Origin: Tubiluchus corallicola
Taxonomy: Eukaryota; Animalia; Priapulida
Reading direction: 5' to 3'
DNA: 64,000 bases
Assembly: GCA_030141605.1 (NCBI GenBank)
Contig: JAQGDQ010000389.1
Span: 81,592 to 145,591, forward strand
In this document: positions 1 to 64,000 of the stretch, one piece after another
Numbering within the stretch: position 1 is the first letter of the stretch
How the letters are laid out: each line of letters opens with the position of its first letter
The notes under the pieces: model-generated
Told to the model about the DNA's origin: nothing
Database searches by the model: none
Seen by the model: only the letters and a program-made list of their open reading frames with translations
Program-made: the position numbers and the translations under genes

Positions 1-1402
1 TGGGTAAAGGAAAGCCGTCTGCCTTTGTAAGTTTAGTTACTTCTGTTCTTTTAAGTGGACTTTGCCTAATTTGAGTAGAGTGATTTAATAGCAGACTCTT
101 GCCTGGGAACAAGAAAACATGAACAAGGCAAGGCTCTAGCTAACTGTTAAAACTGTTACTATTACAAAAGCTTAGAATGCTAGGTGTTGTCAAGTGTACA
201 TAAATGATTTGCAAGGTACACGTCTAAACCTTTGACCTTTTGACAATCAATATCAATCGCTGTAACTGCGAAAATGTTTATTATCGATACACTAAAAAAT
301 TCCATTTCCATTCCGTTTTAGCTTTAGCACATGAGAGCCTAACAGCTCGCAGAGAGCAAATATTAACTTTTTAATAAGCACATAAGTTTTTCCCTAGGGC
401 AAAATCCACAAAATGGATTACGTTTGCATTAAACCAGAGTTGGTACGTAAGAGCTTCGCTTTTATGTCATTTATTCAGTATTTGTTCATAAAGGTAATTT
501 ATGAAGTCAATGATATTAGTTCGGTAATATTATTGTGAATAAAAATAAAACTAAGTTTAAAAACAAACAAGTTGACAATCATTCTTTGCAAAGAACATTT
601 ACAGCGTTTGATCATGAAATGTCGTAAGCATTTTGTTTGAAAGCCATCATTTTGAGTTTATTGAATTTGCCTTGTTTGGTTACCAAACCAAACCATAGCC
701 AATCTGCAGGCAAGTGTCAAAGATCAACTAATCAATCTTCTTTCAAGTTTTACCACTCAGTCCGCCTCATGGAGATCTTTCATCTGATGCGTTGCAATCA
801 ACTACATTTCAATTCCAGAAGCAGGCCTATTTGTCTCTATGACACACAGTGTACGTTTTTCCCTCATCGTGAGGCAAAAGGTAATCCTATCTGGACATAA
901 CTAATACCATTGAATTAGTCCTGTCGAAGCGTTTTTATTTGATTGCTTCAGGTTATTGCCGTTCGGCATTCCTGTTTCAGTGAAAAGAAAATTCGTTTTT
1001 TATCCCAAAGCAGAAAATTTTTTTCATACACAAAATGGCCCCCATTCACCCTATAACTTTCAAAGATAAATGTGGCAACAAAATCAACAATGACAGCAAC
1101 GGCAGCAAAAGAGCATGCCAGACAGCAACAGCAGCAGTAGCAACAATGGCAGCAACATCACTCCCACCACCAACAACAACATGCCCAAGCTTAAGTGGTC
1201 CCACATTAAGAAGAGCATTCAAAAAGTGTATTTAGACTCACTCGCTTAAACAAAGTGATTGCAACTGCCTGTTCATTAGCTTAGTGTAAATTACACTAGA
1301 ATAAATGTGAGCTGACTTTTTTTTACAAAGCCAAGGTTATTTTGCGTTCTCTACTACTACTATTAATCATTCACACTAACACACACTCACTGCATGTACA
1401 TC

Positions 1403-1946
1403 GGGAATTTACGCTAAGTAATGTCGTTGAACTCTTTGCGTTTAAGCAGTCAAGCAGGTTTGTTAAGTGTCATTCACGATCAGATTATGATGAAAATAAA
1501 GACCTAAAGACCTAGCCCAGTGCGTGAGAAGATTTCATTATCTCAAAACATGGAACGAACGCAATGACTCCCAGGCAAATAATTCTGACCTATTTGCCAA
1601 AGAAACTATTATTATCCCGACCTTTTCCTAATGTCTTCATTATCATTTCACCTGCGTACGTTCTTATCGTTTGACTGACAGATAAAGGATTGGTAAATTA
1701 CATTAAGACTTATTATGTCAGGTGCTTGTCATTAAATGACAGGTAATTTTTTGGTAAATTACTATGCACTACAGACATTCGAAGTGGAAAAACATCAAAC
1801 AGCAGTGGAAATTTACCGAGATAATATCAGAGCAGAGCATTGAAAACGAAACCGAAATTTTTCTCTTTCTGTTTAAAAAATATTTCTGGGATATTGTTTT
1901 CCCTGTGAAACGAGTTTTTTAGGAAAAATATTAGCTGGGAATTTAC
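1403..1946 (+). promoter_or_regulatory. Cluster of kappaB-like and IRF/ISRE-like motifs upstream of the Ig-C1q gene
   Basis: GGGAATTTAC at 1403-1412 and 1937-1946, GGAAATTTACC at 1807-1817, GAAAACGAAACCGAAA (three GAAA cores, 6-bp period) at 1842-1857. Motif resemblance only. Confidence 0.45.
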
Positions 1947-2723
1947 AGCTGCACATCAGTAACTCTTTGAAGTTGAAGTAAGTGTTCAACATTGTTGTTG
2001 CGTAAATAATGACATATGTATAAATCTATGTGCAAAATAGGCATGACTTTGTGCTATGTAAAATGTTATTATTTCGTTTTTTCATTATTGACAGTAAATC
2101 ACCTTTTTTACAATACTTACGACCTTCTTGGTGCAGAAGTCTATTGAAATTGTCGGGCCCTCCTCGGACAGAGCCACCCACTAACTCGTCTGTACCCATC
2201 TTGAATATATTTTTGCTCATCATATGTTTTAGTGGCATGTACAAAGCTTCAAGTAAACTTGTTGCAAACTTTCTAAATAAACCAGAGGAGCTATCCTTTG
2301 TTTGTCAATAAAAATATTCTATACAAATTCATCACTATTTTGCTATTTATAGTAAACCAAATTAGCACATATTTCAACACGACAATAGTGTAAATAGTTG
2401 CTTATATTTAAAATTACATTTTCAGTCTTCTTCCTTTTTAAATTTTAGTTTAGTTTTAAATGAATCAAAAGATCAATGCAAAAAGTTAAAATATCCTCCT
2501 GAAATAAAAAATAAGCCCAAAAATCTTTAAGCATGATCTGCCCAATTTTGAGTGGCCTATACAAGCTATAAGACAAATGGGTCCTGAATATTTGGTAACT
2601 GAAGTTTGAACTGTATTTGAACTCTCAGCAGTCATACGATCAAAATCATGTGATCTTTTCCTAATGTCTTCATTATCATTTTACCTGCGTAGGTTCTTAT
2701 CGGTTGATTGACTGGTAAAGTTT

Positions 2724-2769
2724 GGGTAAATTCCCGCTCCCAGGCACAGTTTTTGAGGCTGCTATAAAA
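2724..2769 (+). promoter_or_regulatory. Core promoter: kappaB-like site plus TATA box
   Basis: GGGTAAATTCCC at 2724-2735 (reverse complement GGGAATTTACCC) and TATAAAA at 2763-2769, 87 bp upstream of the ATG at 2850. Confidence 0.6.
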
Positions 2770-2849
2770 GGCAGCAGTCCTATTAACAAAATTATAACAG
2801 CCACAGATCAACGACAAAGTTTTAAGCAGGCGTCAGATCCAGAAGCAAG

Positions 2850-2898
2850 ATGTCAGTCACTGCAAAAGTAGCCATTCTACTGGTATTTGCTGTAAGCG
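2850..2898 (+). CDS. Ig-C1q (QREP-like) gene exon 1, signal peptide
   Basis: ATG 2850; MSVTAKVAILLVFAVS has a basic residue followed by a hydrophobic core; ends G|gtaagt (phase 1), in frame with exon 2. Confidence 0.8.
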
Positions 2899-3419
2899 GT
2901 AAGTGAATTTATTGTTATCTTTTTTGAAAAGCTACTTCTTAGTTTTTAATTAAGCTCTTTTAGGTAGTATAAACAAGTACTTTTGGTACTTTTAGATAAA
3001 AATATTGTGTGGAATAATAGTAATGTTTTTACTAACTCTGACGGTTTATTGTTTACTGCAACTGCTTATGGCTTAGAGGTTGTATGTAGTACTTCCTTTT
3101 GAAATCTATGTGCTAAAATGATGTACCTAATGCTTTGCAATTTTTTTACCTATAATAGTTTTTACAAAAAATATTCAGATCAGATATTTAATCAAATCCT
3201 GGTCTAAGTAAAACTTTACTTGGATATTCTGTGACCTCCTTTGTTGAAAATAATTACTTTTGTTTTTTCTATGTAAATATTTAGCAAGCTGTCATCACAG
3301 TACTGTTTTAGCCCATGTAGACTATTCTGTAAGCCTTCCTGAGAAGTAATTACACATTTGTAATTGCAAGTAATTGATATTTAATATGAACGAATTACAC
3401 TTATAATAAAAAATCGATG

Positions 3420-3670
3420 TGATTCTAATGTCTTTTGTAAACAAATTAAACAAAACTGGACATAATACGCATCCCTGTGTAACGCCGATATTTACTGGAA
3501 AAAAATCAGATAAATTATTGTTCAAGATTTTAAAATGCTCATTTATAGATGCGTACTTGCTTTTTATTATGTTGTGTGCCTAAATCATATTTTGGCAATT
3601 TTTAAAATAAAAAATGTCTGTAAAACATCAAATGCTTTTTAAGGTAAATAAAGCATGCATAATTATGTAA
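3420..3670 (-). mobile_element. Degenerate non-LTR retrotransposon RT fragment in intron 1
   Basis: Minus strand reads FPVNIGVTQGCVLCPVLFNLFTKDI (GVxQG..LSP.LFN motif), with a degraded ACF.DLKKAFD-like motif upstream near 3630-3660. Confidence 0.65.
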
Positions 3671-4643
3671 TTTGCCAACTACACTTTTCAAGGCACGTAT
3701 TTAATGTGACGCTTGTGACAATATCTTTAATCCAATTTGTTGTTTCTTAATTATTTTACGTTCGATTAGGTCATTTTCCAGACTTTCATGTATAATTTAA
3801 AAATAGCCAATTATCAAAAATTCACAAACGAATTATTATTGTTTTTGATAGTGTCTCTGACTTACGATTACAGCAAACTTGATCAGTTTCCTCTGCTTTT
3901 TGATGTTAGTTTCTTAAAGTCTATGCTAACGACTACATCTTATGTACAAAATTAGTTATAAACGGCAAAAATTGTAAAGACAAAAATTTGTTTGACTTCG
4001 ATTATTTTGTCTTATAACAAGCTGTATTTCCTTCAAATTTTTCAGTTTTTTTCAAAACGATTTTTGTAAAATATTTTTATTTCATAACTGCAGATCATCA
4101 TTAAATTCTCATCATCATAGTAGCATCATTATTGTCATAATCATCCAACAATATATCACCAACAAAAATGGTGTTAGAAACCTAGAGTGCACAGTAAATT
4201 GCAACCTCTTGTAAATACGTTTTTAATTTGGAGTCATGCTCCAAGTTTGACGTCATACTAAATTATTTAAGTGTTTTCGATTTCCAATAGTAGTGGATTA
4301 ACTCTTGTACATATAAGTAGGTTAGACTAGTGCATAGTGTAAATACAAAGCGATATTAGTAGTCCTATTATAAATGAAACTTGAAGAACGAATTAAACAC
4401 CTTGGTAGTTGCTATGACATGATTATGAATAGAGTAACATACTGAATAAAACAAGAAAATGACCATATTGAGCTATTTGCACATTCAATTAATATGATTC
4501 TATAAGACTAAGTGATTATAGTTAAACAACAATTAGACTTGTTACTGTTAATATGTAAATATGTTATTAAAAACTGTTAGATTCAGCCTATTATTAATTA
4601 CTCCTGTAATTTTTTCTGGTAATTTTTACTTGTTTTTCTTCAG

Positions 4644-4955
4644 CTGCAAGAAATGAACATCTCGACCAGCAGCCATCCAGATTACCACTTGTTCAAGGTT
4701 CAACAGCAGACCTTGAATGTCATGTTAACATCGAAGAAGTAACTGCCACTTATAAGGTGAAATGGTTCAAAAATGGAAATGGTCTAGAAATTGAAGGACG
4801 GATCTCTTACGTTGACAACAACCCAAAAGAGACAGGAATTTACAAAATTAGAATTGACGACATCAACATTTCAGAAGATGAGGGAACCTACGAGTGCCGA
4901 TATTTCAAAACTCCAGATGAAAAAGAATCAGATTCAGCAGTAATAACCATAATAG
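4644..4955 (+). CDS. Ig-C1q gene exon 2, Ig domain 1 (V/I-like)
   Basis: ttcttcag| ... |gtaag, phase 1-1, 312 nt; QGSTADLEC..VKWFKNG..EDEGTYEC gives the Ig Cys/Trp/DxGxYxC pattern. Confidence 0.92.
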
Positions 4956-5854
4956 GTAAGACACTACAATAAGCATAAATTCCAAAAATTGCTCTTTTTA
5001 TTAACAACTTTCCCTTTTCAGTAAAGACAGTCTTTTTTATTAATTAATATGCTTGTCTAAATTGCCCACTTTCAGTTATTTATATTACTTTGTAATTATA
5101 TAATTATCTCTTTATATCAGTTTTAATACAGCTTTGCGAAGCAATTGTAAAACAAAGATAATTAGAATCAAAATATAAGCTGATGTCAAAATAGATTTTA
5201 TCTGCCAATCAATAGAAATTAGTTTATAAATTACAGTGACAATCAATGAAAATGATACGTAGTCATGTAGCCAGTGATCTGTATTATTAACTATATTAGT
5301 TTAAAAGTACTTTATCTTGATTGATAAGTACAATTTATGCAAAAATAAATATAAAGAATAACAAAAAGATTCTGACATTGAAAATTTTTTCCCTAAATGC
5401 GGTAAAATACATTTGCGAGCATCTCAGAGAACGTGAACAGAATGAGATACTCAACTCAACTCAAACCAGATTTAAAGACACTTGATATAGGAATATTTAA
5501 AAATGGTTAAATGTGTTTATTAGATCTGGACACAGTGTCCCTGTCCCATAACTATCACTGACTAAGGAAACTATTGGATTGCCACAGTTCTTCCTAATTT
5601 TATAAAAGGCGTATCTACCACCAAGTTTTGACATTTTTATTGCTTAAACACCTTAATCAGATTTTCTTGATAACTGGGATACTCAAGTTTAGAACCCAAC
5701 ACTAGCTGTCATATCGTATCTCAATTTATGGAAGGTGTTTGATCTTCTAAGATAAAATTGCATTACTCAAAATTTTCAGTTTTGATGACAATAATTTGTT
5801 GACTATCGCTTTGAACACTGAATATTTGTATTATTGTTGGCTGTTCTAGCTAGT

Positions 5855-5965
5855 GTAGGAACACCTCAGGGATCAAGCTTTGGCCTTTGTTGTTTTTACT
5901 TAATATAAACAGTATGCTAGTTCACAAAAGTCGGTGAAAAACATGTGGTGATGACTCAACTTTTT
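5855..5965 (+). mobile_element. Degenerate L2/CR1-type RT fragment in intron 2
   Basis: VGTPQGSSFG/(frameshift)PLLFLLNIN followed by GDDST (YADD-like). Confidence 0.55.
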
Positions 5966-6086
5966 ATGACCCAAAAATGAGTTGATGTGCTGTACTGTAC
6001 TTATTTCATCCTGTGAGGGCAGATTTCTACTACCAGCAAAAAAAAGTCATTGAAAAGTCGTACATTGTTGTTATTTATATTTACAG

Positions 6087-6404
6087 ATGCCAGAAGCGAA
6101 TATTTTGACATGCAGCCATCCAGCCTGGGAGTTCCACAAGGCTCAATAGCAGAACTTGAATGTAGAATTAATATGTCACTTGTCTCTGTTATTAGCTATA
6201 ACGTGACATGGCTAAAAGACGGGAAAATTCTTAGTATCTCTCATCGAATATCTTATATGTATGAGAATCCAGTAATAAATGGCCTGCATAGTATTAAAAT
6301 TGTTGCTGTGGGAGTGCCAGAAGACGATGGAACCTACGTGTGTCGATTATTTAAATATCCTGACATTCTGGAAGATTCAGATGAAGCGAAATTGACTGTA
6401 ATAG
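6087..6404 (+). CDS. Ig-C1q gene exon 3, Ig domain 2 (paralog of exon 2)
   Basis: tttacag| ... |gtaagt, phase 1-1, 318 nt; QGSIAELEC..VTWLKDG..EDDGTYVC. Confidence 0.92.
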
Positions 6405-8009
6405 GTAAGTCATTAATACATATAAACATATTTTATGAAATGTATTCAATGATGTGGCTGTAACTTAATTGCACAGAAATATGGAACTGCTGTAATAAGT
6501 TTTTAATCTTCTTAATATGTAAAGCCTGGTAAAACTTTATGTTGCACAATGAACAAAAATTGGCAATTATTATTAAAACGTGACAGATTCCTGCAAAACA
6601 TTATAGCTAAGAGACTTGAAATTGGCAAGTTGTTACAAGTAAAAGTGAAAAATGTCAAAATTGACGCGAAACAAGTTGTAGAATAATATGATATCTGAAA
6701 TAAGTAAAAGACGTTTCAGATGAAATGTGAATTGGCAAAGTATCCCATATTCGTTGCAGTTTGTAGGATGATGCTGTTAATCAAATTTTGGTTGTGCATC
6801 TTGGCACTACATGTGAGTGGGTACCAAATCATCTGAGAGAACGAGTTAGCTTATACTCAGTAATCATATCTCGTTACATTTCATTTAGTGCCTAGAAAGT
6901 AAAAAGTAAAATATATTACTGAGTTATGAATTTCACTGGAAGCCAGGGTACATAAAACTTCAGCGTGAAAGTGACAGGCAGGGCAGCAGCATTCTATAAA
7001 GTTTAACAGTAATCTAAATTACTAGTAAGGACATGACCTAGTGTAGTATAGTTAGAATTTGCTTCAGTTTATACAACTGATAAAAGATATAAAAGTACTC
7101 TTAAACAAATAGATGTATTTAATGTAAAAGTGAGCACAGTAATAAATATATCTCTGCCTATTAACAACGAGAAATCAATGTAATAGTATGACAAAGAACT
7201 GCCTTTGTACAATTTCTGACCATTTTTCCTTGTGCAGCAACAAAATTTAAACTGTAATAAAAAGGAGGAATATAATTATGAGAAAAATCTGTTTGTTCAA
7301 ATGTTGCTGTACTTATAATAAAACCAGAAAAAGCACAAATGTATAAAGAAAGTATAAGCTAACCTTTTGCTGTAAAGAAAATACTTCTAACATTGTATAG
7401 AGCACTTTGACAGTATTAGGCAAATTTTTGACATTATAATGTGGGTATTTCAGTTTTCATAGAGCCCAATTATTTTTGCCTTTTCATGTGAAATTGACAT
7501 TAAATACGTGACAGAATGTGAACTACTAGGAATCAACAAGTTTGTCAGTTTCAATGCTAAAGTTTCAGTCAAAGTGTCAGTACGTTTATGACTCTAAAAA
7601 AACCAAGACACAAAAAAACCACTACAAGATCAAAAGAGCAAAAGCTAAGTTATTAGTATACAACTAGAAACACCTATGAGATAGAGTTTATAAAAAGTGA
7701 GTTTTATTCTCTTCTGCATTGGCAAATAAACATAACCACAGCAAGGAGCAAGCATTCTAGTGCAAGAAAAAATTCACATATTTTTTTCTCATTGTAAACG
7801 AATCAATCTCTGATGCGTTACTCAACTTGCAACTTGATTCTCGCTCTTTTGATTTTTACCATTGAAACTGGCAATTACTCAATCCCCCATTTGCACTCAT
7901 TATACTACAAACGGACCTTAGTATGCTTCTAACTAATTGACTTTGACTCACTATAATTTTCGTCCAATTGCTAAAAGGATGTCATCATTTTGTTTTTCTT
8001 ATTTAACAG

Positions 8010-8153
8010 TGGAACCACGGGAAGTAAAAATGTTGTTTAATGATGAAGAAATATTAACAAATCAGGTTACTGTCAGGGCCAACAATTCAGAGGAAACTTT
8101 CAAGTGTATCATTGTAGAGGCCTATCCAACTCCTGAAATTAAGTGGTACTTGG
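8010..8153 (+). CDS. Ig-C1q gene exon 4, N-terminal half of Ig domain 3 (C2-like)
   Basis: ttaacag| ... |gtaagt, phase 1-1; TFKCIIVEAYPTPEIKWYLG (C..A.P.P.I.W motif). Confidence 0.88.
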
Positions 8154-9154
8154 GTAAGTGAATTACGTTCAACATTTCTGTATTTGCTGTTATAGGCCCA
8201 GTATTATTACAAACTAGACAAACTAGAATCCTTTGTGCTTGCTTATAAAAGGCAAAAATTACTAAAACTCCCAGAAATATATCAGACATTCCCTTTAGGG
8301 AATGTTGTCAATATCTTTCATTAGCTCATGTAAGTAGCAGGTTTATACTGTACAGGATAACTTTATTACAGATTATTTGAAATGAGTTAATGGAATGGAA
8401 GTACCTTTTAGTATAAAAGTGATTTATTTTGAAAAATTGCTAAATTTTCTTTCACCGCTGGCCTTAGTAATAATTCTGAACTAATACAAATCTACATTAT
8501 AAATGAGGCAATGGTGGGGGAATACTTGTGTGAGAATTTTTTATTGAAATAGAGTTATTGAAAAAGATTTATGAGTGGGAAAGCAAGAAGGACTGAAACT
8601 TTACCCACATGTCACATGATGGTTGTAGTTATTATGCGTTGCTCTGGTACACTTAACCTTTGACCTACAGCAACTGCGTATGGAGTTGTCGTTCAATACA
8701 TAGTGAGACTGGCATTGTCTCATCAGTTAGTTAACAATTATCAATTCACATTCTTATTTGCAGAGATATTTTCTATTTAACCTTTAGCATGTTATTATAG
8801 TGCACACATAAGCATTGGCAGCTAATTACCGTGTTTCCATCGAAACCATCCTATTTTGCAGAAGTCTTAGTATTGATGCTTTCACGGGAATTCACGACCT
8901 TATAAGACTGTAGTATAAAGAACCACCAGTAGTAAGGGAGATTTCATAATGGTTGTCAAGAAAGAAACTCAATGCAGTCTGCCAAATGTGTGTGCATTTT
9001 TGTCATTTATGTCGTATGGGAGGCATAAGACGAGAGGCGCAATAAACGATGATATATGATGATACACGATGATATTACAAGTTGTCAATGTTTAATGGAA
9101 TTTTCTGTTAAACTTAAAACGTTTATCTAACTTTTTGAGGCCTGTTAGACTAAA

Positions 9155-9492
9155 AAATGTTTAGCTGAATTTCCCTAGCCCTGTCAGAGTTCAAACGTTT
9201 AGCTGAATTTCCCTAGCCCTGTCAGAGTTCAAACGTTTAGCTGAATTTCCCTAGCCCTGTCAGAGTTCAAACGTTTAGCTGAATTTCCCTAGCCCTGTCA
9301 GAGTTCAAACGTTTAGCTGAATTTTCTAGCCCTGTCAGAGTTCAAACGTTTAGCTGAATTTTCTAGCCCTATCAGACTTCAAACGTTTAGCTGAATTTTC
9401 TAGCCCTATCAGACTTCAAACGTTTAGCTGAATTTTCTAGCCCTGTCAGACTTCAAACGTTTAGCTGAATTTTTGAACCCTGTCAGAAGTCA
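9155..9492 (+). repeat. 37-38 bp minisatellite, about 9 copies
   Basis: Unit aaacgtttagctgaatttccctagccctgtcagagttc; ends about 60 bp before the exon 5 acceptor. Confidence 0.95.
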
Positions 9493-9554
9493 AATTGACT
9501 GATGATCCACTTCCAACATTAATGTTATCAGTCTGCCTATTTTGTGTCTTTTAG

Positions 9555-9749
9555 GTGAAGAAGACATAACTTCTTCTTCTGGACAAGACAATTGGACTAA
9601 TAGTACAACACAACTTGTGACTTCAACTAGCACCTTGAGACATGTATTTTCACGTGGCATGGAGGGTGATGATGGAAAGATCATCAGATGTTACATAACA
9701 GTACATACTCTGCATGTCTCTACTCCAAATATTTCTCTAAATGTTCTTT
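9555..9749 (+). CDS. Ig-C1q gene exon 5, C-terminal half of Ig domain 3
   Basis: tcttttag| ... |gtaagt, phase 1-1; VTSTSTLRHVFSR..DDGKIIRC..SLNVL completes the C2-like domain. Confidence 0.88.
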
Positions 9750-9904
9750 GTAAGTAGTCTGGAAACTTTTATAAAATGTTTTATATTTGATATGTACAAA
9801 TTTGGCCTTGTGAATGTTTGCTACTGGATGGGTGACGAAGCACCAGTGTTAGAAGCTAGCTGGTTTGAGTGGTTTCATTCGCCATGCTCATTTTAGCAGC
9901 TAAC

Positions 9905-9917
9905 ATTATTATTATTG

Positions 9918-10005
<88 letters not shown>
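9905..10005 (+). repeat. (TTA)n microsatellite
   Basis: About 30 TTA units, seen directly. Confidence 0.97.
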
Positions 10006-10007
<2 letters not shown>

Positions 10008-10893
10008 TGGGAGCTGCTTTTGTTACGTGAGTCAGTTAAAGGAAAATGTCAGAGAAACGGAAAGGTAATTGGCCATCTTGAGGTGAACCACAGCTGGTTG
10101 ATTGATGTTTTGCATTCTGTGTACTGACTGTAGCTATAAATGTATGTGGTGTACTAGTGCATTGTACTAGTGCCAGAATTTAATCTTCTAGTGTCGCATT
10201 TACTGTCTAGGGTTGTTGATGTTCAGAGATGCAGCTTGTCCTGCAAAACATAATCCTGCAGCTTACAAAAGATTTAGTGAGGCTTTGCTTATGATATGTG
10301 CATTAATTAGGAGTGCTGTAATTAAAGTTATCACCTTACAAAGTTTATAGGCTGACACTGCATTTACAAACATTTGCTAATGAGATGCGTATCAAGCTCT
10401 TTGGTTTGGTTGAGGTGAGTACTCTGAGAGTATTCCTCCCTGGCTTTTAAACATTTGGCATTGCATAACTAAATGTTTAGGTTTTGCACTTCAAGAGAGT
10501 AGAAGTACCTATCCTTTATATAAACTATACGTGTCTCTACGTAAAGCTCTGTGTTTAATACTCTGAGTAAAATTTTTTTATTTACTTTTGGTAGATAGAG
10601 CACAGGTGACAAGTGAATCTGTTAAGTGGTGCCTACTGTAATAATAAATATTCTGATAAATCATCCATTTTATCAAGTTAACATGTTACACGAATTTGGA
10701 AACACTAACTATACTTCTATATAAATGTGTCTGAGTTAAAGAAATCTAGTGGCCAAGGCTATTGCTATGTTATATTAATGTCTTGTGTAGAAATGTTGAT
10801 GGATCGGATACAAAGTAAACATTAAGCACCTTGATAGACATCGTATTCTCACTTAGATAATCTATGAGAATAATTTTGATTCTTTATTTGTAG

Positions 10894-11151
10894 ATGAAGC
10901 ACTCACAGTGAACTTAACTATCATTACTGGAAATTCACAGATTTTAATGGTCTCAACATTAGAGCTGAAATGTGAAGCTGATGCTAATCCTTCGCCAACT
11001 CTCACCTGGAAACTGGACGGCAATGTTTTACCTGACACAGGTGATGTCCTTAGAAGATCCGCTGTAGAGACTCAGGATGATGGAGACCAGTGTGAAGCAA
11101 AAAACACTGAAGGTTCAGTCACTTCAAACAGAATCGATGTTTCTGTGCTGT
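10894..11151 (+). CDS. Ig-C1q gene exon 6, Ig domain 4 (I-set; lacks the DxGxYxC tyrosine)
   Basis: tttgtag| ... |gtaagt, phase 1-1, 258 nt; LELKCEADANPSPTLTWKLDG..DDGDQC; 3 nt shorter than exons 7 and 8. Confidence 0.8.
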
Positions 11152-12099
11152 GTAAGTATCACATTTCTGTCTGTAGAATCTGATACTCTTAGCGTCACCA
11201 AATGTAGAATTTTTGTACATTTTCTTTCGATTGTAAACGAGGCAGGTGGCATTTCCCTTTCAGAAATCAGAACCTCTTAAATTAATCATGTTCACTGAGT
11301 CAGTGATTCTTTTTTCGCATCACTTTATTATTTATATGAATTTTCAGCGACACTAGCTTTGTTGCTTTGAAGGTACAGTGGTACTCTTCGATTCGATTAA
11401 TCAGTGGTACTTCTAAAAAGCATCCATTAAATGATAGAAATTTAAAAGTTTAGCTAAAATTCCTTCTGTTGCATTTCTTTTCTTGTTGACCATTGACTTT
11501 AAATTGTGTTATTTGGCTTGAGAGCTACCAAGATGAATCAAAGAGCCTAATTAGGAAATATGGACAATTACTTTTAGACGTTCATCAAAAACTGTCTTTT
11601 GTTTGTTGGTTTCATTCACTAACGGAATCTACTTTATTCTGTCCCGGCATTCAGATACTTAACAACAACAAAAACATAGAGGTAGGTAATGATAATAAAG
11701 GCTATTAGTACTTTCAATAAGACATTTGTATGTGCCCAAAGAGTCTGTTCTACTTATGTAATCTTTACTTGGCTTTTGTGCATTATAATATAGGTAGAAA
11801 CAATAATCATGAGTACCGTTTCGTTTGTAAGCTGGTACTTTTATCATGCGCTAATACGCTAACCTAGCAGTTTTGCTTTGAACCTGTTATTTGCTCATCC
11901 ATTGCAATTAACCTCGTTACCCAAAAAGTTTGGAACTGAACATTTAATAAGTTTCCTTTTGAAGCCCTCGTTTCAGGCTTTCACACTGAATCAGCTAACA
12001 GTCAAAGATGCATGTACAGTAGTTAGCCAGTTTTCCTTGTGACTTACAAGAGTAAGCATCATACAGCAAGCAAGAGCGAATAGTTAGGAACGTTGAAAA

Positions 12100-12258
12100 A
12101 TGAAGCATAACCGTAAAAATCTAACAGTTAAGGGGAAACTGAAAACTTTAGAGCAGTACAATAAACTTTCGAAGATGGGGCAGAGGTCTGCAGGAGCGCA
12201 GTTAAAAATTTCCCAAAGTACTCTCGGGAGAATATTGAAAAAAAACGGACTTGTGTGA
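12100..12258 (+). mobile_element. pogo/Tigger transposase N-terminal HTH relic in intron 6
   Basis: MKHNRKNLTVKGKLKTLEQYNKLSKMGQRSAGAQLKISQSTLGRILKK* resembles the CENP-B/Tigger N-terminal HTH; truncated by a stop. Confidence 0.6.
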
Positions 12259-12688
12259 TTTAGAAAAGTATACTTTTTAATTTATTAGTAATTCACTAAT
12301 ATTTTTTTACATTTTAACTACACAAGGGAAGTTAGGCATTAATTCGTTTCAAAAATTCATTAAAAACCTTTGCAGTGCATAATGACTCATACTTCTGTAT
12401 CAGTAATATTATACCTATCCATTAATAGGGTCGGTTAATTGGGTCAAAACACTGATTAATCATCCATTTTAGCAATTTAACATACTAATTTGGAAACACT
12501 AACTGTACTTCTATATAAATGTGTCTGAGTTAAAGAAATCTAGTGGTCAAGGCTATTGCTATGTTATATTAACGTCTTGTGTAGAAATGTTGATGGATCG
12601 GATGCCAACGTGAACATTAAGCACCTAGGTAGACACCGTATTCTCACTTAGATAATCTGTGAGAATAATTTTGATTCTTTATTCGTAG

Positions 12689-12949
12689 ATAAAGCTCTCA
12701 CAGTGAACTTAACTATCATTGCTGGAAGTTCAGAGATTTTAGAGGGTTCAACATTAGAGCTGAAATGTGACGCTGATGCTAATCCTTCGCCAACTCTCAC
12801 CTGGAAACTGGACGGCAATGTTTTACCTGACACAGGTGATGTCCTTAGAAGATCTGCTGTAAAACCTGAGGATGATGGAGAATACGAATGTGTAGCAACA
12901 AACACTGAAGGTTCAGTCACGTCTAACAGCATAGATGTTTCTGTGCAAT
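12689..12949 (+). CDS. Ig-C1q gene exon 7, Ig domain 5 (I-set)
   Basis: ttcgtag| ... |gtaagt, phase 1-1, 261 nt; EGSTLELKCDADANPSPTLTW..EDDGEYECVATNTEG. Confidence 0.92.
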
Positions 12950-15608
12950 GTAAGTATCACATTTCTGTCTGTAGAATCTGATACTCTTAGCGTTACCAAA
13001 TGTAGAATTTTTGAACAGCATTTTCTTTTCATTCAAAATGAGTCTGGTGTATTTACCTTTGATAAATCATAACCTCTTAAATTAATAATGTTCATTGAGT
13101 TATTGATTCTTCTTATCACAATCATATTTATTATTTACGTGAATTTTCAGTGAAACTAGCTTTATTGTTTCAAAGATGGAGTGGGGCGCCTCGATTTCTG
13201 AATGGTACTTGTAAAAAACATCTAATGAATGATAGCAGCTCAAAAGTTTAACTGTTCCTTCTGCTGCATTCCTTTTCTTGGGTTGCAGTCTGATTATTTT
13301 AATTCATAATTTCAGTTTGGAGAGCCTGTCTTCATTCCTTCTAGAGCTGAAATATTTTTTCTACTACAATATTAACATAGCATTCAAGTCACATAATGCA
13401 CACCACAGAAGAGCTCTCAAGATGCCTAAGGCTGACTAATGTCTTTTTTTGGATTTTTGCGTTCCGCATGTTACAGACAAAATCATTAACAATATCAAGA
13501 GCTGCAATAAGAATACAAGTGACACATCAAAGAAAAAACTAGCTTTATGTATGCTGTTCAGTATTTGTGGTTGTCAGTTACTTAGTCTTCAGCCGTTTTT
13601 TATCAGGCTTTATTGTTTTTAAATGACCATGAAGTTTTTATTACATTTTTAATCGTTCGCATTATATTCTACATGTGATGACGAGATATTTCCCTTGGGT
13701 TGTAATGAAACCTGTGTGCCTTGAATGCATCATGTTTTATTACTATAATTATTAATAAAAAATGAATATTAAAATTTGTTTACTTCTGATTTTAATGCAA
13801 TAGAAATTTAAAGCAAATAAACACATTTTACTAAGTGTGCCATTTCTTCCTATTTTTCTGTTTGCGTCTTTCTCCCATGCCATTGCTTCCTGTTTCTTGT
13901 TTACGGTGCTTTAATACTTGTGCCATTTTTATCTATATTTAAAAATTTGGCAAACTGCTAACTTAAAATAAATGCTTGATACAAGAATGCAAGATCTATA
14001 CTTGTTGAATCTGGTGATATGGTTCCAGTTTTAGAACCAATTTCTTTACGTGCTGAATTAGATTAAGAACTGACAGCAGCTTGTTAACATATAAAGATTT
14101 GCAAACAACCATTAACATAGAGAAGTTTTTATTTATTTGTTGTATTTAATTGGTCCTAACTCAGCAGAACTAATCTGTATTAAATAAACGTAACAGATAG
14201 CGAGTCTAAACCCAGGTTAACTGAGCAATTCGGCTGACTTAAACAACTAGGCAGGAGAGATATGTATAAGCCCAGATCTAAGTTTGGGTTTACGATAATA
14301 GAAAGTACTGCAGAGATACGTCGATAGTGTTATTTACACTCGCATGCGCAGACACTGTTTCTTTTGACACTTTTTGCAAGGAAAAGACACTGAAAGATAC
14401 TTTTGTTATACCGTATGTAAATAATTGTTATTATGCTAATTACACAGTCATTACTTCTAAACGTGAAAACAGCTTAAATATTGATCAAAATCTGGCTTCT
14501 GTCAATGCAATTGATTTATTAATACACAGGTCACAAGCAGCATTTAGCCAAGCCAAACTTGATGAGTAACGAACATTCTCACAAACACCCCCGCTGCAAG
14601 TGCATGCAACTGCAAAAAAACTGAAAAACATGGAAAAATTTGGCAGTACAGTAAGCTTGGTACCAGGAAATTTTGGTACCGGGAAAAGTTACTTCTAGAA
14701 ACTTTTAGCAGTGCGAAAATCTAGCACTGGGAAAATTCAGTACAAAGCAATATGGTTGTCACGAACCTTTAAATTGACAGAGTGGCTCTTAAAATGTGGG
14801 AGGCTTTCAAGTTATCAGACTAAAGTTCACGAAAAGCATATTATTAGTACCTTGTTAATCTTCACTGCAGATTCTAGCTAGAGATGAATAAAAGAAAGAA
14901 AGAAGAAAGAGCAACGAGGATTGTGGTGCAATTACTTATTTACAATAATTGTTCTTTGTTAGACGTCATATTGAATTACAGTCATAAATGTTAGAACTAA
15001 TTTCTCTATTTATCACTGCACAGTTTTATACTATAAAAGTACTTTCTAAATCGCCTATACATTAGCTACAAATTAAACATAAAACGTTTGAATTTGCTGT
15101 GACTCTGGGAAAACCTGTTTCAACCATTTCACTCGCCTGGTTATACTAGCCTGGGTTGTTGACTTTTAAAGATATAATCCCTCAGCAAACAAGAAATTTA
15201 ATTACTTAATTCCTGGCTAAGCTTATGATATGGGTGGTTAAAATAATAATTTGTTGAGCACTTGGATAAATTAAGTTAGCAAAGACTGTAGACTTAACTG
15301 AATAAATCTACTGATGTAGCTGACTTTACTCTACTGATATAAGCATTAGTTAATGAAACGGGTTTTTAGGTTGACATTAGGTGAGTATTCTGAAATGGGT
15401 ATTTATGTATGCATGGTTTTTTAATATATGGTATCGCGTAATAAAATGTATTGGTTTTGCACTTCAAACGCAGTAGAGTTTTAATGTGCAGTTAAAAAAC
15501 GTTTTGAGTAGAAGTACCTGTTTTTCATATCAGCCTCTATATACGTGTTTTTATAAAAAGCTCCGTGTTTAATATCCTGAGTAAAATTTTATGGTTTATT
15601 TTTGATAG

Positions 15609-15869
15609 ACAAACCACGCACTGCAGATTTGAGTATTATTACTGGAAGTTCAGAGATTGTAATGTTATCAACATTGGAGCTCAAATGTGAAGCTGATGCT
15701 AATCCATCACCAACCTTCACCTGGAAACTGGATCGCAATATTTTACCTGACACAGGCGATGTTCTTACAAGACATGACGTGAGGAGCCGAGATACAGGAA
15801 AATACGAGTGTGTAGCAGCAAACGCTCTTGGTTCGGTCACGTCAAACATAATAGACATTTCTGTGAATA
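15609..15869 (+). CDS. Ig-C1q gene exon 8, Ig domain 6 (I-set)
   Basis: tttgatag| ... |gtaagt, phase 1-1, 261 nt; LELKCEADANPSPTFTW..DTGKYECVAANALG. Confidence 0.92.
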
Positions 15870-16956
15870 GTAAGTTTTACGTTTCTCTATATAGAATCTG
15901 ATACTTTTAGCATCACTGAATATGTAGAATTTTTTAGTATTTACCTGTGATTTTAAATGAAGCCAGTTCACTGATCTTTCACAAATCATCAATATCCAAA
16001 TGAGTAATTCTTCCTTGAGATAATTTTTATTATTCTTATTTTCACATCACTTTGTTATCTATAAGAGTTTTAGTGTCACTAGCCTTGTTGTTTTGAAGGT
16101 CTCGTGGGGGTACCACAATTACACAGTAATGCTTCCAGAAAGTATCCACTAAAAAACCACAACTCAAATGTTTGTGTTCACCCCTTTTCTTAGCTTACAA
16201 TCTCATTACTTTAATTTATATTTTCATTTTCGCAATTCATTTTTAATTCTCTCTAGTGCAACAAGCTTTTGTTGTCTTACTTCCTTATCCTGCAAAGGGT
16301 CGCTAAGCCTCTGACTTGGGTTGGCTAGTGTATTTTACTTTCCCCTTTGTGCTTCACTTTTAATGCATGTTTTGAACAAATCTAGCAATATCCGGAATTG
16401 CTGGCTTGAGTCGCTGAGGGTTGATGTGAGCAACTCGACAGAGCAAAACTGTTCATAGAACAACAGAGGACTTTATTAGCCCATTTGCTCATCCTGATCC
16501 TGTAAATACAAACAAATACAGCAAGACGTAGCGGAATAGCATTAATGCAAACATGTCACCTGTAAATTAAAAAAAACATTTCAATATCCACAATAATTCA
16601 CTGATCTTGTTTCTCATTGGCCAATTTCATGTAGTCTCAATTCTTTCTTACTTGTTGTTTTTTTATGCCTCCTCCCATTCCTGTCCTATTTTTAGGGCAA
16701 ACCATCCTGGGTGACAAAGTTCAGCCCTTCATGTTGAGTCGCCATTGATGGCACAATGATGTTTAAGAACGTATTGATATGAGTTCACAATGATTGATGC
16801 ACTGAATAGATTGTGGCTAATCCATGTTGTTGGTACCAAATTACGCTGGATAATGGAAAGGATGGTGATAATTGCGGAAACATCTTTGACTGTGATGACA
16901 TAATAATATTGACCAGCTCGTGATGATAATGATGATAAGTAACATTTTCATTTCAG

Positions 16957-17067
16957 CATTTGCTTTCTCTGTTCATACGCCAGAAAGCAGCTCTGGAAGC
17001 TGGATAAATATTATGAAATTTACAAAGATCCGAGTAAATTATGGAAACGTTTATTCATCGTCCACGG
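16957..17067 (+). CDS. Ig-C1q gene exon 9, globular C1q domain part 1
   Basis: catttcag| ... |gtatgt, phase 1-1; FAFSVH..MKFTKIRVNYGNVYSSSTG matches the gC1q AFS..F..V..N.G..Y...TG pattern. Confidence 0.87.
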
Positions 17068-17499
17068 GTATGTGATTTGCTATAAGTTAACAATGCTTCC
17101 CAACAAGAAAATAATATAATATTTGCTTCTATCATCATAACATCTAAACATTGTTGAAATTTTCTGGCTGACATTTCATTCCACACAACATTAGCGTCCT
17201 AGCAGGATTTATTGGAAAATCCCACAGGAAAAACCCACCTCACATTCCTTGCTATAATTGTGTAGAATTCTCATAATCTGTTGTATTGATTATCATTACT
17301 CCCCATTTTCAGTCTTAAAAAAGGTTTAATTGAAAAGTAACAAAGTTACAAGGAAACCGCGTCTCAGATGTGGGGGACATTGATCCTCCCTAGAACATTG
17401 TTACTTTCATATAATTGCAAAATAACGTTATACTTAATGAAAGCAGACAGAATACAAAACAACTACTTGTATTTTCGGCATGATAAGATTTCTCTAGCA

Positions 17500-18060
17500 T
17501 TTTTATTATTTTTATTATCGTCCTAGACGTGTTTCAGCCTACTAAGAGCTTCATCAGGGTTTTGATTTGAGAACGCTGTAAATTAACAGAACATACGTGC
17601 TTGCATGTGTATATGTGAGGGTGTGTGTATGTGTATGTGTGTGTTTGATGCGTGCGTGCATGTGGAGCCCTAACTGTAAATCATGGCACCCCATTCCATT
17701 GACTTACTATGTTTCAAATATAGACAGCATGATTGATCTTAGATCAACATATTTGAATCTTAGGATTTTTATAAAACAACGATTTTAAATTTCCAAATGT
17801 TAAAGCTTTCAAATTGTTTCATGAACTGAAATGATATCAATATGACAAGCTTATTTATTTTTAATGTTTTATTGTCATAATGCTGGTTATAAAAATATGC
17901 TTTTTCACCATGGTTGTGTTTAGATAGGCCTTCGCGTTAATTTGATATGCAAAATATTTAGAAGTTATTTATCCTAAGTGCTCCAAAGGGACATAATCCA
18001 TCCTTAGCTAAGCCCTATATTAGCATACCAGGAACTTTTTTGGAAGACAACCCTTCAGTT
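17500..18060 (-). mobile_element. Possible Penelope-like element relic with a minimal hammerhead-like motif
   Basis: Minus strand: degraded PG(ILY)GLAK..DG..PF near 17985-18035, then CTGATGA-agctcttagtaggct-GAAA-cac-GTC at 17557-17526 followed by AATAAA. Confidence 0.4.
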
Positions 18061-19827
18061 TACAATCAGAGAACTGCTTGAATTCATATAATTATTTACG
18101 GGAGATAATCGTAATCCCTGTATATCAGCGTATGAAAACGATTTGTTATCAGATTCATGTTATTTGTTTTGCTTAATTTGCTTTCTTTCATGGTCCTATT
18201 TTTAGCTTAGCAACAAGGTTTTGTTAACCTTGTGAACTGGAGTGACTTTGACCACTGACCAGCATTAAGTTCAGCCAAGCACAGCAATGTGTTAAAATTA
18301 TTTTTTTCAAGTTAATGTTGTTACTGATCATGGGGTGCTAAGTGACATTTGCATTTGAACTTTACAAACGAAATTATGAAAGATGCTGATTTTTATCAAT
18401 GATGCAGATTAGTCTTGCAAAAATTTTTGTTCTCGGTACAAATTAAGATGGCCTTACAAATACAATACTTACTACTTTTTCCATCTGTTGCACCGTTTTG
18501 CATCACAGAAGCTAATACTTATGTTGAATGAATTTTATGCTGGATTTGTTAGGAAAAATCGTGAAATTCCCTGTGCGTTTGACAAGAACACTAGCGTTCG
18601 TATTTTACAGAGAAACTACCTAACCGTACGGCGTTATAACCGTAGCATTAAAACTGCATTGACTGGCTAAAGGCTAGTTCACACTTTACCATTGCAGTTG
18701 ATGTCACAGTTGCCTGTCTATTGATGATTCATACTGATAAACCATTACGAAATGCAGATCGTGTGAATTGCTTAACAGATAATGGATGATCTAATTACAT
18801 TTATTTTTACATACTCTACAGAAAAAGCTGAAACATACTTTGTAGGTAGTTTTCTAAGTCGATTCGCTGTTATAAAAAACACTGTTGTTACGTGAAATAC
18901 GACGATTGACTTTAACTTAGTTAAACAAGAAAATGAGATTATTTTCAACTTTTAATTTCGAATTCCGTAATCGTTTCACAGGTAATTGTTTTTCTCTAAG
19001 ACTTAGTTTTTTGGTCTGTTTTGCATTTTAGTCTCTGCGGGTGATTCTTACTTCCTCCAAATCAAAGAGGAAACTTCTGTGTCAGGATTGAGGGGGCATG
19101 TACGATCATTGATCTTAGTGCTGGAGTAGGCTAATGAAAAAATTAAAAAATGAATTTAAAAAAATGAAATTAAATATGGTTAAGCGTAAATGCTGACAAG
19201 GGAATGCAGTAAACCTCTCAGGTGTGCATGTGAATGTGCCTTTAACTAGAACAAATTGAAATTCTGACTGTCTAGTAGTAAAAACAACTAATCACGTGCA
19301 CAAAGGGAGCTTCTGAAAAGGGAAGGTGTACTGTAGATCCTTGTCAGTGGTCAGTGGCGTTCTCTTATCCAGCTCTGTTTACACTCACAGGCTTTGCAAC
19401 AAACGAGCCACCTGTGTCATTTTTTCCATTGTTGTTATTTCGGTAAGCTGTGTATGCAATGTGCTTAATAATAAATCGATAATTCAATTTAATTCAATTA
19501 TATGAATCAATAATTTTGTTTCAGCTTAAACATTTGTTAGCTTAAGCATAAACCTGCAACGCAACTCTGTTAGGGCTGCAGTATCATCCTCCTTGCTTCT
19601 GTTGTAAATAGACAGCAGTTCAGTATTTTGATTTTTAAATGCATTTTTTCTTCAGCACTAAGATTTTATGTACTATAGTACATAGTATGAATAAATTTTA
19701 CATTACGTTACACAACAAAAGATCAAAGATCACATATGTGCACCTTTGGGTTAACTTTTGGATACTTTTTATTAAATTTATGCATTAGATAAAGACATAA
19801 ACGTTAATTTGGTTTTTTACTTTACAG

Positions 19828-19956
19828 GAAAATTCAAGGCGCCTATATCAGGCACTTACTCATTTGAACTGAATTTACGGGTGAAGAGAAGCTCAGCAAA
19901 TGTTGTGGCCGTTCTTAAACATAATGGAAATGATGTTGCACGTCTCTGGCATCCAG
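19828..19956 (+). CDS. Ig-C1q gene exon 10, globular C1q domain part 2
   Basis: tttacag| ... |gtaagc, phase 1-1; GKFKAPISGTYSFELNL..VAVLKHNG (gC1q GxFxAPxxGxYxF motif). Confidence 0.92.
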
Positions 19957-22900
19957 GTAAGCTTGTTTAGTAAACTATTTGCAATGAGGCATCGTGTCTA
20001 CACCCATACTAACAAGTTCATTACTCAAGAGTTTTAACTAAACAATTTTTTACATAAACTAATTTTCTATAATAATGTCATATTCATTAAATTTCATTCG
20101 TTCATTTGTTCATTCATTCACAAGTTGGTGACTGTCCATCCCCTTTGTCAATTACTTATTGATTGTTTAAAGCTCACTCACCTTATTTGCAATTCTAGTT
20201 TAATTATTCATTAACATAATTATGTTTCCTTCATTTTAATTCGTTTGGTAATAATAATTTGTAAAATAAGTATTGTTATACTTAAACAAAAATGCATAAG
20301 TGAAACACATAAAATAGATATAAATACTGTTCTGTTGTCGATACTAGCCACCAGGGTAGTTTTAATAGCTCCTGGATGGTTTGAACCAGAGCTATTGGTG
20401 GGCGAGACGCCATGGTTTGAGTACCTCATCCTGAAACGAGATTAGTGAACCAAATGCCTGGGAGTCATTAATTAGCATTGATTAAGTGGCATAAGCCCCG
20501 CCCATAATCTTGACTAATTTAGTGATTTTTTAAAATGAAAATGTTAATGTAAGAAAAAACTTTTGTAATCGAAATGAACAAGCTGGCTAAACACAAAACA
20601 TAAAAAAGGAATCTACCCTTGATTGGTTACCTCACATTGGCGCCCAAATAGTGAGGAGACATAATAATGAAGGGATCAGGCTTGTCCTGTTTGGCGCACA
20701 AACTAATACCAGTAATCACTGAACTCAAGGAATAAGAATGCGGCACTTGTTTTTATAGATTTTGCACAGGTGAAATAGGTTAGTATTTAAATTTCAGTCA
20801 ATCGGAAAGTAGGATTCGTGAATTTCGTTCAGGTAAGATGATTGAATTTCGATTTATAGATGTTTTTATTTTGAAGAGCCTTTAAAATAACATACACGTA
20901 ACATGTTCTGTGTCCTTTAATGAACGAAAGTTTAAACACGTAACAGGGCAAAAGCTCCGCCCCCCTCCCTTTGAAATCAAAGCCTTCCCCCTTTGAATGG
21001 AGTTAACATAATAAAGCAAAGCTGAATAATGCCTTCCACAACGTGACCCCAAGAGTTTCAAATGAAACACAAAAGGAAGATAACAGTTTTTGTTGCATAA
21101 TTTCAAATATCATTAGTCTGTGCTCGAGGCTACAAAATTATTCAGTAGAGTTAATGATTTTCTTTTAGTCGGTTGACTTTAGATGAAATATTGATTCGTT
21201 TAAATTTTACTTTATTGGCAGGTTTTATTGGTGCACCCTTAATTACGATTTTGCAAACCTAAAAAATTGTAAAAAGAGATTTATGTATTTATTTATGGAA
21301 CAAGAGCATTTTAAGTTAATACAGAAAAATACTGGCTGCAACCAGTCCCATCTCTTGGTTGGTGGTTAACCTCAGGCTTAATTGTTCAGCATTGTACAAC
21401 TAAATGGCAAGACTTCAGTGGAATGTTTGCAAGCATGCAAGTTTCAATTTCCAACTGTGTAAGACTATCGTTCAGTAGAGGATAAAATGTCTGCCACAAG
21501 CCAGGTTGCCAAAAGCAGGTTTCTTCACTGAAACTTCTCGTTATCTTTCTGCAAAATTTTATACTCAGAATTTCTAATGCAATAAAATAGCAGGTACATT
21601 TTACAGGTGTAAGCTAAAGTACAAGTAAAAAGCGTACTGAAATAAGAAGCCAAGCCCTAAATTTACATTTGAAAAGTGGGCAGAGGTCAGTAAGTTAGGC
21701 TTGTATTTAAACACTTGACATTGAAAGAATGAACTATTACAGGCAAACTGTTCAAGTTATTCATTCCACACAGTATTGATATTAAATTTTTACCAACTAC
21801 AAGGAAAAGAAATAAAGGAAGAGATTGTTAGGTTACAGCCACAGAATAATTAAGAAAAATCAATTAATCGATAAAATAACCATACAGACTAAAGAAGAAC
21901 AAGGGAGTGAGCAGAGCACGGCACCTGTACAATAAACATCATCATCATTCTGTGTTTATCATTATTTCAAGGATTAAATGCAAATTACTTCATTTGTCAA
22001 AACTTAAAAAAAGATAATTAGCAATACAGGAATGCGTTGCACCACTGAGCTAATGCTCAATGCTGTGATGAAATGCTGGCATGTACACATTATAAATTTA
22101 CCAATTAACAATTATTAAGAAAGTGAGATTATGCAAAAAAACAAACAAGAAATCATTTTAGTGCAAAAACCGACCTGTAGGAAAAAATGAAGTTTTCGCG
22201 AATTTTGCTCTTCGCTGGAGATCTGCAAATTGAAGCATGTCTGGAAAATCAAGCTTGTGAGCATCATCATGAAAATTTACAAATATTTACAACTTAGAGC
22301 TACGAAGAAGTATCACTGAAGTCATTCGTGCTACTAGGTAATGACTCTTGCTCGTTAGAACAGACAAAGCCATGGTAAATTAATGTTCTTTAAATGATAT
22401 TACACAGCTGAAGTAATTTCACTGAGTAAAAACTGCTGCCAACAGGAATCGAAGGAGGAATGCCGTTTAAGGTGGTAAGTACGTTTTTCAGTTTCGCAAG
22501 GAGATGACAGGCAAAATGATTCATTGGGGTTGTCATTGGTTGAAATATCAGGTAGGTCAATGCAGGTAAAACTGATTGCTCAGATAACATTGTCTGCTGA
22601 TTTCTCTCAAATTTGTCACCCCAGACAGGAGATGGGAGAGACTTTTGCAAATTTGTAATAGGCTCCATCATCTTCAAGTTAACTCTTGCAGGGCCAATTT
22701 ATTTTAGCCATTTTTGGGCAAGAGGAGAACTTTGGGCTACCTGGCAGCCTACCTACCAATCAAATATCATTTGCGTGGTTTATTTCCTGGAATCCAGGCG
22801 AAAATTGAAGTACAGTGCTGCTGTTAGATATTCAGTGTGTTGTACTAAAACTAGGCAAGTTATAAGATAAAATTCGAAATTTAAATTTACCGCTGTGCTC

Positions 22901-23319
22901 ACGCATGAGCTGTCGAATGTGTAAAGTTCGTCACAAACTAACATATCTAGCATATAACAAAATACCTGTGTGGTAATAATTCTTTCACGTAAGTCATTTT
23001 TGGAAAAAATAGTAAGCCTTCTTTCAATATTTTAAAAAGCAAATTATTTTGACCTACAGTTTAAGATTTAGTTCGGTTTTGCTTTTAGTGTCGATGGTCG
23101 TAGGAAGTCACATCATTTAGGAATGGACATCTTAGGTTGCAGTACAAGCAGTGTAAGGACAGGAGGTGAAGACTATGTGGAATTTTCAGATTCGGAATTA
23201 GAATTGATCAAATTAAACAAAAAATAATCAAATTACTTAAAATCAGTCTGCCTAGGTTGAGTGCTTTAACTTTAGAAGTGCTAGTTCAGTTAGTCAGCTA
23301 TACTAGATAACCATGATCA

Positions 23320-23430
23320 CCAGGGAATGTGGTGCTGAGCTTTTGCCTTGCAAGCAAAAGGGTGCTAGTTCAAATCCATGCTGCATATAACTTTTTTGTA
23401 TTTCCTATTTTTCAAGTTTGGTATCTAAAT
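23320..23430 (+). mobile_element. Degenerate tRNA-like (SINE-head-like) repeat, related to 35043-35160
   Basis: ttgcaag..ggtgctagttcaaatcc, followed by taactttttt..tatttttcaagtttgg, shared with the 35043 copy. Confidence 0.45.
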
Positions 23431-23556
23431 TTTATAAATTTTGGGTTTGCAAAGTAAAGAATAATCCTAACATTAAGATTAACTGGTGTATTCCTGTGAA
23501 TATTATTCACTCTCTGTACAACAGTTGTGCTTAAAAATAATATTATTTCATTGCAG

Positions 23557-23699
23557 GTGGTGGTAACTGGCAAACGACATCAAGTTCTGTCATTCTTCGT
23601 CTAGAAATGGGTGACGAAGTCTATGTCACATATCATTATACCAACACCGCCATTGACACATCTGATTTCAGCATTTTCAATGGTTATCTGATTGGCTAG
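23557..23699 (+). CDS. Ig-C1q gene exon 11, globular C1q domain part 3 and stop
   Basis: cattgcag|; TSSSVILRLEMGDEVYV..FSIFNGYLIG* (L.L..GD.V and F.GYL motifs); TAG at 23697-23699. The spliced CDS totals 2181 nt (726 aa). Confidence 0.93.
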
Positions 23700-23759
23700 G
23701 GTTTTTTTATCAACTTGAACTTAATCACAAACAACATTTTAGCCAACAACAACATACAT

Positions 23760-25088
23760 TGTGATGGTTCGGGTCAGAAGGGCCACAGGTACCCGAATAC
23801 CACCTTTTGACGTAGCGTGTGCCGAAAATTCTATGCTAATTATTTATACGGCGCTACGTCGAAAGGTGGTCTTCGGGTACCTCTGGCCTTTCCAACCCGA
23901 ACCATCACAGGTGGTGGCAGCGGTGGGATAATTGATTAAAGGTTATTTGATTGATTGTTTTATTTGAGTTTAGTTGGCTGGAATTATTGATTTAGCCACG
24001 AATGTTGAATAGTGCATTAGCAAATTTAATTCCAGTTTAAATATAAGTTTCCAAATGTTTGTTTATTGCCGTTTTAATAACTGACAAACATCTGACCTTG
24101 AATGTGCGATTTGTGGTCATTACTATGAAATGTACGAGTGGTTGATTGCATGAACGATACTGTGGTTTAAAGAATTTTTGATACGGACATCAATTATTGT
24201 GTGTTTGTGCACCTGTCTAGGTGGTATAAATACGTGTGATTGTTGTAACAGTGAAGTAAAGGTAACCAAGAAACAGGTTCGGTCTTTTCTTGGATTAATT
24301 GGCTTCTACCGGCGGTTCATTGAAAATTTCAGCAATATTGTGGCACCACCTTTCGTGCTCACTGAAAACAATGCACGCTTGACCGTTGAATGGAATGATG
24401 CCTGCGAGCAAAGTTTTATTCAATTGCGCAGTTGCCTAAGTTCCAACTCAGTGCTGCATTCGCCTGACTTTTCACTACCTTTTATTCTAACCACTGATGC
24501 CAGCTTTATGGGTATAGGGGCTGTCCTGTCACAAGTACAAGGTAAACTGGGAGAAGTCCCGATCACGTGGGTATAGGGGCTGTCCTGTCACAAGTACAAG
24601 GTGAACTGGGAGAAGTCCCGATCACATGGGTATAGGGGCTGTCCTGTCACAAGTACAAGGTGAACTGGGAGAAGTCGTGATCACGGGGGCATAGGAGCTG
24701 TCCTGTCACAAGTACACGGTGAACTGGGAGAAGTCCCGATCACGTGGGTATTGGGGCTGTCCTGTCACAAGTACAAGGTGAACTGGGAGAAGTCCCGATC
24801 ACGTATGTGAGTAGGAAACTGACGGCATGTGAGCAGAATTATTCGGTTGTGGATATTGAATGTTTATCGATTGTGAATGCTGTTGAGAAACTGAGATATT
24901 TCCTTGAAGGTAGACGATTTACGATAAAGACTGACCAACGTGGACTCCTTGCCCTACCGCGAATTAAGAAAAAAAATTGTCGCCTGTGCAGGTGGACTTT
25001 GATTTTGTCAGAATTTAGTTATACCATAGAAGACATTTGTGGCAATGAAAATACCGTAGCTGACGCCTTGTCAAGATTAGATGTCTAG
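23760..25088 (+). mobile_element. Internally deleted Ty3/Gypsy (Gmr1-like) LTR retrotransposon: putative 150-bp LTR, PBS and RT-connection/RNase H fragment
   Basis: TG..CA unit 23760-23909; PBS TGGTGGCAGCGGTGGGAT at 23912-23929; pol fragment KKQVRSFLGLIGFYRRFI..TDAS..GIGAVLSQ..SRKL..ECL..TD..ADALSR that stops at 25088, just after RNase H. Confidence 0.85.
24509..24804 (+). repeat. 59-bp tandem repeat, 5 copies, inside the RNase H coding sequence
   Basis: ggtatagggg-like starts at 24511, 24570, 24629, 24688 and 24747. Confidence 0.95.
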
Positions 25089-25856
25089 GTGTAAAATAAC
25101 CATTCTTGATTGATATGAGAGAATTAAGGGTATATTTAGTTTATCATATTTTATTGTTTTGCCTTAGTTTCCATATTTTTGGAAACAGATTTCAATGTGT
25201 TGTTGTCTAATTGAGCATAATTTGAAAATATTAAAAACTTTTTAAGTTACTAGAGCTGAGTTAAGCTGCTTAGTGATAGTTAAATAAAATCTCCTTTTTA
25301 TAAAGCAAGATTGTATATTGGCTGTACCAAAATTAGTTTTGTAATAGGTGTAGAAGTACCAAAAGAGTTTGTGTTGTATTTAATGGAAACGACAGCTGTT
25401 CGAGCCTACATACATCTTGCACTAAGATTTTATTAGTGTATAAACTATGCCAGCTGCATCACTGTGTTATTGTTCAACACTAGCAGTAATCTTCGTTAGG
25501 CAATACGCCCAATTAGAAATTAAGAGATAATTGACTATACTACAGTGGTGCTGTAATGGCTGTATATTAAAAGCTAGATGCAAGTACTTGTTTAAAAGGT
25601 TTAGGTGCATCCATTGCCTCCACAGAACAGTGAACTGCTTTTTCTGTGTTTGGCTGTTTGTTGCTATTTTATAAGTTAACTTATAGAATAGTGTAAGCTT
25701 TGTAGCACATTTCGTGGAAGTCTGTTATTGGTCATAAGCTGCTTAATCTTTTTTATACAGTTTGTAAAATATATTGTCATATCAGTCCTAATACCCTCAT
25801 ACTAAATTATGTTGTTGTTACATGTCCTGTATTTAGTGTAAAAAGTGATAAATAAA

Positions 25857-25921
25857 TGACTTACTTACTTATGTACTTACTTACTTACTTTCATACTTAC
25901 TTACTTACTTACTTACTTACT
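25857..25921 (+). repeat. (TTAC)n microsatellite
   Basis: Seen directly, with two interruptions. Confidence 0.9.
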
Positions 25922-28900
25922 AAAATGATAATATCAGCTTGAGTTCTAACCTTTCATGCCCCAAATTCATTAACACCAAAGTTAAGTATGTTCAACATTC
26001 GCAAAAAACATGGAAATAGGACTTAAGACTTGGTAATAAAACAGCAACAAGTAATGCTTGGTCTTTCTTATTCTCAATGCCACTTTTTCTTCCAATGACG
26101 TTATTCTTCTTGAAGAATAGTAGAGCACTGTTAATCTTTACCAAAAGTATATTTCTTTACAAAAGAATTAGAAAGTTGGTTTTGTAACTTCTTTTCGTGA
26201 ACATTATTACAAATTACAGGTGAAAGACAGCACCATTTGTATCTGTACAACAAGAGATATTTAAGTTAATTTTCTTAGATGTGACATGTAGGCATTTAAA
26301 TGTATTTTTCTTAGATATAACATGTAGGCATTTAAATGTATAGCACAACATAATAACCAAAATTAATTACAGGTATGTCATGTACCTATAGTCAGGAAAT
26401 TTCTTACCTGATTGTGATGTGCTTTATTCATTTATTATAAGCATAATGCAGCACAAAATGATTATTATACTGACTATTATACAGTACATAATCATCATAA
26501 TATACAGTACAAAAATAGGCACATTTCAGCACAAAAAAGCTCAATTTTGATTTTTATTCAACATAACATACTGCCATATAATCAGAAAACTGTGCAAAAA
26601 TAATAATAATATTGACTGCTATACTGCACACAATTAATTATCATACAAACATAATACAGCAGAAAAATAAGCATAATTGCAAAACTACAAAACAAACCGT
26701 GAAAGACAAACCTGTCGAAATACACAGCTCAACATTTTAAACTTCAATAAGCGACATGACTGAGTTGTCGATTGCATTATTAATTATTAATGAAACTGAC
26801 ATTCTGAAAAGGCTGTATGTGATGGTGTATCTTTTGCTGTGTGACTGGTTACGATAAAAAACATGGAGAACATTTTTAATGTCTAATAAAATTTGCAAAT
26901 TGTAATAATAAGAACAATAGATAATAAGAAAATATTTTAGATACACGTTTAAGCGAAAGGCATTCAACGCATTTTTGTTGAAAATTTTGTACAAAACACA
27001 CAAATCGCCTGCAGGACAAAAATTATGGTAAAAAGGGGGTCATTATTGAGGTTTACGATAGTTGAGTTGATCATAATAATTTTTAAAGAGAAGTTTTTTC
27101 AAGTGTTTTTAATTAGTTGCAATAGAAACAGTTCTGAGATTCTGACACAAGGAATTTTAATATTTTTGTGCAACAGAAGAAAATGAAACGTGGCGGCGCA
27201 AAAAGTCTCCTTTCATTTAAAAGGTACCAAATGTTCACTATGGGAAGATCTACTTGCCTCTTCAATAGTTTTCCCACAGAGCTACTACTACAGGGAATTA
27301 ACAGCAAGTTATGAAATTGATTACAAAAGTAGTCAAAGCAACTAACATTTTTTACCGTACAAACATAGTCTCGTGGAAAGTTAATCACCTCAAGTAACAC
27401 CAGTTGTGACCTAGTTAGTTATCGCAGGAGTCCTGGTGTATGACATCATGAAGCTGTAACATTTCTTCTTTAAATTGCCGATAGATGGCGCCACGTACTT
27501 ATTGTTTACCAATTTTTGTATCATCGTTTTCAAAAACAGGTTTGTTTTGATACAATTAGTTTTAACCAACAGTTCTTCTGTCAAATAAGACCAAGGCCTA
27601 TTTTTAGCTTCGAAAAATTGCTTTTACTTACTGAAAGTTGCCAAATCATCTAATTTATGGGAAAAATTATCTGAAACGTAAAAGAAACTCAACGAAACCT
27701 TCCAGCGTCATAAATTTAATTGAATAATGAAGACATTTAATGTAATTTTCTATTCAAAATTCTCATCAGAATTGATAGTTCTGTCTTTAATATGAAGACA
27801 AAACCAAATAAGTTTTGTTTCCTTACATTTGAATAAATTATTTATTATTTTTACCTTAAATTTATTCACAACTTTTATCCTTTTGACCTTGCAGGATGTC
27901 ATAGTTTTTCATGTGATTTTTACGTCAATGTAAAGTATAAATTTTAGCTGTTCATCAATTGTGAACTTATAGTGTCTCTTGAATTTTTTTTTATTTATTA
28001 TTATTATCACATTCAGTACAATATAAAGCACACAGTGACATCAAAATTATTACATGTACTATATTAAATTGTTATGTTTCATACACTATCGTTATCATAA
28101 AAGAATAATTGTACTGCAGTGGGCTAGAGAAGCAAAGGCTTGTATAAGCCCACTGTCATGTGAATCTGATAAAAAAAATGGATGAGTGAACAAAAAAGGA
28201 ACTGGGAGAAAGGTTAGATCACACAGGAAGGGTAGAAGGATGTGTTCGTGGAAATGATAGGAAGAAAGATAATAGATTGCGCTATGTTGACATCAGCTCT
28301 AAAGATTTATCAATGATGTCTTGTTTTGCATAATCTGTACCAGGATTGTGGTATGACTGCTGAAGTAGGTGTAGGATATTAGGAAGTGTGCTTTGTTACT
28401 TATAATTGATTCTTACTTATTTTTTTGCTTAAGTGACTGTTTTTAATTTTGTTTTCAGTTGCAGCTGCTATGGTGTGACTTTTTAATGAAACACATTATT
28501 TATGTGTAATAATTTGTAATAATTCTTATATGTAATTAGTCAGTTATGGACAGATTAGATTTCAAGCTTTTTAGCATAAAAATACAGGTGCCTACTGCTT
28601 GCGATGGAATTCTTTTATTTGCACAAAAATTTTCCTATTCACAATATTAATGAACAATAGATTAAATACTCACAAGAAGCTGTTAAATTCAATAAGTATT
28701 TATTTCTAAATACACAGTAATGATTAGAGAAGACATGTGGTGTAAACACATTGCATCTTTGATAAGTGTAGCAGAACCTTTAACCCACCATTCACCAATC
28801 AAGCCTTTGCCAAAAAAACCTAAAATTTTTATACCAACAAATCAAAGCAACACAAATCCATAATGCGAATATAGACACCTTCAAACCAAACAGTTGAAAC

Positions 28901-29111
28901 AATGAATTCCTTTGTTGAAACAATGAATTCCTTTGTTGAAACAATGGATTTCTTACAATTCGCGTTTTAAACGCCTACCACAAAAAGTGGCACAAAAAAT
29001 GGTGTGTTTTTCGGTACTGATGCTGCAAAACTTAAGGTATTAAAATTCTTTGCAAATACTGGAAATAACTCATAATAGTTTACGTAAAAAATGACAGCCT
29101 AATCGTTGTGC

Positions 29112-29223
29112 TTATTGCTGTAAAATAGAATTCAACCAGCCATATAATGATGAACAATAGCCTTGCACTGTACTTGCTGTAGATAGAAAAACATTTTGTA
29201 TATTCTCAATGGAAAAACTGCCC
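29112..29223 (-). CDS. TMEM214: TMEM214 last coding exon
   Basis: ttttttctag| acceptor, phase 2; GSFSIENIQNVF..LYGWLNSILQQ*; frame continues from the preceding exon; AATAAA on - at 28704-28699. Confidence 0.75.
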
Positions 29224-30012
29224 CTAGAAAAAAGAAAAAATCAAGCATTTTTAATTTCTCGCAAAAACTTCTTCCAGTGACGGCTCATGTATAGGTACTC
29301 TGGTACTGCAGCGCCACCTGTTTTCACTCATTATTATCGATAATATTCAATATAAGAGTTTTTTCTTTAGTTCTTTTTTATACACGGAGCACGTGAGAGA
29401 AGTACAATTTGCTTCATAGCCTAAGTACAACGTGGTGAGATAAAACACTGTACGGTATCGTCTGCTGCTAGGTAGAGAAAGTACTGTCTCTAACACAGTA
29501 AAATTGCCAGGTGCTTACCATGTTCTTGGATGTGATAAAATGTAAATTTAGCATGTGTGTTTAAAACATAAATTATTTAACAGTGGATGCCTCGCAACAC
29601 CAAGAAATAACTTGTGTGACTGTAAGTGAACTACAACAGGTTAATTTTTCACAGTTGTCTCTCCATGAGAAAGTTGCAGTTAAGAAAAGAGGCCGTTCAA
29701 CAACCGATCTTCAAATATAACTACAATATTAAAATTACATGTTCGCTTCATTTTACATAGTATTAAAACAACGGCTACAAAATTTCCGAAGCAGCACCCC
29801 GATTAATTTTAGCTACGAGCTGCCACTGAGTATTTTGCTTCTTTCGAAAATTGTGTTAAAAAAAACAAAAATAAAAACTCATATAGACTCATTTTTGTTC
29901 ACATGCGGCAAATGAGATTTCAGAATTTTTTTGTACTTTACTATTACAAAATATTTTTACACTATTACTTGTAGTATAACTTAGCCTCCTTATTTTACAT
30001 AGTTATGCTTAA

Positions 30013-30681
30013 AGCACAAGAAAACCCTTCATAAACACAAAGTTTAAAAAATTCGTTTTGAAATTTTATATCACTTACATACTGCCTTTTTGCATGCAGG
30101 ACTTCAATCGGCAGTCACGCTGTATAAAACATGTAAATTTAAACTCCCGCGATGACCATTAGATGCAGCCATTGTGACCATAAGTCATTTGAAACAAGTT
30201 TAGATAACATTGTGTAAACTTTGAAAAAATAATCAGAGCATTCGTAGCACACATGTTACTAACTAAATAAAATTTTAAATTACTGTATCTTGTCGACAAG
30301 ATTAAAAATACGTTTTTGGTTATGGAGTGGTGCACCCTGGAGGGTGAGTCGGCGACATTTTACCAATTGGTGAAAACATTTTAAATAATTAATAATTTTC
30401 TTTTCTAGTTACATAAGTCTTTCTAGTAGGCAAGCGAAAATATAAGTAATATAGATTTGCACGGAAAGTCTTTTGAGACATAATTTAACATTGCTTTTTC
30501 TTCCCTTCATTTACGTTTGGTGCATGACGTCATGTAATGGCGACTTCGGAACAGTATTGCGGGAGATTTAAAATGAGAACAAACTAAAATTCCTTTCAGT
30601 GCGAGTAAGATATACGCATAAAATTGCTATGAAGTATTTTAAGGCGATTTTTCTGAAACCTACTTCATTTACCCCTTTCCT
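30013..30681 (-). mobile_element. TTAA-flanked non-autonomous DNA transposon (Kolobok-like), copy 1
   Basis: TTAA at 30009-30012 and 30682-30685; reverse-complement similarity to 35967-36889 and 57435-57940. Confidence 0.7.
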
Positions 30682-30853
30682 TTAAGGCAATACCCGTACT
30701 AATATAATTTTCTGATAATATGACTTCACTTATTTCAAATGCCCAAACTCACCTGTTATAATTTCTTTAATTTGCTCTCGCATTTTCAACTTAAAAACAG
30801 GAAAATCTGCATCAATATCGTAACCATCATTTCCATTTTTTCTGATTTCTTAA

Positions 30854-31215
30854 CCCTTTCAGTCCCAAATTATTATTTTAATTATTTTTTTTCTACCTGT
30901 GCCCGCGTGCCAAATATAGCCTGTATCCCACGGGATACATTGGGATTCAATGGAAGCATAAAATGTGCTTCATTTTGCAATTGCTGATAATTTTCTGATC
31001 TGTACAAAGTCGTCTCTAAAGTACTGTACCTTGCACAGTTTTTTATGCTATGTAGATTTTCTAGTTTGCCATTTTATCACCATTTTAGTCTATTGTTATT
31101 GGCTTAAATCAAAATAACTATTAACAGATCAAATAACTGTCAGTTTTAAAATTTTATTAATTTTAAAGATAGAAAATATTCTTGTATCCCACGGGATACA
31201 ACAGGTATGAAAGGG
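30854..31215. mobile_element. piggyBac-type MITE
   Basis: TTAA|CCCTTTCAGTCC ... GGTATGAAAGGG|TTAA; internal near-palindrome tgtatcccacgggataca occurs twice. Confidence 0.85.
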
Positions 31216-31529
31216 TTAAAGTTAAAGCCTTAGAAGCCAAATCTAATGTAAAAACTTAACGTAACATCTTCTTTAAGTAAAAGAAATAAACGTAACTTTA
31301 CATTTTACACTAATTTTATTAAATTTCATGGCTTCCTTCCTAATGAAATTGCGTCTCAAGGGTTTTGCTCGTGAAACTTTGAAAAATCACAGGCTAAACC
31401 AATGCATTAGCAAATCTACAGCATTGACACCAAACATCGAATATCCTTCCTTTCTTAACTGTGGCCTTCTTTCAATAAGTTTTTTTCTGGTTCAGGTGAT
31501 GACAGCAAACTGGAATTTATTTTACTTAC

Positions 31530-31681
31530 ATGAAAACGTTTGTATTGAGCCAAGAAATGCCTTGATTAGTATAAAACTTTGAATTTGACCAAAGCGTTGA
31601 GCTATAATGATGAATGACGTCACCAATATAATCTAAGTATAAGAATAATTTCTCTCCATGACCTGGTAGATTTTCTTCACC
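31530..31681 (-). CDS. TMEM214: TMEM214 exon
   Basis: ttttctag| ... |gtaagt, 152 nt, phase 0-2; GEENLPGHGEKLFLYLDY..SWLNTNVF; frame consistent with neighbouring exons. Confidence 0.78.
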
Positions 31682-31711
31682 CTAGAAAACAACAAAGTTA
31701 GTCTTTAAGTA

Positions 31712-32908
31712 CAGGGTGTCCAAAAATACAGAACCTCCTACAAGATATCAAAAAAGACCGACCTATTGGTCTGGACGCACACTCAGACTCGCAAACTTTC
31801 TGTGGACAATTTTTCTCTCTGTCAATAAACTCACAAATGTGAACTTCATTGTGCTTTACTGAAAATGTACAAACTCTCTGACAGTTGATTTACTTTCTAG
31901 TGTGAACGACTCGGTGAGTTACTCACGGCATGTCTACTGTGAATGCCTCGGTGAGTTACTCACGCCACATCTTCCAGCAAATGGAGAAGCTTGTACGTAC
32001 TGTCAGAAAGTAACTAGTTTTGCTCTCTAATCTGCATATACTCACGAGTTACTTCAAGTTGATTTACTGTCTAATGTGAACGACTCAGTGAGTTACTCAC
32101 GGCATGTCTAGTGTGAATGCCTCGGTGAGTTACTCAAGCCACTTCCTCCAGCGAATGGAGAAGCTTGCACGTACTGTCAGAAAGTAACTAATTTTGCTCT
32201 CTAATCTGCATACACTTGCGAGTTGCTTCAAGTTGATTAACTGTCTAGTGTGAACGCCTCGGTGAGTTACTCACGCCACATCTTCCAGCGAATGGAGAAG
32301 TTTGTACGTACTGTCAGAAAGTAACTAGTTTTGCTGTCTAATCTGCATACACTCGCGAGTTTCTTGACGAGAAAACTCACTAATCTCAACGTGCATTTAA
32401 AATTTATCACAAGCAGTCATAAGTGTGTTGCAAACTTTTTCCACTTTCTTCTCTGATTATAATCTACTTTTTAAATATTCTAACTTTCACTATGAGAAAT
32501 AAAAACTAGTGAAGTTCTTGTAGAAATAAGTAATAATGCCAGTCTCTCACAGGAGACACCACTGACTTTGAGAAACTCGTCCCGTGTGATCATAACTTGT
32601 TAGATTCGAGAATGGTCGTAATATGAAATGTTTAATTACAACCTCTACTGAAATGAATTTAATAAGCATAAACTTTGTAAAACTGACTGTAGACTGAAAT
32701 TCATTAGATCTTTTTTTGTTTGACAGCAGTAGACAGTTGCAAAAATCTTTTAGTTCGATTAATCTATTGCTGTAGTTATCTTTACGGAAAACTAGTCTGT
32801 TAATATGTGTGTAAATTCCATAAGTAATGCAGTGTCACTGCTTGATGAAATGGAGAAAGAAAACATTTGTTTGCACTTACAAGGAGCTAATCGTTTATGG
32901 ACACCCTG
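31712..32908. mobile_element. Tc1/mariner-type non-autonomous element with an internal 174-bp tandem repeat
   Basis: TA|CAGGGTGTCCA ... TGGACACCCTG|TA; internal repeat starts at 31883, 32057 and 32231 and carries the palindrome GTGAGTTACTCAC. Confidence 0.8.
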
Positions 32909-33357
32909 TACAACATAAAAAATTCAAGTTGTCTCCATCTAGGGGCCTATCAACACTTTACGACATCCTAGGCTGATAGTTCTGTGTTGCCCATCTCTAG
33001 TGTCAATTTACATTTTTTATGTAATGAGCAGATTAGACAATTACTTGTGGTGTACTAGAACTACACCTAGTTTCTGTGTGGTCAATGCTAATTGCATGTA
33101 TTTACATAGCGCTTATATTCAAGCAGGCTGCGCAACTGCTTGTTGTGTAATACCTTGCACCTGTTCATTACGTGGCACTTATATATAAAAGCTGAGCTCA
33201 ATAACTGCCTGTGGTGTGCTACCTAATGTGCCCTAAACATGAATGCCTAACTGTATACACATTTTCCAAGGAGGAAAACAAATATTTTCTAAAATGTGAC
33301 GCCTTCAAACTTTAGCCTAGTTACCCTATTGGTTAATACGCCCCTGGTGGCACTTAC

Positions 33358-33526
33358 CCATTGCGTGAACGAAACAGCTTTTTCATACAACCACGCTCGT
33401 TCACGGTGCGTCACGTCGAGCAGAAAGATACCGGCTATCCGTAATCGTTCCTGCACCAGATCCAGATACGGCGAGGAGAAATCACAAACTTTTGCATAGT
33501 AATAAGGCACGCTATCCGACAGCCAA
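33358..33526 (-). CDS. TMEM214: TMEM214 exon
   Basis: tttacag| ... |gtaagt, 169 nt, phase 2-0; WLSDSVPYYYAKVCDFSSPYLDL..FTQW. Confidence 0.85.
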
Positions 33527-33559
33527 CTGTAAATAAACCATGACTGTTGTAAGGTATCC

Positions 33560-34022
33560 CACTGTTCACCAAGAGTGAGGATTGAACGTTCAAGTTTAGT
33601 TCACTGTTCATCAAGAGTGAGGATTGAACGTTCAAGTTTAGTTCACTGTTCACCAAGAGTGAGGATTGAACGTTCAAGTTTAGTGCACTGTTCACCAAGA
33701 GTGAGGATTGAACATTCAAGTTTAGTGCACTGTTCACCAAGAGTGAGGATTGAATGTTCAAGTTTAGTTCACTGTTCCTCAAGAGTGAGGATTGAACGTT
33801 CAAGTTTAGTGCACTGTTAACCAAGAGTGAGGACTGAACGTTCAAGTTTAGTTCACTGTTCATCAACAGTGAGGATTGAACGTTCAAGTTTAGTTCACTG
33901 TTCACCAAGAGTGAGGATTGAACGTTCAAGTTTAGTTCACTGTTCCTCAGGAGTGAGGATTGAACGTTCGAGTTTAGTTCACTGTTCACCAAGAGTGAGG
34001 ATTGAACGTTCAAGTTTAGTTC
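33560..34022 (+). repeat. 42-bp minisatellite, 11 copies
   Basis: Unit cactgttcaccaagagtgaggattgaacgttcaagtttagtt, containing the palindrome TTGAACGTTCAA. Confidence 0.97.
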
Positions 34023-34637
34023 ATTATAAGCGTTAGTTTTGCTGAACAACAGAATAAAATATGGCTTGAACGGACAGTGCCACAACTGACAGATGTTCTT
34101 GGCAATAACCTGACTGGTTTGAAGAAACCAAAAAACTTGAAATTTAGTTTTAAGATTTTATTCTGAAGTGTCTACATAAACAGTGAAGTAGTGTCATATT
34201 GAAAAGCAGAAAACCAAGTGACCAAAAGCTACAGGTGAAATCATTTAGGTGTGAAAACAGGTTTAGAGATTATGCATTCATAAAGACTGTAGAAGCCAAT
34301 GAAAATTTAAACAGTAAAGAGAAAGCTTCAACAATTTTAACAAGAACACCTGAAGGTGGCAGCGCTATCCAAAACTCAAAAAAGTATGATGACAATACAA
34401 CATGAATTTAAATTTAGAATAATTAAAATAATTTTCTTCTGTCCACTGACAGCGTCAGAAAAGTCCAGACAATAAACGGACAGTACAGGCATAACAGCGT
34501 GAATACTAGCAGTGTAGAAACCTACGTGGCATAATGACCAAGATTACATTAATATTACTATATAAAACTGATTAAATCGTGCTTAAATAACGGTTTTTCG
34601 TTCACAAAAATGACGTAAACATCAACACACCACCTAC

Positions 34638-34722
34638 CTATACGTCTGTTCACCGTAGAATTGCGTTCTCAACCACAGATGTTCAAAAACTTCAGAAATC
34701 TCAAAGTCTTTCGAATCAGAGG
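34638..34722 (-). CDS. TMEM214: TMEM214 exon
   Basis: ctatttcag| ... |gtaggt, 85 nt, phase 1-2; ASDSKDFEISEVFEHLWLRTQFYGEQTY; bridges the phases of the flanking exons. Confidence 0.75.
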
Positions 34723-35042
34723 CTGAAATAGAAAACGAAATTTAGTTATCTCAATGCGACGAGGCAATTGGTAATAAATATCCAAGGCAAAGCGTCTCAG
34801 AAATCTAAAAAAATCTTAATTACTAGTTATAGTCTGTAGATCATAGATTATTATTGCTTAATAATAATTAATTATTTAATTAATAATAATAATTAATTAA
34901 TAACAAATAATTAAAATTAGACATTGATATTAAACATGAACGACAAGAGATGTGAAAAAGCTGAAGTCTGCATTTGAACCAGGGACCGTCTCCTTACAAA
35001 GCAAATTCCCTAATTTTGGACAGCTTTGATCATTAGGAATAC

Positions 35043-35160
35043 GGTGTCCTAGTGGGCTAAAGTGTCTGCGTTGCAAGCGAAAGGCCCTCGGTTCAATCCC
35101 GGGCTGTATTCTAACTTTTTTAAATTTTCGCTTATTTTTCAAGTTTGGCGTCGACTTTTA
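35043..35160 (+). mobile_element. tRNA-like (SINE-head-like) repeat
   Basis: A-box-like tcctagtggg and B-box GGTTCAATCCC, then a T-run; no intact acceptor stem. Confidence 0.5.
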
Positions 35161-35183
35161 ATTAAATGTAAATTGTAACGTTG

Positions 35184-35251
35184 TTAATAATAATAATAAT
35201 AGTAATGATAATATTAATAATAATAATAATGATAATAATAGTAATGATAAT

Positions 35252-35282
<31 letters not shown>

Positions 35283-35502
35283 GTAATGATAATATTAATA
35301 ATAATAATAATAATGATATTAATAATAATAATGATAATGATGATGATAATAATAATAATAATAATAATAGTAATGATAATATTAATAATAATAATAATAA
35401 TGATAATAATAGTAATGATAATATTAATAATAATAATAATAATAATAGTAATGATAATATTAATAATAATAATAATATTAATAATAATAATAATAATGAT
35501 AT

Positions 35503-35547
<45 letters not shown>

Positions 35548-35568
35548 TAAATAATAATAATAATAATA
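35184..35568 (+). repeat. Compound (AAT)n microsatellite with recurring AGT/GAT/ATT variants
   Basis: Seen directly; the motif agtaatgataatatt recurs, giving a higher-order pattern. Confidence 0.95.
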
Positions 35569-35747
35569 TTTGCATTGACATGAAAAACAAAGCTTTCAAC
35601 TCAAACCACAATGAAACAAGCAATGAAGTTTCAGCAATTCACAGATGATTTCGCGTCAAAGTTAACTCAACCAGAGCTGAATGTGTGCCGTGCGCCTTAA
35701 TCGCCATAATCTTATTATAACAAATGAAACTGGTAATATTTCCATAC

Positions 35748-35850
35748 CTTTAATGCTAACTGCAAACGCAATTAGTGCACTAATTATTAGGAAAAGCACC
35801 AGTATTAAGTAACGACTCCAACTCCATCCCGCCATCTTTTTCAACAAAAC
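35748..35850 (-). CDS. TMEM214: TMEM214 exon containing the transmembrane helix
   Basis: ttttacag| ... |gtatgg, 103 nt, phase 0-1; VLLKKMAGWSWSRYLILVLFLIISALIAFAVSIK. Confidence 0.88.
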
Positions 35851-35966
35851 CTGTAAAACACGTTCGAAATTAAAATTCATTTACGCCAAGTCAATTCACA
35901 GTTTCTGGCCCAAACTGATATCCGACGCAAGTGCACCTTTACGGGTTTTTCTAGAACAAGTCTTAA

Positions 35967-36889
35967 AGTGCAAGAAAAGGGGCGGAAAAAGGGGTGGCTG
36001 AAGTAGGTTTCAGAAAAATCGCCTAAAAAAATTATATTACTTTATAGCAATCCTACGCATATATTGCATTCGCGTTGAAAGAATTTTTTGTTTGTTTTCA
36101 TTTTAAATCTCCCACAATGCTGTTCCGAGGACGCCATTACATGTCATCAATTACGCAAATATAAAATCAGAGGAAGAAAATGCTAAATTATGTCATAAAA
36201 ACTTTTCATGCAAATTTATATATTACTTAGCACTTATGTAACTAGAAAAGATTTAAAATTATTATTATTTAAAATTTTTTCACCAATTATTAAAATGTCG
36301 TTTTTAATCTTATACCAGATGGTTTAGTCTAGTGGTAATGCTTCTGCTTTCCGTCTGGGAGGTCGTGAGTTCGAACCACCGGCCGGGTCATACCAAAGAC
36401 TTTAAAAATGGTACCTGCTGTTGCCCTGCCTGGCGCGTGGTATTTAGGGTAAAAGTGGGGTAATAATAGTATCTGTTATGTAGTTGTAGGTTGTTATTTA
36501 CAGTCAGTGATAATAGCTCTTTGAGCTAATGTTAATTGTTGACCCAATGAGCTAATGTTAATTGTTGACCCAAAAGCCGACTTTAAATAAAGATTATTAT
36601 TATTATTATTAAGATATAGTAATTTAAAATTTTACTTAGTTAGTGACGCGTGCACTACGAGTGCTCTGATTATTTTTTCATACTTCACTCATTGTTATCT
36701 AAACTTGTTTCACCTGACCTATCATTAAAATGACTGCGCCTAATGGTCATCACAGGAAATTAAATTTACAAGTTTCATTTAGCGTTGCTGCCGACGCAAG
36801 CCCTGTGTGCAAAAAGACAGTACGCAAGCGGTATAAAATTGCAAGACAAATTTTTTATACTTCATGTAAGTGGAGGGTTTTCTTGTGCT
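35967..36889 (+). mobile_element. Kolobok-like MITE copy 2, with a nested SINE
   Basis: TTAA|AGTGCAAGAAAA ... TTTTCTTGTGCT|TTAA; homologous to 30013-30681 and 57435-57940. Confidence 0.75.
36314..36610 (+). mobile_element. tRNA-derived SINE (MetaSINE-like core) with (TTA)n tail
   Basis: A box tagtctagtgg, B box gttcgaacc, core ggtcataccaaagactttaaaaatggtacc, then AATAAA and (TTA)n. Confidence 0.85.
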
Positions 36890-37720
36890 TTAAATAGGCA
36901 AGGCATAAATGAAAGAACTAACGTAGTCACGATAGATAGTAAAATTCTACCAGCCGGTCAGGTAACAAAAGATTTCATTGTCCGGTAAAATCAATTTCGA
37001 CACTGACCGAAGATAAAGCATGCAGTAACTGCAAGACATGCACTGCTAAACTGCTACCAGTGTGAACTGGTCATTAGAATGTTTTACATTTTACCTGATA
37101 CCTACAGCTCAGAAGTGATCAGAAATTTCAGTACAAATAGTTGAAATTTCGCACGTGACTAAAACATGTTATAGAAAAATTCTTACTCAGTAACGCAAAC
37201 GTCGCTTACAAAATGTACATTAAAACGTGGTAACTGCTTTTGTACAAACATTTTTCGAAAAACAACATTCCACGGTGGAACAAAGTGCTGATGAAACAAT
37301 AGAGCATGCTAACAAACCACAGAGATTCTATGTTTTGTTGTCTCCTAGCAACAGCTATGATTATACCAAGCAACATTAGAATCTTCTAAAACTATTAAGA
37401 GCACAACTTTTTAGACATTTTTATGAATTATGATTTTGTTTGTAGATTATTCCATTTTACGATGACTATTAACAATTTTTTAGCTTAGAACTATTTACAA
37501 TTTATATAATTATGTGAACTCATTTAAAGATTATGTTTTAAGATATCTATTATAGCTCCTTACAACATTGTATAATGTAATATAATTACAAGGGAACTAC
37601 AATGTGTGGTTATTATAAAGTTGAATGTCTGTAGATAAGTTACTTTGCTAACATCGCATTACCTGTTTTACTAACATCCTTATCTTTGTAAACTGTATAT
37701 TTTTATACGAAATAAACTCA

Positions 37721-37967
37721 TAATAATAATAATAATAATTTTGTTTAGGACATAGTCCAAGGACAACACCTTAGGTAACTTAATACTTATTTCCAATGTG
37801 GTCCCGATTATTATAATAACCCACATGTTACTCTGATGAACCCGCGTGCTTGGTCCAAGAACCAGTGGTACCATTTTTCAAGTCTTTGGTATGACTCGGT
37901 GGAAAGTTGAACCCACAACCTCCCGGGTGGTAAGCGAGTGCATTACCACTCAGCTACGCGACCCGGT
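37721..37967 (-). mobile_element. tRNA-derived SINE with the same core but a different 3' region
   Basis: Minus strand: tagctgagtgg A box, ggttcaact B box, gtcataccaaagacttgaaaaatggtacc core, (TTA)n tail. Confidence 0.85.
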
Positions 37968-38289
37968 GACAATTTTGTAATGACTGCATGTATATATCTC
38001 CGATGTGATGCCCGTTACGAACAAAAAATTATTATTATTACTATTATCTATATGATGACTACCAGTGATATGATATGAAAAGTAGCATGTTAAACAGATG
38101 TATGCATTTATAAGTACTTATAGATATTACATAGAATGATAAATATAAATGATTGAGAATATTGTTAATTGAAACGTATTTCTTGACTTTTAAAATATGA
38201 ATAAAATAGAATAAAATTTATAACGACTTGGCAAAATATTGTCTGCAAATAAAAGCATGTATCTATGTAACTACATAATGTAACTCACA

Positions 38290-38392
38290 TGTGTGTGTGT
38301 GCGTGCGTGCGTGTGTGTGTGTGCGTGTGTGTGTATAGTATGCCATCTATACCATTGATTAATAAAGGAAACCTCTGTTATCCTAACAGGCT

Positions 38393-38423
<31 letters not shown>

Positions 38424-38443
38424 CGTGTGTGCGTGCATGTGTG
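38290..38443 (+). repeat. Two (GT)n/(GTGC)n microsatellites
   Basis: Seen directly at about 38290-38333 and 38392-38443. Confidence 0.9.
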
Positions 38444-38733
38444 TATTGTTAATTGTTATATACTACCATATTAAAACAAAGTTAACTACTTTGAAATGAT
38501 GTGCATCATTTGGCTCCTCAAGTTTGTATTGATTTTTTCTATTTCTGCTTGATTTATGATCAGATTGCTTGTCTATTGCACATGTATTAACGGCTAAGAT
38601 ATTAGCTGAAATTCAACAACCGCATGATATAACAGATGGTTGCTTTAATAATTCATTAACGGGGAACGTCAGGTTTCGCAAAAAATGTAGAGAAGCGTTT
38701 GGTAATAAAACTGCCATAAGCGCCTCATGTAAT

Positions 38734-39105
38734 CAGGGCCTATTTGAAGGGGAGGGGAAGTGGTGATACTTCCCCGGGGTCTCACCCTCCAGGGGGGCCT
38801 CGCGCCAAGGTAACATCTTTTTGCTTTATGCGAACATACTGCCTCCTCTCTCCCTCTTTTGCCGCACGCGCGCCGTTTGCCAGTATTGACAAGTATTAAG
38901 GACTGGTCTTGAAAATAAAGCAGTTTTTCTTTTAATTGTTCTTTTCCTTTAACAACTGTATAACTCCATATTTTCTCTTCGAAAATGCTTCTCCGGCGTT
39001 CTAGCAGTTCAAAAATTTTCTGGGCGCCCGGCACATCGGCCCACCCCCGATGGAGCCTCACACGCCCCACTTCCCCAGGCCTCGCCTAGGCTGAAATAGG
39101 CCCTG
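38734..39105. mobile_element. hAT-type MITE
   Basis: TIRs CAGGGCCTATTT / AAATAGGCCCTG; 8-bp TSD catgtaat / cgtgtaat. Confidence 0.88.
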
Positions 39106-39474
39106 CGTGTAATTAGTAAAATCATTTTAAAACCCCGATCACTTCATAGTTTCCATTTCCAATGCCCACCATTCTTCTTCCAATGACGTCATTCATCTTG
39201 AAGAAAAGTAGCGCAATGTCAGTCTTGCTCAAAAGTGTAACACGTTTTTACGAAAAAATACGGTTAGCTAATTTTGTAATATTTTTGCGTGATTTTTTCT
39301 CAGGTAAGCTCTGGAAGTTTGACTTCGTTTATGCAGCGCCCGCATAGGAAAAGCCATGAAACTCGTACGAAAAATCACAAAGTCTCCCAGTTACGTCATA
39401 AATTTTCAAATGAAAGGCGGCAAACTGAGAATTTCTATTCAGAGGTAGCAGATTTTACAATTTATGCTTTATAG

Positions 39475-39946
39475 CAGGGGTGTGCAAATTGCGGCCCACC
39501 GAGAGAATTTGTGTGGCTCGCGAAGAGATTTGTGAACCTAATGAAAGTGCGGCACGGGCGATTAATTGAGTGCATCCAGCTGAAGTCCGTGCCACGATCC
39601 CAAAGATAGTGCGGGTAGTTTTTTTCCACTAGATCGGATGCCATTAACCCTTACAAGACGGTTGTAGCTTAATGTCACTGTACTATATAGACTGTGTGAT
39701 ACACATTACTAATATGCATTGTAATGAAATTACCACTATCTGTCCTGAAAGTAGAAATATATGGTTTGTAATATAAATTTTAACAACTTCTAAAATAGTT
39801 TCTTGAGTATAGTAGTAATGATGTACGCAGTCGGATGCAAAAAAATCGTTATTAGGCCTTTCTGTACTTGGATCCTTGATGTGGCCCGCATGAATTGCGG
39901 GAAAGTTTAATGTGGCCTGGCTAGTCAGATGATTTGCACACCCCTG
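39475..39946 (+). mobile_element. hAT (Buster/Charlie-like) MITE copy 1
   Basis: TIRs CAGGGGTGTGCAAA / TTTGCACACCCCTG; perfect 8-bp TSD ctttatag (nnnTAnnn). Confidence 0.93.
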
Positions 39947-39990
39947 CTTTATAGGCAGTTCTTTGTAAATTTCTTTGTTACATTGTTCTA

Positions 39991-40262
39991 AGTTTAAGTG
40001 ATAACAGTAAAATAAACCCAACATACTGAGTGACTTGTTCTTTACTTTAGCACACCACAAACAGTTTAAGTGATAACAGTAAAATAAACACAACATACTG
40101 AGTGACTTGCTCTTTCCTTTAGCACACCACAAACAGTTTAGGTGATAACAGTAAAATAAACCCAACATACTATGTGACTTGTTCTTTCCTTTAGCACACC
40201 ACAAACAGTTTAGGTGATAACAGTAAAATAAACCCAACATACTGAGTGACTTGTTCTTTCTT
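39991..40262 (+). repeat. 72-bp minisatellite, about 3.8 copies
   Basis: agtttaagtgataacagtaaaataaaccc.. starts at 39991 and 40063, continuing with a 72-bp period. Confidence 0.95.
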
Positions 40263-40419
40263 TAAATTAAGCCAAACAAAAAGCAGAAATTTCCTTCCTG
40301 TTGGAATATTTACAGTTTTTAATATCATCAGGACTGAAGGGAGGGGGGGGAGGGGAGGCAAAACATGTCATTACTAGCGGTGAAGCGAGAAAAGAGATAA
40401 AATCACACGGTATGTTCAC

Positions 40420-40579
40420 CTCGCAAGTTTTAACACACTCGGAGAATCCTTCCGTATTCCGACGTCCGTAGCGAGCTAGTTCCTCGTTGGTTACGCTAAA
40501 ACTCTTAACGGTTTGCTTTAACATGGTCTTGTCAAGTTTAACCAGCCGCCACACGTCAACCAGATGTTGCATTAACATA
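40420..40579 (-). CDS. TMEM214: TMEM214 exon
   Basis: catttcag| ... |gtgaac, 160 nt, phase 2-0; MLMQHLVDVW..LKQTVKSFSVTNEEL..CVKTCE (compare TMEM214 LLLEHL..W..LQETIQS..TNQEL..C..ACK). Confidence 0.9.
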
Positions 40580-41175
40580 CTGAAATGTGCAAAACAAGAG
40601 AACATTGTACAGTGCCAAAATATGTAAAACAAGAGAACATTCAATAATAATAAAGGGCGCAAAACAAGAGAGCATTCAACGGTACTGAAATGTGCAAAAC
40701 AAGAGAACATTCAATAATAATAAAGGGTGCAAAACAAGAGAGCATTCAACGGTACTGAAATGTGCAAAACAAGAGAACATTCAATAATAATAAAGGGTGC
40801 AAAACAAGAGAGCATTCAATGGTACTGAAATATGCAAAACAAGAGAACATTCAATAAAAATGAAGGGCAGAAAAACAAGAGAGCATTCAATGGTACTGAA
40901 ATATGCAAAACAAGAGAACATTCAATAATAATGAAGGGCAGAAAAACAAGAGAGCATTAAACAGTGCTGAATGTGCAGAACAAGAACGCAAATAATAGTA
41001 ATGAAGAGTACAAAACAAGAGAGCAGTCAACAGTAGTAAAATATGCAAAACAAGAGAGCAGTCAACAGTAGTAAAATATGCAAAACAAGAGAGCAGTCAA
41101 CAGTACTGAAATATGCAAAACAAGAGAGCACACAACAATACTGAAAGAGAGCGTAGTGAAATATGTAAAACAATG
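40577..41175 (-). repeat. 35-bp (70-bp dimer) minisatellite built from a TMEM214 3' splice site
   Basis: On the minus strand the units contain ttctcttgttttgcacatttcagta; the last unit supplies the real acceptor at 40581-40580. Confidence 0.9.
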
Positions 41176-41324
41176 CTTTAACAAGGGTCCAAAATGCATC
41201 AAAAAATTAGCAATACTAGAAACAGATAAATGAAAAGAGAGAGAAAGGAGAGAAACGGCGAAGGAGAAAGAATAAACTAAGAAGTTTTAAAAAGGAATGG
41301 GATTTCTAATCAAAATTAAAGGAA

Positions 41325-42170
41325 AATGCGACACTCTTGGGAAGTTAAGCTTATTTTAATGTTGGAGAGAAATGTCAGTATAGCAAGCCATATCCAACAC
41401 TAAACCAAACAACACAAAACCACACAACACACCAAAACAAAGTTGAAGAAATGTCAGTATAGCAAGCCATATCCAACACTGAAGAGCCTATGTATACAGA
41501 CAGTTGTGGCAGGATGGAACCTAGCACTAATGCAACACTCTTGGGAAGTTAAGCTTATTTTAATGTTGGAGAGAAATGTCAGTATCAGCAAGCCATATCC
41601 AACACTGAAGAGAAGAGCCTATGTATACAGACAGTTGTGGCAGGATGGAACCTAGCACTAATGCGACACTCTTGGGAAGTTAAGCTTATTTTAATGTTGG
41701 AGAGAAATGTCAGTATTAGCAAGCCATATCCAACACTGAAGAGCCTATGTAATACAGACAGTTGTGGCAGGATGGAACCTAGCACTAATGCAACACTCTT
41801 GGGAAGTTAAGCTTATTTTAATGTTGGAGAGAAATGTCAGTATCAGCAAGCCATATCCAACACTGAAGAGAAGAGCCTATGTATACAGACAGTTGTGGCA
41901 GGATGGAACCTAGCACTAATGCGACACTCCTGGGAAGTTAAGCTTATTTTAATGTTCGAGACAAATGTCAGTATTAGCAAGCCATATCCAACACTGAAGA
42001 GCCTATGTAATACAGACAGTTGTGGCAGGATGGAACCTAGCACTAATGCAACACTCCTGGGAAGTTAAGCTTATTTTAATGTTTGAAAGAAATGTCAGTA
42101 TTAGCAAGCCACATCCAACACTGAAGAGCCTATGTAATACAGACAGTTGTGGCAGGATGGAACCTAGCAC
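41325..42170 (+). repeat. About 129-bp minisatellite (258-bp dimer), about 6 copies
   Basis: Unit aatgcgacactcttgggaagttaagctt..ggaacctagcact; near-identical spurious ORFs lie 258 bp apart. Confidence 0.93.
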
Positions 42171-42583
42171 TTCACCAATGATAATTGTTTAAAATGGGAC
42201 ACTGAACCAGCAGAGAGTCTTAGCCACATATTAACATGAAAAACAGCCAGAATCGGCATGAAAATCACTCAGAAGCAGTTCTGCAGATGGTCACTCATCC
42301 ATTTTCTGACCAAAACTCGCCATTGTCTAACTTTCGTCACAAAGCACATGCTTTGACCACTCAGCTATTCTTCTCTTCACTGCCCACAGAGTTTTCAATT
42401 CACTGCAGTAACAAAGTGGGTAAGGGCGCAAAGCGGTTAAAATGAAAAAAATTGTCTTTGACCTTGACTCTGACCTTGAGCGCAAAGGGCGGATCTACGA
42501 ACTGGAGATTTAATTTCAGCCTCATATTTAGAAAGTTTAAGGCGCTCGCAGGGAAAACTTTACTAGTTATTCACTATTCTGAA

Positions 42584-42897
42584 TCTCCATTTCATGAGGA
42601 TCATTTTGACACCAAGTTCATCACTTTATGTTATTTCTAAGCTGAGATAATCCACATTGAAGCTGAGGTGCAGGTTGCACACTGAAAAACATAACCTTGA
42701 GAAAATCACTGTTAAAATTTGCCATTGTTCTAGATATTCACATATCCTAAGTCTCCATTTCATGAGGATCATTTTGGTACCAAGCTCATCGCTCTATGTT
42801 TTTTGTAAGCTGAGTTAATCCACGTTGAAGTTGAGGTGCAGGCTGCACACTGAAAAACTTAACCTTGAGAAAATCACTGTTAAAATTTGCCATTGTT
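42584..42897 (+). repeat. Direct duplication of about 145 bp (about 169-bp period)
   Basis: tctccatttcatgaggatcattttg..aaaatttgccattgtt occurs twice. Confidence 0.85.
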
Positions 42898-43377
42898 TTT
42901 TGTCGCGTTTCTACAAAACACTTAGCAACCGCACAAATGTTGGTTGCTATGAACTTTGCAAGAACACATTGAAGTTATTTTTAAATCCAGTAGATGGCTC
43001 TACCTGACGCAGATCTGAGATTGGTCACCCGAAGCAAAATGACTGCTTGCATGAGCTACTATCAGAGTTTGAAAAAACGAGTTTTTTGCTATTGCAGTAC
43101 TAGTTTCAAACCAGAAAAGTTGGTATGGGATTATAAGATTAGTTTCTTAGTATTTTTTAACATCTTCTTGATAATTTGATGCTAGAACAAAAAATACCAA
43201 TATGCCAAGCATCTGTTTTTACAAAAAAAATTGACATTTGTCAAATTATTTTATATTCTACTTCGAAGCATCATAAAGTAGTAAAAGTGTGCCAATTTAT
43301 GCGCAGTTTTGATTGCAAACACAAATTTCTTGTACAATTTCGGATGCGTAACCAAATATGCCTTGAAATTCACTTAC

Positions 43378-43469
43378 GCTGACTGCACTAGATGTTTTGT
43401 GTACATTTGTCTCCAGGGAGTGTAGCAACGATTGTCCTTCATTAGACAAGTCACTAAACACGCAAGAAG
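43378..43469 (-). CDS. TMEM214: TMEM214 exon
   Basis: attttcag| ... |gtaagt, 92 nt, phase 0-2; LLACLVTCLMKDNRCYTPWRQMYTKHLVQS (compare LL..L..CL..D....WRQLY.KHL.QS). Confidence 0.95.
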
Positions 43470-43652
43470 CTGAAAATATCAAAACTTTCTACATAAAAAT
43501 GCTAAAGCAAAAACCGGACACAACCTTAAACTGCACGTCAAAACAATCTACTCTTTAAAATGATGAAAGCAGACATACTATTTTTCTTTCAAAAATGACT
43601 TACATGTATGAATTATTACCACACAAACACAATTTTACGTTCACGCCACTTC

Positions 43653-43849
43653 TTCACTGTTACGTGCATTCTGCTAGTTAGATGGGCACTCACGCCCGCA
43701 TTTCAAGAACATTTTGATAAAAGCACTGATGCTGTACCTCTCAAATGAACACCTCTGCATCGAAAGATATTTATTGTGCAACACCTTTCCGAGATACAGG
43801 CACTAGTGCCCATCTAACTAGCGCGTAGCGAAACACACGTAACAGTGAA
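43653..43849. repeat. Short foldback / MITE-like inverted repeat
   Basis: ttcactgttacgtg..gctagttagatgggcact pairs with agtgcccatctaactagc..cacgtaacagtgaa. Confidence 0.75.
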
Positions 43850-43873
43850 TAACTCGTTCATAAAGCCATTCTT

Positions 43874-46280
43874 ATGTCTCATTAAACACTACATATTATA
43901 GACAAAGTCACGTCTCATTAAACACTGCTTATTATAGACAAAGTCACGTCTCATTAAACACTACATATTATAGACAAAGTCATGTCTCATTAAACACTAC
44001 ATATTATAGACAAAGTCATGTCTCATTAAACACTGCTTATCATAGACAAAGTCATGTCTCATTAAACACTGCTTATTACAGACAAAGTTATGTCTCATTA
44101 AACACTACATATCATAGACAAAGTTATGTCTCATTAAACACTGCTTATTACAGACAAAGTTATGTCTCATTAAACACTGCTTATTACAGACAAAGTTATG
44201 TCTCATTAAACACTGCTTATTACAGACAAAGTTATGTCTCATTAAACACTACATATCATAGACAAAGTTATGTCTCATTAAACACTGCTTATTACAGACA
44301 AAGTTATGTCTCATTAAACACTGCTTATCATAGACAAAGTTATGTCTCATTAAACACTACATATCATAGACAAAGTTATGTCTCATTAAACACTGCTTAT
44401 TACAGACAAAGTTATGTCTCATTAAACACTGCTTATCATAGACAAAGTCATGTCTCATTAAACACTGCTTATTACAGACAAAGTCATGTCTCATTAAACA
44501 CTACATATTATAGACAAAGTCATGTCTCATTAAACACTGCTTATCATAGACAAAGTTATGTCTCATTAAACACTGCTTATTACAGACAAAGTCATGTCTC
44601 ATTAAACACTACATATCATAGACAAAGTCATGTCTCATTAAACACTACATATCATAGACAAAGTCATGTCTCATTAAACACTGCTTATCATAGACAAAGT
44701 CATGTCTCATTAAACACTGCTTATTATAGACAAAGTTATGTCTCATTAAACACTGCTTATCATAGACAAAGTCATGTCTCATTAAACACTGCTTATTACA
44801 GACAAAGTTATGTCTCATTAAACACTGCTTATCATAGACAAAGTCATGTCTCATTAAACACTGCTTATTACAGACAAAGTCATGTCTCATTAAACACTGC
44901 TTATTACAGACAAAGTCATGTCTCATTAAACACTACATATTATAGACAAAGTTATGTCTCATTAAACACTGCTTATCATAGACAAAGTTATGTCTCATTA
45001 AACACTGCTTATCATAGACAAAGTCATGTCTCATTAAACACTGCTTATTACAGACAAAGTCATGTCTCATTAAACACTACATATCATAGACAAAGTCATG
45101 TCTCATTAAACACTACATATCATAGACAAAGTCATGTCTCATTAAACACTGCTTATCATAGACAAAGTCATGTCTCATTAAACACTGCTTATTACAGACA
45201 AAGTTGTCTCATTAAACACTGCTTATCATAGACAAAGTCATGTCTCATTAATCACTGCTTATTACAGACAAAGTTATGTCTCATTAAACACTGCTTATCA
45301 TAGACAAAGTCATGTCTCATTAAACACTGCTTATTACAGACAAAGTTATGTCTCATTAAACACTGCTTATTACAGACAAAGTCATGTCTCATTAAACACT
45401 GCTTATTACAGACAAAGTCATGTCTCATTAAACACTACATATTATAGACAAAGTTATGTCTCATTAAACACTGCTTATCATAGACAAAGTCATGTCTCAT
45501 TAAACACTGCTTATTACAGACAAAGTTATGTCTCATTAAACACTGCTTATCATAGACAAAGTCATGTCTCATTAAACACTGCTTATCATAGACAAAGTCA
45601 TGTCTCATTAAACACTGCTTATTACAGACAAAGTCATGTCTCATTAAACACTGCTTATCATAGACAAAGTCATGTCTCATTAAACACTGCTTATTACAGA
45701 CAAAGTTATGTCTCATTAAACACTACATATCATAGACAAAGTTATGTCTCATTAAACACTGCTTATCATAGACAAAGTCATGTCTCATTAAACACTGCTT
45801 ATTACAGACAAAGTTATGTCTCATTAAACACTGCTTATTACAGACAAAGTCATGTCTCATTAAACACTGCTTATCATAGACAAAGTCATGTCTCATTAAA
45901 CACTGCTTATCATAGACAAAGTCATGTCTCATTAAACACTACATATTATAGACAAAGTTATGTCTCATTAAACACTGCTTATCATAGACAAAGTCATGTC
46001 TCATTAAACACTGCTTATTACAGACAAAGTTATGTCTCATTAAACACTGCTTATCATAGACAAAGTCATGTCTCATTAAACACTGCTTATTACAGACAAA
46101 GTTATGTCTCATTAAACACTACATATTATAGACAAAGTTATGTCTCATTAAACACTGCTTATTACAGACAAAGTTATGTCTCGTTAAACACTGCTTATTA
46201 CAGACAAAGTCATGTCTCATTAAACACTGCTTATTACAGACAAAGTCATGTCTCATTAAACACTACACATCATAGACAAA
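43874..46280 (+). repeat. 36-bp minisatellite, about 67 copies
   Basis: Unit tgtctcattaaacactgcttattacagacaaagtca with a few recurring variants. Confidence 0.98.
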
Positions 46281-46292
46281 TACAGAACCTAC

Positions 46293-46388
46293 CTCATCTT
46301 GCAATGCCGTGGGACAACTGCTACTTACTCTGGCTAGTAAAGACGGGAAAAATGAAACCATATTCGAATAATTTCCAAAAGCAATCGT
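46293..46388 (-). CDS. TMEM214: TMEM214 exon
   Basis: ttttttcag| ... |gtaggt, 96 nt, phase 0-0; TIAFG..FFPSLLARVSSSCPTALQDE (compare LAFG..YFPSFLSRATPSCP..KKE). Confidence 0.95.
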
Positions 46389-46860
46389 CTGAAAAAAGAA
46401 GAAAAAGGTTCAGTTTGCTAAACAGCTGTAGGCCCAGATTTATAAAACTATCAGTTATTATTAGACACGTGTGCTTGGCTGTGAAGTTAATCAGCACAGA
46501 CCTGGCATGTGAATAGATGGGGACAACTACTACTACGTATGGCAGGGTAACTGAACTCAATATTATTGTGCCTTTTTAATTGTTGTACTAGTACATAATT
46601 TTTAAATAAAACCGTATTATGTTGAAACCAATTTCAGGCAATTTTTTAATGTTTTTGCACCACAATTTTACCACAAAATTCATCAAAACTTTCCGATTTA
46701 CTGAAACTTGCAAGTGCATTCCAAATTTTTGATGTTTGCAGACAAATTTCGTAATAAAATTCAATAAATGCCAACACAACTTATCAATTTAATAGATTTA
46801 ACGCTTTACACCCGAGCAACTACCACACCACAAACACTTGATAAATTTAAATAAACTTAC

Positions 46861-47002
46861 TTTGATTTTTGGATACAGAGCCAGCAGCCGCTTTTGCGCA
46901 GTCGAAGATAAACACGGATTCGGCCTAAAAACTAAGTCCAAATACGAGAAATATTCCCTCATACCAATAGCCTGATACGCCGACGTCAGGTTGTCATGAC
47001 AA
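46861..47002 (-). CDS. TMEM214: TMEM214 exon
   Basis: ttggttag| ... |gtaagt, 142 nt, phase 2-0; HDNLTSAYQAIGMREYFSYLDLVF.PN..L..LYPKIK. Confidence 0.93.
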
Positions 47003-48770
47003 CTAACCAACAAAAAATTTTGCTAGCATTAACAGTATCGCAGAATATAGAGCTAGAAATAAAGGTGAGATTGAATAAACTAATGTATAAATAATTTAAT
47101 ACAGCAACCACGAAAATTCACTCATCTGTTTTAGCAGTAAACTATTCGATGTGTTGATCAAACTTAAGATTATTTTGAAGTTTAATACCCAATAGCATTA
47201 TGACATTTTTAACAAGCACAACATCTAATATTATAGGAAGGGGGAACAGATCTGCGCGGATCAAAATGCACGACATCACACTTTTTAACGTTAATAATCA
47301 TATGACTGTCATACGACAAAGTGACTAATTCCGTGGCCATGAGCCTTTTCACAGTTTCTTTACGCAAACGCTCAGTCGCTGTAGGTCAAAGGTTAAGTGT
47401 ACCACAACAATGCATCTTAACTATAACGGTCACATGACGTGTGGCTAAGATAAAACATCAGTTTAGTACCTTTGCATGGACTTTACTGAATTATACATTA
47501 GTCTTGCATAGAGTGACTTTCTAGCTAACTTACCTGTTAAAACTGTTACTATTACAATAGCATGGAGTGCAAAGCATTATCAAGTGTACGCAAATGTTTT
47601 GTCTCGTACACTTAACCTTTGACCTTTTCACAATCGTCGTCAATCGCTGGAACTGTGAAAAGGCTTACTGTATCTCTATCAAAGTTTGGGAAATCCTTCT
47701 GCGGAAACCACAAAATCTGGCAAACTATCAGCACCTCTTGACAGTCATAACTAATATAAAATCACAACTCGTTTGTACTACAATCAATGTCCGCCATATT
47801 CCAACAAAATATTGTAGCGTTAAATACGTTATTTCTATTGAAAAAAATAATGAAAAAGGCTATTTTACAAATTTGCATTCAATTCTGTAGTTCTAGACTT
47901 TACTAAACACAAAGATTAAGTAAACCTAATTTGGTAATTTTACTAATTTATACTATGTAACACGTTCTATCAAATTATAAGACTGTCATTAAGTAAACTA
48001 AAATGTTCAAAGTGATCAGTTCAATCAAAATAATACAAAACGATGTATTTACTTACATCGTATGTTTCCATAAAGCAAATCTAGTATTTACCAATATATC
48101 TGACAAATTATGCCACTACCATACTGTGAAAAACTACTTTTAAAGAAGCCTGTTAACATCTACCAACTAACTCACTTCCCAGGTAGAAACAGATCTGCAC
48201 AGGTGAGTGATCGTGGTCACGTGACCAACGAGATGCTCAGCAAAATTCCCTACATCATTAATTTACTAATTGCTTAATTAGCCTCTTCATTGCCTCTATG
48301 GTGAGATGCTACAATCACGATTAAACTAAGCCAGTAATAATAAAATATACACAAACCACCTCACAGGTTAACCAACTGAAATTAAACATTGGTGCTGCTC
48401 TCTGTTGGAAAAAAAGTTAAACTACAAAGCATAAAAGATTTAGATGCAAAAACGTACTAAACTTTCTACAAAAAAGATTACTGCTATTGCTAGCTATGCG
48501 CTTCCAGTTTGATGCATTTTAATCTTTTCGCTGCTTTATGACAGCTGCAGAAGCAGCAATTTTGACAGCGACGGCAGCAGTCGTACCGGTAGTGACAATG
48601 GTGATGATGGTGGTGGTGTTGGCAGTGGTGGCAGCTGAAGTAATGATGACGATAGTCTAACATAACTGTCAATCAGGGTTCCCACAAAATTTTAAAATAA
48701 ATTTTTCCATCTTTTCCATGACTTTTCCCTGACCAAATATTGATTTTCCATAACCAAGATAAGCAGAAAT

Positions 48771-48856
48771 TAACGTAGCCACTGGGGGGGGGGGGGGGGG
48801 GCAAGCCAGCCCAACTCAGTGCCGGTCCCAAGCCCGGATAAATAGGGAGGGTTAGG
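48771..48856 (+). ncRNA. Twister ribozyme motif (P1 type, 5' P1 strand absent)
   Basis: T^AA-CGTA-GCC-[ACTGGG..CTCAGT]-GCCGGTCCCAAGCCCGG-ATAAA-TAGG-GAGGG matches the recalled twister core. Confidence 0.8.
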
Positions 48857-49276
48857 GTCAGGAAGGGCATCCACCTGTAAAAACGGCACCAAAACCGTCT
48901 ATGAATGAGTCGGTGATACTTAAAGGGAAAGTCCACAAAGATGTGGTCAGACCCACTCTAATCTATGGGCTGGAAGCAGCTTCTCTAAAGAAGACCGAAG
49001 AGAAGAAAATGGGTGTGGTGGAGATGAGGATGTTGAGATGGATGGTGGGAATAACAAGACGAGATAAAATTAGAAATAATAAAATCAGAGGAACAGTAAA
49101 AGTAGTGGAAGCCTCGCAAGATTGCGATGGTATGGACACCTGAAAAGAAGAGTCGGTGAAGATCATGTGGGAAGGGAAGTCATAAATGAACAGATGGTCA
49201 ACAACAGGAATGCGTGGAGAAGACTCATTCACAACGGCGACCCCGCATAGGGAAAAGCTGGGAAGAAGAAGAAGAA
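48772..49276 (+). mobile_element. Internally deleted RTE non-LTR retrotransposon (5' UTR joined to 3' end)
   Basis: ORF remnant KGKVHKDVVRPTLIYGLE..EMRMLRWMVGITRRDKIRN; (GAA)n tail; TSD aagcagaaatt / aagccgaaaatt; interrupts a 265-bp unit. Confidence 0.9.
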
Positions 49277-50207
49277 AAGCCGAAAATTGCATCACTAGTA
49301 TACGTATTCAAACATTTTTGTGTATGTACATTCATACGTATACTGATATGTAATGTCGGTCCATCCACGATGATTACTCCTGAAAACCTTTCCAGTTTTC
49401 CCGAATTTTCTCCCCATTTTCCGGACTTTTTATAAAACTGTCTTTTTAACGACTTTTCCATAACTTTCCAGAATAGCCTGTAGTTTGAAGGATTTTCCAT
49501 GACTTTTCCCTGACCAAACATTTATTTTCCATGACCAAGATAAGCAGAAAATTGCATCACTAGTATACGTATTCAAACATTTTTGTGTATGTACATTCAT
49601 ACGTATACTGATATGTAATGTCGGTCCATCCACGATGATTACTCCTGAAAACCTTTCCAGTTTTCCCGAATTTTCTCCCCATTTTCCGGACTTTTTATAA
49701 AACTGTCTTTTTAACGACTTTTCCATAACTTTCCAGAATAGCCTGTAGTTTGAAGGATTTTCCATGACTTTTCCCTGACCAAACATTTATTTTCCATGAC
49801 CAAGATAAGCAGAAATTGCATCACTAGTATACGTATTCAAACATTTATGTGTATGGACATTCATACGTATACTGATATGTAATGTCGGTCCATCACACGG
49901 TGATTACTCCTGAAAACCTTTCCAATTTTCCCGAATTTTCTCCCCATTTTTGCAACTTTTTATAAAACCGTCTTTTTTAACGACTTTCCATGACTTTCCA
50001 GAATAGCCTGTAGTTTCAAGGATTTTCCAGGATTCTCCCTGACCAGTGGGAGAGGTTGTAGTAACAACGTAACGCTGCAGAATTAGTAACAGCATACTCT
50101 TATACTCAAAAATATTCGAGGCACTACATCCAGAGTGAAAACCGTTTAGTAATAAGGAGGTTAGTTCTGCCTAATTACCCGTCTGCTCAAAAAACAAAGT
50201 TACCAAC

Positions 50208-50289
50208 CTGAACAAGTTCTCACGACAAGTTATGATGTAGTTCGTTAAACTTCGTATTCCCAACAACGGAAACAAAGCTTGCTCCCAAA
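50208..50289 (-). CDS. TMEM214: TMEM214 exon
   Basis: tatttccag| ... |gttggt, 82 nt, phase 1-2; IWEQALFPLLGIRSLTNYIIT (compare VWLGIMLPVLGIKSLSPFAIT). Confidence 0.9.
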
Positions 50290-50807
50290 CTGGAAATAAC
50301 CACAAGCTGTCAAACATTTCGTTTCTGATTAACCCATTCAGTTGTGTGTCAAGTAATTGTTGTAAATTAATTAAAATCTGTTCATTAAAAAAATTGATTT
50401 TGCTATTAACAGTACAGTAGAACCGCTTAATGCCACCTGAATTATGAATTTATTCCACAGCAACTCAAACATACATACAAATTGATATTACATTGAAGAA
50501 AAAACAAAAAAACTATGCGAGTTACTGTGAGGAGGGAGAAGGGGCATTGAGCTTTCGAGTCCTCCTCCAGATAAGTGAAACAATTGACAATTAACATTAC
50601 ATTTTCATCAGTTATAGCGTACATTAGAAGAAAATAAGTTTTGTTAGTAACTTAAGATCAGGATGAGTAAAATTGTGAGTTAATTATACCGTTTTAGTAG
50701 GTAATTCTTTGATGCTTTTTTTAAATTGATAAAGATTAAGAGTTATCAATTCACCTGCTTTAAGACTGCAAAAAATTTGGCACAAAGGGAGTTTGGCATA
50801 CTGCATA

Positions 50808-51473
<666 letters not shown>

Positions 51474-51686
51474 CTACATACATGTCTATACAAATGTAGA
51501 CATTTTGCTTTGTCAAAAATTTAAGTTTTAAGCGTAGTGGTTATTATAAAGGGGGGGGGGCATTATAACAAGGTAATTAACATGAATCAGAGAGCAAGTA
51601 ACTGTTAATATCCAAGCAATAAATGCTTCCTGTCTATCGCAGCTCAAACTCCAGATTGAGATTATCCAAAAATATGGAAACCTTAC

Positions 51687-51792
51687 TTTCTAATCCTCTG
51701 GATAAATCCTTGTGTCCCGGTTGCACAACGCTCCAGATAACCCTCAGGCAAAATGCTGGGTTCTTCTGATTGGCTCGTATCATCTCTAAATA
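51687..51792 (-). CDS. TMEM214: TMEM214 exon
   Basis: tttgttttag| ... |gtaagg, 106 nt, phase 0-1; YLEMIRANQKNPAFCLRVIWSVVQPGHKDLSRGLE (compare FLELLRSHQSRPAKCLTIMWALGQAGFANLTEGLK). Confidence 0.93.
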
Positions 51793-52494
51793 CTAAAACA
51801 AACCAATTCTGATTGGCTCGTATCGTCTCTAAATACTAAAACAAATCAATTCTGATTGGCTCGTATCATTTCTAAATACTAAAACAAACCAATTCTGATT
51901 GGCTCGTATCATTTCTAAATACTAAAGCAAACCAGTTCTGATTGGCTCGTATCGTCTCTAAATACTAAAACAAACCAATTCTGATTGGCTCGTATCATTT
52001 CAAAATACTAAAGCAAACCAATTCTGATTGGCTCGTATCGTCTCTAAATACTAAAACAAACCAATTCTGATTGGCTCGTATCGTTTCTAAATACTAAAAC
52101 AAACCAATTCTGATTGGCTCGTATCGTTTCTAAATACTAAAACAAATCAATTCTGATTGGCTCGTATCATTTCTAAATACTAAAGCAAACCAGTTCTGAT
52201 TGGCTCGTATCGTCTCTAAATACTAAAACAAATCAATTCTGATTGGCTCGTATCATTTCTAAATACTAAAACAAATCAATTCTGATTGGCTCGAATAATT
52301 TCAAAATAATGAAACAAACCAATTCTGATTGGCTCGAATAATTTCAAAATACTAAAACAAACCAATTCTGATTGGCTCGTATCGTCTCTAAATACTAAAA
52401 CAAACCAATTCTGATTGGCGCGAATAATTTCAAAATACTAAAACAAACCAGTTCTGACTGGCTCGTATCATCTCTAAATACTAATGCAAACTAA
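51764..52494 (-). repeat. 43-bp minisatellite, 17 copies, each an acceptor site plus the first 29 nt of the TMEM214 exon
   Basis: Minus-strand unit ttggtttgttttag|TATTTAGAGATGATACGAGCCAATCAGAA; exon-start copies run from 52480 to 51792 (16 x 43 bp). Confidence 0.95.
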
Positions 52495-52511
52495 AAGTAA
52501 TAATAAAGTGT

Positions 52512-55500
52512 GTGTAAACCAGTACTCAGTGGGGTAGCAAGTGCTTGTGGTGCCCGGTGTAAACCAGTACTCAGTGGGGTAGCAAGTGCTTGTGGTGCCC
52601 GGGTGTAAACCAGTACTCAGTGGGGTAGCAAGTGCTTGTGGTGCCCGGGTGTAAATCAATACTCAATGGAGCAGCAAGCGCTTGTGGTGCCCAGGTGTAA
52701 ACCAGTACTCAATGGAGTAGCAAGTGCTTGTGGTGCCCGGGTGTAAACCAGTACTCAATGGAGTAGCAAGTGCTTGTGGTGCCCAGGTGCAAATCAATAC
52801 TCAATGGAGTAGCAAGTGCTTGTGGTGCCCAGGTGTAAACCAGTACTCAATGGAGTAGCAAGTGCTTGTGGTGCCCGGGTGTAAATCAGTACTCAATGGA
52901 GTAGCAAGTGCTTGTGGTGCCCGGGTGTAAATCAATACTCAATGGAGCAGCAAGTGCTTGTGGTGCCCAGGTGTAAACCAGTACTCAATGGAGTAGCAAG
53001 TGCTTGTGGTGCCCGGGTGTAAATCAATACTCAGTGGAGTAGCAAGTGCTTGTGGTGCCCAGGTGTAAACCAGTACTCAATGGAGTAGCAAGTGCTTGTG
53101 GTGCCTGGGTGTAAATCAATACTCAATGGAGTAGCAAGTGCTTGTGGTGCTGGGGTGTAAATCAATACTCAATGGAGTAGCAAGTGCTTGTGGTGCCCGG
53201 GTGTAAATCAATACTCAATGGAGTAGCAAGTGCTTGTGGTGCCCAGGTGTAAACCAGTACTCAATGGAGTAGCAAGTGCTTGTGGTGCCTGGGTGTAAAC
53301 CAGTACTCAATGGAGTAGCAAGTGCTTGTGGTGCCCGGGTGTAAACCAGTACTCAGTGGAGTAGCAAGTGCTTGTGGTGCCCGGGTGTAAATCAATACTC
53401 AATGGAGTAGCAAGTGCTTGTGGTGCCCAGGTGTAAATCAATACTCAATGGAGTAGCAAGTGCTTGTGGTGCTGGGGTGTAAATCAATACTCAATGGAGT
53501 AGCATGTGCTTGTGGTGCCCAGGTGTAAATCAATACTCCATGGGGTAGTAAGTGCTTGTGGTGCCCAGGTGTAAATCAATACTCAATGGAGTAGCAAGTG
53601 TTTGTGGTGCCTGGGTGTAAATCAATACTCAATGGAGTAGCAAGTGCTTGTGGTGCTGGGGTGTAAACCAGTACTCAATGGAGTAGCAAGTGTTTGTGGT
53701 GCTGGGGTGTAAATCAATACTCAATGGAGTAGCAAGTGCTTGTGGTGCCTGAGTACTCATGGGTAGCAAGTGCTTGTGGTGCCCAGGTGCAAATCAATAC
53801 TCAATGGAGTAGCAGTGCTTGTGGTGCCCGAGTGTAAATCAGTACTCAGTGGGGTAGCAAGTGCTTGTGGTGCCCAGGTGCAAATCAATACTCAATGGAG
53901 TAGCAAGTGCTTGTGGTGCCCAGGTGACAACCAGTACTCAATGGAGTAGCAAGTGCTTGTGGTGCCCGGGTGTAAATCAGTACTCAATGGAGTAGCAAGT
54001 GCTTGTGGTGCCCGGGTGTAAATCAATACTCAATGGAGCAGCAAGTGCTTGTGGTGCCCAGGTGTAAACCAGTACTCAATGGAGTAGCAAGTGCCTGTGG
54101 TGCCCGGGTGTAAACCAGTACTCAATGGAGTAGCAAGTGCTTGTGGTGCCCAGGTGCAAATCAATACTCAATGGAGTAGCAAGTGCTTGTGGTGCCCGGG
54201 TGTAAATCAGTACTCAGTGGGGTAGCAAGTGCTTGTGGTGCCCAGGTGCAAATCAATACTCAATGGAGTAGCAAGTGCTTGTGGTGCCCGAGTGTAAATC
54301 AATACTCAGTGGGGTAGCAAGTGCTTGTGGTGCCCAGGTGCAAATCAATACTCAATGGAGTAGCAAGTGCTTGTGGTGCCCAGGTGTAAACCAGTACTCA
54401 ATGGAGTAGCAAGTGCTTGTGGTGCCCGGGTGTAAATCAATACTCAATGGAGTAGCAAGTGCTTGTGGTGCCCGGGTGTAAATCAATACTCAATGGAGCA
54501 GCAAGTGCTTGTGGTGCCCAGGTGTAAACCAGTACTCAATGGAGTAGCAAGTGCTTGTGGTGCCCGGGTGTAAATCAATACTCAATGGAGTAGCAAGTGC
54601 TTGTGGTGCCCGAGTGTAAATCAATACTCAGTGGGGTAGCAAGTGCTTGTGGTGCCCAGGTGCAAATCAATACTCAATGGAGTAGCAAGTGCTTGTGGTG
54701 CCCGGGTGTAAACCAGTACTCAATGGAGTAGCAAGTGCTTGTGGTGCCCGGGTGTAAATCAATACTCAATGGAGTAGCAAGTGCTTGTGGTGCCCGGGTG
54801 TAAACCAGTACTCAATGGAGTAGCAAGTGCTTGTGGTGCCCAGGTGTAAACCAGTACTCAGTGGGGTAGCAAGTGCTTGTGGTGCCCGGGTGTAAACCAG
54901 TACTCAATGGAGTAGCAAGTGCTTGTGGTGCCCGGGTGTAAACAAGTACTCAGTGGAGTAGCAAGTGCTTGTGGTGCCCGGGTGCAAATCAATACTCAAT
55001 GGAGTAGCAAGTGCTTGTGGTGCCCGGGTGTAAACCAGTACTCAATGGAGTAGCAAGTGCTTGTGGTGCCCAGGTGCAAATCAATACTCAATGGAGTAGC
55101 AAGTGCTTGTGGTGCCCGGGTGTAAACCAGTACTCAATGGAGTAGCAAGTGCTTGTGGTGCCCAGGTGCAAATCAATACTCAATGGAGTAGCAAGTGCTT
55201 GTGGTGCCCGGGTGTAAACCAGTACTCAATGGAGTAGCAAGTGCTTGTGGTGCCCAGGTGCAAATCAATACTCAATGGAGTAGCAAGTGCTTGTGGTGCC
55301 CAGGTGTAAACCAGTACTCAATGGAGTAGCAAGTGCTTGTGGTGCCCGGGTGTAAATCAATACTCAATGGAGTAGCAAGTGCTTGTGGTGCCCGGGTGTA
55401 AATCAATACTCAATGGAGTAGCAAGTGTTTGTGGTGCCCAGGTGTAAACCAGTACTCAATGGAGTAGCAAGTGCTTGTGGTGCCCGGGTGTAAACCAGTA

Positions 55501-57042
55501 CTCAATGGAGTAGCAAGTGCTTGTGGTGCCCAGGTGCAAATCAATACTCAATGGAGTAGCAAGTGCTTGTGGTGCCCGGGTGTAAATCAGTACTCAGTGG
55601 GGTAGCAAGTGCTTGTGGTGCCCAGGTGCAAATCAATACTCAATGGAGTAGCAAGTGCTTGTGGTGCCCGAGTGTAAATCAATACTCAGTGGGGTAGCAA
55701 GTGCTTGTGGTGCCCAGGTGCAAATCAATACTCAATGGAGTAGCAAGTGCTTGTGGTGCCCAGGTGTAAACCAGTACTCAATGGAGTAGCAAGTGCTTGT
55801 GGTGCCCGGGTGTAAATCAGTACTCAATGGAGTAGCAAGTGCTTGTGGTGCCCGGGTGTAAATCAATACTCAATGGAGCAGCAAGTGCTTGTGGTGCCCA
55901 GGTGTAAACCAGTACTCAATGGAGTAGCAAGTGCTTGTGGTGCCCGGGTGTAAATCAATACTCAATGCAGTAGCAAGTGCTTGTGGTGCCCAGGTGTAAA
56001 CCAGTACTCAATGGAGTAGCAAGTGCTTGTGGTGCCTGGGTGTAAATCAATACTCAATGGAGTAGCAAGTGCTTGTGGTGCCCGGGTGTAAATCAATACT
56101 CAATGGAGTAGCAAGTGCTTGTGGTGCCCGGGTGTAAATCAATACTCAATGGAGTAGCAAGTGCTTGTGGTGCCCAGGTGTAAATCAATACTCAATGGAG
56201 TAGCAAGTGCTTGTGGTGCCCGGGTGTAAACCAGTACTCAATGGAGTAGCAAGTGCTTGTGGTGCCCGGGTGTAAATCAATACTCAATGGAGTAGCAAGT
56301 GCTTGTGGTGCCCGGGTGTAAATCAATACTCAATGGAGTAGCAAGTGCTTGTGGTGCCCAGGTGCAAATCAATACTCAATGGAGTAGCAAGTGCTTGTGG
56401 TGCCCGGGTGTAAACCAGTACTCAATGGAGTAGCAAGTGCTTGTGGTGCCCGGGTGTAAATCAATACTCAATGGAGTAGCAAGTGCTTGTGGTGCCCAGG
56501 TGTAAATCAGTACTCCATGGAGTAGCAAGTGCTTGTGGTGCCCGGTGTAAATCAATACTCAATGGGTAGCAAGTGCTTGTGGTGCCCGGGTGTAAACCAG
56601 TACTCAATGGAGTAGCAAGTGCTTGTGGTGCTGGGGTGTAAATCAATACTCAATGGAGTAGCAAGTGTTTGTGGTGCTGGGGTGTAAACCAGTACTCAAT
56701 GGAGTAGCAAGTGTTTGTGGTGCTGGGGTGTAAATCAATACTCAATGGAGTAGCAAGTGTTTGTGGTGCTGGGGTGTAAATCAATACTCAATGGAGTAGC
56801 AAGTGCTTGTGGTGCCCGGGTGTAAATCAATACTCAATGGAGTAGCAAGTGTTTGTGGTGCCCAGGTGTAAATCAATACTCAATGGAGTAGCAAGTGCTT
56901 GTGGTGCTGGGGTGTAAATCAATACTCAATGGAGTAGCAAGTGCTTGTGGTGCTGGGGTGTAAATCAATACTCCATGGGGTAGTAAGTGCTTGTGGTGCC
57001 CAGGTGTAAATCAATCCTCCGTGGGGTAGTAAGTGCTTGTGC
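52512..57042 (+). repeat. 46-bp minisatellite, about 98 copies (4.5 kb)
   Basis: Unit gtgtaaaccagtactcaatggagtagcaagtgcttgtggtgcccgg with recurring variants. Confidence 0.98.
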
Positions 57043-57434
57043 TACATGGGCACCCTACCCTTTTAATGTTTGGATCATTTGTTTCGAAAGTGAAGCTACA
57101 AATTGTGCGCATTTTTTTTTGCACCTCTGAGCCCGACTTTCCTTTTTCGACATGATGGGATGAAGATAAACAAATTTTTTCAAAAAATCACCGGGAGTTT
57201 GATTTACGGTACTGCAGCAGAGTAACTCTTTTCTATGCATGAGTTGCTCATATCACGACAGTCCTTAACATTCGCCTCCAGCATTAAAACATGCAAAGAT
57301 TATGAAAGATACAGGACACTACAGGTTTTCACAATAATAGAATCTGCATTTAAAGAATAACTTTAGCGCTGTGATTTGCTGGAAGGCACTGTTTCTCCCA
57401 AAATTGTCATGCGACACCCTACACATGCCATTAA

Positions 57435-57940
57435 AGGGCAGGAAAAGGGGTCCCTGAAGTAGGTTCCAGAAAAATCTGCTTAAAAAAATTTTATACAGCA
57501 ATTTTATGCGTATATCTTACTCGCGTTGAAAGGATTTTTTTGTCTGTTTTCATTTTGAATCTCCCACAACACTGTTCCAACGGCGCCATTACAAGACGTT
57601 ATATACGCACAACGTAAATCAGGTGAAGAAAACAATATATTAAATCATGTCCCAAAAAACTTTCCATTATATCACTTAGCATTTTGCAAACCTGCTTGAA
57701 AGACTTATCTAACTAGAAAAGAAAATTGTTATTTATTTAAAATGTGTTCACCAATTGGTAAAATGTTGTTGACTTACCTCCAGCGTGCGCCACTCACTAA
57801 CAAAAAAACGTATTTTTAATCTTATTGACAAGATACTGTAATTAAAAGTTTTATTTAGTTAATGATGTGTTCACTACGAATGCTCTCATTAGTTTTTCAA
57901 ATATTTATTCAGTATTAATCAAACTTGTTTCAAATGACCT
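57435..57940 (+). mobile_element. Kolobok-like MITE copy 3 (3'-truncated)
   Basis: TTAA|AGGGCAGGAAAAGGGG..ctgaagtaggttccagaaaaatc; homologous to 35967-36889. Confidence 0.7.
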
Positions 57941-58044
57941 GTCGTCCCTATTCTTTCTACGTTTGTGCCACAACTGCGTTTGAAATCCATGAGGCCAATA
58001 GGTTTTCTCACACACGAAGAGAAAATGAATTGTTTAACTTAAAA

Positions 58045-58478
58045 CAGGGGTGTGCAAACTGCGTCCCGCGGGCCACTTGCGGCCAGTCGACAGATCTTGT
58101 GCGGCCCGCGAAGAGGTTTGTCAACGTAATAAAAGTGCGGCCCACGCGCGATCCAGCTGATGTCTGCACCAATGTAGCAGAGATAGTGCGGGTAGTTTTT
58201 TCCTCTAGATCGGATGGCATTAACCCTTACAAGACCGTTGTCACTTAATGTCACTGTCGGACATGACGAAATATTTGGTTTTTAATACAAATTTTAATAA
58301 CTTCTGAAATAGTTTCTTGAGTTTAGTATGCAGTAGTAATGATGTACGTAGGTCAGATGCAGAAAAATCGTTATTAGGCCCTTCTGTACTAGGCTCCTTG
58401 ATCAAACTGCATGCGGCCCACAGGAATTGCGGGAAAGTTTAATGTGGCCAGGCTAGTCAGATAATTTGCACACACCTG
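58045..58478 (+). mobile_element. hAT (Buster/Charlie-like) MITE copy 2
   Basis: TIRs CAGGGGTGTGCAAA / TTTGCACACACCTG; perfect TSD acttaaaa. Confidence 0.93.
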
Positions 58479-59020
58479 ACTTAAAACAACAGATGACTGA
58501 TTTTACTATTGCAATGCATAACACAGAATAAACAGAGAATTACAACCAGCTGAACCACTTTAAAAAGAAATAATTTTATAACTAGCAAAGGCAACGCAAA
58601 AAAATTTGCGTATAAATACACTTATAATCAAAAATGCGCAAACATCCTACCTAGTGTTTGTCTGTTTATATAATGCAAAGCCAGTAGCAGCTTTTGCTGA
58701 ATTAAAGTTATAAGGTTATAGACAGAGTATAATGGATGACGTCACAACAATGGCTCTGCGTCAGCAGTTTTCTAAGTGAAAATTGCCAAAAATAGAACAT
58801 CTAATTAACTCGTTAAATAATTACTAAGCTAACTGTTAGAAGGTAAATGGTAGAAGCAGGGATTAAACGTAAAAGCAGAAGTTTATAAATATTCACTGTC
58901 AAATCTCTGACAGTTTTCACTTCTGAGCACACAAACACTTATGAAGTTAATTTATGCAATTTGAAAAGACGCAAATGATTTCAAAAATTCGCAACCCATT
59001 TACACGTAACAGTTACAAAC

Positions 59021-59103
59021 CTTTTGCAAGTCTGGCATAACGCTTTTGGGTTGATGGAATGCAACACATTGAATACAAACTCTATAACCGTACGTTGATA
59101 AAC
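59021..59103 (-). CDS. TMEM214: TMEM214 exon
   Basis: tcttccag| ... |gtttgt, 83 nt, phase 1-0; GLSTYGYRVCIQCVAFHQPK (compare GESLHGYRICIQAILQDKPK). Confidence 0.93.
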
Positions 59104-59224
59104 CTGGAAGACAAAGACAGTAAAATTAAACTGGTGCGGAAACAAAGCGACTAGCCAAAAATTAACGTCGACTTGAATTTAGTAATTAAGCTTTCAATGA
59201 TAAGATGTTCTTCTAAATCAAAAA

Positions 59225-61450
59225 ATTCATTTAGTGGCACTAGATGGCAGCACAGCCTTACCAAGTTGAAGTTACATAGTTTAAAGGTACCAATTACCTG
59301 GATAATTATGTAATATAAAGCTAAGATGTTTATAATTTAGAATTTTTTCTGCTCAGCAAACTTATTTACTGGCAGTAGATGGCAGCACAGCCTTACCAAG
59401 TTGGAGTGACATGATTTAAAGGTACCAATTACCCAAATAATTATGTAATATAAAGCTAATATGTTTATAATTTAGAATTCTTTCTGCTCAGTAAACTTAT
59501 TTACTAGCACCAGATGGCAGCACAGTCTTACAAAGTTGGAGTGACATGATTTAAACTTTAAAGGTACCAATTACCTACAAAACGATGTAATGGACAGCTA
59601 ACAGCTTTGCAGTTTAGAAAAATTCTTTCTGCTCAATAAATTAATTTACTGACATTAGATGGCAGCACAGACTTACCAAGTTGAAGTGACATGATTTAAA
59701 GGTACCAATTACCTGAATAATTATGTAATATAAAGCTAATATGTTTATAATTTAGAATTCTTTCTGCTCAGTAAACTTATTTACTGGCAGTAGATGGCAG
59801 CACAGCCTTACCAAGTTGAAGTGACATGATTTAAAGGTACCAATTACCTGAATAATTATGTAATATAAAGCTAATATGTTTATAATTTAGAATTCTTTCT
59901 GCTCAGTAAACTTATTTACTGGCAGTAGATGGCAGCACAGACTTACCAAGTTGAAGTGACATGGTTTAAAGGTACAATTACCAATAATTATGTAATATAA
60001 AGCTAATATGTTTATAATTTAGAATTCTTTCTGCTCAGTAAACTTATTTACTGGCAGTAGATGGCAGCACAGACTTACCAAGTTGAAGTGACATGGTTTA
60101 AAGGTACCAATTACCTACATAATGATGTAATGGACAGCTAACAGCTTTGCAGTTTAGAATGTAGGGAGCCGAGTGGACCACTGAGCCAAGTAGACCAATT
60201 GGTCTACTTGGGCTGCCCAAGTAGGACACTAGAGACAGGTCGCGAAATGAGTTGCTACGTGTACTGGCACCCGTCCTTGTTTATGTAATATTAATAATTG
60301 AAAACGTCAATACACGTTGAATAATTTTTTATACATCTGAGAAAATAAAAGAATTTTATTCTGAGCTGGTAGAACGGACAATATTAAATTTGGCTTTGAT
60401 ATTAATGTTGTTGAAATGAAATAAACCCACTTTTTATGCAATTTCAACATTTGTTTAAAGTATATCATATTTTATTTTGTCTCGCTTCACAGGCAGAACA
60501 CTACCTCTTGTATAAATAATTGTTTTCTCCTAAGTAAACGTTCTAGCGGCCTATGTGCCCTATACGAGCCATATACAACAGTGTCCAACATGTTGCAGTA
60601 CTATTGATATTATTAAAACTAATTGTCTTTGATTTTCCTAAAAAGTTCAAAATTACTTTTTCGTGTTGTGAAGGCTTAGCAGCATCTGTCTTATTTTTAA
60701 ACTTGCAGTTATTTCTGTAATAACTGTGTGCATAATTTCTCTTGTAAAAGCACTAGATACTTAGTCTAATGTTACGATGATTTTAATGGAGCTAATAATA
60801 CTCATGATACTGGTGTAAAAAAATAAAGTTATTATAAAGTTACTTTTTCGTTTTATGGTTTATTATGGTCATTATAATTCTCGATTCTCGACAAAAATGG
60901 GCTGCCCATGTAGGACACTACTTTTAGCGCATCGGTTTTACCGGAAGTGGTCTACTTGGCTCAGTGGTCCACTCGGCTCCCTACATAGAAGAACTCTTTC
61001 TGCTCAGTAAACTTATTTACTGGCAGTAGATGGCAGCACAGCCTAACAAAGCCGGAGTGACATGATTTAAAGGTACCAATTACCTGAATAATTACGTAAT
61101 ATAAAGCTAATATGTTTATAATTTAGAATTCTTTCTGCTCAGTAAATTTATTTACTGGCAGTAGATGGCAGCACAGTCTTACAAAGTTGAAGTGACATGA
61201 TTTAAAGGTACCAATTACCCACATAATGATGTAATGGACAGCTAACAGCTTTGCAGTTTAGAAGAACTCTTTCTGCTCAGTAAACTTATTTACTGGCACT
61301 AGATGGCAGCACAGCCTTACAAAGTTGGAGTGACATGATTTAAAGGTACCAATTACCTGAATAATTATGTAATATAAAGCTAATATGTTTATAATTTAGA
61401 ATTCTTTCTGCTCAATAAATTCATTTACTGGCACTAGATGGCAGCACAAC
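59225..61450 (+). repeat. About 135-bp tandem repeat, about 11 copies, interrupted by a MITE
   Basis: (t/c)agatggcagcac at about 59241, 59376, 59511, 59656, 59791, 59926, 60058, 61027, 61162, 61300 and 61435. Confidence 0.95.
60160..60985. mobile_element. Non-autonomous TIR element with TGT..ACA ends (possibly Ginger2-like)
   Basis: Perfect 38-bp TIR tgtagggagccgagtggaccactgagccaagtagacca; TSD TAGAA, confirmed against the empty site in a sister repeat unit near 61255. Confidence 0.85.
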
Positions 61451-61569
61451 CTCATCACACTCTTATAAGCCACAAGCGACATGGTTTAAAATTACAAATT
61501 ACCTATAAATGTAATATGAGGTTACGAGGTCAAGAGTTTTGCAATTTACAAAATTAATAATCCACCAAC

Positions 61570-61701
61570 CTTTATTAAAATCTGTAATCATGGCTCGTAC
61601 GCAGTGCTCAAAAAACAATGACTGGACTTCAAGTGGACACTTGACCAGAACGTTCGTCATCAACTTCCGGACACTGGTCGACAAGTAACAGTACGGCGAG
61701 T
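61570..61701 (-). CDS. TMEM214: TMEM214 exon
   Basis: ttgtccag| ... |gttggt, 132 nt, phase 1-1; DSPYCYLSTSVRKLM..LFFEHCVRAM (compare DYPYSLVSRELR..LFFDHCLFTM). Confidence 0.93.
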
Positions 61702-61733
61702 CTGGACAAACAAAAGCAAATTATTTCTAGATA

Positions 61734-62685
61734 CAGTAAGTCCTCGCTTAACGACGCTAATACGACGTTAAGTGAAACTTAGTTAAACGAAGCAAAGCTG
61801 CCATAGAAAGTAATGTAAAGAAATTGAGATGTGTTCCAGCAACAAAAATCAATACTGCTTAAATCACATAAAGTAAAGATTTTATGAGTTTTGCCCATGT
61901 TTCTAATAAACACTTTATTTTCATTAGCTTGAAACCACCTACATATCTCAATTACCTAGCTAGCGGCTTCTCATTCGGTAAAATTTAAGTCTAGGCTGCG
62001 GTTAAACGATACTAATGTTTTTTTTATCACGATTCACTTTAAATTTTCAGATTATCTCCATTACTTTTTTTTCTATCACCGTGTGGGACAATCTAACAAG
62101 CCCTGCTTTTTGATTGCCCGCAACACATTTACCTTCGTGTATAAGTGAACAGTGTGCGAGGCTTTTCCTGTGCAGTATTTCTTATTTGTATTACGTTCAT
62201 TGTAGGCCCTTTCACTAGATATTGTATATGTAACCATTGTAAATGTGTAAGGTGAAATAAATGACTTACGACTAAATGACTAAACACCACCACGGAATCA
62301 AAGCTAATCTTTGGAACGACTTTGGAAATTTCATCTAGTCTGGTTGCTATAGCAACAGGATGAGGCAAAATTTCTTGCATAAGGTGTGCTAACATGTCTC
62401 GCTTGATACAAACAGTGACCAATCAGAGAGAAAAAACAATTACTGTTATAGTAATTGCACTGTTTACATTACTATTGCGTATATAGAACAGAATAATGCA
62501 ATATCTACTGTTTCAATGCATCAAATTAAGTAGGAAAGTCGTTGACGAATAAAAATTGGTTTCGAGCAAAGGAAAAATATCGTCGTTAAAAAGAAATGTG
62601 CGTTGTCGATTGAAAAAAACGGTGTAAAATGTTTAGCGTTGTTAAAATGAAACGTCGCTAAACGGGGAGTTGTTAAGCGAGGACT
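61734..62685. mobile_element. pogo/Tigger-type MITE
   Basis: TA|CAGTAAGTCCTCGCTTAAC ... GTTAAGCGAGGACT; right end slightly truncated. Confidence 0.75.
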
Positions 62686-63007
62686 GAGGACAATAATTTA
62701 GCAACATGGAAAGAAAAGCTTTTGTACAAAACTGCACAAATTTGACAGGCGATGCATTAAAAAACATTTTTATGAAAGTTGGCACTCTGTAACACATTTA
62801 ATGGGTGTAGCAAGACCAGCACCTACCTGACTATCAAAAACAATTCACTAAGTTGCGACACTAAACCGGGCATTGCTGCCTTGGGATCGGACATAAATAG
62901 AAGATTTTAACTATTTTTCACATTTTTACGGACATTCTACATTTTATCTAAACTTCTTTTGAATTTGCTGATTAATTAGAATTCGATTAGTAATATTACG
63001 TAATTAC

Positions 63008-63158
63008 CAACAGGAAGTCCAACGAGAACGGGATCTTTTTCCTGCACGTGCAATTCGAGGTTCAAGTAAGAAGCCATGTCTTTCAACCAGACGGACGGAT
63101 TTTCCGGAAACTTGGCTTCGTCTACTGCTAACAGCTCCTCCAAGGCTTTGGCACTGAC
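63008..63158 (-). CDS. TMEM214: TMEM214 most 5' exon found in the window (gene start lies beyond 64000)
   Basis: ttttaacag| ... |gtaatt, 151 nt, phase 0-1; FPENPSVWLKDMASYLN matches the TMEM214 motif NPSIWLKDLASYLN. Confidence 0.95.
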
Positions 63159-63237
63159 CTGTTAAAATGAAGCCAGTGTGTCATAGAGATTAGTAATTAG
63201 ACCCTTGAGACTCCATGACAGCATGGGATACCTAGAG

Positions 63238-63664
63238 CAGGGGTGTGCAAATTATGTGACTAGCCGGGCCACATTAAACTTTCCCACAATTCCTGTGGGC
63301 CACAGGCAGTTTGATCAAGGAGTCAAGTACAGAAAGACCTAATAACGATTTTTTTGCATCCGATTTGCGCACATCATTACTACTACACTCAAGAAACTGT
63401 TTTAGAAGTTATTAAAATTTATGTTAAAAACCATATATTTCGTCATGTCCGACAGTGACATTAAGTAACAACAATCTTGTAAGGGTTAATGCCATCCGAT
63501 CTAGAGGAAAAAACTACCCGCACTATCTTTGCGATATTGGTGCAGACTTCAGCTGGATCGCGTATGGGCCACACTTTCATTACATTGACAAACCTCTTCG
63601 CGGGCCGCACAAGATCTCTTGGTGGGCCGCAAGCGGCCTGCGGGCCGCAGTTTGCACACCCCTG
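63238..63664 (-). mobile_element. hAT (Buster/Charlie-like) MITE copy 3
   Basis: Same TIRs in reverse orientation; imperfect TSD acctagag / aactagac. Confidence 0.9.
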
Positions 63665-64000
63665 AACTAGACCATGAGACTCCATGACAGCATGGGATAC
63701 CTGCAGTTTCCCTCCTTTAATGCAAAGACACGTAATAGAATGGGATCTGAACTGAATACATCTAAGCTAATCACGGCACTAAACCAATATAGATATGAAA
63801 TTTGACCAATGGCTATTACTAATGCTGGACACTCGCAGTGCAATACGTGTCGTGTTTCAAATTTTGCAACCATGTTTTTTGAAAGACAGTTTTTTATACT
63901 TCTTTGTATTTCAAAAGCTTAGACTCAGCATGCAACAGCAGAGCTGACTCAATGTACATGGTTGTGGCAAGACTGCAACCTATCTTTTCACTCGAACTAA

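What the first reader, a model, noticed from the sequence alone, without database searches (positions are those of the whole stretch)
2850..23699. Secreted six-Ig plus globular C1q protein (QREP/VIgL-like candidate immune receptor) with no stalk
Seen: 11 exons splice in frame to 726 aa (signal peptide, 2 V/I-like Ig, 1 split C2-like Ig, 3 I-set Ig, gC1q). The last Ig joins gC1q directly (..DISVN-T-FAFS..) with no Gly-X-Y collagen, coiled coil or TM segment. The three C1q exons are missing from the ORF track. Established: gC1q domains trimerise and act in pattern recognition; Ig+lectin fusions (FREP, CREP, GREP, and Ig+C1q QREP) are described mainly from gastropods, usually with fewer Ig domains. 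Inference: a soluble multivalent recognition molecule (18 Ig domains per trimer), possibly an independently assembled, undescribed family.
Basis: partly seen in the sequence, partly recalled or inferred. Interest (0 to 1): 0.82.

Follow-up and report, generated by a model that had tools for sequence, protein, structure and literature searches.

The report
Six-Ig arm on C1q head
An invertebrate gene, likely from a priapulid worm, has eleven intact exons predicted to splice into one secreted protein that joins six antibody-type (Ig) domains directly to a C1q recognition head; this layout is known from snails, so it is likely an independent re-invention that would act as a soluble immune bridging molecule.

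Summary
Eleven exons with GT-AG, phase-1 introns give a 726-aa open frame: signal-like start, six Ig domains and a complete gC1q domain, with no linker, collagen or membrane segment. No hidden exon or convincing second promoter exon was found between Ig6 and C1q. No RNA run was available, so the splice is untested.

Corrections: the three distal-to-proximal Ig4-6 copies are recent exon duplicates that likely serve as the stalk; Ig4 has lost its core tyrosine; Ig1-2 fit I-set better than V-set.

Ig+C1q proteins are known as QREPs, reported only from gastropods, with one or several Ig domains (PMC10672478). My searches found no protein with both domains and no relative above about 45% identity, but they reached no QREP sequence either. 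Earlier scan notes call this genome a probable priapulid (15 of 33 notes; not tested here). If so, this is a QREP-like layout outside molluscs, probably assembled separately by exon shuffling. The scan had not noted this layout elsewhere.

Best guess: secreted trimeric opsonin or adaptor (about 0.5). Verdict: new variant of a known kind.

The parts
2724..2735 (+). kB-like palindrome (NF-kB/Rel site candidate) just upstream of the TATA box
   Evidence: P of at least one match in 312 nt is 0.015-0.031 under a Markov background, three patterns chosen after seeing the site; suggestive only
2763..2770 (+). TATA box candidate, 87 nt before the ATG
   Evidence: the only TATAAAA[AG] match in 1-2900
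2850..2898 (+). Exon 1: start codon and likely signal peptide (16 codons + 1 nt)
   Evidence: hydropathy 1.68, consensus donor; no predictor run
4644..4955 (+). Exon 2: Ig1, I-set/V-like, Cys spacing 59
   Evidence: I-set E 2.6e-9; titin I-set domains best
6087..6404 (+). Exon 3: Ig2, old duplicate of Ig1 (48% identity)
   Evidence: pN<pS, Fisher p 2e-4
8010..8153 (+). Exon 4: first half of Ig3 (CD80-like C2-set)
   Evidence: C2-set_2 E 8.2e-5, model 2-36
9555..9749 (+). Exon 5: second half of Ig3
   Evidence: C2-set_2 E 0.039, model 50-88
10413..10603 (+). Remnant of an exon-8-type upstream flank, acceptor and first few exon bases: trace of a lost or recombined stalk-exon copy
   Evidence: 73-76% identity to 15379-15617, E 1e-19 and 2e-10
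10894..11151 (+). Exon 6: Ig4, recent duplicate of exon 7, one codon short, core tyrosine lost
   Evidence: 81% aa and 90% nt identity to exon 7
12689..12949 (+). Exon 7: Ig5, short Ig_2/Ig_3/I-type, Cys spacing 41
   Evidence: Ig_2 E 2.6e-15
15609..15869 (+). Exon 8: Ig6, 69% aa identity to Ig5
   Evidence: pN<pS vs exon 7, p 8e-4
16957..17067 (+). Exon 9: first third of gC1q
   Evidence: model 1-36 (E 0.11)
19828..19956 (+). Exon 10: middle third of gC1q
   Evidence: model 38-74 (E 0.008)
23557..23699 (+). Exon 11 coding part: last third of gC1q and TAG
   Evidence: E 1.3e-6; one search matches C1q, adiponectin, cerebellin-1, C1QL structures
23935..23940 (+). ATTAAA, candidate polyadenylation signal 236 nt after the stop

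Best explanation
The window holds eleven in-frame exons for six Ig domains and a complete C1q head, which likely form one secreted protein that is predicted to trimerise through the head and would act as a soluble immune bridge, the head likely binding microbial or damaged surfaces and the Ig tips likely binding host cells. Shown: exon set, open frame, domain content, no linker, duplication history of Ig4-6. Inferred: splicing across 15869-16957; secretion; trimer (from solved gC1q structures) of about 235 kDa with three glycosylated Ig arms in place of a collagen stalk; origin by joining phase-1 Ig exons from a cell-adhesion-type gene to a secreted C1q gene; arm length that changes by exon duplication and could change by exon skipping. 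Which end binds the microbe is a guess.
For: All 10 introns GT-AG and phase 1, 726 aa without stop. Full C1q domain, no gaps at splice points. No candidate internal or membrane exon in intron 8 at the thresholds used. Purifying selection between Ig1/Ig2, Ig5/Ig6 and Ig4/Ig6 (p 2e-4, 8e-4, 2e-3). All 128 of 128 skip combinations of exons 2-8 stay in frame. Head is basic (pI 9.3), arms acidic (pI 4.3-4.8); 9 of 9 N-glycan sequons lie in the arms. TATA box with a kB-like site just upstream. Literature: solved C1q domains all form trimers; soluble invertebrate C1qDC proteins act mainly as agglutinins and opsonins (PMC10672478); snail QREPs are up-regulated on trematode infection (PMC8878817; PMC13619432). 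Low identity to everything found (C1q 24-34%; Ig at most about 45%) and internal exon turnover fit a fast-evolving recognition gene.
Against: No transcript or protein evidence. The same review says small secreted C1q proteins probably work as monomers, and lists non-immune roles (cerebellins, adiponectin, leech nerve repair, hymenopteran venom proteins). Best matches of the Ig parts are neural and adhesion proteins (nephrin-like for Ig1-3; Dscam, contactin, L1 for Ig5). No paralogue in the window, so no sign of the expansion typical of immune repertoires. Exon 6 vs 7 shows no significant purifying selection (p 0.15; about 9 non-synonymous to 3 synonymous changes on the exon 6 branch and 10 to 2 on exon 7, by a rough codon count) and Ig4 has lost a core residue. 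The kB-like motif was picked after the fact and lies at the end of an 81-nt segment duplicated at 1619-1699.
Confidence: 0.5

Rival explanations
1. One secreted Ig6-C1q protein, but a non-immune bridge: a cerebellin/C1QL-like synaptic or cell-matrix adaptor whose C1q head binds a receptor on one cell and whose Ig arms bind adhesion molecules on another.
For: Ig1-3 best match nephrin-like proteins among the 136 fetched (E about 1e-9 in that small set); Ig5 best matches Dscam, contactin, neurofascin, Robo in the PDB; the C1q exon matches cerebellin-1 and C1QL1-3 among others. Cerebellins are secreted adapters (PMC10672478); a nemertean C1q gene is expressed in brain and nerve cords (PMC9835746).
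Against: These matches are generic (25-45% identity) and multi-Ig proteins rank high by domain number. No conserved orthologue with this layout was found, and the exon array is turning over, which is unusual for wiring genes (inference).
Confidence: 0.22
2. The Ig exons and the C1q exons are mostly not joined: the locus makes an Ig-only secreted form ending in intron 8, and a C1q-only form from its own short first exon or from exon 1 spliced straight to exon 9.
For: Read-through of the exon 8 donor adds 10 residues and a stop, and an ATTAAA lies at 16566. Two ATG-started mini-exons with weak donors exist in intron 8 (16665-16710, 16790-16832). Exon 1 joined to exon 9 is in frame.
Against: Exon 8 has a full consensus donor, intron 8 is the shortest intron (1087 nt), both mini-exons have donor scores of 4 against 6-7 for all real donors, and exon 9 starts exactly at C1q model position 1 in the matching phase. 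The same read-through tail follows exons 6 and 7 as part of the duplicated unit.
Confidence: 0.12
3. A young exon-shuffling product that is already decaying and has little or no function.
For: Ig4 lost a core tyrosine; exons 6 and 7 are less alike (90.3%) than their upstream flanks (93.6%); a broken extra exon copy lies at 10413-10603.
Against: All 20 splice sites and 2181 coding nt are intact; older duplicates show purifying selection; the one exon 8 difference displayed for run X1 is synonymous (496 difference rows were not shown).
Confidence: 0.08
4. A true gastropod-type QREP with an unusually long Ig array, homologous to the snail family (the host is a gastropod, or the fusion is old).
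For: Same order of domains; caenogastropod QREPs may carry several Ig domains (PMC10672478).
Against: 15 of 33 earlier notes on this genome mention priapulids (unchecked AI notes). No gastropod Ig+C1q protein surfaced. Gastropod VIgL Ig domains are described as hard to detect automatically (PMC9334734; said of FREP/CREP), whereas these pass Pfam cut-offs.
Confidence: 0.08

Closest known systems
QREPs (C1q-related proteins), a VIgL subfamily of Heterobranchia and Caenogastropoda (PMC10672478, PMC8878817, PMC6835236, PMC13619432; primary paper not held, not read)
   Same: N-terminal Ig domain(s) and C-terminal gC1q; no collagen
   Different: Six Ig domains of three types, all found by Pfam; host probably not a gastropod (untested); no local gene expansion seen; homology untested because no QREP sequence was reached
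FREP, CREP, GREP, HREP (gastropod VIgLs; PMC9334734, PMC8878817)
   Same: Secreted Ig + recognition domain design
   Different: Different C-terminal domain; one or two divergent Ig domains
VCBPs of amphioxus (PMC13428168)
   Same: Ig-like domains joined to a microbe-facing binding module
   Different: Chitin-binding module instead of gC1q; population polymorphism not testable here
Secreted globular-head C1q proteins and bivalve sSUEL/C1q fusions (PMC10672478, PMC6835236)
   Same: Signal peptide + gC1q; a second binding domain added in front in one lineage
   Different: No Ig arm
Cerebellins and C1QL proteins (PDB 5kca, 4qqp and others)
   Same: Secreted gC1q adaptors with an N-terminal part that can bind a second partner
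   Different: No Ig domains; only short-stretch similarity was tested

Membership tests
C1q-domain-containing protein | Complete C-terminal gC1q domain | tested here: met
C1q-domain-containing protein | Trimer of gC1q domains | not testable with these tools
   The domain is split over three exons; the fold tools take only unspliced stretches
QREP | One or several N-terminal Ig domains before gC1q | tested here: met
   (on the predicted splice)
QREP | Ig and C1q on one transcript | not testable with these tools
   No RNA holder listed; intron 8 scan supports it indirectly
QREP | Secreted (signal peptide, no membrane segment) | tested here: inconclusive
   Hydropathy pattern fits; no predictor available
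QREP | Host in Heterobranchia or Caenogastropoda | not tested
QREP | Common descent with gastropod QREP Ig and C1q domains | tested here: inconclusive
   No QREP among hits; no tree could be built
VIgL | Sequence diversification (gene expansion, polymorphism or somatic change) | tested here: inconclusive
   No paralogue in 64 kb; no genome; internal exon duplication present
VIgL | Carbohydrate binding by the C-terminal domain | not testable with these tools
   Needs an assay
C1q / C1q-like (collagen type) | Gly-X-Y collagen stalk | tested here: not met

The most novel reading that the evidence does not exclude
A priapulid (ecdysozoan) worm independently built a QREP-like soluble immune receptor by exon shuffling, using a tandem Ig array as a length-adjustable stalk in place of collagen or coiled coil: the first Ig+C1q recognition molecule outside gastropods, with arm length tuned by exon duplication and skipping.
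Probability: 0.4. Interest if true: 0.65.

Novelty: new variant of a known kind. Interest (0 to 1): 0.47.

Why it matters
Ig + C1q fusions are stated to occur only in two gastropod groups. A separate origin in an ecdysozoan would show that joining Ig arms to a recognition head is a repeated solution in invertebrate immunity, next to FREPs and VCBPs. It would also give a concrete, testable molecule in a phylum whose immunity is barely studied, and a natural trimeric Ig scaffold without collagen. It would not be a new kind of system.

Tried and rejected
No genome held, so no paralogue count. No RNA holder listed. Run X1 covers introns and exons alike in 30 of 30 bins of 10500-19050, so it is DNA and says nothing on splicing; X2 laid one contig on a repeat. 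Only 10500-19050 was laid; exons 1-5, 10 and 11 were not. Four X1 joints from 12453 back to 10610-10618 first looked like further cassette copies (my notebook says so), but they border a high-depth repeat and are inconclusive; contig depth is no copy number. Protein searches: exon 3 against longer proteins, 0 of 115 candidates; exon 11 against 1.84 billion representatives, 11 hits, 3 with C1q, none with an animal Ig domain; C1q alignment A1, whose exon rows were misaligned, 4 of 2209 candidates, none with Ig; Ig alignment A2, 159 hits of 7984 scored, 120 listed, 0 of 120 with C1q by Pfam column or by my profile. These tools warn that blanks are weak evidence, and none returned a known QREP, so sensitivity to this layout is unproven. 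Metagenome contigs: 4 loci of 302 stretches, generic Ig matches, no convincing C1q (one E 0.75 stretch). ESM Atlas: generic Ig clusters for exon 2, a C1q cluster at 0.89 for exon 11, no Ig+C1q cluster among the rows shown. Single-sequence fold of Ig1 failed (pLDDT 46) and was not used. Hidden membrane exons: four candidates in introns 5 and 7, two being an (ATT)n microsatellite, none in introns 8-10. Earlier findings: nothing near, nothing by sequence or words for this layout. No complex prediction and no tree were run.

Full report
Observation. Eleven exons between 2850 and 23699 have GT-AG introns, all 10 of 10 in phase 1, and give 2181 nt, 726 aa and a single terminal stop. Pfam, run on 10 of the 11 exons one by one, finds Ig domains in exons 2, 3, 6, 7 and 8, the two halves of a CD80-like C2 domain in exons 4 and 5, and three consecutive thirds of the C1q model in exons 9-11. 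The spliced C-terminal part covers positions 2-129 of a 132-position profile from 11 natural C1q domains (76 bits) with no gap at the splice points, and is 24-34% identical to them. Exon 11 alone matches C1q, adiponectin, cerebellin-1 and C1QL structures. This order and phase agreement is far beyond chance.

No stalk in the usual sense. There is no collagen run, no membrane segment, and only 20 residues between the last Ig cysteine and the first C1q strand, about as many as between two Ig domains. A scan of all introns for hidden phase-1 exons found none in introns 8-10. The signal peptide rests on hydropathy only.

One gene or two. No RNA run holds this stretch, and the one holder is DNA, so the junction 15869-16957 is untested. 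Indirect evidence favours one gene: a full consensus donor after exon 8, the shortest intron of the gene (1087 nt), exon 9 starting at C1q model position 1 in the right phase, and only two weak ATG mini-exons in the intron (donor score 4 against 6-7 for real donors). One TATA box sits 87 nt before the ATG and an ATTAAA 236 nt after the stop. An ATTAAA at 16566 leaves room for a shorter Ig-only form. I put a joined transcript at about 0.88.

History of the Ig arm. Ig1 and Ig2 are old duplicates (48% identity). Ig4-6 are younger: 81% between Ig4 and Ig5, 66-69% to Ig6, with flanking intron DNA copied along (86% over 843 nt). A broken trace of another copy lies at 10413-10603. Older pairs show purifying selection (Fisher p 2e-4, 8e-4, 2e-3), but the youngest pair does not (p 0.15), and Ig4 has lost one codon and the tyrosine before its second cysteine. 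All internal exons are symmetric, so 128 of 128 skip combinations of exons 2-8 stay in frame. The simplest reading is that Ig4-6 form a spacer that grows and shrinks by unequal crossing-over, and that the fusion arose by shuffling phase-1 exons between a cell-adhesion-type Ig gene and a secreted C1q gene. Ig1-2 score better as I-set than V-set, so 'variable-type' should not be assumed.

Relatives. No search returned a protein with both Ig and C1q: 0 of 115 candidates scored for exon 3, 3 C1q proteins among 11 hits for exon 11, 4 hits for a poorly aligned C1q profile, and 0 of 120 listed Ig hits of 159 carried C1q. Best Ig identities were about 45% or less, to nephrin-like, L1, Dscam, CD22 and hemicentin-like proteins. 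These searches also failed to reach the known snail QREPs, so they do not prove absence. Within the window there is no second Ig or C1q gene (1470 frame pieces; 3 C1q and 7 Ig hits, all in this gene, plus one at E 0.98). No genome was held. The downstream neighbour is a TMEM214 gene on the other strand.

Host. I did not establish it. Fifteen of 33 earlier notes on this genome mention priapulids, several calling it a probable priapulid. These are unchecked AI notes and serve as a lead only; the novelty claim depends on them.

How it likely works. Shown: the parts above. Established from literature: solved gC1q domains form trimers, and soluble invertebrate C1q-domain proteins act mainly as agglutinins and opsonins, with non-immune exceptions (PMC10672478). 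Inferred: a secreted trimer of about 235 kDa (3 x 78.4) with a basic head (pI 9.3) and three acidic, glycosylated arms (pI 4.3-4.8; 9 of 9 sequons in the arms), roughly 25 nm long at about 4 nm per Ig domain (recalled figure). The head would bind anionic microbial or damaged surfaces, and the Ig1-2 tips would bind blood cells or each other. Phagocytic amoebocytes are reported in Priapulida (PMC7930007). A kB-like palindrome just upstream of the TATA box fits immune induction, but P is only 0.015-0.031 with patterns chosen afterwards. I give this 0.5. A cerebellin-like neural or matrix adaptor gets 0.22, mostly separate Ig and C1q products 0.12, a decaying gene 0.08, a true gastropod-type QREP 0.08.

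Comparison with what is known. It is built like a QREP. The review PMC10672478 says QREPs occur only in Heterobranchia (one Ig) and Caenogastropoda (one or several Ig, expanded). PMC8878817 says one or two Ig and up-regulation on trematode infection; PMC6835236 says two. Architecture is met; host range, common descent, diversification and sugar binding are untested or inconclusive, so I do not file it as a QREP. Ten literature searches showed no Ig+C1q protein outside gastropods and no priapulid C1q study; most subscription papers, including the primary QREP paper, are not in the library, and their supplements could list longer or non-gastropod forms.

What I saw of each paper. PMC10672478: passages and section 4 part 1 of 2. 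Passages only: PMC8878817, PMC9334734, PMC6835236, PMC9835746, PMC13619432, PMC11312191, PMC13428168, PMC7930007. No supplements were opened. The kB and TATA consensus patterns and the term tyrosine corner are recalled.

Verdict. A real, intact gene model with a known domain pairing in an unusual form and probably an unexpected animal group: new variant of a known kind, interest 0.47.

Noticed in passing
window 33292-61720, minus strand: Exon pieces of a TMEM214 gene (PF10151 model 160-207 at 61502-61720, 292-346 at 46801-47022, 520-592 at 33292-33600), tail to tail with the Ig-C1q gene; useful as taxon and synteny marker. A possible later exon near 31530-31681 had no Pfam hit.
   Followed up: partly
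window 24154-25085: Fragments of an LTR-retrotransposon RT/RNase H region just after the gene, interrupted by five copies of a 59-bp tandem repeat at 24509-24804.
   Followed up: no
window 17214-17223, minus strand: The only exact match in the window to the 10-base kB consensus lies in intron 9.
   Followed up: no
window 23760-23909: A 150-nt imperfect inverted repeat in the predicted 3' untranslated region, probably a small transposon.
   Followed up: no
window 43874-46264 and 52512-57041: Long minisatellites (36-bp x 66, 46-bp x 99) inside TMEM214 introns; the first gives two spurious frames of about 450 codons.
   Followed up: no
window 11644-12501: High-depth repeat in run X1 between the duplicated exons 6 and 7; it may have helped the unequal crossing-over.
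   Followed up: no
window 9159-9487 and 9905-10005: A 37-bp tandem repeat and an (ATT)n microsatellite flank exon 5.
   Followed up: no
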